A stretch of 64,000 nt of DNA, from NCBI RefSeq assembly GCF_035594765.1, contig NC_085846.1, positions 11,457,190 through 11,521,189 on the forward strand, read 5' to 3'. Below, in pieces: positions 1-64,000 of this stretch. The number at the start of each line of letters is the position of its first letter. The first letter of the stretch is position 1. Origin of the DNA: Anolis carolinensis (lineage: Eukaryota). Below the pieces are notes generated by a model. It saw only the letters and a list, made by a program, of their open reading frames with translations. It made no database searches and was not told where the DNA came from. Made by a program: the position numbers and the translations under genes.

Positions 1-529
1 CTGCATGAAAGTACAGTTTATATCTAAATGAATATTTAGAGAACATGTGGGGAGTGATCAGAAAGCAGAATCTAGCCTGAAAAGAATGCAAGCTCCCCAC
101 AGTGTTTGTTTTACATGTGAGTCTCCGTATTTGTATTTGTGAATCTCTGTGAGGGAGCCTGTCACTGAATTCTGCCTAGAAATTGCCTGGAAGCCAGTGA
201 AACCATTACAATGGAGGAGTTGAGTATCCCTTGTAGACTACAGCCAATTTGGCTTCCTATTCAACATTCTGTTTTGAGTCGTGTGCTTGTGTTTCCTGAT
301 TTCCAGCGTGCAGCATTCTTCTACACAGACATATTGGCCTTGGTGCACCAAAGCCCACTTTCAAAGATCATGTTTTACTCTCCTGTCCCCATCCCTCCCA
401 ATTTCATCCCCTCAGTCAACTCATATGCCCCAAGTCACAGGCTAGCCTATGTTTTCTTCTTGTCAGATATATAACAACTAGCACTTAAGAGAAACTATTC
501 TGCACCTAGAAGAATTATCATCATGGACA

Positions 530-1845
530 GTCCCTCATGGCCGAGCATGATTGCTTTCCAGAGATAGAGTCTTGGTGGTGGATCCGTAAATGACTGCGAA
601 GACCTATTTTGGATCCACATGATTTTTCACATTGAGGACATAAATTTTCAGATGGAAAGCAGTCATGATAAGGGTTCACTTGATGCACCTTCCTCTTGGC
701 ACTTTTCTTTCTTTTGCTTTGTATTCATGCCTCTTCAAAGTCCATACCACTGTCGGTAACAGTTGAATTCCAGTACCGGAGCTTAAGTGCCAGGCCTTCC
801 CAATTCTTGGTGTTTATGCCACACTCTTTTAGATTAGCTTTAAGACCATCTTTAAAACTCTTTAGTAGTCCACTGACATACCTTTTCTTGATTTTGGTTT
901 GTTTGGAGGACGTCAATGCATACATTGGTTTTATGTGCAGGGATCAGTGCACAGCAATGAGCACATGTTCTTCATAGCAAAAGGTTCTAATCCAGTGGCA
1001 TGGATACCATGATGATTGATGGCATGTGATCTTTTGCAGCTTTCATCCATCTTCTCAGCCGTTGTAACATGCACTATGTTATCATCCACCTGGAGCCTCC
1101 GGTGGCGCAGTGGGTTAAAGCCTCGTAACTTGAAGGTTGGGTTGCTGACCTGAAGGCTGCCAGGTTCAAATCCCACCCGGGGAGAGTGTGGATGAGCTCC
1201 CTCTACCAGCTCCATCCAGGCGTCCCCTGGGCAAAGTCCTTGCAGATGGCCAATTGTCTCACTCCAGAATCGACTCAAGTTGCTCCTGACACGAAAAAAA
1301 AATCATCCACCTGTTTCGCCATTGAGGACTTTCTTGGATTGTTCTATATCTAGTTCCTCCTTTATGACCATGCCACCATGGAAGACCCTGCTGAGAGTAC
1401 ATGACTCATAACCACTTCGCTCATATGTAAGCACTTTCCAATATAAACATTAAAACTTGTTAAAAATTTAAAACTAGCTCTTTAAAATTATGATAGCAGC
1501 AACATAACAATGGCAGTGTCTGATTTGTATCATCCCAAACCATCACCATTTCCATTTCTGTCCTCAAGTCTGGATTTTGCTACTTTAGCTCTGATCTTTT
1601 GGGCTGCAATTGCAAATGTGGCAACCTTTAGTGTTATATTTTTGGAATAATCTGCTAGCAAGTCACAGATCACAGCAGATTGTTGCCATGCTGCCCTTTC
1701 TTCCAAGAGTGTTCCCAGGAGATTTTTCCTAGGATCATTATACAGATCTTCTTTTTCCCCCGCTCCCCTGCTAGAACCTCCAAACAAGCTCATATGTAGT
1801 TTCACTGGAACACACAAGCCCACTAACCATGGCAAGGTGATCATT
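530..1845 (-). mobile_element. RTE-clade non-LTR retrotransposon remnant (internally deleted; 5' UTR-like part joined to ORF C-terminus), with nested insertions
   Basis: Translation FKDGLKANLKECGINTKNWEGLA resembles the RTE ORF C-terminus. 1040-1420 and 1800-1845 resemble 20950-21150. Confidence 0.6.
1092..1301 (+). mobile_element. tRNA-derived SINE with a ctgacacg-poly(A) tail
   Basis: A box (tggcgcagtgg), B box (ggttcaaatcc), A-tail and TSD atcatccacct(g) at 1081/1302. The same family occurs at 37087-37355 and 55853-56110. Confidence 0.8.
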
Positions 1846-3401
1846 CAGATGACCATCTGTAAAGAACAATAGTATCAATTTCTTTGTTTTGAGCACTGGG
1901 GGGCAGTGTAATTCTATGTGTGTGTTTGTGTATGTGTCCTCGGGTTCCCTGTTGATTTATGGTGATCCCACGAACATCATTGGGTTTTCTTGGGCAAGAT
2001 AAACTCAGAGGTGGTTTTTCCAGCTCCCTTCTCTGAAATATAGCCTCTGGCACCTGATATTAGCTGGTTGATTGCCACCCAAGTACTCACCACAACTTAC
2101 TCTCTTTAGCTTCCATGATCAGATGGATCTGGTGCCTTCAGGGTTTTTAGTGTGATTCGATGGTATCTAAAGACTTCTCTATACCTATAGAAAGATCATT
2201 ATCCACACTGTATTTTCCTGATTGGATCTCACCTTTGCCTCATTAGTCTCACCTGCAGGACACACATCATGATGATTTTTGTCTTAAATGTCCACATGTG
2301 TCCCGTGTCACCAAAGTCATATTTAGCAATCTTGTCATGTGGAGGTGTGCTCACATTGATATACAAGTATACTGATCTGTGATACTCCATATACACATGA
2401 CTTTAAGAAAAATACATCAGCACTGAATTTAAAATGTGGCCAATACAGATGCGTACAATTTTATTTGTACAGCGAAGAGAAAGAAAAAGGAATACCAAGG
2501 AGCTTTGCTTGGAAAAGCTATTCACTGACCATGAGAGCCAGAGTGTCCTGAAAGCTGTCAAGAGAGAGAGAGAGAGAAACTTTCCATGCTAAGAACAGCA
2601 TGGAAATTTATCTAATAGAGATAAATATGATACAGGAAAATGTTGGAAAATATGGCACAACTTCAGGCTTCTGTACCCTTCTGCTGGTGGGAATGATTTC
2701 ATACAGTACATCCCAGTTTCATTGTCAAATTTTCAGTTGATAGCAAATAATACGATATGGATTAAAAACATGTTACATAATAAAATATCAGGAAATGCAT
2801 TTTTGAGAGCCTTTAATTGCTTAATGTACAAAGTTTCATTAGATGCTACTATAAGCACAAGAGAACCTGAAATGCAGGAACTTGCTTGATAAAAAAAGGA
2901 AAATCCCTCCCCCACTCACAATAGAATACATCAGTTTGAAGACATACTGGCAGGGAAGATAAAAATCGAAAATCTTTTTGTTGTTTTTAATAGTAGTGGT
3001 AATAGAAATGTATGCCATCTGGGGTCACCGAACAAATTTTGAGTTTGTTGTTACTTGCTGTCAAGTTGACTTTGACTTATGGTAACTCTACAAATTAGCG
3101 ATGTCTAAGATCCCCTGTCAGCAACTGTTCTGCTCAGATATTGCAAATGGGAGACAGCTATGGGCTTTTAAAATTATTATGGTCTTTCTTTTTTCCTCTG
3201 TCATTGCCTGCTTTTTTGCCTGCTTTCTAGTAGCAAACTGCATTAAAAATAAGATCCCATTCCAATGAGATTATAATCTATGCTTTGATTTGGGGAGGCA
3301 GAAATAATACAAACTGGCATGTGTACTAAAATGAAAGGAAGGGGGTTATATAAGAAGTGTGTGACATAGCAATTACATATACTTATGATGCATAATATAT
3401 A

Positions 3402-3588
3402 CAGTAGGCCCTTGGTATCTGCTGGGGTTTGGTTCAAGGACCTGCCATGGATACCAAAATCCATGGATGCTCAAGTCCCATTGTATATAGTGGCATAGCA
3501 AAACCTTATATACAATTGATTTTCTTTTGTAATATTTTCAAGCTGTAGATGATTGATTGAGAACCAGTAGATACAGAGGGCTGACTGT
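3402..3588. mobile_element. Old Tigger/pogo-like MITE
   Basis: TA-CAGTAGGCCCTTGGTATCT ... GATACAGAGGGCTGACTG-TA imperfect TIRs. The paralogous copy is at about 13505-13938. Confidence 0.55.
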
Positions 3589-3692
3589 AAAGGTCTACTT
3601 AGGCACTATTTTCATTGGCGTATAAGAGGACTAGAAGTGAAGAGGAAGATCAATGCGGTCCAGACATTGCACTGCTGTGTCTCCTTGCTTGG

Positions 3693-4136
3693 TCACGCTG
3701 TGGTCACAATCTGGCTTTCGTCATAGTGAACAGGCCAGCCTTCTTCGCAGCCAATGACGATGTACCGAGGAGAGGTGTTCTCTTTGTACTCACAAGGCGG
3801 GTGAGTCGAACCTCCCCGGAGGGTGCAAGTGGTGACCCGGAAGGGCCGCCAGCTACGCCGCAGGTCTCCCAAGGCCACCCCACCATCTGCACACACTGCA
3901 CGAATCTGCCTTTTGGAGCCATGAATAAAGGTGTTGACTTCTTTGCATTCGGGCTTGGTCAGACCTCGGCTGCCCATGAGGGTGTTGCAGTAGCGGCCAT
4001 GGAAACTGCTCCTCGGATCATCGCGGTGTTGATTCAGGAACTTCTCATAGCGAGGGTTGTTTCCTGACAGTGAACCAGGCAGCAACTCGGCCACAAGCAG
4101 GATGAGGAGAAGATAGCAGAAGATCTCAGACTTCAT
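3693..4136 (-). CDS. RNase A-superfamily secreted ribonuclease, canonical 6-Cys non-mammalian/angiogenin-like type (gene 1), 147 aa, single coding exon
   Basis: ATG at 4136 lies 12 nt after a pyrimidine-rich splice acceptor (ttttccttatAG at 4150-4149). Hydrophobic signal peptide MKSEIFCYLLLILLVAELLPGSLS. FLNQH (His12), CKEVNTFIH (Lys41 signature CKxxNTF), PVHYD (His119/Asp121) and six conserved Cys. Confidence 0.95.
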   Translation of the reverse strand: MKSEIFCYLLLILLVAELLPGSLSGNNPRYEKFLNQHRDDPRSSFHGRYCNTLMGSRGLTKPECKEVNTFIHGSKRQIRAVCADGGVALGDLRRSWRPFRVTTCTLRGGSTHPPCEYKENTSPRYIVIGCEEGWPVHYDESQIVTTA

Positions 4137-4406
4137 TCTGTCCAACACCTATAAGGAAAATAGTGCCATCAATCTCCCTTTAGCCACAAGGAAGCCATGT
4201 GGCTACTTGGCATCTTTCTGCACCCTTAATAAACCTCCATCTCAGAGCCAGAACATAATGTTTGGTCCCTTTCTTCTACGCAGTTCACCTGAATCAATCA
4301 TTTTTGGTATTACTATTTAGTATTTTAGTAACTGCATATGATTTAGTACCTATTTAGTTCTGACTACATTGTTTAAAAATAAGAATCTTGGTTAGAGCTG
4401 TAAGCC

Positions 4407-5125
4407 CGGGGTTGGGCTGTGGCATAGCTGGTTAGTAGCCAGCAGCAGTAAATCACCACTGACCGAGAAGTTGGTTCAAAGCCTGGGTCAGGGTTGAGTT
4501 CCCAACCATTCATAACCCTAGCTCGCTGTCCACCTGAGCAGCTCGAAAACAGCTGTGTTTGTGATTAGAGAATTCTAAAAAGGTAAAGGTAAAGGTTTCC
4601 CCTGACGTTAAGTCCAGTCATGTCTGACTCTGGGGGTTGATGCTCATCTCCATTTCTAAGCCGAAGAACCGGCGTTGTCCGTAGACGCCTCCAAGGTCAT
4701 GTGGCCGACATGACTGCATAGAGAATTCTAGGTACCGCTTAATGTGGGGAAGCTAATTTAACTTATGACACCATAAAAACTGCCAGCGGCATGCAAAGAA
4801 CATGAGGAAGTACTATCATCAAAAAGGACTCGGCCTCACAGTGAATGATGAAGTGGCAGCTCTCCCTGTAGCCAAAATTGAGCATACCCTCATGAAGCTG
4901 GAAGCTAGAAAATACTAATAGACTCTACTGACTGTCTATGTGATATGTCTGATAATGGCATTGAATGCTGTTCTGTTCCGTCCTGTTTGTCCAAAAAAAG
5001 GACATGAATGTTTGCCATGTATGTGTACTGTGATCCGCCCTGAGTCCCCTTGGTGAGATAAAGCAGAATATAAATAAAATTTTGTTGTTGTTGTTGTTGC
5101 TGTTGTTGTTATTATTATTATTATT
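4407..5125 (+). mobile_element. tRNA-derived SINE with an L2-type 3' tail, carrying a nested Sauria SINE
   Basis: tRNA-like head (tggcatagctgg ... ggttcaaagcc). The 3' end tgtgatccgccctgagtcccc...aataaa matches the L2 tail at 23230-23283. (TTG)n(TTA)n tail. Confidence 0.65.
4578..4718 (-). mobile_element. Sauria SINE, 5'-truncated
   Basis: (ACCTTT)n tail on the minus strand and a 12-bp TSD tagagaattcta (4566-4577 / 4719-4730). Confidence 0.85.
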
Positions 5126-5687
5126 AAGCTTGGAACACTATATAAATCTAGAGTAGATATGTCTCCTACCCAAAGAACAGGAACTACATGGTTCAAGGAG
5201 GATCAGAACATAAGGATCTCAAATTGCAGTCCAATCCCCAAATCCATTCACTACACACAGTATCCATTTTCCTGAGCTGTTATCAGACCTGCTTTGTTAA
5301 GGAGAAGTAGAGAAAAACTTTATCAGTATCTATTATATCTGTTTCAAAAGTGTATCTATAGGTACTCCAGAGAAGGTGATGTAGGTTGAAGAAATGTGCC
5401 ACGTGCAAAAATCCCCACAACTAACCAAATCTACAGGCAGAAAGTCCAGGAGCCAGCTGAAGAAGTGGCAATGCTATGAGCCAAACCACATTTGCCATTT
5501 GCCCATTGGCCCCATTCTTGGCTCAAACCAAACTAATTGGCAGAAATGTGCAACCAAAGAACATTATGGGCCTAGCCCACAGAAGCAGTGTTGGCATTCC
5601 TGTTGCGTAATGTCTGGAAATAAAATAGCACAGCATACGGGAAAAAAATGCCGTAGAAAATTGCACAAAATATCTTTATGGTAGAGG

Positions 5688-5990
5688 TCTTACAGCTAGT
5701 GCTCTGTCCAAACTTTTTGTGGTGGTCTTAGGCCACATTTTCATTTCTGTTCTGCTTTTTCAAAATTTAGCAATGGAAAAAACAGCTGGGTGTGGCATGA
5801 GAAAGCAATCCAAGAATGATCGTACATGAAATTGGAAAAGGGGGAAGCAGTGGCCCTGCTTTTATAGTTTAAGAACAAGCAGCAGCAACAAAACAAAAGA
5901 GAAAAGGAAGGGGAAGGAAAACCCACCTTTTCCAGAGAAGACAATCTTTTGCTCAGGATCTCAGCCGATCACGTTGGGAACTGCCAGTTC
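5688..5990 (-). promoter_or_regulatory. Candidate promoter/first exon region of gene 1
   Basis: Minus-strand TATAAAA at 5866-5860. Candidate donors GTAAGA (5693) and AAG|GTGGGT (5926). No paralogue to confirm it, so the assignment is ambiguous. Confidence 0.3.
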
Positions 5991-8243
5991 TTTGAGGCTA
6001 TTGAACCAATTGAAAGTCAGTAAAAAGTTTCATCATGGATCACTGGGCAGAAATCCCTGGATCGTCCCACATAGTTTCCCCAAAAAGCTGCATCTCTCAT
6101 TCCCTTGTAGAAAGAAGGCTGGGTTTTTTTTTTTGGTTTTTTTTTTTGTTTTTTGGAAATGTTAGACAAGTTAGCTTTGGGCAACTGCACCTTCAGAGTC
6201 TCCTGGCCAGAATGAAAAGTTGTTCTTTTTTCCTGGTTGGAGTATTCTGAAAGAAGCAGCCCCTAAAAGTAACTTTTCTTGGTTTCATGTTTTACCCAAC
6301 AGCAATAACAAAATATAATTAAAACAACCCTCCCTCCCTCCATTCCTAACTCTTTCCCTTACACATCAAAATAAATTCCAGAATGTACTCTGCTCTCTGA
6401 AGCAACATTCTGAAACCTTGATTGTTTTCCACATCTTCTGCCAGAAAACATCTGTTTTCTCCATTGATCTTTTTGGTTCACATGGGGCTGGAGGCATATT
6501 CTTTCCACGAATGTCAAAAAAACATGATTTTTAAGAACAATTTTTAATATGAACTGACATGTAAAAATTCTATATGAATCTTTAGGTCTTCCAGTCTCAC
6601 TCTGTGGTCCACTTCCACTGGATGACAACCACAGAATTGTGTTGAGGATCTACAAATACCTAGAGAGGTAATCTCTCTAAGACTCTCCAGTTTGTTTGTT
6701 TTTTTGTGTCAGGAGTGACTTGAATAGTCAAAGCCGCAAAAGTGAAATCCACAAATATGGAGGACTGACTGCAATTTATTTGGGATTTTGATTATTTTTA
6801 ATGAGAGTGTAATGAATTTGCATTGCAAAGGGAATGTTATTAGTGGGAATAACAGTCATTTTAGGTGTAACAAGTAACTGTAACTATTGCCAAAGGGCTT
6901 GTCTACACTGATGAAAAAAAAGATCTGTTTTGCATTGCATTTTTCCATTCCATAGTTACTTTGTTAATGCCACACATCGTGGTGAGATCAAAATTACCAA
7001 TGTAAGGGAATGGTCCACATCTCCAACCCGTCACATTATTGCTGAAGTCCAAAATAAATGGAAAACAAAAATTTGAAAACTCTAGCTTCTTGGAATTTTG
7101 CAGGGACATTTTTAAGTCATCTTATTTACTGATCTATTTTTTAAAATGTGATTTGTATTCTCATTTGTCAGCCATTTGAAATTTAATACCCTATTCATTC
7201 AGTTCTAAGGCGCCATCAATTGTAAAACACACACTAATTTCAGTACAATCACCACCAACAAAAGGCTTTATTTATATATGAGAAGCTGATCTGCAATTTT
7301 AAGATGCATCCCATTTTATGTGGAGGGGAATGCTTCTTAAATTTCAAAAAATAGGGTAATTAAAATGGTGGTGTGTATACAAAATAAATAAGAGAGAAAG
7401 GCCTCTAACTCTCTGTTCACATCTGTGCGGTGGCCCTGGTGAATCCTGTCCTCTTACAAGATATGGGTCTTGTCCTTCAACTATCTCACATGTATCTTTG
7501 AGGGAACCTGGCCTCACCACATGTCTGTCTCAATTGAAGTCTGCTGGTGGTTTAGCTGCCCAAATTGGTGAGCATTGCAATACTATGGAAGAACCAAGGC
7601 AGCCTAGTAGGAGAACCAAAGGAATTGGGACATCTCCTAGCATTGTTTTAAAAAGTTTCTTCCAACAAAATGTTCAGTCTACTAGAGAACAATAATATAA
7701 TTAGTAAAACACTAATTGTATCATGTTCAGGAGCATAAGCTTGGATTAGGTTCCTACTGGTAGTATTTTGACCCAAATACAACAAACTAGCCAACCAGTC
7801 TGAACATCCAACCAATTAAAGTGTGCAAAGTCTTCTTCTGATGGTACTTCTCATTCAAAAATGCTCGAGGTAAAGAAATTCAGCTGGGAAACTAAACAGA
7901 GATGAAAGAAATCAGAAGGGATGAAGCTAATTCGTATCTACATATCAAACCCATAGATAAAACAAAGAAGTAAGCGGGACGCTGGGCTTTCCCATTTTGC
8001 TACCATAAATTTAGCAACCCAACCAGACTGGACATGGTTTGCAATGGATTCTACTTGTTTCCATGTTGATGAGGAAGTGAATGAGCCTTGCTGCTCAAAC
8101 ATAGAATTATAGAGTTGTAAGAGACCACACGACCCATCCAGTCCAATTCTTGGCATGCAGGGAAATCTACTCAACACTTTGGGTAGCTTTTATAAAGTTC
8201 AGAGTAAAACCCAGTGTAGTAGTACTACTCCATAGACTTCCAA

Positions 8244-8420
8244 GACCCCATCCACATTTCCATATAATGCAGTTTGAGTTGGATTATATGGGTCAGTGTA
8301 GACTCATATAATGCCAATTAAACTGCATTGAACTGGATTATGTGAGTCTACACTGCCATATAATCCAATGCAGTTAATCTGCACTCTGAAACTGTATTAT
8401 ATAGCACTGTAGATGCAGCC
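8244..8420. mobile_element. PIF/Harbinger-like palindromic MITE
   Basis: Internal inverted atataatgcagt/actggattatat units, an end at gtagatgcagcc, and caa flanks. Confidence 0.45.
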
Positions 8421-8472
8421 CAAGACACTCAGTCCTGTACACATCCCTAGTTGCTGGAGATCTTAAACATTA

Positions 8473-8767
8473 AAAGGTACAGGTAAAGGTTTCCCCCTGA
8501 CATTAAGTCTAGTTGTGTCCGATTCTGGGGGTTGGTGCTCATCTCCATTTCTAAGACGAAGAGCCGGCGTTGTCCGTAGACACCTCCAAGGTCATGTGGC
8601 TGGAGAAGTACCTATTGATCTACTCAACATTTGTATGTTTTCGAACTGCTAGGTTGGCAGAAGCTGGGGCTAACAGTGAGAGCTCACCCTGCTCCTCGGA
8701 TTCGAACCATCGACTGTTCATTCAGCAAACTCAGCAGCTCAGCAGTTTAATTCGCTGTGCCACTGGG
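8473..8767 (-). mobile_element. Sauria SINE
   Basis: aaggtaaaggtttcccctgac... tail and body identical in type to the other copies. Confidence 0.8.
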
Positions 8768-9460
8768 TTACATTTCTTTAAAAGCAGTATAGGCCTGGGG
8801 AGTCTGAATCAGATGTTGACATAGGAATGGTTATTCCTTTTCCTATTGAGATATTTAAAAATACAGTATGACCCCCCTTATACACAAATTTTATGTCCAT
8901 AGTTTCCTTCATACACCTCCCTCCAAAATATATCTTTCCCCAAAAGTGTTTGTGGGCCTCTCTGTGTGTGTAGAATTAATGCAATTTGACACCACGTTAA
9001 CTGCCATGGCTCAATGCTATGGAAACTATGGGAGATGTGGTTTTACAATGTCTTTAGCCTTCTCTGCCAAAGAGTACTATTGTCTCATCAAACTATAAAT
9101 TCCTGGATTCTATAGCCTTGCAGGGTAACAGTTGGAAGTGCTCTCAAACTTCATTATACACCGGAGACACAACCTGGGAGAGAGCAAAGGTAAAAAGTTA
9201 TTCGAATGAAAGATTTTGACTGAAGCTAACATTTCTCAAAAATGGCATGGTGGTCTTTCTTGCAATCCCTAGAAGGAGAGGTTGAAAACTTTATTCATTT
9301 TCATGAATGCTTTTTGTATTTTAAAATTGCCCACCTAGTAGCAGATCAACAGCTCCCACCAGAAAGTTACAACATGAAGGGTTGCTGAATTGAGGAAGAC
9401 TTGGGAAGTCTAGAAGTTCTTCATAGAACCACAGGCTCACCACTGTTCCCAGGCAAGTAG

Positions 9461-9592
9461 TATATAAGAGGAATCCTGGAAGAAGGAAATGTGGTCCATC
9501 TCTGGTCTTCAGATCTGTCAGAAGAAGGAGCCAGTCTTCTTGAAGTGAGACACAAGGAACGAACATCTTTTAAACCAAAATTTTGGGTGAGT
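9461..9592 (+). promoter_or_regulatory. TATA box, non-coding exon 1 and splice donor of gene 2
   Basis: TATATAA at 9461 and GG|GTGAGT donor at 9587. The block is conserved in the duplicate at 15549-15680 and fits the usual RNase A layout of a non-coding exon plus one coding exon. Confidence 0.7.
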
Positions 9593-10105
9593 TGAACATG
9601 ATGGACCATGTCCAGTTTCTATATAAACTACCCTAAAAGGAAAGTAGGGAATATGGGAATGGGTTAAACATTTGGGTATCTAGTGTTACCAGTTATCAAG
9701 ACGACGCAACCTATGCCAGCCCCATGAATTAGAGACCACCAAGATCCCATTTCCTCAACAACTCTGTTCAAGTCTTGTAAACTCTTCTTTGATTGAATTT
9801 ATCCATCTGTATGCATATCTCTTTCCCTACTGCCTTCTACCTTAGTAAAGCATGGCTATGTTTCCTAGTGAGCCATGCCTTCTCAGGATATGTCCCAAGA
9901 GCCGTGGTGGTGAAATGGGTTAACTCTTCTGTGCCGCAAGCATTGCAAACAGTCAAAAGGAGAGTAGATTTTCCTGTACAGCTTTTTGTAGCCATTGGGA
10001 AAAAGTCAGAATTGGTGGGTCTGGAGCAGGGATTGAAATAATATTCAAATTATACTCGTGTTTCTTGCCTTTTCAGTTATGCATCCAGCAGCCAAGGGTC
10101 CAGTC

Positions 10106-10519
10106 ATGTCCCTCAAGGTGTGCCTTCTCCTCGCCTTCCTCATGGCCACCACTCTATTCCCAGGGAGCAAAGGCACTCCCTACAGCGACTTCCTGAAAAG
10201 AAATCTGGACAACCCTAAGTCTGACTACCGGAACGATGAGACTTACTGTGACCAGATGATGCGTCGCCGGAACCTGAATTGCCAGCGGGACAACACCTTC
10301 ATCCATACCGTTGAACAACATCTGATTTCCATCTGCAGTTGCAGAGGGGAAGTCCTGAATGGGAAGCAGACCAGCAAAACCCTCTTCCCCATCACAGTCT
10401 GCACCCTGAAGAAGGGCCCTAGAGAGCAGTCCTGTAGTTACAAGGGGGAGATTAAAATCAGGAAGATCCAGGTTGCCTGCCAGAAGGGCCTGCCTGTCAA
10501 ATATATTGCTCATATTTAA
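10106..10519 (+). CDS. Non-canonical RNase A-superfamily protein (gene 2), 137 aa, all three catalytic residues substituted
   Basis: Acceptor tttcttgccttttcAG at 10075-10076. Signal peptide MSLKVCLLLAFLMATTLFPGSKG. RNase scaffold (FLKR-LDNPKS, YCDQMM, C-x3-NTFIH, ITVC, C-x-YK, VAC, LPV), but His12->Asn, Lys41->Gln, His119->Lys. The in-frame ATG at 10079 is an alternative start that the paralogue lacks. Confidence 0.92.
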   Translation: MSLKVCLLLAFLMATTLFPGSKGTPYSDFLKRNLDNPKSDYRNDETYCDQMMRRRNLNCQRDNTFIHTVEQHLISICSCRGEVLNGKQTSKTLFPITVCTLKKGPREQSCSYKGEIKIRKIQVACQKGLPVKYIAHI

Positions 10520-10814
10520 GCCTAGAAGGAAATATAGTTCTGGAAGAGAGGGGGCTGATGATATGACCCCACCTTCCCATCACTTTCTAAAGCTCCTTTG
10601 GCTCCTTTTGCTTCTATAGAACTAGTTGCAATTCTGTGCCCAGCTCGAAATGTAACTTCAGTGGCTTATGATGTTTCTCACCTGATTTATGTCTATGTAG
10701 CACATTGCAGAATGCAGATGCTAAATTAATATTAAAACGGCAGTAATGGTTGTTTCTTGCAAGTACATGTCTGTCAAAGCCACTACACAGTTTTTAAGTC
10801 AGTTTCTGTAAAAC

Positions 10815-10820
10815 AATAAA
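10815..10820 (+). terminator. Polyadenylation signal of gene 2
   Basis: AATAAA about 300 nt after the stop, followed by a T/GT-rich tract. Conserved in the paralogue at 17774-17779. Confidence 0.7.
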
Positions 10821-11526
10821 CTTGACTACTAATAACCTGCTTTTTCATTTTTCTTTGTGCTCTTTTGCCATTGCGTCCTCTGTACGCAGTAAGGTGTGTT
10901 CTTCTCTCTCTAAGGGATGAGAGAAATAATGAAAAATGGTCAAACAGCTTGTTTTCCACACATTAAGAAATCCTGATACAAATTTTGGACCAATGGGAAT
11001 ATTCCCAGTTCAGGACTTGTTCTGCACAAAGTTTGCACATGGTTGGATTACGCAGCAAACAGCAATTTCTAAACAAGAAACAGCTCTCTCTACACAAAAA
11101 ATATATATTTCTGTATAAAGTATTTTATGCACAAAAAAGGAGGAAGGAAGAGGGGAAAAACAAATGTGACAGCACCCTTAATACTACTGTAACTGGTTTT
11201 TAATTTTCAAATGAACATTTGTGGATATAAACCTACTCTTCCATTTGGAACCCATGAAAAGGGCTTCTATCTATGAAGGGTCACAAACAATTAGAACCAA
11301 TTTCTGAGTAAAGCTGAGTGATACTCCAGAATTTGTGGAAAACTGGAGAATCATTTTTGATGGATTTTTTTTGTATTTTTAAAATTGGGTTGTATAAGTA
11401 GAGTATAACTGTCTCCATTATATTACAGCAGTATTAAAGAAAAAAAAATCAATGCATATATGTAAAGGAGATTACATTCCTTTCTGATACAGTTCAATTT
11501 CTACTCCTATCTAATTCCATTTAATG

Positions 11527-11855
11527 AAACCCCTGGTGGTACAGTGAGTTAAACCACTGAGCTGCTGAACTTGTTGACCGAAAGGTTGTAAGTTCAAATC
11601 TGAGGAGCGGGGTGAGCTCCCAATGTTAGCCCCAGCTTCTGCAAACCTAGCAGTTCGAAAACATGCAAATGCAAGTAGATGAATAGGTACCGCTCTGGTG
11701 GGAAGGTAACAGCACTCCATGCAGTCATACTGGCCATATGACCTTGGAGGTGTCTACTGACAATGCCAGCTCTTCGGCTTAGAAATGGAGATGAGCACCA
11801 ACCCCCAGTCGGACACAACTAGAATTAATGTCAGGGTAAAACCTTTACCTTTACT
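11527..11855 (+). mobile_element. Sauria SINE, full length
   Basis: tRNA head, body and acctttacct tail. TSD about taattccat. Confidence 0.85.
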
Positions 11856-12851
11856 TAATTCCATCTTAGTCTCCTACTTATACCTTTCTCCTTATTTCCT
11901 GCCTGTCTACCTATTCCTCTCCACCCCACCACCTTCCGGGAACATTTGTGATTCAATTTTGGATTTTTCAATTAGAATAGAATACAGAATAAAATCCAGA
12001 ATCTGAAAACTGGAGGATCTCATGGCTTTGAGGCAGTTTGGATAGCAGTACTGGGTCTGATTTAGCCTGGTCCACTGTCTGGACTGTACAGTGATAACAA
12101 CATCCTTTCCTTGTGACCATCATCATAAGGAAAGTGGATGGGTTATGCCCATGTCACCATTCCTAGTGAGCTACATTTCTCCATCCAAACCCCTTGCTGT
12201 CATGGGTGGCTCTACTGACTTCGGAACAGGGTGCCCAAACTGGACTCAATAAGCTGCAGAGACTGGAGTTTCATGCACACACTTGAGAGTATCTCTGACT
12301 TTGCCTAAAATGGGGCAAAGCTGGTTCAAATCCACAAAATCTTGGAATAAACTCCACTGTGTTTATGCCACTGTGCATCATGAAAACTGCCAGCAATCCA
12401 TTTGGAGTGAATATAGGTTTCCTTCAGCCTCTGGTGCCCTACATCCAGATCATCACAGATGTGTGTTCCCCATGACACTATTGACACTCCATACTGTCCA
12501 CATGTATTCCTGAATCTAGTAGATTCCAGATATTCTGCATATGAAATCATGGAAATCAATGCTAAGAAGAGAACTTGCTGTGGACATGAGTTCTTAGAGA
12601 AGCCTCAAAATTCCTAATGGTTTATTATTGGTAAATTGCTTTTCCCAAACTAGGTTCACTTCAGCCCTAAGTAATACAAGTAATGAGGACAACCAACAAA
12701 CTTCAGTCCCTTCAGTCTGTAACACAAGCACAGTCCATCAAAGTTACAACTTAGCTGCCGCATCATGACAAGATCATTAGATAGTGCAGGCATCTTAGCA
12801 GTATCATTACTTTTATACCCTTTTCTCTTGAAAGCCAGCTGTTTCTACTTA

Positions 12852-13196
12852 GACTGGAACTACACTGCCCTATATGCCAGGATCTGATCTCAGATTATCT
12901 GGCAGTGTAGAGTTAGGACCTTCCAGACAGGCCCTATATCCCAGGATCTGATCCCAGGTTTTCTGCTTCAAACTGGATTGTATGAGTCTGCACTGCCAGA
13001 TAATCTGGGATAAACAGAAAATCTGGGATCATATCCTGGGATACAGAGCCTGTCTGAAAGGGCCCTCATATAATCCAGTTCAAAGCAGATAATCTGGAAT
13101 CAGATCCTGGGATGTAAGGACACTGTAGAAGGAGCCTCATATAATAAGGTTCAAAGAAGATAATCTGAGATCAGATCCTGGAATATAGATCCGGCC
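12852..13196. mobile_element. PIF/Harbinger-like MITE built from inverted ccaggatctgatcccagattatctg repeats
   Basis: Termini GACTGGAACTACAC ... ATAGATCCGGCC with tta/tca flanks. Absent from the paralogous site near 19995. Confidence 0.55.
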
Positions 13197-13559
13197 TCAT
13201 TCTGCCTTGACCCTAACTTGTTGTTGAGTCCTGCCAATGTTGAGCTTGGTCCTTGTACCTGTACCTGTTTCCACACAATCCGCCTATGAACCCTCCTGTC
13301 TCTGCTTTCCAATATTTCCCTCCTGTCTCATACCTTCCTACCCATTCTGTTCTAGAAGCTATGTTTCCAATCCTTTTGCTCCTGTGTCTTGTTAATTCCA
13401 AACCACTAATTTAGATAAACATGTTCTATATTATGAACATCCAAAATGCTGGAAGGTACTGCTATTTTTATTTGATACTAGGTGAGACAAAAATAGTTTT
13501 TTTTCTGCTGGGGTTTAGTGTCCAGGACCAATGGTGGTCCAAACTATATGACTGCTCAG

Positions 13560-13706
13560 TAAAAGGTAAAGGTTTCCCCTGACGTTAAGTCCAGTCATAT
13601 CTGACTCTGGGAGTTGGTGCTGATCTCCATTTCTAAGCCGAAGAGCTGGCGTTGTCCATGGACACCTCCAAGGTCATGTGGCTGGCATGACTGCATGGAA
13701 CGCCAT
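13560..13706 (-). mobile_element. Sauria SINE, 5'-truncated
   Basis: Tail plus body. TSD gactgctca (13550/13711). Confidence 0.8.
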
Positions 13707-14054
13707 TATGGACTGCTCAAGTCCTATTATATTCTATGAGGTAGCAAAATAATGTGCTTTGATTGTGTGCTCCTGCCTGGCAGAGGATTGGACTGGATGG
13801 TTCTTGTGGTCTCTTCTAACTCTTTTATTCTATGATTTTATGTCCCTTATCTAGAACCAAGGTTTGTGTTTTTGGGATATTTCAAAGCCATGGATTGTTG
13901 AATTCATACACAACCAATGGATATAGAGGACTGATTGTAAATGTCTACTTAGGCTTTGTTTTGTTTGGGATACAAGAGGCCTGAAAGGAAGCAGAACCCT
14001 TAACAGGAAGAACAATATAGACCAGACATTGTGTTGATATTCCTTCTGGCTTGG

Positions 14055-14594
14055 TCATGGCATGGTCAGGATCTGGCTTTCATCATAGTGAATGCAGCCA
14101 ATAATGATGTACCAAGGAGAGCTGTTTTCTTTGTACAGTAGAGTCTCACTTATTCAACTTAAACAGGCCGGCAGAATGTTGGATAAGCGAATATGTTGGA
14201 TAATTAGGAGGGATTAAGGAAAAGCCTATTAAATATCAAATTAGGTTATGATTTTACAAATTAAGTACCAAAACATCATGTTATACAACAAATTTGACAG
14301 AAAAAGTAGTTCAATACGCAGTAATGCTATGTAGTAATTACTGTATTTACGAATTTAGCACCAAAATATCACGATGTATTGAAAACATTGACTACAAAAA
14401 TGTGTTGGATAATCCAGAACGTTGGATAAGTGGGTGTTGGATAAGTGAGACTCTACTGTACTTGCAAGGCAGGCGAGTTGAACCCTCCTGCCTTGTAGGT
14501 AGTGACCCAGAAGGGTCTCCAGCTATGCCACAGGTCTTCCAAGGCCACTCAGCCTTCAGCATACACTGCCTGGAGCTGCCTTTTGGAACCATGG
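14055..14594 (-). pseudogene. RNase A pseudogene, duplicate of gene 1 (3' half only)
   Basis: Aligns to 3693-3925. Carries a deletion of about 15 nt removing residues before HYDESQI, a frameshift of about 2 nt before STRLPCKY, and a Tigger-like MITE inserted at 14136-14458. The 5' half, intron and promoter (equivalent to about 3925-6960) are absent. Confidence 0.9.
14136..14458. mobile_element. Tigger/pogo-like (Tc1/mariner superfamily) MITE, 323 bp
   Basis: TIR CAGTAGAGTCTCACTTAT / ATAAGTGAGACTCTACTG with TA TSD. Interrupts the gene-1 pseudogene. Confidence 0.88.
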
Positions 14595-15533
14595 CTTTGA
14601 ACTGCATTATATGTCTACACTGCTATATAATTAGGTTCAAAGCAAATAATCTGGATTTTATATGGCAGTGTGGAAGGGGCCCCAGTCTGCAGTGCTACAC
14701 GCATCATAGTGAGATCAAGATAACCCTCCACACATCTCCCACATGAGACCTCACTTTGGCGCAATGGGATGGTCCATGTCTCCAATCCATCCCATTATCA
14801 CTGAAGTTTGAAACACCCGGAAGACCAAAGTTTGGAAACACTGGCTTATAAGAATTTTATAGGGACATTTTTCAATTGCCCTATTTACTGATCTTTTTAA
14901 TAAAAAGGTTGTTAAGCTTTTTAATGTGATTTTTATTCTCATTTGTTAAATGAATAGAAAGAAAGACAGAAAAGGCCTCTGGTCTCATCTGTAAACCATC
15001 CAGTTGAATGCTGCCCTATTGTAAGATAGTTTCCATTCTCTCATGCTGTTGTAATGTATCTATGAAGGAACATGGCCTCTCCACAGGTCTGTCTCAACTG
15101 AAGTCGGTTGGTGGTTTGGCTGTCCAAACAGGTGAGGATTACAACACTATTGAAGGAAGTAGGGCAGCCTTGCCTGGTTGCCCAAGATGAAAGAACAAAA
15201 AAAATTGAGACATCTCCTGATATCTTTTCAAAATTTCTTCCAAAAAATGTTCAGTCTATCAGAGAACAACCACATAAGCTGAAAAACCCCCTCTAATTTT
15301 CTTTTATGTTCGAGAGCATGTGCCTTGATTAGCTTTCAACAGTTGGTATTTTGACACAAACAAGGCAAACCATATTCATTTCATGAAGCTCATTTTTAAT
15401 TTTAAAACTGCCCAGTTATTAACATGATATAGCTCAGTAACCCTAACCAGAAAGTTACCACATGAAAAGTTACTAAATTGAGGAAGATACAGTAAGGCTG
15501 AAAGTTCTTCATACAGCCACAGGCTCACCGCTG

Positions 15534-15680
15534 TTCCCAGGAAAGTGGTATATAATAGGAACCCTGGAAGAAGGAAACTAGGTCCTTTTCTGGGTCTTCG
15601 GCTCTGTCAGCAGAAAGAGCCAGTCTTCCTGAAGGAATCCAGAAGGAAAGGATTTTTTAAACCAAAAAGTTGGGTGAGTT
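15534..15680 (+). promoter_or_regulatory. TATA box, non-coding exon 1 and splice donor of gene 3
   Basis: TATATAAT at about 15549, GG|GTGAGT at about 15675 and TTCCCAGGAA at 15534-15543. Paralogous to 9461-9592. Confidence 0.7.
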
Positions 15681-17040
15681 GAGAAGCATGGGCCATGTCC
15701 AGTTTCTACATAAACTACTATAAAAGGAAGTTAATGTGTATGATAGTGGAATGAGTGTAGCTTTTGGGTACTTGTTGTTAACTGTCATAATCAACTCCAC
15801 AGTCCCCATGAATTAGAGACCTCCAAGATAGCCTATGCTCAACAGCCCTGCTCAGGTCTTGAAAACACTTTTTTGATTGAATCTATCCAACTATAATGCA
15901 GTTTTCCTCTTTCCCTGCTGCCTTCTAATTTAGCCAGCATAACTCGTCTTTTCTAGTGAGTTATGCTTTCTCGTGATATTTTCAAAGTATGACAATTTAA
16001 GTTATCTTGGTTTCTAAAGGCTTGATTTGCTGTACATACCATTTATTTTTTCAGTCCTCGTTTAGAAATATGTATCTACTAGCAGCCAGAATCCCTCAAC
16101 CAGGTATATAGGGATTAAAAATCAAACATTTATGGATAATGATTTAGTTTTGCAAGGATGGCTAAAAAGGCTGATTTTCCTCTTTATGAAGTACAGTTGA
16201 TGCATTTTCTTCAGTGATCACTGTAAACACTGTTTTTTTTTTGTTGCTAACAGATTTGTTTAAGTGTCTAGGTGGCTTTCAGAAATCTTTAACTGTTGGT
16301 AGTTTTTTCACATTGAGCTAGAGGACTCCATTTGGGGCCAGAACCCATAGTTTAAGAAGCACTGCTATAGAATGATGGGATTTGTAGTTTATGAAATATT
16401 TGGAATTTTCTGCTTGTCAGCTCAAGGCAAGCAATCATTGCCTTGAACTACAGCGGCAAACTTTAAGTGCCTCAGCAATCTACAAATCTCAGGACATTCT
16501 AGGGGAAAATTAATTTCTTGAGTCTACTTTGCCTATTATGAGCAATCAAAAAGAGGATAGATTTTCATGTAGTGTTTACTTTTTTCATCTAGTTTGGTGT
16601 AGCCATTATGGTTCTGGGGTAGAAGTGAATAGAATATTCAGATAGCGTATTAAAATGTGTTGGGAAAGTTTGATAAAGGAGATCCTGGATTAAGACTATT
16701 CTATTATGTTCCAGAGTTATTTTATCCATTCTTTCTTCTCCTCTCCATTTCATCATTGCATCAGACCTATGAGGCAGGACATGCACAGTCAGAGCAAGAG
16801 GGGGATTTCACCCAGGGGCTTCATTGCATATAACCTGGATCTCTTAGGTTGAACTCCAATTTTCTAACACAACATGCCCGGAAAGTTCCATGGTTTCTCC
16901 AATTCCGATTTTACTCCACTGCTTTAACCACTGCTTTCATGGCTCAATAGATACTAGAACCTATGTTTCTCAAATGTTCTCACTACAACCTCAATTTTTT
17001 TGTCTTTTCAGGTACACATCCAGCACCCAAGGAATCAGTC

Positions 17041-17454
17041 ATGTCTTTCAAGGTGTGTCTTCTCCTTTCCTTCCTCGTGGCCACTGCTCTGTTCCAAGGA
17101 AGTGAAGGCACATCCTACAGCGACTTCTTGAAAAGGCACCTGGACAACCCGAAGTCTGACTATCAGAATGACGAGACTTATTGCAACCTGATGATGAGTC
17201 GCAGGAACCTGAACTGCCAGCAGGGCAACACTTTCATCCATGCTATTGAACAGCAGCTGGTTGACATCTGCAATTCCACAGGGAAAGTCCTGGATGGGAA
17301 CCAGACCAGCAAAACCCTTTTCCCCATCACAGTCTGCACCCTGCAGAATGGCTCCAACAAGCTCTCCTGCAAGTACAAAGGGGAGACAAAAATCAAGAAG
17401 ATTCGGGTTACCTGCCAGAAAGGCCTCCCTGTTCATTATATTGCCCATACCTAA
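17041..17454 (+). CDS. Non-canonical RNase A-superfamily protein (gene 3), 137 aa, paralogue of gene 2, Lys41->Gln
   Basis: Acceptor ttttttgtcttttcAG just upstream (about 17010). Signal peptide, FLKRH (His12 kept), CQQGNTFIH (Lys41 lost), PVHYI (His119 kept, Asp121 lost). Colinear with gene 2 with no indels. Confidence 0.92.
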   Translation: MSFKVCLLLSFLVATALFQGSEGTSYSDFLKRHLDNPKSDYQNDETYCNLMMSRRNLNCQQGNTFIHAIEQQLVDICNSTGKVLDGNQTSKTLFPITVCTLQNGSNKLSCKYKGETKIKKIRVTCQKGLPVHYIAHT

Positions 17455-17773
17455 GTGTGGAGGGAAAGGAAATGTGGAGCTGGAAGAGATAGGGCTTATG
17501 ATGTGATCCCACCTTCTCAACAGCTCTTTTGCAAAGCACCTCTTACTCATACAGAGCTCATTATAATTCTGTGCCTAGTAGCAACTGGTCTCCTTAGCTT
17601 GAAATCTAATTTTGGTGACTGATGATGTTTCATTTCTGATTTAAGTCTATGCAGCACATTGCCAAATGTTGATTTTAAATTAGTGTTAAAACAGCAATAA
17701 TAATTGTTTATTTGAATACAAGAATATACCTTTCAAAGTGAGTTTGCAGTTTCCTGGCCAGTTTCTGTAATAC

Positions 17774-17779
17774 AATAAA
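17774..17779 (+). terminator. Polyadenylation signal of gene 3
   Basis: AATAAA followed by a GT-rich tract, at the position paralogous to 10815. Confidence 0.7.
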
Positions 17780-18198
17780 CAAAAACTATTACCAATCTAC
17801 TTCATTGTTGTTTCCTGTGTTCTTCTGTCTCCATGTGTTTTTTATGTAACATGGTACACTCTGCTCTCACCTAAAAATTGAAATAACATTTGAAAATATT
17901 TGAAAAATAGTAAAAAAAAAACACACACACACACATGTTTTCGCATAATAAGAATCTTAATGAGAAGAATTCTGGACTAAGGAGAATCTTCACGCAATTT
18001 GCACAACATTAGCACATGCATGTTTTGCACAGAAAGCAGCATTTTTTGCACAAAAACAGCTTTTTCTACAAAAGAAAATTAATGACTATATAAAGTATTT
18101 CACGCATAAAAAAGGAGGAAGGAAGGGGAGGAAACAAGTAATGTGCCATGACCTTTATATAGGGTTGGGGTTTTTTTTGCATGTGCTTTCATGGATAT

Positions 18199-18541
18199 GG
18201 GGCCCCTGGTGGCACAGTGTGTTAAAAGCACTGAGCTGCTGAACTTGCGGACCAAAAGGTCCCAGGTTCAAATCCCGGGAGCAGAATGAGCACCCGCTGT
18301 TAGCCCCAGCTCCTGCCAACCTAGCAGTTCGAAAATATGCAAATCTGAGTAGATTAATAGGTACCGCTCTGGTGGGAAGGTAACGGCGCTCCATGCAGTC
18401 ATGCCAGCCACATGACCTTGGACAATGCCGACTCTTCGGTTTAGAAATGGAGATGAGCACCAACCCCCAGAGTCGGTCACGATTGGACTTAATGTCAGGG
18501 GAAACCTTTATCTTTCTTTTACCTTTCTTTACCTTTCTTTC
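18199..18541 (+). mobile_element. Sauria SINE, full length
   Basis: tRNA head and tail. TSD ttcatggatat (18188/18542). Confidence 0.85.
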
Positions 18542-18798
18542 TTCATGGATATAAACCCACTCTTCTATCTGATACTACTTCAAAAGAAAAGATTTTACAT
18601 CCATGAAATGCCATAAGAAAATAAAAAGCAGTCTTTGGGCAAAAGTCAGGGAATACTTTGGAGACCGCAGAAAATTCTGGAGTATCCCACAGCTTTGGGA
18701 CTGTCTGGACAGTGGGCTCCAGATCTGATTTGGCCTTATCCACTGTCTAGCCTGGACATATCTCTTTCCTTGCATTCATCATTAGCACAAGGATAGAT

Positions 18799-18932
18799 AA
18801 GTAGTTCTCAACCTGTGGGTCCCCAGATGTTTTGGCCTTCAACTTCTAGAAATCCTAACAGCTGGCAAACTGGCTGGGGTTTTTGGGAGTTGTAGGCAAA
18901 ACACCTGGTGACCCACAGGTTGAGAGCCACTG
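18799..18932. mobile_element. hAT MITE (palindromic)
   Basis: TIR xAGTxGTTCTCAACCTG / CAGGTTGAGAGCCACTG and 8-bp TSD ggatagat. Confidence 0.85.
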
Positions 18933-19269
18933 GGATAGATTGTGCCTGTGTAGCTGCTGCCACATTTCCTAGCCAACTATAGAGCACCACCTGAGCTCCT
19001 GGACCTTGTAGGCACCTCTGGTGATATATGAGAATGGGGCACCCAAATTGGACCAATCCAACTGTCTAGAATGCCCAAAATTTCAAGCAAACCCCAGAGT
19101 ATCTCCTAACTTTGGTTGAAATTGTGCAAAGCTGGTTTAAAGTCACAAAACCTTGAGATACTCACTAGAAGCTGCTGTGTGTTCCACATGACACTAGTGA
19201 CTACCGACACTTCGTACTATCCCCATTCCGTCCTGAATCTAGTACCATCCAGATATTTTGTATATGAAA

Positions 19270-19455
19270 TTATAGATTCATAGAGCTGGAAGAGACCAGA
19301 AGAGATATCTAGTCCAATCCCATTCTCCATGCAGGAACACAGAATGAAAACACCCCCAACAAATGTCCACCCAACCTCTGCCTTAAAATCTCCAAAGGAG
19401 ACTCCACCATGTTCCAAGACAACTTATTCCACTGCAAAGAGCTCTTACCATCAAA
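19270..19455 (-). mobile_element. CR1 LINE 3' fragment
   Basis: catagagctggaagagacc...ctagtccaatccc, a typical CR1 3' end. Similar short fragments lie at about 8100-8175, 13760-13835, 42240-42350 and 45860-45910. Confidence 0.6.
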
Positions 19456-20015
19456 GCTCAGAAGACTGGATTTTGTATTGCGCTGTTTACTTTTGTTTGT
19501 TTGTAGATTTGTTGGTTTGTTTTCTGGAAAAATTAACTAATTAAAAGAAAAGTATTTGCTTTCTCAGACAAACCTCAAAATACGTACCTGAAAGCACAGC
19601 TCACTCCTAATTTATCAGAAATAAATTATCCTTTCCCCAATTCTTCTCTTCCTATTTTGTCCCAGAAAAGAGAGCGGTAACTGCTCTCTTCCAGTCTTCG
19701 CAAGGAGAGAGATGTCAAAACCCCCAACCTGCATGTTGTGCACAAAACCATGGACCACTCTTGATAGTGAATTATATGGTTTGTTAGTGGTTTATCACTT
19801 TCCCCAGTCCGAGTTCACTTCAGCACTATGTAACACAACAAGAGAACCAACAGACTTCAGTCTATTTAATACAAGCTCAGCTCATCCGTTATAACTGAGC
19901 TGTTACAACAGGATGGCATCAGTAGATGGTGCTAGCATCTTAGAAATTCTATTGCTTCTTAATAGTCCTTTGCCTTGAAATGGAGTTGTATTTGCTCATT
20001 TTGCCTTGGCCCCAA

Positions 20016-20765
20016 GCCTTCCTAATGCCACTATCCCTTAATTCAGTTCCTCATGTTGTGGTGACCCCCAACCATAAAATTATTTTCGTTGCTACTTCAT
20101 AACTGTAATTTTGCTACTGTTATAAATCGTAATGTAAATATCCAATATGCAGGATGGATTTTCATTCATTCAACTAAATTTGACACGAATACCCAATATG
20201 CCCAAATTTGAATACTGGTGGGGTTGAGGGGGATTGATTTTGCCATTTGGGAATTGTAGTTGCTGGGATTTATTGTTCACATACAATCAAACAGCATTCT
20301 GAAATCCATCAACAATGGAATTGAACCAAACTTGGCACACAGACCTCCCATGACCAACAGAAAATATTAGAAGGGTTTGGTGGGCATTGACTTTGAGTTT
20401 GAGTTTTAGTTCACTTACATCCAGAGAGCACTGTGGACTCAAACAATAATGGATCTGGACCAAACTTGGCACAAATACTCAATATGCCCATATGTGAACA
20501 CTGGTGGAGTTTGGGGAAAATAGATTTTGACATTTGGGAGTTGTAGTTGCTGGGATTTACAGTTCACCGCCAATCAAAAAGCCCCTTGAACCCCACCAAC
20601 GATAGAATTAGGCCAAAGGACAGGTGGAGAGATCATCAGCCTTCTCTGCCAAAGGGGTCACCTAAGACCATCAGAAATATGTCTTTTCTGATGGTCTTTG
20701 GTGACTCCTCTGAAGCCCCTCGAGACCCCCCCCCAGGGGTCCCGACCCCCAGGTTGAGAAACACT
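20016..20765. mobile_element. SPIN/URR1-type non-autonomous hAT transposon
   Basis: cagttcctcatgttgtggtgacccccaaccataaaattattttcgttgctacttcataactgtaattttgctactg matches the URR1/SPIN subterminal sequence as I recall it. The right end is cccgacccccaggttgagaaacact. Confidence 0.75.
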
Positions 20766-21160
20766 TACTTCTTAGGCGATCCCTCGTAGTTCGAGGATGA
20801 TGGTCCTCCATTTCTTGGAAGACGCCTGTGCGTGATTTTTTTTAATGTGTGGAGGTCAGTGCATGGCCGGTCAACACACAGTCTTCACAAATTGAGGTCC
20901 CAGCAGTGGTGTGATTAACACAATGAGAGTGGCTTCTCAGTCTGTTGCAGCCTTCTTCCGCCTTAACAGCCATTGTAACATGTACCATGTTATCTTCCGC
21001 CTGCTCCGCCATTGAGGTCTTTGGGTCTTCGGATTGTTCTTGGTCTGGATCCCCCCCTGTGGCCACTTCTGGGAGTGCATGACTCCAGTGGTTGTGCACG
21101 CAGGTTCATTGGAACACACAAGCCCCCTCACCACGTCAAGGTGACAATCCATCGAGGGGG
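20765..21160 (-). mobile_element. Short bipartite RTE-derived retroposon (5' UTR-like part plus 3' tail, ORF missing)
   Basis: Shares the 5' part with 1040-1845 and a tccctcgt/tccctcat 3' end motif. (GTAA)-like tail. Confidence 0.5.
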
Positions 21161-21413
21161 TGAGAAACCTCCTGTTGCTGTGTCCTGCCAATATTGAGCT
21201 TGTCCTCCCACTCTTCTCCTTAGAATCTGTAACTGTCCACTCTGGCCTACTTGCTCTGCTTTCCAGTGTTCTTCTCCCCACTCTGTTCTGGAAGCTGTTT
21301 CCAGGTCTTTTACTCATACCTCCTGTTAATTCTAAACCATTAATTTAGATTAACATGTTCTCTATTATGAACATCCAAAATGCTGGAAGTGACTAAAGCT
21401 ATTGCTACGCTTG

Positions 21414-21720
21414 TGCCCCTGGTGGCAGAGTGTGTTAAAGCGCTGAGGTACTGAACTTGTGGACCCAAAAAGGTCCCAGGTTCAAATCCCGGGAGCGGAA
21501 TGAGCGCCCACTGTTAGCCCCAGCTCCTCCCAACCTAGCAGTTCAAAAACATGCAAATGTGAGTAGATCAACAGGTACCGCTCCGGCAGAAAGGTAACAG
21601 CGCTCCATGCAGTCATGCCGGCCACATGACCTTGGAGGTGTCTATGGACAACGCCGGCTCTTCAGCTTAGAAATGGAGATGAGCACCAACCCCCAGAGTC
21701 GATCACGACTGGACTTAACA
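21414..21720 (+). mobile_element. Sauria SINE
   Basis: tRNA head and body. The tail is truncated. Confidence 0.8.
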
Positions 21721-22168
21721 TCAGTATTTCCCCCCAAAAATGTATCTATCCTTAACGGCTTGGATGTCTGGAAAAACATTTTTAGGCATTTTATATAAAG
21801 CACACACCATTACTAGGATTAAAGATTCTGATAGTAGATAATTATTCTAAAACTTTAAGAGAACCTTTAAGTGAGGTTTGAAACTGTGCTTCGACAATGT
21901 TACATAAACTTTGACCACTTTACATAAACAAATAATGTAACTTTGGAAATTTGTAACTCTGGTGAAATCATAATCATTCTTCAATGTTATTCTTTAAGAT
22001 GAAAGTATTTACTTAGCCTTCAAGTAATAATAACCATATCTATTATATTAGCTGTTCAAGGGTGTGTATGTGTACATTCTTGGGACACTTTGCGTATGTA
22101 CATTATGCAGATTATTTCCTCATTCAGCAAAATGTGTTATGAACGAATTGATCAGCAACCATATACAC

Positions 22169-22268
22169 CAGGCATGGGCTAACTTCGTCCCTCCATGTGT
22201 TTTGGCTGTTAGGAATTATGGGAGTTGAAATCCAAAACTATTGGAGGGCCGAAGTTTGCCCATGCCTG
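22169..22268. mobile_element. hAT MITE, 100 bp
   Basis: TIR CAGGCATGGGC / GCCCATGCCTG and 8-bp TSD atatacac. Confidence 0.85.
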
Positions 22269-23180
22269 ATATACACCCACTGATTTCACATTCAGGAAAA
22301 AAAACTGCTTTTGAAGATTTTCTTAGACCCAATGGATGGAATAGAGGTGTTATGTGTAAACCCTGTAGGCCAGTGGCTCTGAGTCTGGGATCCGGGGACC
22401 CCTGAGGTCACTATGTCTTCACAGGGATCCCTGAAGGATTAAATAAACAAATAATTAACTATTATTACTGTTGATAGTATTATTTTATATTTGTATGGCT
22501 TTATTATAATCAAAATATATTTTGACAGGGATGTGTGCATTAACAGATTCACTTCTTCTCTCTAAATGTGAAAGACATCCATGAGAAAATTGAAATAATT
22601 CTTTGATGGGACATCCTGTAGCACATTTTGCTATAGCTTTTAAATGAATATATCATAGAGTCTTAACCAATTCAACCTAGTATGTGGCAGCCACAAAAAC
22701 AAAGCTTCTGGAATATAGCAACTGTTTTCAAAGTAAGTACCACATAATTAAACAGGAAAAAACACTTTCAAACCAAGAACAGGAAAAATGTCAAATTTTG
22801 TTACATAGTGTAAATAATAGCCCTCTCTCCATCTGAATTCCAAATGATGTGGCATTGGAAGGAGAGAAGAAAACCCAGAATGAATTCATTTCCTCACAAA
22901 GCTATGTAGGCAGTGTGCTGTCATTTGCAGAGATGGTTTGCAGAGAGGGCTTGAATCCTGATTCACCTGTTTCATTCATGGTTTTGTACCATTTCGTCAA
23001 TTTGGATTGCATAGAACAGTACAATCCCATGGAAACAAAAGAAACAGTGAAATGAATGGCAGAGGGGAACAGTAGCCATTCCCCTCTGCTGATTCGTCAC
23101 CAGGCTGCAGGCTTGCAGGGGCTACAGTCGAGCACCAAATGCCGCCCAATGCCTGAAATTGTTTTGTTTTGTTTTTTACC

Positions 23181-23230
<50 letters not shown>

Positions 23231-23559
23231 TTTATTCTTATATCCCGCCCCATCTCCCCGGAGGGACTCGGGGCGGCTTACATGGGGCCATGCCCAGACA
23301 CGACAGCACAAATCAGATAAAACATTAAACCGAGCAGTAAAACTTCAACATGATTAAAAACAGTCATAAAAGTCAATATACACAATAATATTAAAATCCC
23401 GATTTGGGTCAAAAGATCCAGGCCAAGGTGCAAAGCAATATCAAGTTATCAGGGAGGGATAATTATACAGCAGGTGTAATACTTAAAGTGCTGAATGAAT
23501 CCTAAAAACAATCCAGAGGGTCTACTGCTTAATAGGTAAATAACATGATCCCACAAGGA

Positions 23560-26500
23560 TCAGTCAACGAAGGCCTTCTGGAATAGCCAAGTTTTCAGGC
23601 TCTTCCTGAAAGAAAGTAGGGTAGGGGCCTGCCTAATCTCCCTGGGGAGCGAGTTCCACAGCCGGGGGGCCACGGCGGAGAAGGCCCTCTCCCTCGTCCC
23701 CACCAACCGCAACTGCGAAGTTGGTGGAAGCGAGAGGAGGGCCTCCCCCGACGAGCGAAGAGGTCGTGCGGGTTCATAGGGGGAAATGCGGTCTCGAAGG
23801 TAGGTGGGTCCCAAACCGTTTAGGGCTTTGTAGGTGATAACCTGCACCTTGAATTGGGCTCGGAAAATAAATGGCAGCCAGTGGAGCTCTTTAAACAGCG
23901 GCGTTGAGCGCGCCCTGTAATCTGCCCCAGTTAGAAACCTGGCTGCCGATCGTTGTACTAGTTGTAGTTTCCGAGCCGTCTTCAAAGGCAGCCCCACGTA
24001 GAGCGCATTGCAGTAATCCAGTCTAGAGGTAACTAAGGCATGGACCACCATGGTCAGATCTGACTTCTCGAGGTATGGTCGCAGCTGGCGCACAAGTTTT
24101 AGTTGTGCAAAGGCCCTCCCAGCCACGGCCGACACCTGGGCCTCAAGTGTCAGCGCAGAGTCCAGGAGGACCCCCAAGCTGCGGACCTGCGCCTTCAGGG
24201 GGAGTACAACCCCGTCAAGCACAGGTTGCCACCCAATACCCCGATCAGACGTACGACTGACCTGGAGGACCTCTGTCTTGTCAGGATTGAGCTTCAGCTT
24301 GTTCGCCCTCATCCAGGCCAATACAGCGGCCAGACACTGGTCCAGTATCCGAGGGGCTTCCTTGGAATTAGGTGGAAAGGAGTAGTAGAGTTGGGTGTCA
24401 TCCGCGTAGAGATGGCATTGCACTCCAAAACTCTGGATGACCTCACCCAGCGGTTTCATGTAGATATTAAAAAGCATGGGGGACAAAATGGAACCTTGCG
24501 GGACCCCACAGGTCAAAGGCCAGGGGTCCGAGCAGGTGTCCCCCAGCTTCACCAACTGGGAACGGCCCTCTAGGAAGGACTGGAGCCACTGCAGAACAGT
24601 ACCCCCAAGGCCCATCCCGGAGAGACGTCCCAGAAGGATACCATGGTCGATGGTATCGAAAGCCGCTGAGATGTCCAAGAGAACCAGCAGGGTCACACCC
24701 CCCTGTCCAGCTCTCTGCGGAGGTCATCCACCAAGGCGACCAAAGCCGTCTCAGTACTGTAGCCAGGTCTGAAACCAGACTGTGATTGGTCCAGAAAATC
24801 CGTATCTTCCAAGAATCCCTGGAGCTGAGAGGCAACCACCCGCTCCAAGACCTTGCCCAAGAATGGAAGGTTAGAGATTGGTCTGTAGTTACTGAGGTTA
24901 GCCGGATCCAAGGAGGCTTTCTTCAAAACAGGCCTCACCACAGCTTGTTTTAGGCCAGATGGAAATATGCCCTGCTCCAAAGAGGCATTGATTATTCTCA
25001 CAAACCAATCAACTAGCCCTCCACTGGCTTGTTTTAAGAGCCAAGATGGGCAAGGGTCAAGGGCACAGGTGGTCGCCCTCACCGCTCCAAGAATCTTGTC
25101 CACATCATCAGGCTGCACAAGCCGAAACGAATCCCACAAGATCGAACAGACAGATGCCTCGGTTACCTCACCTGGCAATGCATCAGGGCCGGCGTCTAAG
25201 TCGGAACGAATCTGAGCGACTTTGTCTGCAAAATGGTGAGCGAACTCGCTACACCGAGTTGACGAGATGTCGGGTGCTCCCCCGACCTGAGGAGGGTGGA
25301 GGAGCTCCCCAACAACTCGAAACAACTCTGAAGATCTATTTGTTGCAGACGCGATGCGGGCAGTCGAGAAAACTTTCCTGGCTGCCTGCAATGCCGCGGA
25401 ATAGGCCCTAATAGCGGCTCTAGACCGTGCTCGGTCAGATACGTCACGAGTTGTCCGCCAGCGGCACTCTAGTCTCCTTCTTGCACGTTTCATCTCTGCC
25501 AGCTCCCCAGTAAACCAGGGAGCTGGGGCAACTCCACGCAGCGAGAGGGGACGCTCAGGAGCGATCGTGTCTATTGCCCTGGACAACTCGCCATTATAAC
25601 GAGTGACCAGGGCATTGACAGGATCGTCAGCTTCCATGGTAGACAGATCCCCAAGAGACCTCAGGAATCTCTCAGGATCCATAAGTCTCCTGGGGCGGAC
25701 CATCTTAATTGGTCCACCACCCCTGCGGAGGTTGGAAGAGACGGTTAGTCTTAAACTGATCAGATAGTGGTCGGACCATGACAATGGAAGAATAATTTGC
25801 TCTTCCACTCCGACCAAACCGTCGCCCGCAACAAAAACCAGGTCGAGTGTATGTCCAGCTTGATGAGTGGGACCCGATATTATTTGGGACAGACCCATGG
25901 TCGTCATGGCGGCCATGAATTCCTGAGCTGCACCTGTCAAGGTGGTCTCAGCGTGAATGTTGAAGTCGCCCAGCACCAACAGGCGCTGGGAACCCAACAC
26001 CACACTAGAAACCACCTCTGCTAGCTCAGGCAGGGAGACTGCTGTGTCGCGGGGTGGACGGTACACCAGCAGAATCCCCAAACTGTCCCGGGTACCCACC
26101 TTCAAGTGGAGACACTCAAACCCGACCGATTGCAAAGCCACGCATCTGACCAGGGCGATGGACTGCCTAAAGACCACCGCAACCCCACCTCCCCGCCCTC
26201 CTGGCCTGGCCTGCTGATGCACCCCGAAACCCGGAGGACAAAGCTGGGTAAGACTAACCCCACCCAGATCATCCAACCAGGTTTCGGTGATGCAGGCCAG
26301 ATCCGCATGTTCATCCATGATTAGATCCTGGATAATAGATGATTTACCTTTGACGGATCTGGCATTAAACAGCAGGACCTTCAGCCGGGAGGGGCTACCA
26401 TGGAGGCTACCACACCTATCCTTCTCCAGGGTCGCAAGAACCCTGTTGCGCTTCTCCCTGGAAATTCGTTGACAGCAATTCCCCCTCCTCCCCCACACGA

Positions 26501-26579
26501 CCTCGATGGAGCCACCCCCCGCCTGTTCCCCACCCTCCAAGGAGTCTGGCTCAATTGGAGCATCCTTAAGAGAATCTAG
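23560..26579 (-). CDS. L2 ORF2 (APE plus RT), split by a single 1-nt frameshift at about 24698-24703
   Basis: The frame is open from 26579, immediately after the ORF1 TGA, to 24693. RT continues in the adjacent frame (24696-23560). DRG-(S)-VTLLVLLD is broken inside a G6 run. Confidence 0.85.
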
Positions 26580-27578
26580 TCAGCTCCCTGGATCCAAAAG
26601 GTTACTAGACACACCATCTAACTTTACTTCAAAAGAAGGGGATAAATGGGGCCTACTGGAAAAACGTAGTGAGGTTGAAGAGGGTGAAAGTTGCTGGTCT
26701 GGTACGGAAAATGATTGGGCCAGAGTCTCTAATTGAGACTTTTCTAAAGGGGGGAGCCTATGCTGAGGACTACACATCCTATTATCTCTGGGCCTAACAG
26801 ATGGTTGAGTGTGTAAAGATAGGTTGGCCACCAAAGGGCGAATCACGGGGTCCACAAATACTCTTCTAATGGTAATGCCCCATGAGAGCAGCCGGAATCT
26901 AAGGGCCCATAATTCCTCTGTTATAGACTTATCCTCAAAAGTGAAGATAAGGCGTAAAGAGCGATCATGTGATTGGTAGCCCTTATGGAGCCAAGTGATC
27001 ATCTTTATCTTGACTGTCGTCAGGCTCCTTGAAAGAATTTGACCCAAGGACCTCTGGATCACTCTTTCCGAGGTCCATCTACCCCTGTTCAATATAGAGT
27101 CTTCAATTTGAAAAGCCAGCTGTTTCGTCTGTACAAGATGTTCATAGTAATCCTCTACGTATGGAGGAGAGAAATCCCCCTCCAACGGAGAATTAGTTAT
27201 CAGCTTCACCGCTGCCAAATCTAGATCCATACCTTCCCTCCTTTGAACAGTTTGACCAACAAACAAATCATTCCCTCCCTCAACCTCGTCATTTTCTAAT
27301 CTTAGCTCCTTACTACCCTTTTGGAGCCCAAGTTCTACCTCTCTCACCAAATCTGAAGGACAACTGGCCTCCTTTAGATCATAACCAGTATTATTATTAT
27401 CCTCCCCAGGAACATCCTGTAGTCTAGTGGTGTTTACCAGTAACAAAATTCCTTTGAGGAGATGATCTAATTTCTCATTCACTGTTACGAGCTGAGAGAG
27501 GACGAGGCTAAACGATCTACCCATGAGGTGGCATAACTGGGATAGATCGTGGTTCCCATGTGCATCTGTCTGACTCAT
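26580..27578 (-). CDS. L2 ORF1 (332 aa)
   Basis: ATG-initiated open frame directly upstream of the APE domain. N-terminal heptad-like segment and an RRM-like central region (inference). Confidence 0.65.
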   Translation of the reverse strand: MSQTDAHGNHDLSQLCHLMGRSFSLVLSQLVTVNEKLDHLLKGILLLVNTTRLQDVPGEDNNNTGYDLKEASCPSDLVREVELGLQKGSKELRLENDEVEGGNDLFVGQTVQRREGMDLDLAAVKLITNSPLEGDFSPPYVEDYYEHLVQTKQLAFQIEDSILNRGRWTSERVIQRSLGQILSRSLTTVKIKMITWLHKGYQSHDRSLRLIFTFEDKSITEELWALRFRLLSWGITIRRVFVDPVIRPLVANLSLHTQPSVRPRDNRMCSPQHRLPPLEKSQLETLAQSFSVPDQQLSPSSTSLRFSSRPHLSPSFEVKLDGVSSNLLDPGS

Positions 27579-27934
27579 TCTTTACTACAACTCTACTACT
27601 CTACTCTTCTAGCCAGACCCTCCTTCTTCTACACAACCCAGTCCTGAATAAAGGCACCAAGGCACTAATTACTCAGAGCAATTAAAACAATGTGAGTTAA
27701 GTATACTCAATTGACTCACACTGCTCAATTGACTCACACTGCTAAACAAAAATGGGGAGAAAGCCAAGTGGCGGCGACACATTAAATCTAATAAGGGACA
27801 CTCTTTAGACAAGTACAGCAATATCCATATGCGAATCTAAAAAACTCCAATGGGGAGCATTCAATCCGACGAAAGCTGTCCAAGCGGAGGTGGCAAGGCG
27901 ATGACTCCAGTGAAGGCAGCCTCCCGGTCCGATG

Positions 27935-28492
27935 GCTTCCTCCACTCTCTTTCTTTCCTCCTACCCCAGAGTAGCAGGGCCAGAAGTGGGCCAGCAGGAC
28001 TCCCTTCTCCTGTGCTGGCAGGCAGCAGATGGAAACAACAAGAAGTGTCCAGACGCAGATGTTTTTAAGGGCTTCTTCCACTCTCTCCCTTTCCTGCTTA
28101 CCCCGGAGTAGCAGGGCCAGAGTAGCAGGGCCAGAGGTGGGCCAGCAGGACTCCCTTCTCCTGTGCTGGCAGGCAGCAGATGGAAACAGCAAGAAGAGTC
28201 CAGAAGCAGGAGTTTTTAAGGGCTTCCTCCACTCTCTTCCTTTCCTCCTTACCCCAGAGTAGCAGGGCCAGAGTAGCAGGGCCAGAGGTGGGTCAGCAGG
28301 ACTCCCTTCTCCTGTGCTGGCAGGCAGCAGATGGAAACAGCAAGAAGAGTCCAGAAGCAGGAGTTTTTAAGGGCTTCCTCCACTCTCTTCCTTTCCTCCT
28401 TACCCCAGAGTAGCAGGGCCAGAGTAGCAGGGCCAGAGGTGGGTCAGCAGGACTCCCTTCTCCTGTGCTGGCAGGCAGCAGATGGAAACAGC
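27935..28492. repeat. 151-bp tandem repeat, about 3.7 copies, abutting the L2 5' UTR
   Basis: atggaaaca recurs at 28029, 28180, 28331 and 28482 (period 151). Internal gagtagcagggcca doublet. Confidence 0.9.
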
Positions 28493-28912
28493 CCATTTGT
28501 ACCTTGGCTGGAAAAGCCCATTTGTATAGGTGCCCATTTCCATCAGTGGCAGACAGAAACAGAAATGGGGCCATACGAATGGAACAAGCAGAAACAGTAA
28601 GTAATTTTATACAAATGCACAACCCTAATTTCTATTGCCCTTCTCCAGTGTGATCAGTTGGTGGCTCATTGAAAACGGAGATCATAGATGAACAGTGGGC
28701 AACCCAGTTTCATGCCACAGTAAAGTTAAATTAGTGCCGAATCTAGCCTCGTTATTTTAATAAAAGGGGTTCAGCACTGTAACAAGCACTTCACCCATCT
28801 CTAAACTTTCACATACTTTGAGTATGAAGAACAATTTTAATTTGTCAAAGTAATGGCATAGGAGAAAGATTTATTTTAGAGCAGTGAGGTCAGTCACTAT
28901 TACTATATAAAC

Positions 28913-29366
28913 CAGTGGTTCCCTACCTGTGGTCCATGGATCTCCAGTGGTCTGCAAGAACTAAAATATGGTCCACTCCCTCACCGTTACTACTACGGAT
29001 AATAACACAGCCTAACAAAAAAAAATTTTTTTTTCTTGGTATCTTCGTTTTCAGGCGTGTTCCTGGAGTTATTTGGGGTGCTGATTCAGAAAATTGCATT
29101 AGACAGACTACATCAGCTCTAGATTATTAAATATGGTTTTCTGTGGGCCAAGCAGATGGCAACTACAGGATGGCATATGTTCTGTATCAGAACCTTGAGC
29201 TGATGTGGTATAGCCAATGAGATTTTCTCAATCAGCACTCCAGATAACCAAACCGAATCTAAAGTTGACCAAAAAATGATTCATAACCCTTTTAGTACTA
29301 ATTTTGGAGAGTGGTTCCTGGTCAAAGTGGTCCCTGGTAAAAAAAAAAAATGATTGGGAACCACTG
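28913..29366. mobile_element. hAT non-autonomous element
   Basis: TIR CAGTGGTTCCC / GGGAACCACTG and 8-bp TSD atataaac. Confidence 0.88.
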
Positions 29367-29471
29367 ATATAAACAGTTGAGGGAGCTGGGCCAAAACTAT
29401 CAAAATGCATTTCTCTCTAGGAATCAATAAATCCTTCAGTGCAATTCTTCTGGTTTAAGTTGACTATAGAG

Positions 29472-29572
29472 CAGGCATGGGAAATCGTGGGCCCTCCAGA
29501 TGTTTTGGACTGTCAGAAATTGTGGGAGTTGAAGTCCAAAACACCTGGAGGGCCCAAGTTTGCCCATGCCTG
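29472..29572. mobile_element. hAT MITE (same family as 22169)
   Basis: TIR CAGGCATGGG / CCCATGCCTG and TSD ctatagag/gtatagag. Confidence 0.82.
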
Positions 29573-30959
29573 GTATAGAGTCACCTTAAAGGACTGAGAA
29601 ATTTCAAGAGAGGTGTCCAGTTTTTTCACTTTCATGGTGGTGCTGTGCCCCTAACTCCAGTTACAGTAGTCCTCAGTGGTAGATATATATATTAAAGTTA
29701 TCCAGTGTCTCATTCAGCCATGCAACTTATAAAAACAGCATAATCATTATCATTTGAAAGCATATCTAGACATATAGAACAGAAATAAAAATATTCATTA
29801 CTTAGCAATTTTACAAGAGTAACCTTATGCTCAATAAATCAGCACTAACATCTTTTATTTCCTTCTTACAGTCTGTTAGGGATATATAAAAGTTATGTTT
29901 ATATAGTGATGCTGTCTCTACATCTGCCTTCACTCATCTGTTTTAAATTATAATGTGTTGGAACAGGGCCAAGTCTCATGTTGATATATGATCAAACATC
30001 AAAAGATCCTCCCATCCATTCATATCACTGAAACCAATCTAAGCATTTGATATCGATCACGAAAAATACAATATTAAAGCATCAATAGAAATGTAGTTTT
30101 TTAAAAAAAAACAACAACAACAATGGTAGCAAACCTTTAACATAAAAGGAAAGGATCAATTGTTCTGGCATGAAACTGTAATTATTTAATCTTCCTTCCT
30201 TTGATCAGATGACATTGCATTCCTAACAGCCTAACATCAAGAGCTTGTATATGGGAACTATGTCCCTAAAGAAAAGAAAAAAATAGGGTTTAAAACCCTG
30301 AGTTTATTTGCACCAGGCAGTTTAGTCTGGTGCAAATGTGCCTCTGAGTAGACACAGATCTGTCACATATGTGTCAAATCTGAGAACATTGTTCACATGG
30401 ATAGGGTGCAAAGCTGACCCACAATCACAGCTCCATGCAATCTCTTGGCCATTGCAGATGCCTTTGCTGATTTTGGAATGAATATCAACATGAAAGAGAG
30501 GGTAATCCCATTCTGACATTGGCAGAAATGACCACACGGCCAGGAAGAAGAAGAGGAAATTGCCTGGTAATGCTGGCACCTCTGCCAACGTCAAAACAGG
30601 GCATCCTGATATCTGATAGAAGGAGGGATTGTCCCCAAACCTGTAGCCAAGGGGGTGGTTTAGGGGTTCAACCCTCCCACCCAGAAAATTTTCAGGGAAA
30701 AAAAACCCTGGTTTACACATGAATTTTAACTACTTAACTAAATCTCCATGCCAAGTCTATGAGAAGAAAAAAATAGAGTCCCTCCAGAAGTACAAGCACT
30801 ATTTCAACCAATTTTTGGTTACTCACACTATCATTACCTAACTTTCTACCAATTTACAGTGCAATAGCTGCAATAGCCAAGGCCGGACCAAGGTAATTTT
30901 CAAGTGTAGGCGAACAGAATTTTGCCCCCCCCCCCCCCAAACTAATCACTGAAAAATAA

Positions 30960-31360
30960 AAGCGTTGGATAAGCAAAAATGTTGGATAATAAGGAGGGGT
31001 TACGGAAAAGTCTATTAAACATCAAATTACATTATGATTTTCCAAATTAAGCACCAAAACATCATGTTGTACAACAAATCGTCAGAAAACGCAGTTCAAT
31101 ACACTGTAAGGTTATGTAGTAATTACTGTATTTATGAATTTAGCACCAATGTATTGAAAACATTGACTACAAAAACATTACTTTTTTAAAAAATTGACTA
31201 CAAGATAGAATTGCGTAAAATGAACTTATACTAACAACATTATTGGAAGTTAAATCTGTAAAAGGTTCAGTCCTTGCTGCCTAGAGAAACAGCTGTGGAT
31301 CCAGGCGGGAAGCAGACTACGCTGGATAATCCAGAAAGCTGGATAAGTGAGACTCTACTG
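30960..31360. mobile_element. Tigger-like MITE variant, left end missing
   Basis: Right TIR ataagtgagactctactg-TA. Internal sequence shared with 14136-14458. Confidence 0.7.
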
Positions 31361-31448
31361 TATATATACAGAGGATCCCTATATATGTATGGCTTCTTCC
31401 TTTCCCTGCAGTGGGAGGCGGGGAGGGCTCTTGTGACTCTGGGGTGGG

Positions 31449-31692
31449 GTGAGCTCCCGCTGTTAGCTCCAGCTTCTGCCAACCTAGCAGTTTGAAAACA
31501 TGCAAATGTGGGTAGATCAATAGGTACTGCTCCAGCTGGAAGGTAACAGAAATCCATGCAGTCAAGCTGGCCACATGACCTTGAAGGTGTCTATGGACAA
31601 GGCCGGCACTTTGGCTTAGAAATGGAGATGAGCACCAACCCCCAGATTTGGACATGACTGGACTCAATGTCAGGGGAAAACCTTTATCTTTA
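31449..31692 (+). mobile_element. Sauria SINE, 5'-truncated
   Basis: Body and aaacctttatcttta tail. Confidence 0.8.
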
Positions 31693-32576
31693 TGTAAAAT
31701 AAAAAAACATGGATGCAATGAAAGAAAACATGAAAAAGGTTAAAAGGAGCAGGAAGCTAAACTAGGGAAAGACAGAAGTTTGAGCAAAACTAGCTCAGCT
31801 TATTTTTTTTCCTATGGAAGGAAAAGCTAATTCAGTTTAAATTGTAAAATTAATCTGCAGAGTGAAAATATTTTGACACGTAAGAAGCAGGAATCTATTA
31901 ATCCACAGCGAGTTCAGTAAAATTAAAAATGGCGTAAGAGTTCTAGCTTGCAAAATGTTGGGTGGATGTTCCAATACCTAATAGCTTAATTGACCGCTAA
32001 GAGCATGTTTACAGTCAGTTGCAGTGATTCATAAGGGAGCATTTACCTTCCAGGACTCTGAAATAACTAACCCATTATCTTTCTTGAGCAATTTGGAAAT
32101 TGTTTTTGTTGTGTGCCTTCAAGTTGTTTCTGAATGATGGCAATCCTAAAATGAAATTATAGAGATGTTGTGGATTTCTTTTTGCAAGATTTGTTCAGAA
32201 AATGTTTGCCATGGCCTTGCTCTGAGGCTGAAATAGCATGACATGCCCAAGCTCACCCAATAGGTTTCATGGCCAAGCTGTTATTCAAACTCTGGTCTCC
32301 AGAGTCATAGTCCAGTGCTCAAACCAATATGTCACATTAGCTCAGTGCTGCAATGGTGTAGGTAATTTGGGATGTTGATTAAGAAATCTGAGAGACATTT
32401 ACAGGTTCTAGACTTAACACCCTTGGCATACCCATGGAGTTGTTCCTGGCAATATAATAATGATCAGAAAGCCAAGGAAGCAGCTGTTGAGCCATGCCTG
32501 ATCTTTAGTCCTTGTTACGTCGCCTTCTAAAATAAAATAAAATGGAGATTTCAGAGTCAAGGTCATATATAAAAAA

Positions 32577-33150
32577 CTAGCTTTGCCCGGCCACGCGTTG
32601 CTGTGGCTTATGGGAATCATTTGTTGGCCAGGTGGAATAGCAGTGAATAGCTTTCCAGCCTCAAAGCCTGGCCGTTTTCTGGAGTAGCCGGAGTAGCACC
32701 CTCAATCAAAGACCAGCTTTGAAACCTGGCTACTTCCTCAGTAGGGGAATCCTTGTTTGGCCAGCTTGAACTGCACTGAATAGTCTTGCAGCTTAAAGGC
32801 CTGACCGCTTTCTACATAGGGCATCCTTGCTAGGCCAGGTTCAATGGGACGGAGTAGCCTTGTGGCTTCAGAGCTTGGGAGTTTTCTATCTAGGGGAAAT
32901 CTTGGTTGGCCAGGTTGAATAGCACTGTATAGCCTTGAAGTGGGCGGAGCTTAGCCTTCTAACTGGCAGCAATTGGATAAAAACAATTATTCCTTTCCCT
33001 CTAATTAGGACTTTATTTTTCTTTTCTTTTTGTTGTATGAACGTAGAGGCATGGATGAGGGATTGTGCTGCCAAGTTTAGTGTTTCTGGGATGTGTAGTT
33101 TTGTTGTTTTGTCCTAGGCCGAAATTTCATTACCCTTTTATATATATAGA
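32577..33150 (-). mobile_element. Non-autonomous Helitron
   Basis: Minus strand reads A|TCTATATATAT...GCCACAGCAACGCGTGGCC...CTAG|T: 5' TC, subterminal hairpin, 3' CTAG, AT target, no TSD. Confidence 0.8.
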
Positions 33151-34540
33151 TAACAGGATAACAATGCCCATAAGACCAACTAACACAGAGAATATGTTCT
33201 AAGAAAAGGGGAAAAGGCTTCACAATCAACTCAGTGCTTACTTTATTAGATACAACAGAATTTAGTATTTTCATTCATTAAAGAGTGACAGGTTTAAGAT
33301 TCAAATGTATGTAATTCCTGGTTCAGTGAGAGCCATGCTTGGAAAGTCAGTGTAGTATAGAGGTTCAGATTTTATATGGAGGGGATCCAAGTTCAAGTCC
33401 CTATGGGCCCTTAGAATTCACTTGCTGATTCAATTTCTCTTTGTGATCTAAGATTAAGATTACTGCAAGGATAAAAATGGCAAGAAGTGAAATCATGCAC
33501 ACTACCTGAATGGCAGGATGTAAAATTAACTAATATAAAATTTTAAAATAGAAGCATATCTATTGCTGTGGCTATTCTTTACTACATAAAGATCCCTATC
33601 AAAAAGGTTAAATTCTTAATATTAAAAAAATGTAATGACCAATGTGGAGCCAGAATGGTGTGGAGTGGTACTCCAGGATACCAAAAGTGTGAATTCCCAT
33701 TCAGCCATGGAAACCAGGATATCATATAAAACAGCTTTGTATTTAAGCAAAACAATACATTTGAGAACCACATATGTGGGGCTGATCGGGGTAAATTGTA
33801 GGGGTGATAAGGAAATATGATGTATATATTCAGTTTTATCAGTGTCTTATTTTAACTTGCTACATTGAGTGTAATCAAATCTTATCAAATGTTGTTTGGT
33901 TTGGTATTGTGATATGGCCTAAGGGCTAATCAATAAATTGATTGAATGATTAATTTATTGATTGATTGATATCAGTGTGTGGATTTTGTCTTAGCGAAGG
34001 AAACCAAATGCATGACCTTAAGTGAGTCACAGTTTCTCAAACTCAGAAGAAAGCAATGGCCAACCTCTTAAGAATAGATCACCAAATACAAACCTAAAAG
34101 AAGGAGAAAAGAGAGAAGAAGTTTTCATTTTACCTTTTAAAACAATCAAAAATATTTTGGATACTTGCTAAAATCTGTTGTAAAGCAAGGAGTTATATTT
34201 GTGACAAACCAGAATGTCTGTTCTCACATTCTTTTGAGATGTGCCATTGGATGGACTGGGGCCTTCAGGCAAAGCAACGCACTGTGTCCTGCCTACGCAA
34301 CCAACCACTCATGGGGAAAAATGTAAATTATTGATAAAATATGTGAAATATGTCAGTTTCTTTTTCATCACTCCACTTTCTTGCTCTTCCTCTAACCCTT
34401 CATTCACCATGCAAATAGAATAGAACACAAACAGAGAAGCTCTGCTTCTAATAATGGAAATGCATAGTCAGGAGTTGTCCCTCACCATTAATTGCCTCCC
34501 ATGAATCCATTATAATATTCTGCTTCCATAACAATTAAAG

Positions 34541-35130
34541 CAATGGTTCCCAGCCTGTGGTCTATGGACCACCAGTGGTACCCAAGAATGAAAATATGGT
34601 CCACGGCCTCATCATTACTACACTGTTGCAACGAGAGTGACTGGTCTCGCCAAAACCTCTAATAGTGCTGATGCAATGGGGATGCCAGGAGGGGAGAGGC
34701 TGACTACCCACAAAAGTCACAACAAGCCTCCTGACTGCTGCTTCTCCTCCTCTTCCCTCCCCCTGAGCAGAGCCATTCCATGTTGTGCCTGGAAGCGGGG
34801 TACCTTGGTGCCTTATTTTTAAGGCCTGATCCTGGGTTTTTTGGGGGTACTGATTCAGAAAATTACATTGAATAGACCACATCATCTCTATATTATTAAA
34901 TATGGTTTTCTGTGGGCAAGCAGATGGCGACTACTGGATGGCATATGTTCTGTATCAGAAACTAGAGCTGATGTGGTCTATCCAATGCAGTTTTCTGAAT
35001 CAACATCCCAAATAACCAAACCAAATCTAAAGTTGAATAAAAACTGATTTGTAACCATTTTGGTACTAATGTTGGAGAGTGGTCCCTGGTCAAAGTGGTC
35101 CCTGGTCAAAAAAAAGGTTGGGAACCACTG
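34541..35130. mobile_element. hAT non-autonomous element (family of 28913)
   Basis: TIR CAATGGTTCCC / GGGAACCACTG and TSD aattaaag/atttaaag. Confidence 0.85.
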
Positions 35131-37086
35131 ATTTAAAGCAATAAAAATGGTAATATTTTTCTCACAAATGCAGATGAATGAATAATAATAATGAACTTCA
35201 TTGAAATGCATGACTTTTAGACAAAGCTATCATGGAGAAGACTTATACATAAGAATATAATGTAATATTTTTAATTCAATTCAAAGATTCAACAGATCCT
35301 CCAGTCTCCTGATGTCTTCTGTAACTCTGAAGATCCCACAAAATGTTATGGAAAAACACATTTCCTGTGATGAATGCCAGTGTTTTCCAGTCATGACATT
35401 TCCTCAGAGATGTGTGGCTCAACAGCTAGGCTTACAAAGAAAGCTTATGTTTATTTTGTGATGTTCAGTCACAAAGCTGATCATAGATAAAAGCAATTAT
35501 GGACATGCGGGAAGCCGTGTGCTATGTCAGATAGATATCTCTCACTGCTTGAAAAACAATCGCTTCAAGACCAGTGCTATGCAGTTTATCTAGTTTGAAC
35601 CTCTTTCAGTCCAGGAAGGTTAAACATATGCAAATGTTGGTGCCTCAAATACTGTGACATAGCCAGGTGGGGTGCTTTATTGGGATGTTTCCAGAATAGA
35701 AACGGAGGGAAAGGTTGAATTTCATACAGGTGTATGTGGAGGCATAGGTCCCTTCTCATTCTTTCTGGTTGCATAAAGAGAGATATATCTAGGCAAGATC
35801 TCAGTAGTTTTCACATTTTTGAGCAGAGCTTTTCACTTTGAGACATTCTGAAAAATTTCAGTGTTTTCTGCTGAGATCCTGCATCAAATGCATTACTACC
35901 ATCAGTGCAGGAAAAGGGGGAGAAATTGGGCCCATGTGGCCACTGTGACCATTTCTTGCTGATTATATGGATGCCTTGGTTGATATAAGTACCAAGATTC
36001 CACCATGGTAAATAACTACCATGGAGCTCTGTCATCATGTGGCAGTTGTGATAGTGGCAGGTGATGGTCCAGCAGGGCCAAAGTGATCTTGACCTGACTG
36101 GACACCATGCTGCCACCACCAAGGGTTGGGAATAGATTGTGTGGCCATTTCTGGGGCCAGTCCAGAGCAGTAATGTGGTCAGTCTAGATGAACCCCAAGT
36201 GTGGTTTGTGTGTTGTTTGCTGGTGGGAGAGGCCTGGTCCCATTATCCTGCAGCAACCACATGTCAACAGCAAAGACTTCTGCCACTCTGACTGGTTAAC
36301 TAGCTTCTAAGATGGATTGCTGGGGCATTCATGACAATAAGGCCACAATGAAAGATGGGAATACAAAGTGGTTCCAATGTTCAATTTAGGACATCATAAC
36401 CAACTAACAAGATGCCAGGCATTTGATTTTTGAGTTTTAAAAGTGTAGACGCAGTGGTTTATTCATTGGTTTGCAAAATATACCGTACTTTCAGAGCACT
36501 GTATCCAAAACTAATACTGAAAAAGGCTGCAAATGCAAAATATCTGAAACATCTCATGGAACTTGGCAGTTTGTTTGGAGGGAGAACTGGTACCACTTTA
36601 AAGAAAGCTGTTCTCATTGGCCTCACGTGACACCTTCTCCTATTTATAAGACCCAGTCAAAGGTCCCTCAGACCGACCTTTGCTTTTAGGCCATCATATA
36701 TGGAGAGAGATGTGTTCCTTCATTTTGAGGAGACCTGGGCTGTTTAGGGCTGAAATTGTCATTGTTAGCAATCTAAATCCAGCCCAGAGCTGTAGTGGCA
36801 ACCAAAAAAAATCCTCCAAACCTAAAGTCTTAAGGTAATAATATATGGTTGACACTGCACTTTGTGAAATGGCCTTTTCATTGTAAGGCATGATCCTGGC
36901 AACATAAGGCTTAGTATTTGGGGAAATAGATGAACCCTCCACCAGGAGAATTATAGCATACTGAGCAAACTAAAAAATACAACACAGAAAAGGTATAGGT
37001 GAAAGCTCAGGTTTCAGTGGTGGCGGCCAGGAATGCATTTACACGGTTAAAGTTTGTGCACCAGTGATGCTCCTTTCCATTTCCTA

Positions 37087-37355
37087 GGAGCCTCCAATGG
37101 CCTAGGGGAAAAAAGCCTCGTGACTTGAAGGTTGGGTTGCTGGACCTGAAAGCTGCCAGGTTCAAATCCCACCTGGGGAAGTGCGGATGAGCTCCCTCTG
37201 TTAGTTCCAGCTCCATGCGGGGACATGAGAGAAGCCTCCCACAAGGATGGTAAAAACATCAAAACATCCGGGCGTCCCTTGGGTAACGTCCTTGCAGACG
37301 GCCAATTCTCTCACTTCAGAAGCAACTCTGGTTGCTCCTGACACGAAAAAAAAAA
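37087..37355 (+). mobile_element. tRNA-derived SINE (family of 1092)
   Basis: ggagcctcc head, B box, ctgacacg-A12 tail and TSD ttcct. Confidence 0.8.
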
Positions 37356-38010
37356 ATTCCTGGCTAACGCTGCCCTCTGGTTTGGGAACACCATTTGCAG
37401 AGATGGCAAGAATGGAGATACTTAAGTTGCTTTTTGAAATGTGAACCAAGATTATTTCAGTGTGATCCTGTTCCTTTCCAGGCCTCTTTCTCTGCACTGG
37501 CTACAGGACACACACATCTCTTTCATTTCAACAGCTTCACTGGCTGCCCAGTCCATTTCCTGAACACAACTTAAAGTAGTGGCTTTGACCTATAAAGCCA
37601 CACAAGGCTCAAACCTAGATTATTTGGAGGTCCACGTTATCCCTTACAAACTGACCAAGGGAGGCCGTTGTCTCTGTCCCCTTACCCTCAGAGGTACATC
37701 TGTTGACCCCAGGTTCTGGAACATCCCTCCCAGAGATGCAATACTGGTATCTTCCCTTCACTCATTGTGCTTCAAGGGGCTTTGCAGGAAAGATTGTCTA
37801 GTTGGGACAAGCCTTGTATTATGTGCTGTCTTTTCCATGTCTTAGTTTTTGAATCTCTGTTGGAAACTACTTTGAGACCCAAACTTAGAAAAGGAAGATA
37901 AAGTAATAATAAGAGGGCAGTGGTTTACGTGAAATGTGTGGTAATGTGCGATAAATGAGGGGCATGGCATGCATTTCTAAAGCACATGGAGAAATATTCA
38001 TAACTGCTAT

Positions 38011-38353
38011 AAGAAACATTAACAACCTTAGGTATGCAGATGATACCACTCTGATGGCTGAAAGTGAGGAAGAGCTGAGGAGCCTTATCACCAAAGTGAA
38101 AGAAGAAAGTGCAAAAGCTGGGTTGCAGTTAAACATCAAGAAAACCAAGATCATGGCAACTACACCTATTGATAACTGGTAAATAGAAGGAGAAAACGTG
38201 GAGGCAGTGACAGATTTTATATTTCTAGGTACGAAGATCACTGCAGATGCAGACTGCAGCCAGGAAATCAGAAGTCGTTTACTTTTTGGGAGGAGAGCAA
38301 TGGCCAATCTTGATAAAATAGTGAAGAGCAGAGACATCACATTGGCAAGGTCC
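38011..38353 (+). mobile_element. Internal RT fragment of a BovB/RTE LINE
   Basis: NINNLRYADDTTLMAESEEELRSL...GLQLNIKKTKIM...FIFLG...DCSQEI. Absent from the paralogous promoter copies and flanked by gctat. Confidence 0.85.
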
Positions 38354-38600
38354 GCTATTGCACTGATCAATTGCAAGCATGTTGTATGCTTCATCTTTGT
38401 GAGTTCATATCTATAGACTGAGAAACAGGAGAGCATCTGCAAGTTGACGGAACAGGGACCATTTGTGAGAATTCAGAATGTAATGGCAAATAGATGTAAA
38501 TCAAGATTTACATAGCTTGATTTCAGGTGTTTGGAATTTCACGTAGGACGCCATAATAATTTGTTAATCAGATAATAGGATGACACCCTGCTTGGCTTTC

Positions 38601-38698
38601 TATATATAAAGCAACTGCGGCCAGAGGCTTCTCAGAGAGATCCAAAGACGTTTGGATCCATCCTTCGGGAGACAATTTCAAAATTATACCAGGTAAGA
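38601..38698 (+). promoter_or_regulatory. Orphan duplicated TATA box, exon 1 and donor (gene 4 type) with no coding exon of its own
   Basis: TATATATAAA at 38601 and CCAG|GTAAGA at 38693. Region 37720-39190 aligns to 46230-47540 and 51035-52060. No RNase coding sequence was seen between 39.2 kb and 46 kb. Confidence 0.72.
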
Positions 38699-39420
38699 GC
38701 AATATGTTGCTATGCTTTTGTGGGAACTAACTCCAGTGTTCAATAAGTCATCAGAACAACTTTGTTTGAGAAATCTCTGGAGAATTTTTAGTCTAGGAGG
38801 AGAGATAAATCTGTGAGTTCTAGATACACAAGTTCATCATCCCTGTTGTTGGACAATATGTTCCACCATGATTGTCTGTATGGTTGATTTTGCCTAATGA
38901 GGATCAATAACTTCTAGAGGCCTAAGGGTTTATCACTTTCTAGCTCCCTCTGAGTATGTATAAATGTACTTTCTTACAACCTAACAACTGTTTACAATAT
39001 TTTACTGCTACATGCAAAACAGGACATATTCTATACCAATACTGGAATCCAGACTTTAATAATCTACAGTAGAGCTTTCCAGATATTTCAGGTTGGTGAC
39101 TCACTTTTTAGATATGATTCATTTCGCCACACATTAAATCAGTTTCACTACCAAACCGGAGGTTTAAACAATCCCTTATAAGCAGACATAAGGAAATCCA
39201 TATGGACACAACATATCTCATGAAAACCTTTCATTTATATATTTTAAAATAAATGTTTTGTAAGAAATAACATCTATTTCCATATTTTTGAAATTTCTTG
39301 CTAAATTTGTGCAATACACCTGTGAACTGCAGCCGGCACACTCATGTGTAGTGACACACAGTTTTGAAAGCTCTGGTCTAACCCTTCTCCCCACAAAACT
39401 CTACGAACCTTGCTCATTTC

Positions 39421-39986
39421 ATAGAATCATAGAATCATAGAATAGTAGAGTTGGAAGAGACCACATGGGCCATCCAGTCCAACCCCCTGCTAAGAAGCAG
39501 GAAATCGCATTCAAAGCCATCCAGCCTCTGCTTAAAAGCCTCCAAAGAAGGAGCCTCCACCACGGCCCCGGGGAGAGAGTTCCACTGTCGAACAGCTCTC
39601 ACAGTGAGGAAGTTCTTCCTGATGTTCAGGTGGAATCTCCTTTCCTGTAGTTTGAAGCCATTGTTCCGTGTCCTAGTCTGCAGGGCAGCAGAAAACAAGC
39701 TTGCTCCCTCCTCCCTATGACTTCCCCTCACGTATTTGTACATGGCTATCATGTCTCCTCTCAGCCTTCTCTTCTGCAGGCTAAACATGCCCAGCTCTTT
39801 AAGCCTCTCCTCATAGGGCTTGTTCTCCAGACCCTTAATCATTTTAGTCGCCCTCCTCTGGACACTTTCCAGCTTGTCAACATCTCCCTTCATCTCCAGT
39901 GCCCAAAATTGGACACAGTAGTCCAGGTGTGGTCTGACCAAGGCAGAATAGAGGGGGAGCAGGACTTCCCTGGATCTAGACGCTAT
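39421..39986 (-). mobile_element. CR1 LINE, 5'-truncated, young
   Basis: Open CR1 ORF2 C-terminus ([34 protein letters not shown]) and an (ATTCTATG)n tail. Confidence 0.9.
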
Positions 39987-41460
39987 CAATAGGTGAAAAT
40001 ATCAGAGCTGCTCAGCACCTTCTTTGCCTCTGTCTTCTCCCAAAAGCGGATTAGTCATCAACCTGAGCAATACGGAGTGGACAAGGTAATAGGTGAAATG
40101 CAACCCAAAATAGGTAAAGAAGTAGTCCTAGAACACCTGGCATTTCGAAATGAATTCAAGTCTCCAGGGCAAGATGAACTACATCCAAGAGTATAGCAGA
40201 AGTCATTTCAGAACCACTGGCAATAATCTTTGAGAATTCCTGGAGAACAGGAGAAGTCTCAGCAAACTGGAAGAGGGCAAACGTTGTCTCTATCTGCAAG
40301 AAGGGGGAAAAGAAGACCCAAGCCATTACCGTCCAATTAGCTTGACATCAATACCAGAAAGATTTCAGCAAGACCTTTGACAAAGTCCCCCATGCCCTTC
40401 TTGCAAGCAAACTAGTCAAAGGTGGGCTAGATAGGCAATGCTACTCTTAGTTGCATCTGTAATTGGTTAAGCATGCTCACCAATGGTTCCTCTCCATCCT
40501 GGAAAGAAGAGACTAGTGGAGTGCTGCAGGATTCTGTCCTGGGCCCAGTGCGGTCAAATATCTTTATTAATGACTTGGATGAAGGTTTAGAGGGTGTGCT
40601 TATCAAGTTTGCAGATGACATCAAATTAGGAAGGATAGCTAATACTCCAGATGACAGGATCAGAATTCAAAATGACTTCAGCAGTTTAGAGAGCAGAGCC
40701 AAAAATAACAAAATGAATTTCAAGAAGTATAAATGGAAAATACTACACTGAGGCAGAAAAAAATGAAATGCAAAAATACAGTATGGGTGATGCCTGGCTC
40801 GACAATAGTCTATGTGAAAAAGTTCTTGGAGTCTCGTGGACAACATGAGCATACAGTGTGATGCAGCAGCTAAAAAAGCCAATGGGATTTTGGGCTTCAT
40901 CAAAAAGAGTATAGTGTCTAGATCAAGGGAAATCATGGTGCCTATGTATTCCACTTTGGTTAGACCTCACCAATTCTGGGCACTACAGTTCAATATTGAC
41001 AAGCTGGAGGGTGTCCAGAGAAGGGCAACTGAAATGATCAAAGGTTGGAGGACAAGCCCTATGAGGAATGTCTTTAAGAATTGGGTATGTTTAGCCTGCA
41101 GAAGAGAAGGTTGAGAGGAGACATGATAGCCATGTATAAATATGTGAAAGGATGCCATAAGGAAGAGGGAGCAGGCTTGTTTTCTGCTGCCCTGAAAACT
41201 AGGACTCGGAGCAATGGGTTCAAATTACAGGAAAGGAGATTCCACCTAAACATTAGGAAGAACTTCATGACCATATGAGTTGTTCAACAGTGGAACTCTT
41301 TGCCTCTGAGTGTGGTGGAAGCGCCTTCCTTGAAAGCTTTTAAACAGAGGCTGGATGGCCATCTGTCCGGGGTACTTTGATTGTGTGTTTCCTGCATGGC
41401 AGGGCATAGGACTGGATGGCTCATGTGGTCTCTTCCAACTCTATTATTCCATATTCTATG
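39987..41460 (+). mobile_element. CR1 LINE, 5'-truncated, degenerate
   Basis: Fragmented ORF2 (FFASVF, KSPGQDELHPRV, FINDLD, KFADD, VQRRAT) with stops and frameshifts. attctatg tail. Confidence 0.88.
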
Positions 41461-43048
41461 AAATGCTTGTTACCCAAAAGTTATTCTGCAATGGGCTTTC
41501 GATAGCTGGGGCACATGTGAAAGTATTGGCATATAACAAGTCATGATGTCTACCCTCCATAATATTTCTACAGGAGGCATAATAATTCCTGAGCTGAGAC
41601 ATTCTCCACCACCATCCAAGCAAGGACCCAAATTAGGCAAAAAGAAAAAGTTTCTGTTATAATCATCATTTGCCATATCCTTCTGTGTTCATCTTCTTAA
41701 AGAACAAGAGACTAAAAGTGAACAAGAAAAAAAAAAAGATGGAAGGGACAACGTCAAATCCACTTGGAATCATTTCCTGGAAGACAGTAGGATGTAGGCA
41801 TGTGCAATTGATTTAAAAATGTTTCAAAAGCCATTTCAAAACTGGGGCATTTCATTTCTAAACTGTTTATAAAATATCATTAGTGAAACTGTTGTTACTA
41901 TAACGAGAGTAGTAAAATATCATTACTTTTTTTGTTATAGTAAATTGCCAAGTGGGGAAATTTCAGGGGCTCTTTTCTTGTTTTTTAACAGTTATTAGGG
42001 TGAAACTTACTACATTGGTAGAACACATTTACCACTGTTAGCCCACTAAATTTCAGAATGTTTCACTTATGCACGGATTTTTGGAGAATTTTCAAGTTTT
42101 TATTAAAAAAATATTTAAAAAAACTACAAGAGCTATCTCCTTGACTTTTCTATACAATGACACAAGATAACAAGGGATCATTCCCCCAACTTTCAGAAAA
42201 ATTCATACATCTACTGATTTTGAAACAATTCTACATTTTCATAGAATCCTAGAGTTTGAGGGTACCCCCAAGGGCCATCTAGCCCAACCCCCTTCTTCCA
42301 GGCAGAAAGAAACGATCAAAACTCTCCTGGCAGATGGCCATCCAGCCTCTGAACTAAGTAATATGCTTCCCCTATTGAGTTGGAGGTGACCTCCAAGGGC
42401 CATCCATTTAGGGATTTCTTCCCAGCTCAGCACAGAGATTTACTTACTACAAGTATCACTCAGTCCTCATCTTTGCAGATTCAACAGTTTATTGGAACTC
42501 TGGCTGGCTGCTGCTACGGAGGGACAAATGTCTCCCCTATTCTGATTGGGGCTTTCTGTGCGAGCAGAATTCTGGAGAATGTAGTTTAGGGCAGGGCCTT
42601 TTGAATTCTCTGGCATAGGGCTCCTCACCTTCCCAAACTACACTTCCCAGAGTTCCGTGCTTTCTCAGTCTTTTTCCCAGTGAACTCTGCTCCCTGCTTC
42701 CCCTCCCCTAATGGCAAAAGGCCATTAAGTTAAGGAGGGATGAGAGCCTTTCTGGCTGCTTGCCATGAAAATAAAACTGACTTTGGAAGGCTTCCAAGCA
42801 TTACATAATTAAAATGAAAAAAGGATTGGGTAAGTTTTGATTCTTAAGTTTTCGGCATAAGCCATGCCAATGTGTCAGATATCACTTCGGAAGTACAGAT
42901 TTAACCAATTTTAATATGACTTACAGAACTTCAGAAAAGTTTGCACAAGCCTAGTGGAATGCTATCCCTTTTATTTTTAGTAGCTATTAAACAGTTTGGT
43001 TCAACTGTCTTTCTAATTTTTCACCTCCTCAATAATGTCAAACATGTA

Positions 43049-43799
43049 CGAGGGTTGAATGAAAAGTGATGCCTCCACCTTCGTAACTCCTCAACAGATG
43101 GCAGTACTGGTATGCGGCAGGTACTGGCTCGTTCAGTACACTCTCCTCTACAGTTCCATTTGGTGGGAAGCCTTAGCATTGAACGGTTGTGTTGTTAAAG
43201 TGTGAAGTATGGAACCCTGTGCAGAGGGTTGGTCAATGCGACTTAAGCAACTTGCAGTCATTGAATTCTTGACAGCAGAAGGTGTCACCCCAAAGGAGAT
43301 TCATCAGAGAATGCAAGTTGTTTATGGTGATTGCATTGATGTGAGTCGTTGGGTGAGTAAGTTTAAAGATGACTTGCGTGACAAACAAAGAGTTGGACGC
43401 CCTGTGACAGGAACCACGGAGTTTCACAAGCAAAAGGTTGACAGATTGATTCAGGACGATCGTCGTATCACTCAGAGAGAAATTTCAAGCATAACTGGCA
43501 TTTCACAACAACGTGTAGGTCACATTATTGCTTTGCTTGGCTATTGGAAGATCTGTGCACGATGGGTACTGTGAGATGCTGGTTGCTGAAACAGAGTGTC
43601 GACTTCTTCTGTGACGGCTTCAGAAAACTTGTTCATCGTTGGCAGAAATGTATCCAATTGTCTGGTGATTATGTGGAAAAGTGAATAATGGTAGTTAAAG
43701 AGCACATTCGAAGGATTATTTCTGTGTTTGATTTATTAAAATATTCCCACCCAAACCCAAGTAACCAAGGTGAAGGCATTACTTTTCATTCAACCCTCG
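43049..43799 (+). mobile_element. Internally deleted mariner transposon
   Basis: Long TIRs CGAGGGTTGAATGAAAAGT / ACTTTTCATTCAACCCTCG with TA TSD. ORF 43209-43574 encodes the N-terminal HTH, GRP and KICARWV motifs. The catalytic core is deleted. Confidence 0.9.
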
Positions 43800-43989
43800 T
43801 ACATTCTTTACCGCTAGTAGTCTAATATACTATCTGGTTACGGAGATGGATCATGGAATTGAAACTTTTCAATCAGTAGTTATGGAATATTGAACAGTAG
43901 GTGCAAGTAAACTTTCCCAAGGTAATGCAGTGTAAGCATTATCATGTACACTGGAACTCAATCGACAGACCCAGTTTTTTGAACTGAAC

Positions 43990-44168
43990 ACGCCTACCTG
44001 TATTTTATAATGTGTTTTATGAATACTGATGTAAGTTAATAATATTTTTAACTGATTTATATTGCACTGTATAATTTTTATATTTGTGTTTTATTGTAAG
44101 CCGCCCTGAGTCCCCTGTTGGGTGAGAAGGGCGGGATATAAATATTGCAATAAATAAATAAATAATAA
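43990..44168 (+). mobile_element. L2 3' terminal fragment
   Basis: tgtaagccgccctgagtcccc...gggcgggatataaat plus (AAAT)n, the same tail as the L2 at 23230-23283. Confidence 0.7.
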
Positions 44169-44264
44169 GCTTATCATGTTTCTGGCTTATTTTTAGAGAG
44201 CTCTCAATAGTTTATCCCCCATTCTCTTTCTCCCAATCTTGCACACCAGGGCAAAAGCACTGCC

Positions 44265-45143
44265 TGTCAAGACCCAGGCTGCAGAGCACCAATAACCATG
44301 CGCAGAGGCCAGAATCTATCTAATATCTTTATTAAAGGAATATATAAAGTCAATAAAAACAAGTGAAGAATATAGTTCAGAAGTAGACCTTTCAGGAAAG
44401 GTCAAATATAGTCCAGAAAAACAATGTCCAATATGTGATATTAGAGTCCAAAGTTATAATCCAATAACCGAAACACACACTTTGCCAAGCAAAGTGTGGG
44501 GAAATGACAGGGTCCTTTAGTCCAATGGAGCTTGACAACAAGGCTGGAAGCAAACTAGATTCTTGGCAAACAAGGCTTGATACGTGGCAACAAGAGGCAA
44601 GAAGCAAGAACGAGGTCCGTGGCAAGATCCGGGGGCAAGGCAGGCTTGGAACTAGAACAAGGTCCGTGGCAAGGTCCGGGGAACAGGGAAACTGGAGTAG
44701 CGTAGTCCACACACGATCTCACTCCCGAAGCTGACGAATTGACTCCGCAAGGATTTCCTTGCGGGTAAACACCTATATAGGATCTTGTTTTCCCGCCAAG
44801 GAACACTTTCCCTGGGGAACAAGAAACGAAACCCATACTGTGTCCAGATGCATGACTCCTTAAGATTTCCCAAGGGAAACAGGCTTAATCAGCTAATTGT
44901 CTGGCAGCAATCCTGGCACTTCTGCGATTCGCCTCCCTAGCGCCTCTATCTCGATTATAATTATCCCGGCGAGAAAATGGGGGAGATTTCTGCTCAAGGC
45001 TTGTTTGGCTGACTTCTTGTGGGCAAACATCTTGCAGGTGCAGGGGCTCCAATTCTGGCTGAAACGGTGGGAAACCCAAGTTTTCCTCCTCATCCGCCAC
45101 AATAGTACTAGGAACGGGACCACATGGCCCATGAGTCATCACA
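44265..45143 (-). mobile_element. Solo LTR (879 bp), probably Gypsy-type
   Basis: TG...CA termini and 5-bp TSD ctgcc (44260-44264 / 45144-45148). Minus-strand TATA (about 44775) and AATAAA (about 44330). Internal aggtccgtggc repeats. Confidence 0.82.
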
Positions 45144-46716
45144 CTGCCTAACACATATGAAATCATCAACAAACAGGATTTTATATTCATAATCATTCAA
45201 TTTCTCTCCCTAAATACATTTAGAAGGCCATGATAAGGGTCAGACACCGGTTGCATTATGGTTTCCATATTTCTAAACATTTGGTTTATTCTGATAGGAA
45301 ATGGCGTCTAACTGCATCTGATCCACCTTAATTCCCCTACCATTGCAGTTGGAATGATAACCCTTCCCCATAAGAGAATAGATTCACATCCTTATAGATG
45401 TGAATGGGAATGCTCTGATAGTAGATTTGTTTCTTGATTTTTGGATTATTCGCTTTAACATGGATGACAATATTTCTAAAATGCGTTGGGTATACACATC
45501 AAAACTGCATACATTCAAAATAGAACAGCAGCCCCACCAAAATGGAGGCAAACATCAGATGTTTTTTCCCTGTAGACAATTGGTTGTAAACAGCCATGTG
45601 TGTCATGAATGGGAAATAATCATACAGACAGAGAAAACTGTGGAATCTTCATTTGGTTGGCAATGAACTGGTAGAAAAAGGAGACCATATACGATCATTT
45701 CAACCCGTCATAGAAGTTTCCAAACTATTTCCAAATTATAACTCAGACAAAATGTACGAGATCAGTACAATCTGAATAACTGTTTCAAGGTTATTTCCAT
45801 CCAGGTAAGACTGCACCTGTTATAAATTTTAAAAAGCTGAGTCTAAGGCCACCATTGGCTCATAGAATTATATAGTTGGAAGAGGACATGTGGGTCATCC
45901 AGTCCAACAATTTTCCAAGATTCATGTATGGAACCAAAAGACTTCTTTGGCTTGTATATCTCTTTTGGGATTGTTTAGCTGCTAAGTTAGGTAATGTTGC
46001 ATTTTGTTGTTGTTGCCATCACTATTGTGTGACTTTAAATTATTTACAACTATGGTGTGTGACTTGCCCAGGGTCACTAAGGACCTCATCAGACGGGGTT
46101 TGGGAAGCTTCCTAGGGCGCTTTCCCACCAGTCCAGTGACAGATGGGCATGTTCCCCACCCCTCGACATCACTGGACTTCTGGCAGAGCCTCGCTCACAA
46201 CTGGAGTGGAAGCGTAATACAACTCTTTGCCCCCAACACAGGAGATGCAAGATTTGTATCTTCCCTACACTCTTTCCAGAAACAGCTGAAGACCATTTTT
46301 GCTTCAATGGGCTTTGCAGGACTGATTGTTTAGTTGGGACAAGCCTTGTACAAATTGTCATTTCTGTGTCTTATTTTTCGTATGTTTTTTAATGGTTTAG
46401 ATTTTTAATCCCTGTTGGAAGCCACTTTGACTCCCAAACTTGGAAAAGGAAGAGAAAGTAATAATAGGACAGTGGTTTGTGTGAAATGTGTGGTAATATG
46501 CGATAAATGAGGGGCATGGCATGCATTTCTAAAGCACATGAAAAAATATTCAACTATAAGACTGATCAATGGTAAGCGTGTTGTAAGCTTCACCTTTACG
46601 AGTTCATCTCTATAGATTGAGAAACAGGAGTTGAAGGAACTGGGACCATTTCTGGGAACTCAGAATGTAATGGTAAAATAGATTGACCAATTTAAATAGC
46701 TTCATTTCAGGTGTTT

Positions 46717-46881
46717 GGAATTTCCCGTAGGATCCCAGAACAATTTGTTCATTACATAATAAGGTGACACCTTTCTTGGCTTTCTATATATAAAGCAACC
46801 ATGGCTAGTGACTGCTCAGAGAGATCCACAGACATTTGGATCAACCTTTGGGAGACAACCCCAACATTATACCAGGTAAGA
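46717..46881 (+). promoter_or_regulatory. Promoter (kappa-B-like site, TATA), non-coding exon 1 and donor of gene 4
   Basis: GGAATTTCCC at 46717-46726, TATATATAAA at 46785-46794 and CCAG|GTAAGA at 46876. Confidence 0.72.
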
Positions 46882-47145
46882 ACAATATGTTGTTATGCTT
46901 TTGTTATGCGAATCTCCAGCATTCAAGTCAAGATACACAGGTTCATCGTTCCTGTTGTTGGACAATATCTTCCACCATCCTTGTCTGTAGTTATGGTTGA
47001 TTTTGCCTGATAGGGATCGGCAACTTCTAGAGGCCTAAGGGTTTATCACTTTCTAGTATGTATGAATGTACTTTCTTGCAACCTAACAACTGTATACAAT
47101 ATTTCACTGCTTCATGCAAAACTGGAAATATTCTATACCAGTACT

Positions 47146-47439
47146 CAGACATGTAGCCGGGGGGTGAGGGGGTGGGGGTGGCTTGAGGTGCTTCAGCCCC
47201 CCCCCCCCCCCGAAATTCTCAGGGTGGTTCACGAGAAGGCCTTACATTTATTATTTAAACTGTTATGTTTATTCATAACATGATCTGATCACCATGATCA
47301 ATATATCCCATATGCATGGGGGTATTGGGATAACAATACAAAAGGTTTGCTAGGATAGACCCTCTCCCGCTCAGACTCAGCCCCTCCCCCGAACCAAAAT
47401 CCCAGCCCCTCCTGAAACAAAATCCTGGCTACGGGCCTG
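47146..47439. mobile_element. hAT non-autonomous element in the gene 4 intron
   Basis: TIR CAGACATGTAGCC / GGCTACGGGCCTG and 8-bp TSD ccagtact. Absent from the paralogous introns. A related fragment starts near 30640. Confidence 0.85.
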
Positions 47440-49110
47440 CCAGTACTGGAATACAGACTTTAATAATCTTTCCCATAGCTTTCCAGACATTTCAGATTGG
47501 TGACTTACTTCTTAGATATGCATCATTTCGCCACACAGTAATTGCCTTTGAAACACCACCCTGATCACTGAGTCACCATCGACCTACTGATTCAGAATAA
47601 TGGATAAATAAATAAGGGTGCATGTACACTGCAGAATGAGTGCCATTTGACTGCCATGGCTCAGTGCTATGAAATCTTTGGTAATTCTGCAGAGTAGATG
47701 TGTCCTAATTTTTTGCCTATGCAATGCTCAGAAACCCAATGTTTTGAGTGGTCCACATGAGTAGGATCCAGACATAGAAAAACCTAACTATGTATGACTT
47801 GAATGACTCAGCATGGATTGTGATTAGCTTGGAATTTCTCCCCCTTCATATCTGAATCAAATTATTCATTCTGACTCCTCTATAATAAACATATATCCCG
47901 TTGAAGCATAACACTCTCTTTTGTCCCTGTTAGTCTTCCTTCTGTTCTTTGGTTTCTTCTTCACTCACTACTTGCTAAGGAGGCCTTTAAGCATTTTCTC
48001 AAGGATGTCCCAAAAATCAAATAGGCCCCCCGAAAGTGGGAAGTAAGATGGAATTTGACCTCTGTTTAGGTTCATAACTATCAATGCAGTTCTTGCAGTG
48101 TCTCTGGAAAATGGTCAGGTTAGATTTCTAATCAAGGACCTTACTTACTTACTTACTTATGCAAGATCTTGTAAAATGCCTACATGATCTTGTCAGATTG
48201 TTTTGACATTATCCTGCTACTCCCATTCATAAAGTAGTTCTCTTTGCCTGGAAACCAATGTATAATTATCAAGAGTTTTCTAATTAGGTGCATTTTTGTC
48301 CTTAACCATGAACTATACAAAAAGATATCTGAATGCAGCTTCATTTAGAACTGAGTAAAGATATGGAAGTCGAAGTCATCCTGGAGGACCTAGAGATTCC
48401 TACAGATCACATTCCTAGAGATACAATCCATGAATAATCAAATTTGAAAGATGAAAACTGTAAATGTGAAGTATAATAAATACTTTAATTCCTTCAGAAA
48501 TCTTTTTAGTAAGAGAATGAGTTCACTGTCCTTGTTACATTCAGAGATGTCCAAATACTGACATAATGTTTCAGATAATACAAATGGAGGCTATGGCTGG
48601 ATTCCAGTATTGCAATTATGGATTTGTAACTGAGGATTATGCACCAGTGTCTATATTCAGTAGTTACATTGGAAATGTATGTAATTCAGTCCCAATCCAT
48701 TTTAAGAGACAAGGACCTGTGACTGGGATCCTGCTTATGACTGAAAGGCCCACTCACTGGTGGGAGGGGAGTGGACACATCTCCTCCTTGCAACCCGGTC
48801 AGAAGCTGGACCGGCTTCCTTCAACCTGATCCAGCAGCTGGCTTTTAAGGCGAACTGAGGCGATAGGCCAGGAGATCGTACTTAGTTATACATACTTAAC
48901 AAGTAACTGATCTGGGCCAAGATTTCAGGTGTTTTATAGTGGTGTCAACATTGAAGGGCTTTGTTATACGTATGGAATTGGAAAGATAAAAAGAACAATG
49001 CATTTCATCTCCCAATTTTTCCAAGACAAATAGCAAATTATGACAAGCTGTTTCCACATCTTCTCTGCTTTCCTCCTCCCAGGTTCCACTTTTTCCAGAC
49101 AGGCTTGACC

Positions 49111-49536
49111 ATGTATTTCAAGGGAGCGGGCCCTGTTCTCTTTGCACTCCTGGCCATTGCCTTCATTGTTGAGACCTATGCCGCCGACTATAAGACGTTC
49201 CTAGAGCACCACTACGACGGCCCCAAGAGCAACGTGGGGAAGAATTACTGTGATACCATGATGCAAAGACGTGGGATGACCAAACCCAACTGCAAGCCGG
49301 TGAACTCCTTCGTCCATACCACCAAGAATAATCTCAAAGGTGTATGTGGCAAGGGGGGGAAGGCTATCGCCAACGGGTTGCGGCGTAGCATCAAGCAGTT
49401 CTCTGTCACTACCTGCAAGCACCAAGGTGGCTCAACCCGCCCGCCTTGTAAATACAGAGAGAACAAGTCCAACAGATTCATTGATGTCCGTTGTGCAGGG
49501 AATCTGCCTGTTCACTATGATCAAGGCCATATCTAA
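49111..49536 (+). CDS. Canonical cationic RNase A-superfamily ribonuclease (gene 4), 141 aa
   Basis: Acceptor tcctcctcccAG at 49081-49082, with possible alternative AGs downstream. gaccATG, signal peptide, FLEHH, CKPVNSFVH, PVHYD and six Cys. AATAAA at 49819. Confidence 0.95.
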   Translation: MYFKGAGPVLFALLAIAFIVETYAADYKTFLEHHYDGPKSNVGKNYCDTMMQRRGMTKPNCKPVNSFVHTTKNNLKGVCGKGGKAIANGLRRSIKQFSVTTCKHQGGSTRPPCKYRENKSNRFIDVRCAGNLPVHYDQGHI

Positions 49537-49818
49537 CCATGTGAAGCTGTCGATGTTAAGCTTCACATGCCTCATGCAAGAATGATTGAGCCATTTCCTA
49601 CAAATTCATAGAAAAATGATCTTTGCTTTGTTAATCCAAGAGATTATTTTAACTAATGTTGATTTACTGTATCCTTTTTTCCTGCTTCTCTATCTCTGTG
49701 CCATCTTTGCTTCCATTTCATTTTTCCATACTGAAACTAAAAACGCATACGAAAACAAAGCCACCATCCTGTGTTTCCTTGTACTAAGCCATCCCTGTTG
49801 TCCTGTTGATTGCTGCTG

Positions 49819-49824
49819 AATAAA
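49819..49824 (+). terminator. Candidate polyadenylation signal of gene 4
   Basis: AATAAA, conserved at 53508-53513 (pseudogene 5) and as the variant AATACA at 57578-57583 (gene 6). Confidence 0.55.
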
Positions 49825-50359
49825 TGAACTAGGAAAGGCCTTTCAATTGTATGATGTTTTATTTAAACACACTCTTATCCATGGATACAGGGGGCCAACT
49901 ATACACATACACACACACACACACACAAAATGATTGGTGCTCTTTAGTTTTTACCCAGTTTGGGTCCCCAGATGTTATTGAACGACAACTCTCACCATTT
50001 CTGATTATTCATCATGGGGACTGGGAATAATATGAATTGCAACCCAACAGCACTTGTGGGTTTGAGGTTGAGGAAAGGTTAAATGACATTTTAAAATCAG
50101 ACTGCATATTCACAAGCCTTGTATCAGAATTCACACCTCCAACTTCCCAACTAAACAGAACAAATTGTAACCTTCTATACATTACTATATCCCAACTCCC
50201 ATCAGTTGCAGGCATGATGTCGAATGATAAGGAATACAGGATTTATAATCTATCATCTGAAGGACCACATAAAATGACACGGGCCAGATTCAGCCCATGG
50301 GCTTTTAGTTTGACACATATGCTCTAGCATAACCCATTACATAAGGTTATGACACTATA

Positions 50360-50687
50360 AGGTAAAGGTAAAGGTTTTCCCCTGACGTTAAGTCCAGTCA
50401 TGTCTGATTCTGGGGGTTGGTGCTCATCTTCATTTATAAGCCGAAGAGCCGGTGGCGTTGTCTGTAGATGCCTCCAAAGTCATGTGGCTGGCATGACTGC
50501 ATGGAGCGCTGTTACCTTCCCACAGAAGCAGTACCTATTGATCTACTCACATGTTTTTGTACTGCTAGGTTGGCAGAAGCTGGGGCTAATAGCGGGAGCT
50601 CACTCTGCCTGGATTCAAACTGCCAACCTTTCCATCAGCAAGTTCAGCAGCTCAGCGGCTTAATCCACTGCGCCACCAGGGGCTCCA
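50360..50687 (-). mobile_element. Sauria SINE, full length
   Basis: 12-bp TSD tatgacactata (50348/50688). Confidence 0.88.
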
Positions 50688-51541
50688 TATGACACTATAT
50701 ATAATTACAAAAATCTTAGATCTGGTACTTCCTCTGTTTCCGTCAAAATCCAAAGTAAGGTACGTCTTGGTCCATTTAGCTGTTCTCTCTTTTTTTGTCC
50801 AAAGCTTCGTTATTCTACATGCAACTGGAATCCATCCAGGCAATAGGCAGTAATTTTCTCATGTCCTGTAATACCAACAATGAAACCAAAACAAAACAAA
50901 ACCTCTCTAAAAGCTTTGCCATTAATCAAAAGGGAGAAAAATAGTACAAGTAAAACAACCAGAACGGAAGAGGAATTCAAACAAATAACCAACATATGAA
51001 GGGAAAAGGTTTGAAAGGCTAAGGCACAAAATGAGCTGAAGACCATGGGTTTTGCAGGACTGATTGTTTAGTTGGGACAAGCCTTGTACAATGTGTTGTC
51101 ATTTCTGTGCCTTATTTTTGGTATATTTTTAATGGTTTAGATTTTTTTAATCCCTTTTGGAAGTCACTTTGACTCCCAAACTTGGAAAAGGAAGAGAAAG
51201 TAATAATAGGAAAGAGGTTTGTGTTAAATGTGCGGTAATGTGTTAAATGAGTGGTAATGGCATGCATTTCTAGATCACATGGAGAAATATTCATATCAGC
51301 GATAAAACTGATCAATGGCAAGCATGTCATATGCTTCACCTTTGTGAGTTCATATCTATAGATTGAGAAACAGGAAGGCACCTGCAAGTTGAAGGAACCG
51401 GGACCATTTCTGAGAACTCAGAATGTAATGGCAAATAGACTGACCAATTTACATAGCTTGATTTCAGGTGCTTGGAATTTCTTGTAGGATCCCATAACGA
51501 TTTGTTAATCAGATAATAGGATGACACCATGCATGGCTTTC

Positions 51542-51575
51542 TATATATATATTATATACATTATACCAAGTAAGA
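51542..51575 (+). promoter_or_regulatory. Degenerate promoter/exon 1 of pseudogene 5 (exon body deleted)
   Basis: The TATA run is followed almost directly by cattataccaa|GTAAGA (51570). About 70 nt of exon 1 present in the other copies is missing. Confidence 0.65.
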
Positions 51576-52109
51576 GCAAAATGTTGTTATGCTTTTGAAT
51601 GAACTAATCTCTAGCGTTCAAGTGATGATGTTCGATTAGTCATCAGAGGAACTGGAGGTTTTTTTTAGGCTAGCAGGAGAAATGATTCTATGAGTTGCAG
51701 ATACACAAATTCATCATTCCTGTTGTTGGACAATATCTTCCACCATCCTTGTCTGTAGTTATAGTTGATTTTGCCTAATGAGGATTAACAACTTCGAAAG
51801 GCCTAAGGGTTTATCACTTTTTAGTTACTTCTGCGTATGTATGAATGTACTTTCTTACAACCTAACAACTGTATACAATATTTTACTGCTTCATGCAAAA
51901 CTGGAAAGATTCTATACTAGTACTAGAATCCAAACTTTAATCATCTAACCCAGAGATTTCCAGGTATTTCAGGTTGGTGACTCACCTCTTAGATGTGCAT
52001 CATTTTGCCACACAGCAAATCAGTTTTACTCCCAAACCGGAGGTTAAACAATCCCTTATAAGAGATTTATGACCTCTTCACACTCGGCAAAATGACCCAT
52101 TTTGTCACT

Positions 52110-53028
52110 TTCTTCTCTCTTTTTTGATATATATTTTTATTGTGGTTTTCAAGAATATACAGCAAGAGAGTGAGAACAAGTTTTTTTTTAAAAAAAAAGA
52201 ATGAAGAAAAGTGAAGAAAAACAAGAGAAAGAAATAGCCAATCACCCCCCCCCATACCTATCTATCTACCTTGTGTAGAATTCTACAAAAAAGAGAAGAA
52301 AAAAGAAAAAAGGGAAAAACCTTTAGAATAAAAAAGTAAAATAAAATGTTGTTGACTTCCATTCCTCTTCCTTTAATCTTATATATCATTAAAAATCATA
52401 AGAAAGCATTTTCCTGTCTCTCTAAGTTCCATCTTTCATTCAATTATTCATTTTTTTTGTCCATCTTTATGTAATTCTCCAACATTGTCCAGTCCTTTCT
52501 TTTAATTCCCTTTCCATTACTCTGTTTCAGCATATATGTCAATTTGTCCATGTCTTTTATCTCCATAACTTTGTCTATCCATTGTATCTTAGTAGGGACT
52601 GAATCTTGTTTCCAAAACTTGGCAAACACCATTCTGGCTGCTGTCGTAAAAAATGTAAACAACTTATCTATGTTTAAGTCCCCAAAGAAGTCAGCATCAA
52701 ACATGCCTAAAAGATACATTTCCGGTTTCATTGGGAAATCTCTTTTTAGTATTTTTTTACATTCATTGTGTATTAATCTCCAAAATTCAGCAGTTTTTTC
52801 GCATGACCACCACATGTGGTAATATGTACCCTCATGTGGCTTATATTTCCAACATTTTTGATCAACGTTTTTGTACATTATTCCTAACTTTTTGGGCGTT
52901 AGATACCAACGGTGAAGCATCTTGAGCCAATTTTCTTTTAAATCAGTTGCGTATGTGTATTTTAATCGTTTATTCCAAATTTGTTCCCACTCACTCAGAT
53001 TAATAGTTCTTCCAATGTTTCTTGCCCA
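52110..53028 (-). mobile_element. L1 LINE 3' fragment (ORF2 C-terminal Cys-rich region plus 3' UTR)
   Basis: WLKMLHRWYLTP...CWK...GTYYHMWWSC...FW motif. Minus-strand AATAAA and A-rich tail at about 52120-52141. No TSD visible. Confidence 0.85.
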
Positions 53029-53226
53029 GCTGTATGTGGCAATGAAGGGAAGCCTTACAGCAACGGGTTGCGGCAGAGCATCAAGCAGTTTTCTGTCACT
53101 ATCTGCAAGCACCAAGGTGGCTCAACTTGCCCACCTTGTAAATACAACGAGAACAAATCCAACAGATTCATTGATGTCTGCTGTGCAGGGGGAAAGCTTG
53201 TTCACTATGACCAAGGCCAAATCTAA
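53029..53226 (+). pseudogene. RNase A pseudogene (gene 5), C-terminal half only, truncated by an antisense L1 fragment
   Basis: AVCGNEGKPYSNGLRQSIKQFSVTICKHQGGSTCPPCKYNENKSNRFIDVCCAGGKLVHYDQGQI* aligns to genes 4 and 6. The 3' UTR is near-identical to gene 4. Signal peptide, His12 and Lys41 regions are missing and replaced by L1 sequence. Confidence 0.92.
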
Positions 53227-54329
53227 CCATGTGAAGCTGTCAATGTTATGCTTCACATACCTCATGCAAGAATGATTGAGCCATTTACTGCCAATTCACA
53301 GAAAAATTATCTTTGGTTTGTAAAACTGAGAGATTATTTTAGCTAATTTTAATTTACTGTATCTTTTTTCCTGCTTCTCTATCTCTGTGCCATCTTTGCT
53401 TCCATTTCATTTTTCCATACTGCAACAAAAAAAGCATACAAAAACAAAGCCAGAATCCTGTGTTTCCTTATACTAAGCCATCCCTGTTATCCTGTTGATT
53501 GGTGCTAAATAAATGAACAAGGAAAAGCTTTTTGATTGTACGGTGTTTTACTTAAGCACATTCTTATGCTCAAATAGGGGAACAATTTCTTGAACTCAGA
53601 AGGCACATTAAATCCAATCCTTTCTTCACTGGGAGGTGGGGTGTGAAGTCTATCTTCTCAGTCAACAGAATTTTCCCATTTTGCCTCTCTTATAATCTAC
53701 ACTCAGCAGGTGCCACTGTTTTATTATCAATCCCTCCACTGAATCAGGTTAATGAGCTATTAGTTTTGTTGGTTAAATTAAAATATTTCTGTTTTGGACA
53801 TTAGGGGCTCATTTTCAACAAGGGCCTCACCTGCCTTCTGGTTGCCTTCAAAGGGCTGTTTAATCCATTACTGGAGAATCCATTGATACAAAGGGTCAAC
53901 TATACATAATATTTGGTGCTCTTAAATTTTCACATAGTTTGTGTCCCAGATGTCATTGAATGGCAACTCTCATGATTTCTGATTATCCACCATGGGGACT
54001 GGGGATAATATGAGTTACAACCCAACAGCGCTTGTGGCTCTGAGGTTGACGAAAGGTTAAAGGGCATTTAAAAGTCAGACTTCATATTCACAAGCCTTGT
54101 ATCAGAGTTCACACTTCTAATGTCCTAACTAAGTAAAGCAAACTGTGGCCTTCCATACATTACTGCATCCCAGCTTCCATCAGCTCTAGTCATGATGTCA
54201 AATGATGAGGAATAGAGAGGTTGTATTCTCATATCTGGAGGAACACATAAAATGACATGGGCCAGATTCAGCCCCAGGGCCTTTTGCCACATATGCTTTA
54301 GAATTACCCATTACATGAGGGTAATTCTA

Positions 54330-54882
54330 TCTATATATATAAAAGAGTGATGGAATCAGGGCACCGGACAAAACAACAAAACTATAGCCCCCCCCCCAAC
54401 CTTGAAATCTGACAACACAACCCCTCATCCATGCCTCTGCGTTCATACAACAAAAAGAAAAGAAAAATAAAGTCCTAATTAGAGGGAGGGGAATAATTGT
54501 TTTTATCCAATTGCTGCCAGTTAGAAGGCTAAGCTCCGCCCACTTGGTCTCCCAGCAACCTACTCAGCCCAGGGGACAGGCAGACTTAGGCCTCATTTAG
54601 GCCTCTTCTACATATTATCTAATTTGCACTGGATTATATGGCACTTTAGACTCAAGGCCCTTCCACACAGCTATATAACCCATTTAGAATCTTATATGAT
54701 CTGCTTTGAACTGGATTATCTTGACTCCACACTGCCATATAATCCACTTCAGTGTGCATTTGATACAGCTATGAAGAAGGGGCCTCATATAATCCAGTTC
54801 TAAGCAGATCATATAAGATTATCAATATACAGTACAGTCTCACCATACTTTGCCACAGCAACGCGTGGCCAGATACAGCTAG
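54330..54882 (+). mobile_element. Non-autonomous Helitron
   Basis: A|TCTATATATATAAAAG...GCCACAGCAACGCGTGGCC...CTAG|T. The 5' about 210 bp is shared with 32577-33150. Confidence 0.8.
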
Positions 54883-55647
54883 TACTATATATAATTACAA
54901 AAAGTCTTAGATCTGTACCTCCTCTGTTTCTGACAAAATTCAAAGTAAGATAAGTCTTGGTCCATTTAGCTGTTCTCTCGTTTTTTTGTTCAAAGCTAAA
55001 TTATTCTAAATGCAATTGGAACCCATCTAGACAATAGGCAGCAATTGTCTTATGTCCTGTAATAGCAACAAACAAACAAAACAAAACAAGCAGGTCACTG
55101 TAGGATGACATGAACAACTTCCAGAAGTATGCTTGACTTTTCCCTCTGATCCCTGAAACCCGCTTTCATAGCCAATCGTTCATCCTGTGTAATTGGTCAT
55201 CTATTCAACATATGGAATCCAACTAGAATGGGGATTGAAACTTACTGCAACGTGGCTCATGGGGAAATGAGAAAAATATGGACAAAATAAGACAGCAGTT
55301 TATCTAAAAATCTGCAGTAATATGTGATAAATAGGGGGATGGCACCATTTCAATGGAACATGAAGAAATATTGGTGTCAAGTATAACCCTAACCAGTGGA
55401 AAACAACTCATATGTTTCATCATTATGGACTTGTGTAGAGACTGAGATTAAGAAATAGGTAGATGTCTGAAAGTAGAAGGAATGGGGAACCCTTAACCCT
55501 TTTTGAAGAATTTGAAGTGAATTGGAAAATATCTCAACCTTTGTTTCATTTACACAATCTAGGAACTTTTGGTGTTAGGCATTTCCTGTGAGAGATCCCA
55601 TAACAATTTTTGCTATCAATGGATGGTGGCAACCTATTAGATTTCTC

Positions 55648-55749
55648 TATATAAGGATTCTGTGGCAAAAGGAGACTCAGAGAGAAACACAGACCGAAAG
55701 AAGACATTTGGACCCATCCTGTGAGAGACAACATCTAAATCAGGTAAGT
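55648..55749 (+). promoter_or_regulatory. TATA box, non-coding exon 1 and donor of gene 6
   Basis: TATATAA at 55648. The exon resembles gene 4 exon 1 (ctcagagag, gacatttgga, gagacaac). CAG|GTAAGT at 55744. Confidence 0.7.
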
Positions 55750-55852
55750 GGAATAGGTAGTTAGTTATTCTCTGGTGAAGGGGACACAGATTTATCAATC
55801 TCAAGTTTCCTCAGTCTGTGTGCATCACTTCTTATGACTCATTTTTGTTATA

Positions 55853-56110
55853 TGGAGCCACGGTGGCACAATGAGTTAAATCCTTGTGAACTGCTGACCT
55901 GAAGGTTGGGTTGCTGACCTGAAGGTTGCCAGTTTGAATCTGCAAGACGGAGTGAGCTTCCATCTGTCAGCTCTAGCTTGCAGGGACATGAAAGAAGCCT
56001 CTCAATAACACATCCGGGAGTCCCCTGGGCAACATCTCTGTACGGTCAATGTTCTCACACCAGAAGTGACTTGCAGCATGTATTCAAGTCACTTCTGACA
56101 TGATAAAAAA
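55853..56110 (+). mobile_element. tRNA-derived SINE (family of 1092) in the gene 6 intron
   Basis: ggagccacggtggc head and ctgacatgataaaaaaa tail. Confidence 0.75.
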
Positions 56111-56416
56111 ATCTTATATTCATTGTTTGACATTCTTTCTTATTTTAGCCAAAGCAGGAGACAGTATTCAGTCATAGAATTCAATAATCTAACTCTTTTC
56201 AGGAGTTAGAACACAGTTTCTTGTGTCCTTTCAGTATCTAAGTTTCTGCAAAAAAAATCACAAATAAACATGGTCAAAAGCAAAGTTTTACAGTTGATAT
56301 TCAACTGTTGAATAAACATTTTCCATGTTTTTATGGTAGAATCAATTGGGAAATGACATTTATAACCCAAAAATAAAAATCGTGTTACATAAGTGTATTA
56401 TTTAGTTTTGGAATTA

Positions 56417-56739
56417 CAGTAGAGTCTCACTTATCCAACATAAACGGGCCAGCAGAACATTGGATAAGCTAATATTTTGGATAATAAGAAGGGATTAAGG
56501 AAAAACCTATTAAACATCAAATTAGGTTATGATTTTATAAATTAAGCACCAAAACATAATGTTATACAACAAATTTGACAGAAAAAGTAGTTCAATATCC
56601 AGTAATGCTAAGTAGTAATTGCTGTATTTATGAATTTAGCACCAAAATATCACGATGTATTGAAAACGTTGACTAGAAAAATGCGTTGGATAATCCAGAA
56701 TGTTGGATAAGCGAGTGTTGGATAAGTGAGACTCTACTG
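56417..56739. mobile_element. Tigger/pogo-like MITE, 323 bp, in the gene 6 intron
   Basis: Same TIRs, length and TA TSD as 14136-14458. Confidence 0.88.
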
Positions 56740-56913
56740 TACTGGGCAATCTACTGTTGAATGTAGACTGCCCGAGTTGTATTTTCCTTTACAACTATGA
56801 ATTTGTAAAGGAAATTTTCAAGAACAGTGTGCTCTACTGTCAACTGTTCCTTTTCCACATTATCTTTGCTTTTTCCCCTGCCAGGGAGCTCTTTTTCTCC
56901 ACCAGACCTGACA

Positions 56914-57339
56914 ATGCATTTCAAGGGAGCGGGCCCTGTTCTCTTTGCACTCCTGGCCATGGTGTTCATCGTTGGGACCTATGCCGCTGACTATAAGACC
57001 TTCCTAAGGCAGCACTACGACAACCCCAAGAGCAACGTGGGGAAGCGTTACTGCGATACCATGATGAAAAGGCGTGGGATGACCAAACCCATGTGCAAGG
57101 CGGTGAACTCCTTCGTCCATGCTTCCAAGAAACAAATCATTGCTGTGTGTGGCAAAGACGGGAAGCCTTACGGCAACGGGTTGCGGCGTAGCAAGAAGCA
57201 GTTCTCCGTCACTACCTGCAAGCACCAAGGTGGCTCAACCCGCCCACCTTGTAAATACAAAGAGAACAAGTCCAACAGATACATTGTTGTCCGTTGCTCA
57301 CGTGGAAAGCCTGTTCATCTTGATAAAACCCAAATCTAA
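56914..57339 (+). CDS. Canonical, highly cationic RNase A-superfamily ribonuclease (gene 6), 141 aa
   Basis: Acceptor ttttcccctgccAG at 56883-56884. Signal peptide, FLRQH, CKAVNSFVH, PVHLD and six Cys. Paralogue of gene 4. Confidence 0.95.
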   Translation: MHFKGAGPVLFALLAMVFIVGTYAADYKTFLRQHYDNPKSNVGKRYCDTMMKRRGMTKPMCKAVNSFVHASKKQIIAVCGKDGKPYGNGLRRSKKQFSVTTCKHQGGSTRPPCKYKENKSNRYIVVRCSRGKPVHLDKTQI

Positions 57340-58826
57340 CCATGTGAGGTTGTCAGTTGTATGCTTAACCTGTGATTAAATTAGAGTAACTGAGCCTATA
57401 AACCTATGAGATTACTTTAACCAATGTTGATTAATTGCATCCTTTTTTTCCGCTTCTCCATTCCTAAGCTATCTTTATTTCCATTTCATCTTTCAATATT
57501 GAATCTAAAAATGCATATGAAAACAAAGTCTGAGTTTCCTTCTAGTATGTCATTCGTGTCTATCCTGATTTGTGCTAAATACATAAACTTGGAAAGCATT
57601 TCAATTGTGTGGAGTTTTTTTTTCATTGATTGGGTTCAGTGTACATGAACATGTCAACATGTCATCTTTCAAGTGAAGCAGATTCTTAAGCTGCTCTACA
57701 GTTGACTTAAGGAGCCCTTTATCTTTTAATAAGATAAGTTTTTACTGTTTCCAAGAGTGTGGTGCAGTTCCGCAATGCTAACTCAGAGCTGATTGTCTAT
57801 ATTGGATTAAACCTGACGCAAACTTAAGCTCAGTCGGATTGCAAACAATCAAAGCATTTCTTGCAACGTCACTGGCAAAAGCTCAGGGTGGGCTTCTTAA
57901 TCAAAGAATTAGGAATGGAGAGAACATTTTAAAATAAGGAAACATTGTTGAAAAATATGATTTTCAATTTTTGGAAAACCCTAATGAAAAGAATCCTACA
58001 GTGATCAGAATATTCACAGTTTGGGACTAATTGTGTACAAAATTCACACATGGTTGTTTTTGCATAGAAATCTCATTTCCTGTGCAAAAAAAGGATATAG
58101 CCTCCAAAAATACAATTTTGTGCATATTTAAATTTTGGACAGAATTAGTCATGAATTGCTAATATTTAGGTAGATTTAAGGTCTTGTCAAAAATGCTCAC
58201 ATTGCCCATTCATGGTCGCAGCTCTATTCTGCTCCTCTCATACTGATTCTTGTTGGTTAAACTCAAAGAACTGATCCAATATGTTTACTCAAAATTAAGG
58301 ACACGATTTAGAGCTCAGAATGAATTCTAGGCTTCCTTTATCTGGTTATCAGCCTATAATTATCAGAGTTATTGCAGACATTAAATCTATATTATTATTC
58401 TTGACCATGGGCCAAACCACATTAGAATCCAAGCAAACACAGTACCTCTTAAATGAGAACTGGAGTAAGATAGTCTAATAACTAATTAACTATTCAACAG
58501 TAGTCTCGTTACTAAATAGTTTATGCCAGATAAGACAGGAATGTCTCGATTATTATTTGCCGAAAGGCTATATCAGTCCTTGCTGGATCTGCTCACTAAT
58601 TCTTTACTCTGTGTTTGCTGATGAAAGGCCCTGTGCTTTTGTTTTGACTTTACTTTAGCGCAAGGGTAGGGATCGTGTATCATCTATATTCATGCACAAG
58701 TCAACCTCATGTATAAGTTGAGGGCAGATATGGAGGGGCACAAAATATAGGTTTTCTTATGAACTGTGGATAAATCAAGCGTCATTCCATGGAAAGGGGA
58801 TTTAGGTACAGTATTTGCACTGAGCA

Positions 58827-59283
58827 AAGGAAGGGCTTCATGAGAACCACCACTCCTCTTGATGTCCCCCCAGCAACAGCAAGGGTGTCTCTCTGGGCAG
58901 CTAAACCTGGCAATTCTAACTGGATGGCCCCCCAAGAGGGTCTTCCTCCAGGGGCAAACCAAGAATGGGCAACTTGGAAGTCCCTGAACAGACTCAGAAG
59001 TGGAGTGGGCAGATCAAAAGACAACTTGGCAAGGTGGCACTACCTGGAGGAATCCTCCACCTTGTGTGACTGTGGAACTGAACAAACAACTCAGCATATG
59101 TATGCTTGCCCACAATGCCCTGCCTCATATACAGAGGAGGAGTTGTTTAAAGCTACAGACAATGTGGTTGCTGTTGCCCGCCTTTGGTCCAAAACTATTT
59201 AGTTGCTTGTGATTTTCTTTTTTTAAAATTTCCATTATTTGAAATGTATTTGTGGTACAATGCTTTTGACACGAAATAAATAA
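58827..59283 (+). mobile_element. Vingi/Ingi-type LINE 3' fragment
   Basis: WKSLNRLRSGVGR...CDCG..QTTQH...CP zinc-knuckle C-terminus. tttgacacg(AAAT)n tail and 8-bp TSD actgagca. Confidence 0.75.
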
Positions 59284-61444
59284 ACTGAGCATGCTTTTTG
59301 GTCTGATTTTTTGACCAAATTTCTTACACTTATACATGAGTATAGAGTAGTTTCCCAGATACTATTGAAATGCATCTGAAAGTTTGAACAGGGAAATTAA
59401 TTTTTCTCCGACTGTTGCATGAACAGCAGACTATTTTTCACCCAAAGTGCTCTTTTTCCAGGACATAAATTTCAAGAGATCGGGATCCATCATCTTTGAA
59501 ATAATTGTGTTTTTGGAAGTGTCTGCCCTCATCAGTTCTACCCATAAGTCCAGAGCTTCTTCCAAGAAGGTCCATCAAGTAGATGATATACACAAATCTA
59601 TTGAAGTTACTGTTTACACCTCAGAAACCTCTTCTTACCCTCTTTATATGGATAATCCTTACTCTACAATCCTTCCTATTCCCTTGGAAACGATCTCTTT
59701 CATCATCTGACATTTTGCTTTGTTCATTGTTTGTTGTCACTGCAAAGCGGTTTCCATAATAAAGGAAATTATGACACTATATAAAACCAGCTTTGAAATT
59801 CACAATGTTTTTGTCAAAGATATGAAAAAACTCCTACAATATTTGTAGGATTCCTAAAAATCATGCTGGTGTAGAAGTTGTGGATTGTCCTTTTACTTCT
59901 GTTTGAGTATTTGGACCTTTGTTTTGAACTGAAAGCAGAATCTGCAAATACGATTAGGTTTTATCTCTTTTAAAAAATATATTTATATAGTAACTTGTTT
60001 CAGCAATGTAAATATAGTTATATAATTTGTAAAATGATATCAGGGCTCACCGAGTGGCAAATCGGCACCGCATCAAAGAAGGCAAAGATTTGGGGACTTC
60101 CGGTGCGCAGGCATGGCGGCGAGATAGGCACTTTAGATCTCTCCGGAGGGTGCCAGCTGAAACCGGGCGACTGGGTAGAGCAATAGCTCCCTCCACCTCA
60201 TGGATTAAGGTGAGGTGGACAGCGGAAACCGGGGGTCAGCCGACGGACCCAGAAGGGGCCCATTCCTCAAGAGTGGGCTCCAAAAGGGACCCGGCAAAAG
60301 ACCCAGTGGTTAAGGCGGGTCGCGGTGGAAAGCGCGCGGGGGAGAAATCCCCAGCAGGAATCGCCGACCGGGCGCATTGTTTTAATGGAAAAATGATGAA
60401 ACGACAAAAGAATCTTAAGATCTAACCAAGGGGCATCGTAACGGAGGTTAGGTCTCTGGAGAATAAGAAGAGAGTAGGAAGAAGACTTGCCTTCCTGGAG
60501 GGGGGAAAGCTGTGGAGAAGTAAAGCACATAGCACATAGTATATGTGCCTACTGATTTCCTGCTGAGTGCTATGACAGAAACTAATTAATATTAAGGATC
60601 GGAAGGGAAAGGAAAAGAAAAGATTTAAAGGCCAAGCTAAGGCTAAGGCTAAGGATTAAAAAGGCTAAAATAAACAACAAATCAAAGCTAGGAAGATGGC
60701 GGAGTACTGACCTTGGAGGAAGATAAGATAAGAGCCCTCCTTCTTGTAAACAAAGCGAGGTGCTGCGGAAAGCCCCGTTGGAAGAAACCGGAAACAACGC
60801 AGAAGGGAAACCACGCGAGAGAAAGGAGAGGGAAAGGACGTGACGTGAAGAAGGGCAGAAGAGGCTCAGACGAGGGGGAGACAGAAAGGGCGGAAGCAAA
60901 AGGAAAGAACAGAAGAAACCCACAAAGGAGAGGCAGGAAACGCCAGCAGGATTGAGAGGAGGAAAAAAAAAGGGAGAAAGGGAGAAGCGGAGAAGGTGAA
61001 TCTCCGAAAGGTAAAGTGGAAAAAAAAATATTCTGGGTAGGGAAGAAGGAGAGACTAAGGAAAGACTAAAGCTTAAATAAATAATAGAAATAGGTGTTGG
61101 AAATTCCCCAAAAGAAACGGCAAGATAGCAAAGACAAAGGCCCCCCAAGGGGAAATAGAGGAAAGAAAGAAAGACCAATAATAAAGAGATACAAAGAGAT
61201 ATAAAGACACAAGTAAGCGGAGGAAGGTGAGGAAAGTATAATAGGTAACTTGGGGAACTGTATGACTAAAGTGAAACTACCAAAAAGGGGGAAGACTTAT
61301 AGGGGCGGATCGACAAAATAAGCAACTATATAAGAAAGCATACACGAGTGGAAATTTTGCCTAACTAATTCTATTGATATTCAAATTAATTATTACTAGC
61401 ACGAAAAGAATATTTGAAGAAAAAAAAAATACTCAGAGAACACG

Positions 61445-62545
61445 ATGGCTACATTTAAATTTAAATCAGACAGAGAAATAAAAGACTCAAGAGGTGCGAT
61501 TAGAAGACCATCCCTGAATGAGGAAATGAACCTGAAGGATATGATGAAAGACATGATGAGAGAGATTCAGAAAATTCAGGAGAAGCAAGACGTATACCAG
61601 AAGATTCAACAGGAACAAATGTCGGATTTTAAAAAGGAGATTAAAGAAGAATTGGGGATAATGAAGAGCGAGATTACAACATTACAACAGGAAATAAAGG
61701 ATCTGAAAAATGAAAAGAAAGAACTAAAGATAACTCAAGAAAAGACCCAATATAAACTAAAAGAACTAGAGAAAAAAAATGAAAAAATAAACGCAAAACA
61801 AGAAGCCATGGAGGCAAGAGAATTGGAACATCAATTAAGAATGAGAAATATACCGGAAGAGCCAGGAGAAAACATAAGAGAGAAAGTAATAGAGATACTA
61901 ATGAAACTTCTGGACTGCTCCGAACAGGAGATACAATTACAAATGGACAGAACGTACAGGATCAACACAAATTTCTCAAGAAGAAACAAAACCCCGAGAG
62001 ACGTGATAGTACACCTTACAAAGAAAATTGCAAGAGATGAAATATTGAGAATAAATAACAAAAAACAGATATTCTACAAAGAGACAAAAATAGCGATATT
62101 GAAGGAAGTACCAAATACAATAATAAATAGAAGGAAAAAATATACCTTCCTGACAGAGGAATTGAAGCAACAGAAGGCGAGATACAGGTGGGAAAGAGAA
62201 GAAGGATTAATGACAACGTATAAAGGTCAAAGGTATTGGATCACAACAGAAGAAAGAGCCCGAGAATTTTACAACACAATAAGAAAGGAGAAGGATGAAG
62301 AATCTGAAAGGAAACAAAAAGAGAAGAAAAAACCAAAGAGACAACGTATAGAGTCACCCGAAAAAGATGATTTGGACATAAAAGAATGCAGACTGAACCT
62401 AAGGGGAAACATGGAACCTACGAATTTAGGAAAAGTGGAAGAAAGACAGGTGGAAGAGGAACAAGAGGATAGAATGAGAGAAGAAGAGGAGGAAGAGGAC
62501 GAGACAGAAGCAGTGGGTGATAAGGACGAAGATAAATATGAGTGA
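61445..62545 (+). CDS. L1 ORF1p (366 aa; coiled coil, RRM, CTD, acidic tail)
   Basis: Heptad-rich N-terminal half. LRMRNIPE...DRTYRI...PRDVIV and RRKKY motifs of L1 ORF1p. Confidence 0.88.
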   Translation: MATFKFKSDREIKDSRGAIRRPSLNEEMNLKDMMKDMMREIQKIQEKQDVYQKIQQEQMSDFKKEIKEELGIMKSEITTLQQEIKDLKNEKKELKITQEKTQYKLKELEKKNEKINAKQEAMEARELEHQLRMRNIPEEPGENIREKVIEILMKLLDCSEQEIQLQMDRTYRINTNFSRRNKTPRDVIVHLTKKIARDEILRINNKKQIFYKETKIAILKEVPNTIINRRKKYTFLTEELKQQKARYRWEREEGLMTTYKGQRYWITTEERAREFYNTIRKEKDEESERKQKEKKKPKRQRIESPEKDDLDIKECRLNLRGNMEPTNLGKVEERQVEEEQEDRMREEEEEEDETEAVGDKDEDKYE

Positions 62546-64000
62546 ACTTAAAATTTATTCAAACAATATTAACGGACTAAATTCGGCAACAAAAAGGAAT
62601 AAAGTATTTAATGAGCTAAAGAAAAAAAGATATCAAATTATTGCTCTCCAAGAGACCCACATATACCAAAAACACGTTAAATATCTGGAGGAAAAAAAAC
62701 TGGGACAATGCTTTTATGCCTCGGCATTAGAAAAAAAAAAGGGGGTAGTGATGTATGTAGAAAGGAGAATACCAGCTAAATTAGCTTTTAAGGATGAGGA
62801 GGGTAGATTCATAGGAGTAAAAATAACGATTCAGGGAATAGATATATTAATATGTAACATATATGCACCTAATGGAGCAAAGTCAGCATTCACAGAAAAA
62901 CTAAAAGGCAGTATAAATGATCAAGAATATGAACATTTAGTATTAATAGGAGATTTCAACGGTGTAGTAGAGGGGGAAATAGATAGGAGTAAAGTAGCGA
63001 AGAAAGGGAAAAGTAAAAATAATATAGGGAATTTACCAAAAACAATGATGAGCATGATGAAGGAACTAAACATTCAGGATAGCTGGAGAATAAAACATGA
63101 AGGAGTAAGGGATTTTACTTTTTTCTCGACCAGACACCAAAGCTGGTCGAGAATCGACATGGCGTGGGTGTCAAAGTCCTTAATACCAAAAATAAGAAAA
63201 ACAGTGATATTGCCAAGGTTAGATTCAGACCATTGCCCATTAGAATTAGAGATATTCTACAATAAAAAAGAATGGAAGTGGAGGTTAGATGAAAATCTAT
63301 TGAAGAAAGAGGAAGACATTGAAAGAATAAGGAAAGTAATACAAGAATATTTCGAGATAAATGACACAACAGAGATAGACCTATTTACATTGTGGGAAGC
63401 AAGCAAAGTAGTAGTAAGAGGGAGATTTATCCAACAAAAAGCAATTAAAAAGAAGGAAAGATTAAAAAAAATGAACAAGATAATTGAAGAAATAAAAAAG
63501 GAAGAAATTAGGTTAAAATCAAACCCAAGTAACAAGGATACCCAGAGGAACATAGAAATCTTACAAAAACAAAGGGAATATTTGATAATGGAGGAAAGGG
63601 CTAATAAACTGAAATTTATAAAGCAAGATTTCTTTCAAAACGCAAATAAACCGGGAAGATGGATGTCTAATAGAATTAAGGAAAGAAAGGAAAGTAAATA
63701 TGTAACAAAAATAAAAGAAGGGGACAAAATATATACAAAGGAGGAAGACATAAAAACCCAATTCCAAAAGTTTTATGAAACACTCTACCAAAAAGAACAA
63801 ATAGACGAGGAGAAAATAATGAAATACATAGAAGAGAGAAAAGTGACCAAAATCTCAGAAAAACAAAGAGAGGAACTAAATAGGGAAATTACAGAGCAGG
63901 AGATAAAGAAGGCCATACAAAATTTGAAACCTAATAAGGCCCCAGGCCCAGATGGGCTAACAGCAGTATATTATAAAACCTTCGGCCAAGAGCTAATACC
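62538..64000 (+). CDS. L1 ORF2p, partial (APE endonuclease to the start of RT)
   Basis: MSELKIYSNNINGLN...ALQETH...NIYAPN...GDFN...SRID...SDH...KAPGPDG. It is missing from the ORF track, which is consistent with no stop before the window end. Confidence 0.88.
   Translation, partial: MSELKIYSNNINGLNSATKRNKVFNELKKKRYQIIALQETHIYQKHVKYLEEKKLGQCFYASALEKKKGVVMYVERRIPAKLAFKDEEGRFIGVKITIQGIDILICNIYAPNGAKSAFTEKLKGSINDQEYEHLVLIGDFNGVVEGEIDRSKVAKKGKSKNNIGNLPKTMMSMMKELNIQDSWRIKHEGVRDFTFFSTRHQSWSRIDMAWVSKSLIPKIRKTVILPRLDSDHCPLELEIFYNKKEWKWRLDENLLKKEEDIERIRKVIQEYFEINDTTEIDLFTLWEASKVVVRGRFIQQKAIKKKERLKKMNKIIEEIKKEEIRLKSNPSNKDTQRNIEILQKQREYLIMEERANKLKFIKQDFFQNANKPGRWMSNRIKERKESKYVTKIKEGDKIYTKEEDIKTQFQKFYETLYQKEQIDEEKIMKYIEERKVTKISEKQREELNREITEQEIKKAIQNLKPNKAPGPDGLTAVYYKTFGQELI

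What the first reader, a model, noticed from the sequence alone, without database searches (positions are those of the whole stretch)
10106..17454. Retained pair of catalytically defective secreted RNase A paralogues (lizard pseudo-RNases)
Seen: gene 2 has Asn/Gln/Lys at the His12/Lys41/His119 positions (KRNLD, CQRDNTF, PVKYI). Gene 3 has lost Lys41 and Asp121 (CQQGNTF, PVHYI). Both have a 3-residue shorter loop before Cys40 (RRNLNC vs RRGMTKPNC). Both keep the signal peptide, six core Cys, TATA/exon 1/donor, acceptor and AATAAA, with no indels. By hand I count 28 synonymous-only codon differences and 38 amino-acid differences over 137 codons, which suggests dN/dS below 1. There is an internal control: in the same duplication the canonical gene 1 copy decayed into a pseudogene, while both defective genes stayed intact. 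Established: the His-Lys-His triad is required for RNase A activity, and mammals have inactive RNases 9-13, several of them epididymal. Inference: this is a squamate lineage of secreted pseudo-enzymes with a non-catalytic role such as antimicrobial, reproductive or decoy function.
Basis: partly seen in the sequence, partly recalled or inferred. Interest (0 to 1): 0.82.

Follow-up and report, generated by a model that had tools for sequence, protein, structure and literature searches.

The report
Lysine-less secreted RNase-like genes of lizards
Two intact green-anole genes belong to a lizard-and-snake-wide branch of the RNase A family that swapped its catalytic lysine for glutamine roughly 190 million years ago and has still been kept by selection. 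One anole copy has since lost both catalytic histidines as well, so it is a preserved "dead enzyme".

Summary
Gene 2 (10106-10519) has Asn/Gln/Lys at His12/Lys41/His119. Gene 3 (17041-17454) has His/Gln/His and Ile at Asp121. They differ at 28 synonymous-only codons and 38 residues (dN/dS 0.28). The duplicated copy of canonical gene 1 (13912-14593) is a broken pseudogene.

The window is the Anolis carolinensis RNase A cluster. Both genes belong to a well-supported clade (95/90) found in geckos, skinks, lacertids, amphisbaenians, anguids, agamids, anoles and snakes. The clade has invariant Gln41, Arg11 and Ile121. His12 and His119 are kept in most lineages but lost in some duplicates.

Clade-wide omega is 0.18, and neutrality is rejected (p = 7e-68). 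A TATA box, a non-coding exon 1 and its splice donor are conserved from geckos to anoles.

The g2/g3 duplication predates the A. carolinensis/A. sagrei split. Gene 3 is the conservative copy. Gene 2 lost both histidines and the glycosylation site, yet its branch omega is 0.28 (omega = 1 rejected, p = 0.011).

Gene 2 is therefore a retained pseudo-enzyme. Gene 3 is probably strongly impaired, because angiogenin K40Q is inactive, but this is not proven. The short loop is not a defect marker. Expression and function were not tested. I found no published description.

The parts
3693..4136 (-). Gene 1: canonical RNase A-family gene (His12/Lys41/His119, CKEVNTF, PVHYD). It lies head-to-head with gene 2 and is the parent of the decayed copy.
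   Evidence: ORF. Pfam RnaseA E = 1.1e-30. The exact protein is annotated, with close relatives in A. sagrei, Sceloporus and Elgaria.
9461..9467 (+). Gene 2 TATA box (TATATAA)
   Evidence: The box is conserved in the gene 3 copy and upstream of most orthologues examined.
9490..9586 (+). Gene 2 putative non-coding exon 1. The 5' end is approximate. It ends at the TTGG|GTGAGT donor.
   Evidence: Conserved block and donor. No transcript data were examined.
9587..10076 (+). Gene 2 putative intron (GT...TTTTCAG)
10106..10519 (+). Gene 2 coding sequence, 137 aa plus stop. An alternative in-frame ATG at 10079 gives the annotated 146-aa product. Residues are Asn12/Gln41/Lys119. The NQT sequon is lost and there is an extra Cys.
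10815..10820 (+). Gene 2 AATAAA polyadenylation signal
   Evidence: It is conserved in position with the gene 3 signal.
13912..14593 (-). Pseudogene copy of gene 1. It matches gene 1 only from about residue 72 through the 3' UTR, has in-frame stop codons, and is split by a ~320-bp insertion (14137-14456).
   Evidence: tblastn; blastn
15549..15555 (+). Gene 3 TATA box
15578..15673 (+). Gene 3 putative non-coding exon 1 (5' end approximate)
15674..17011 (+). Gene 3 putative intron. It is about 850 bp longer than the gene 2 intron because of insertions.
17041..17454 (+). Gene 3 coding sequence, 137 aa plus stop. Residues are His12/Gln41/His119 with Ile121. This is the conservative copy of the squamate Gln41 lineage.
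17774..17779 (+). Gene 3 AATAAA polyadenylation signal

Best explanation
Genes 2 and 3 are the two green-anole members of a squamate-wide, non-canonical branch of the RNase A superfamily.

The branch arose at or before the base of crown Squamata. Since then it has carried Gln in place of the transition-state-stabilising Lys41, together with Arg11 and Ile121. It kept the signal peptide, three disulfides, the RNase A fold, a strongly cationic surface and, in most lineages, His12, His119, Asn44 and Thr45. Selection has preserved it (omega about 0.18), and it has its own conserved promoter and 5' exon.

In anoles a tandem duplication of the [gene 1 - Gln41 gene] unit predates the A. carolinensis/A. 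sagrei split.
- The extra gene 1 copy decayed.
- Gene 3 kept the ancestral sequence state.
- Gene 2 lost both histidines, the conserved N-glycosylation site and other conserved residues, and gained a free cysteine. It still evolves under purifying selection.

Inferred mechanism, not shown: the gene-3 type binds RNA, nucleotide or phosphate in a preserved cleft but turns over substrate at best very slowly. Gene 2 cannot cleave RNA at all and acts through its cationic surface, as a secreted binding or host-defence protein.
For: Identity and breadth:
- The exact gene 3 and gene 1 proteins are annotated in A. carolinensis.
- Clade members occur in more than 25 squamate species of all major groups.
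- The clade is monophyletic at 95/90 support and roughly follows the species tree.
- Gln41 pairs with Arg11 in 35 sequences, and 33 sequences show His/Gln/His.

Constraint:
- ML omega is 0.18 with IQ-TREE. My own GY94 code reproduces the same lnL.
- omega = 1 is rejected (2dlnL = 303, p = 7e-68).
- Pairwise omega is 0.14-0.37 for all pairs except the three close lacertid pairs (0.49-0.59).
- The gene 2 branch has omega 0.28. This is not different from background (p = 0.26), and omega = 1 is rejected (p = 0.011).
- An ORF like this survives neutral substitutions at d = 0.26 per site in only 2.7% of simulations, before counting indels.

Transcription unit: the TATA box, exon 1 and GT donor are conserved 1.7-4.4 kb upstream of the coding exon in Rhineura, three lacertids, Hemicordylus and two geckos. 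Candoia keeps the donor but has TGTGTAA in place of the TATA box.

Fold: the AlphaFold2 model has pLDDT 93.5. Its TM-score is 0.85 to turtle RNase 2ZPO and about 0.8 to angiogenins.

Loss of catalysis: the same Lys-to-Gln change in human angiogenin (K40Q, PDB 1B1E) is reported as enzymatically inactive with an unchanged fold (PMC3288110, PMC3973227).

Division of labour between the copies:
- Gene 2 changed 11 sites that are conserved in at least 8 of 10 non-anole orthologues. Gene 3 changed 2.
- Between the two anole species, gene 2 differs at 10 residues. Four of these are former active-site positions (12, 42, 43, 119). The other 6 of 133 are comparable to gene 1 (5 of 147) and gene 3 (4 of 137).
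Against: - No transcript, protein or activity data were examined. Expression rests on conserved promoter and splice signals and on database gene models.
- The gene 3 branch alone is too short to reject omega = 1 (p = 0.34).
- The conserved His12, His119, Thr45 and Arg11 could mean that the gene-3 type is still a working enzyme, which would make 'pseudo-enzyme' wrong for it.
- dS between distant squamates is partly saturated (values of 1-2.4).
- Codon data cover 12 sequences only. A. sagrei DNA could not be fetched.
- The biological role (host defence or binding) is inference from charge and family precedent only.
Confidence: 0.72

Rival explanations
1. The gene-3 type, including the single-copy squamate orthologues, is still a working ribonuclease with a rewired P1 site. 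Arg11, and in most species Arg42, supplies the positive charge that Lys41 gives in RNase A, while Gln41 donates a hydrogen bond. On this reading only gene 2 is a pseudo-enzyme.
For: - His12, His119, Asn44, Thr45 and Arg11 are kept in most lineages of the clade across roughly 190 My.
- Gln41 itself is invariant in those lineages rather than drifting. It does drift (Ala, Arg, Trp) in gecko paralogues that also lost His119.
- His119 is lost only in some lineages that have duplicates: Anolis gene 2, the Heteronotia copies and one Gekko copy.
- Low-activity RNases can still need catalysis, as angiogenin does.
Against: - Angiogenin K40Q is reported inactive.
- Arg11 also occurs together with Lys41 in a crocodile RNase, so it was not recruited as a replacement.
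- Gene 3 and both A. sagrei copies have lost Arg42 (CQQGNTF).
- Asp121 is absent.
- No activity was measured.
Confidence: 0.2
2. Gene 2 is a pseudogene in slow decay. Its open frame is still intact by chance or is kept open by gene conversion from gene 3.
For: - Gene 2 evolves about 2.7 times faster than gene 3 at the protein level.
- It has 11 changes at otherwise conserved sites, against 2 in gene 3.
- It lost both histidines and the NQT sequon and gained an odd cysteine.
- Its branch omega of 0.28 is nominally above the background of 0.175.
Against: - omega = 1 is rejected on its branch (p = 0.011).
- The frame, start, stop, promoter, splice sites and poly(A) signal are all intact.
- The A. 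sagrei orthologue is also intact and 93% identical. Its differences concentrate at the former active site.
- The ratio of terminal to stem branch length is the same as for gene 3 (about 22%), so there is no recent acceleration.
- dS of 0.52 between the copies rules out recent gene conversion.
- Neutral ORF survival is 0.3-3%, and the neighbouring gene-1 copy did decay.
Confidence: 0.06

Closest known systems
[quoted passage not shown]
   Same: They are secreted RNase A-fold paralogues that sit in the RNase gene cluster. [quoted passage not shown]
   Different: - Independent origin. The 13 mammalian lineages arose within mammals (PMC3845642), whereas this clade contains only squamates and its nearest relatives are sauropsid RNases.
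- The defining change here is a single fixed Lys41-to-Gln, with both histidines kept in most lineages. Full loss of the histidines is a secondary event in some duplicates.
- I had no named mammalian RNase 9-13 sequences in the tree, so non-orthology rests on the taxon make-up of the clade and on the literature.
Human angiogenin K40Q (engineered variant, PDB 1B1E)
   Same: It carries the same substitution at the equivalent catalytic lysine, in the closest mammalian structural relatives of gene 3 (TM-score about 0.8). It is reported as enzymatically inactive, with an unchanged fold and some non-catalytic activities retained.
   Different: It is a laboratory mutant, not a natural lineage. It has Gln12 (the RNase A Gln11 position), whereas the squamate clade has Arg there. 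It also has a different C-terminus.
Green turtle egg-white ribonuclease (PDB 2ZPO) and other canonical sauropsid RNases (iguana, and the anole genes 1, 49k and 57k in this window)
   Same: 2ZPO is the closest solved structure by sequence (E = 2.6e-24) and by fold (TM-score 0.85). These proteins share six cysteines and the three-disulfide angiogenin-like architecture.
   Different: They keep CKxxNTF and Gln11 and are active enzymes. The Gln41 clade is a separate, well-supported branch.

Membership tests
RNase A superfamily (Pfam PF00074) | Significant match to the family profile | tested here: met
   Gene 2: E = 2e-18, 67 bits. Gene 3: E = 4.9e-22, 79 bits. The curated cut-off is 23.1 bits.
RNase A superfamily (Pfam PF00074) | RNase A fold | tested here: met
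   AlphaFold2 model of mature gene 3 has pLDDT 93.5. Foldseek TM-score is 0.85 to 2ZPO and about 0.8 to angiogenins. Gene 2 was not modelled; it is 72% identical to gene 3.
RNase A superfamily (Pfam PF00074) | Six core cysteines (three conserved disulfides) and an N-terminal secretion signal | tested here: met
   The six Cys align with those of canonical RNases. A hydrophobic N-terminus of about 21-23 residues is read from the sequence. No signal-peptide predictor was available.
RNase A superfamily (Pfam PF00074) | Coding region in one exon, preceded by a non-coding 5' exon | tested here: inconclusive
   The coding region is an uninterrupted ORF. The TATA box, exon 1, donor and acceptor are conserved between the copies and across squamates. 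No transcripts were examined.
Canonical (catalytically competent) RNase A-type enzymes | Catalytic triad His12-Lys41-His119 | tested here: not met
   Gene 2 has Asn/Gln/Lys. Gene 3 has His/Gln/His.
Canonical (catalytically competent) RNase A-type enzymes | CKXXNTF signature motif | tested here: not met
   Gene 2 has CQRDNTF and gene 3 has CQQGNTF. Most other clade members have CQR(G/S)NTF.
Canonical (catalytically competent) RNase A-type enzymes | Measurable ribonucleolytic activity | not testable with these tools
   This needs recombinant protein assays. The only proxy is the reported inactivity of angiogenin K40Q.
Mammalian non-canonical RNases 9-13 | Orthology to one of the mammalian RNase 9-13 lineages | tested here: inconclusive
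   In trees of 88 and 52 family representatives, the clade groups only with sauropsid sequences from Alligator, Pelodiscus and Euleptes. Most representatives were unnamed, so mammalian RNases 9-13 could not be labelled. The literature places the origin of those lineages within mammals.
Squamate Gln41 'ribonuclease-like' clade (defined here) | Membership of the monophyletic group, with Gln41, Arg11 and Ile121 | tested here: met
   Both genes lie inside the 95/90-supported clade. Gln60, Arg32 and Ile134 are invariant in alignment A3, which includes both genes.

The most novel reading that the evidence does not exclude
The gene-3 type is a roughly 190-million-year-old natural 'lysine-less' ribonuclease. 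It would still cleave a specific RNA using His12 and His119, with Arg11 and Gln41 replacing Lys41. That would be a rewired catalytic centre not yet described in the RNase A superfamily. The histidine-less duplicates (anole gene 2 and the gecko paralogues) would then have evolved repeatedly as non-cleaving binders or decoys of the same target.
Probability: 0.15. Interest if true: 0.7.

Novelty: new variant of a known kind. Interest (0 to 1): 0.5.

Why it matters
Non-canonical, apparently inactive RNase A paralogues are so far discussed as a mammalian speciality (RNases 9-13). This finding shows an independent and much older case in lizards and snakes. One defined substitution (Lys41 to Gln) has been fixed for the whole history of the group. 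Further loss of catalytic residues has happened repeatedly in duplicates, in anole gene 2 and in gecko paralogues.

This gives a natural series for asking what an RNase A scaffold does without catalysis: a canonical neighbour, then the lysine-less form, then the histidine-less form. It also lets one ask whether Lys41 is truly indispensable. The genes are short, single-exon and easy to express, so the question can be tested directly.

The genes are already in databases under the automatic name 'ribonuclease-like'. The gain is therefore interpretation, not gene discovery.

Tried and rejected
- AlphaFold2 with the 13-sequence clade alignment gave an unusable model (pLDDT 46). Only the 132-sequence alignment worked.
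- A. sagrei DNA for a direct orthologue dN/dS could not be fetched because no gene was on record. Only protein comparisons were possible.
- My first codon-model run failed numerically for the omega = 1 null. It was fixed and rerun with several starts.
- The gene 3 branch test is underpowered (omega = 1 not rejected, p = 0.34). I do not claim branch-specific constraint for gene 3 from codons. I rely instead on its 97% identity to A. sagrei and on the clade-wide omega.
- Tajima relative-rate tests of gene 2 against gene 3 were mostly non-significant (p = 0.03-0.24).
- Eight literature searches found no description of this clade and no expression data. Two of them were badly specified and returned noise. 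Lomax et al. 2014 (PMC4219644) is not held. The library lacks most subscription journals, so 'not described' is provisional.
- The search of earlier findings returned nothing on this locus.
- I rejected the shorter 36-39 loop and the missing Asp121 as markers of inactivation. Both are shared with Lys41-bearing crocodilian RNases.
- I rejected a strict Gln11Arg/Lys41Gln 'swap', because Arg11 also occurs together with Lys41.
- I considered a wider sauropsid origin of the Lys41 loss. The nearest outsiders, Alligator (Arg41), Pelodiscus (Gln41/Gln119) and Euleptes (Thr41), join the clade at 93/91. They are long branches, so this is left open.
- No complex prediction was run, because no binding claim is made.


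Full report
**What is in the window**

The 64-kb window has no N runs. It is a cluster of RNase A-family genes from the green anole, Anolis carolinensis. The gene 3 and gene 1 proteins match annotated A. carolinensis proteins exactly, on a 120-Mb contig. A tblastn of the three proteins against the window shows the following:
- Gene 1: 3693-4136, minus strand, canonical.
- Gene 2: 10106-10519, plus strand.
- A broken copy of gene 1: about 13912-14593, minus strand.
- Gene 3: 17041-17454, plus strand.
- Two further canonical genes at 49135-49533 and 56914-57336, and a fragment at 53029-53223.

A self-comparison shows that 7490-11183 and 15054-18161 are duplicates at about 77-78% identity. The [gene 1 - gene 2] unit was therefore tandemly duplicated.

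**Check of the observation**

- Gene 2 reads FLKRNLD / CQRDNTF / PVKYI. Gene 3 reads FLKRHLD / CQQGNTF / PVHYI.
- Both pass the Pfam RnaseA threshold easily.
- HMMER alignments to turtle RNase 2ZPO and to bovine RNase A chains place these residues on His12, Lys41, His119 and Asp121.
- The two coding regions are 414 nt each with no indels. They differ at 76 nucleotides, giving 28 synonymous-only codons and 38 amino-acid differences, exactly as counted by hand. Nei-Gojobori gives dN 0.145, dS 0.521 and omega 0.28.
- The TATA box, a roughly 97-nt upstream exon ending in TTGG|GTGAGT, a TTTTCAG acceptor 30 nt upstream of the gene 2 or gene 3 ATG, and AATAAA about 300 nt past the stop are present and aligned in both copies.
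- The gene-1 copy between them is dead. Only the part from about residue 72 onward is recognisable. It has in-frame stops and a ~320-bp insertion.

Minor additions: gene 2 has a seventh cysteine in the mature protein, and it has an in-frame ATG nine codons upstream (10079) that database models use.

**The pair belongs to an old, squamate-wide clade**

Searches with gene 3 and with a clade profile returned 'ribonuclease-like' proteins only from squamates at strong scores:
- Amphisbaenian, skink, cordylid, anguid, agamid: Rhineura, Lerista, Hemicordylus, Elgaria, Pogona.
- Lacertids: Zootoca, Lacerta and three Podarcis species.
- Anoles: two species.
- Snakes: eleven species, from Python and Candoia to Naja and Crotalus.
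- Geckos: seven species.

In an exhaustive profile search there is a clear score gap. Four cluster representatives score 142-241 bits (E < 1e-30), and everything else scores 116 bits or less.

All single-copy members have C-Q-x-x-N-T-F. Across the proteins fetched, 33 show His/Gln/His and 35 pair Arg11 with Gln41. Gln41, Arg11 and Ile121 are invariant in the 13-sequence alignment, which includes both anole genes.

A careful maximum-likelihood tree recovers the 25 sampled members as one group (ultrafast bootstrap 95, SH-aLRT 90, and 98% of bootstrap trees). Its internal order roughly follows squamate phylogeny, with geckos outside and then the remaining squamates, where snakes group with the cordylid and anoles with Pogona and Elgaria. 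Because geckos are included, the lineage is at least as old as crown Squamata, about 190 My according to the abstract of PMC12629976 listed.

The nearest outsiders are sauropsid proteins that also lack Lys41: Alligator (Arg), Pelodiscus (Gln, with Gln119) and Euleptes (Thr). That wider grouping has 93/91 support and involves long branches, so I leave open whether the lysine was lost even earlier.

**Selection**

I fetched the coding DNA of ten orthologues.
- Pairwise omega is 0.14-0.37 for all pairs except the three very close lacertid pairs (0.49-0.59, few changes).
- A GY94+F3X4 model gives a tree-wide omega of 0.18 in IQ-TREE. My own implementation reproduces the same likelihood (-3177.94) and rejects omega = 1 with 2dlnL = 303 (p = 7e-68).
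- Gene 2 branch: omega 0.28 against a background of 0.175. The difference is not significant (p = 0.26), but omega = 1 is rejected (p = 0.011).
- Gene 3 branch: too short for a verdict (omega 0.41, omega = 1 not rejected, p = 0.34).
- Under neutral substitution alone, an ORF like gene 3 keeps its start, frame and stop in 2.7% of simulations at d = 0.26 per site and in 0.3% at d = 0.45. The flanks of the two copies are also full of indels, while the coding regions have none.

**A conserved transcription unit**

The block holding the TATA box, exon 1 and the splice donor upstream of genes 2 and 3 is found again, in the same orientation, 1.7-4.4 kb upstream of the coding exon in eight loci. These are Rhineura, Zootoca, Lacerta, Podarcis, Hemicordylus, Candoia, Heteronotia and Eublepharis.

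In the alignment, TATATAA, the GT of TTGGGTRAGT and an upstream CTTCTTCA...AACCACAGG element are conserved across most of these lineages; Candoia has TGTGTAA in place of the TATA box. Non-coding conservation over this time span indicates a working promoter and 5' exon. No RNA data were available to me, so expression remains inferred.

**Structure**

A shallow alignment gave a useless model. With 132 family sequences, the mature gene 3 protein folds with pLDDT 93.5. It matches turtle egg-white RNase 2ZPO (TM-score 0.85) and many angiogenin structures (TM-score about 0.8).

**How the two anole copies differ**

The duplication predates the A. carolinensis/A. sagrei split (support 100/98).
- Gene 3 is the conservative copy. 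It changed 2 sites that are conserved in at least 8 of 10 non-anole orthologues, whereas gene 2 changed 11. The gene 2 changes include His12Asn, His119Lys, the Asn of the conserved NQT glycosylation sequon, and Ser-to-Cys.
- The gene 2 lineage is about 2.7 times longer than the gene 3 lineage, both before and after the species split. The terminal part is about 22% of the total in both, so there is no sign of a recent collapse of constraint.
- Between the two anoles, gene 2 differs at 10 residues. Four of them are former active-site positions: 12 (Asn/Tyr), 42 (Arg/Gln), 43 (Asp/Gly) and 119 (Lys/Gln). The other 6 of 133 are in line with gene 1 (5 of 147) and gene 3 (4 of 137).
- The Lys119 codon AAA is two steps from the His codon CAT of gene 3, via CAA (Gln), which is the residue A. 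sagrei has. This fits His119 having already been lost before the species split; this step is inference.

In short, in gene 2 the catalytic centre has been released while the rest of the protein is still held.

**What this means for activity**

Gene 2 has neither the general base nor the general acid of the RNase A mechanism (established knowledge), so it cannot be a ribonuclease of this type.

For the gene-3 type the evidence cuts both ways.
- For strong impairment: the same Lys-to-Gln change in human angiogenin, K40Q, is described as enzymatically inactive with an unperturbed fold. It still translocates to the nucleolus and keeps a non-catalytic protective activity (PMC3288110, PMC3973227).
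- For a retained cleft function: His12, His119, Asn44, Thr45, Arg11 and Gln41 itself are kept in most lineages of the clade. His119 and Gln41 are lost only in some lineages with extra copies, namely anole gene 2 and the Gekko and Heteronotia paralogues (Arg, Tyr, Gln or Lys at 119; Ala, Arg or Trp at 41).

That pattern says the cleft is still used, for binding or for slow or rewired catalysis. I therefore rate 'retained, non-cleaving or barely cleaving binder' as most likely and 'rewired active enzyme' at about 0.2.

Both the 3-residue shorter loop and the absent Asp121 are shared with Lys41-bearing crocodile RNases and other sauropsid RNases.

**Likely role (inference only)**

The mature proteins are small and strongly cationic. 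The pI is 8.9-9.5 in anoles and up to 10.7 in geckos. Most are glycosylated at one conserved site. This is the profile of secreted host-defence or ligand-binding RNase relatives. Nothing here points to a tissue.

**Novelty**

The genes are already annotated automatically as 'ribonuclease-like'. In eight full-text searches I found no paper describing a squamate Lys41-less RNase lineage. Reviews treat non-canonical RNases as mammalian. The library lacks most subscription journals, so this is provisional.

I class the finding as a new variant of a known kind: an independent, older, sauropsid counterpart of mammalian RNases 9-13. It has a defined and conserved Lys-to-Gln state and shows repeated secondary histidine loss in duplicates.

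- No contig looked human.
- The broken gene-1 copy was only described, not repaired.

Noticed in passing
window 49135-49533 (+), 56914-57336 (+), 53029-53223 (+): There are two more intact canonical RNase A genes (CKPVNSF / CKAVNSF, PVHYD / PVHLD) and one C-terminal fragment with no start. The window therefore holds most of an anole RNase cluster: five intact genes and two relics.
   Followed up: partly
window 23560-27578 (-): Long ORFs of 378, 615 and 332 aa lie in a GC-rich block (GC 0.49-0.55). The translations read like the reverse transcriptase, endonuclease and ORF1 of a non-LTR (LINE) retrotransposon that is nearly intact. No family search was run on them.
   Followed up: no
window 27966-28492: About 151-bp units are repeated in tandem at 95-97% identity, just beside the LINE-like element.
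   Followed up: no
window 60001-64000: Strand composition is strongly skewed (AT skew 0.43-0.45, GC skew 0.27-0.29, GC down to 0.34). This is probably a purine-rich simple or satellite-like stretch.
   Followed up: no
window ~9415-9440 and ~15500-15530; L001-L004, L007-L010 upstream blocks: A CTTCTTCA...AACCACAGG element about 45 bp upstream of the TATA box is conserved from geckos to anoles. AACCACA resembles a RUNX site from memory, which would hint at blood-cell expression. I did not test this.
   Followed up: no
L009 (Heteronotia binoei) 10001-10426 and 15748-16161; proteins P0023, P0025, P0026, P0045, P0046; Gekko P0021/P0024: Geckos expanded the same clade independently. All five Heteronotia copies have lost His119 (Arg or Tyr), and four of the five have lost Gln41 (Ala, Arg, Trp). 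Gekko japonicus keeps one His119 copy and one Arg119 copy.
   Followed up: partly
proteins P0196 (Pelodiscus), P0194 (Alligator), P0047 (Emydura), P0059 (Euleptes): Other sauropsid RNase-like proteins also lack Lys41 (Gln, Arg, Asn and Thr respectively). Three of them sit next to the squamate clade in the tree. Loss of the lysine may be recurrent in sauropsids, or older than squamates.
   Followed up: partly
L008 (Eublepharis) 17739-20429 (-): A vomeronasal-type-2-receptor-like gene (NCD3G + 7tm_3) lies directly beside the gecko RNase cluster.
   Followed up: no
L001, L003, L004, L008 position 1 to ~400-3300 (-): In several other squamates a canonical RNase gene lies head-to-head upstream of the Gln41 gene, as gene 1 does in the anole. 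The pairing of a canonical and a lysine-less gene is therefore an old syntenic unit.
   Followed up: partly
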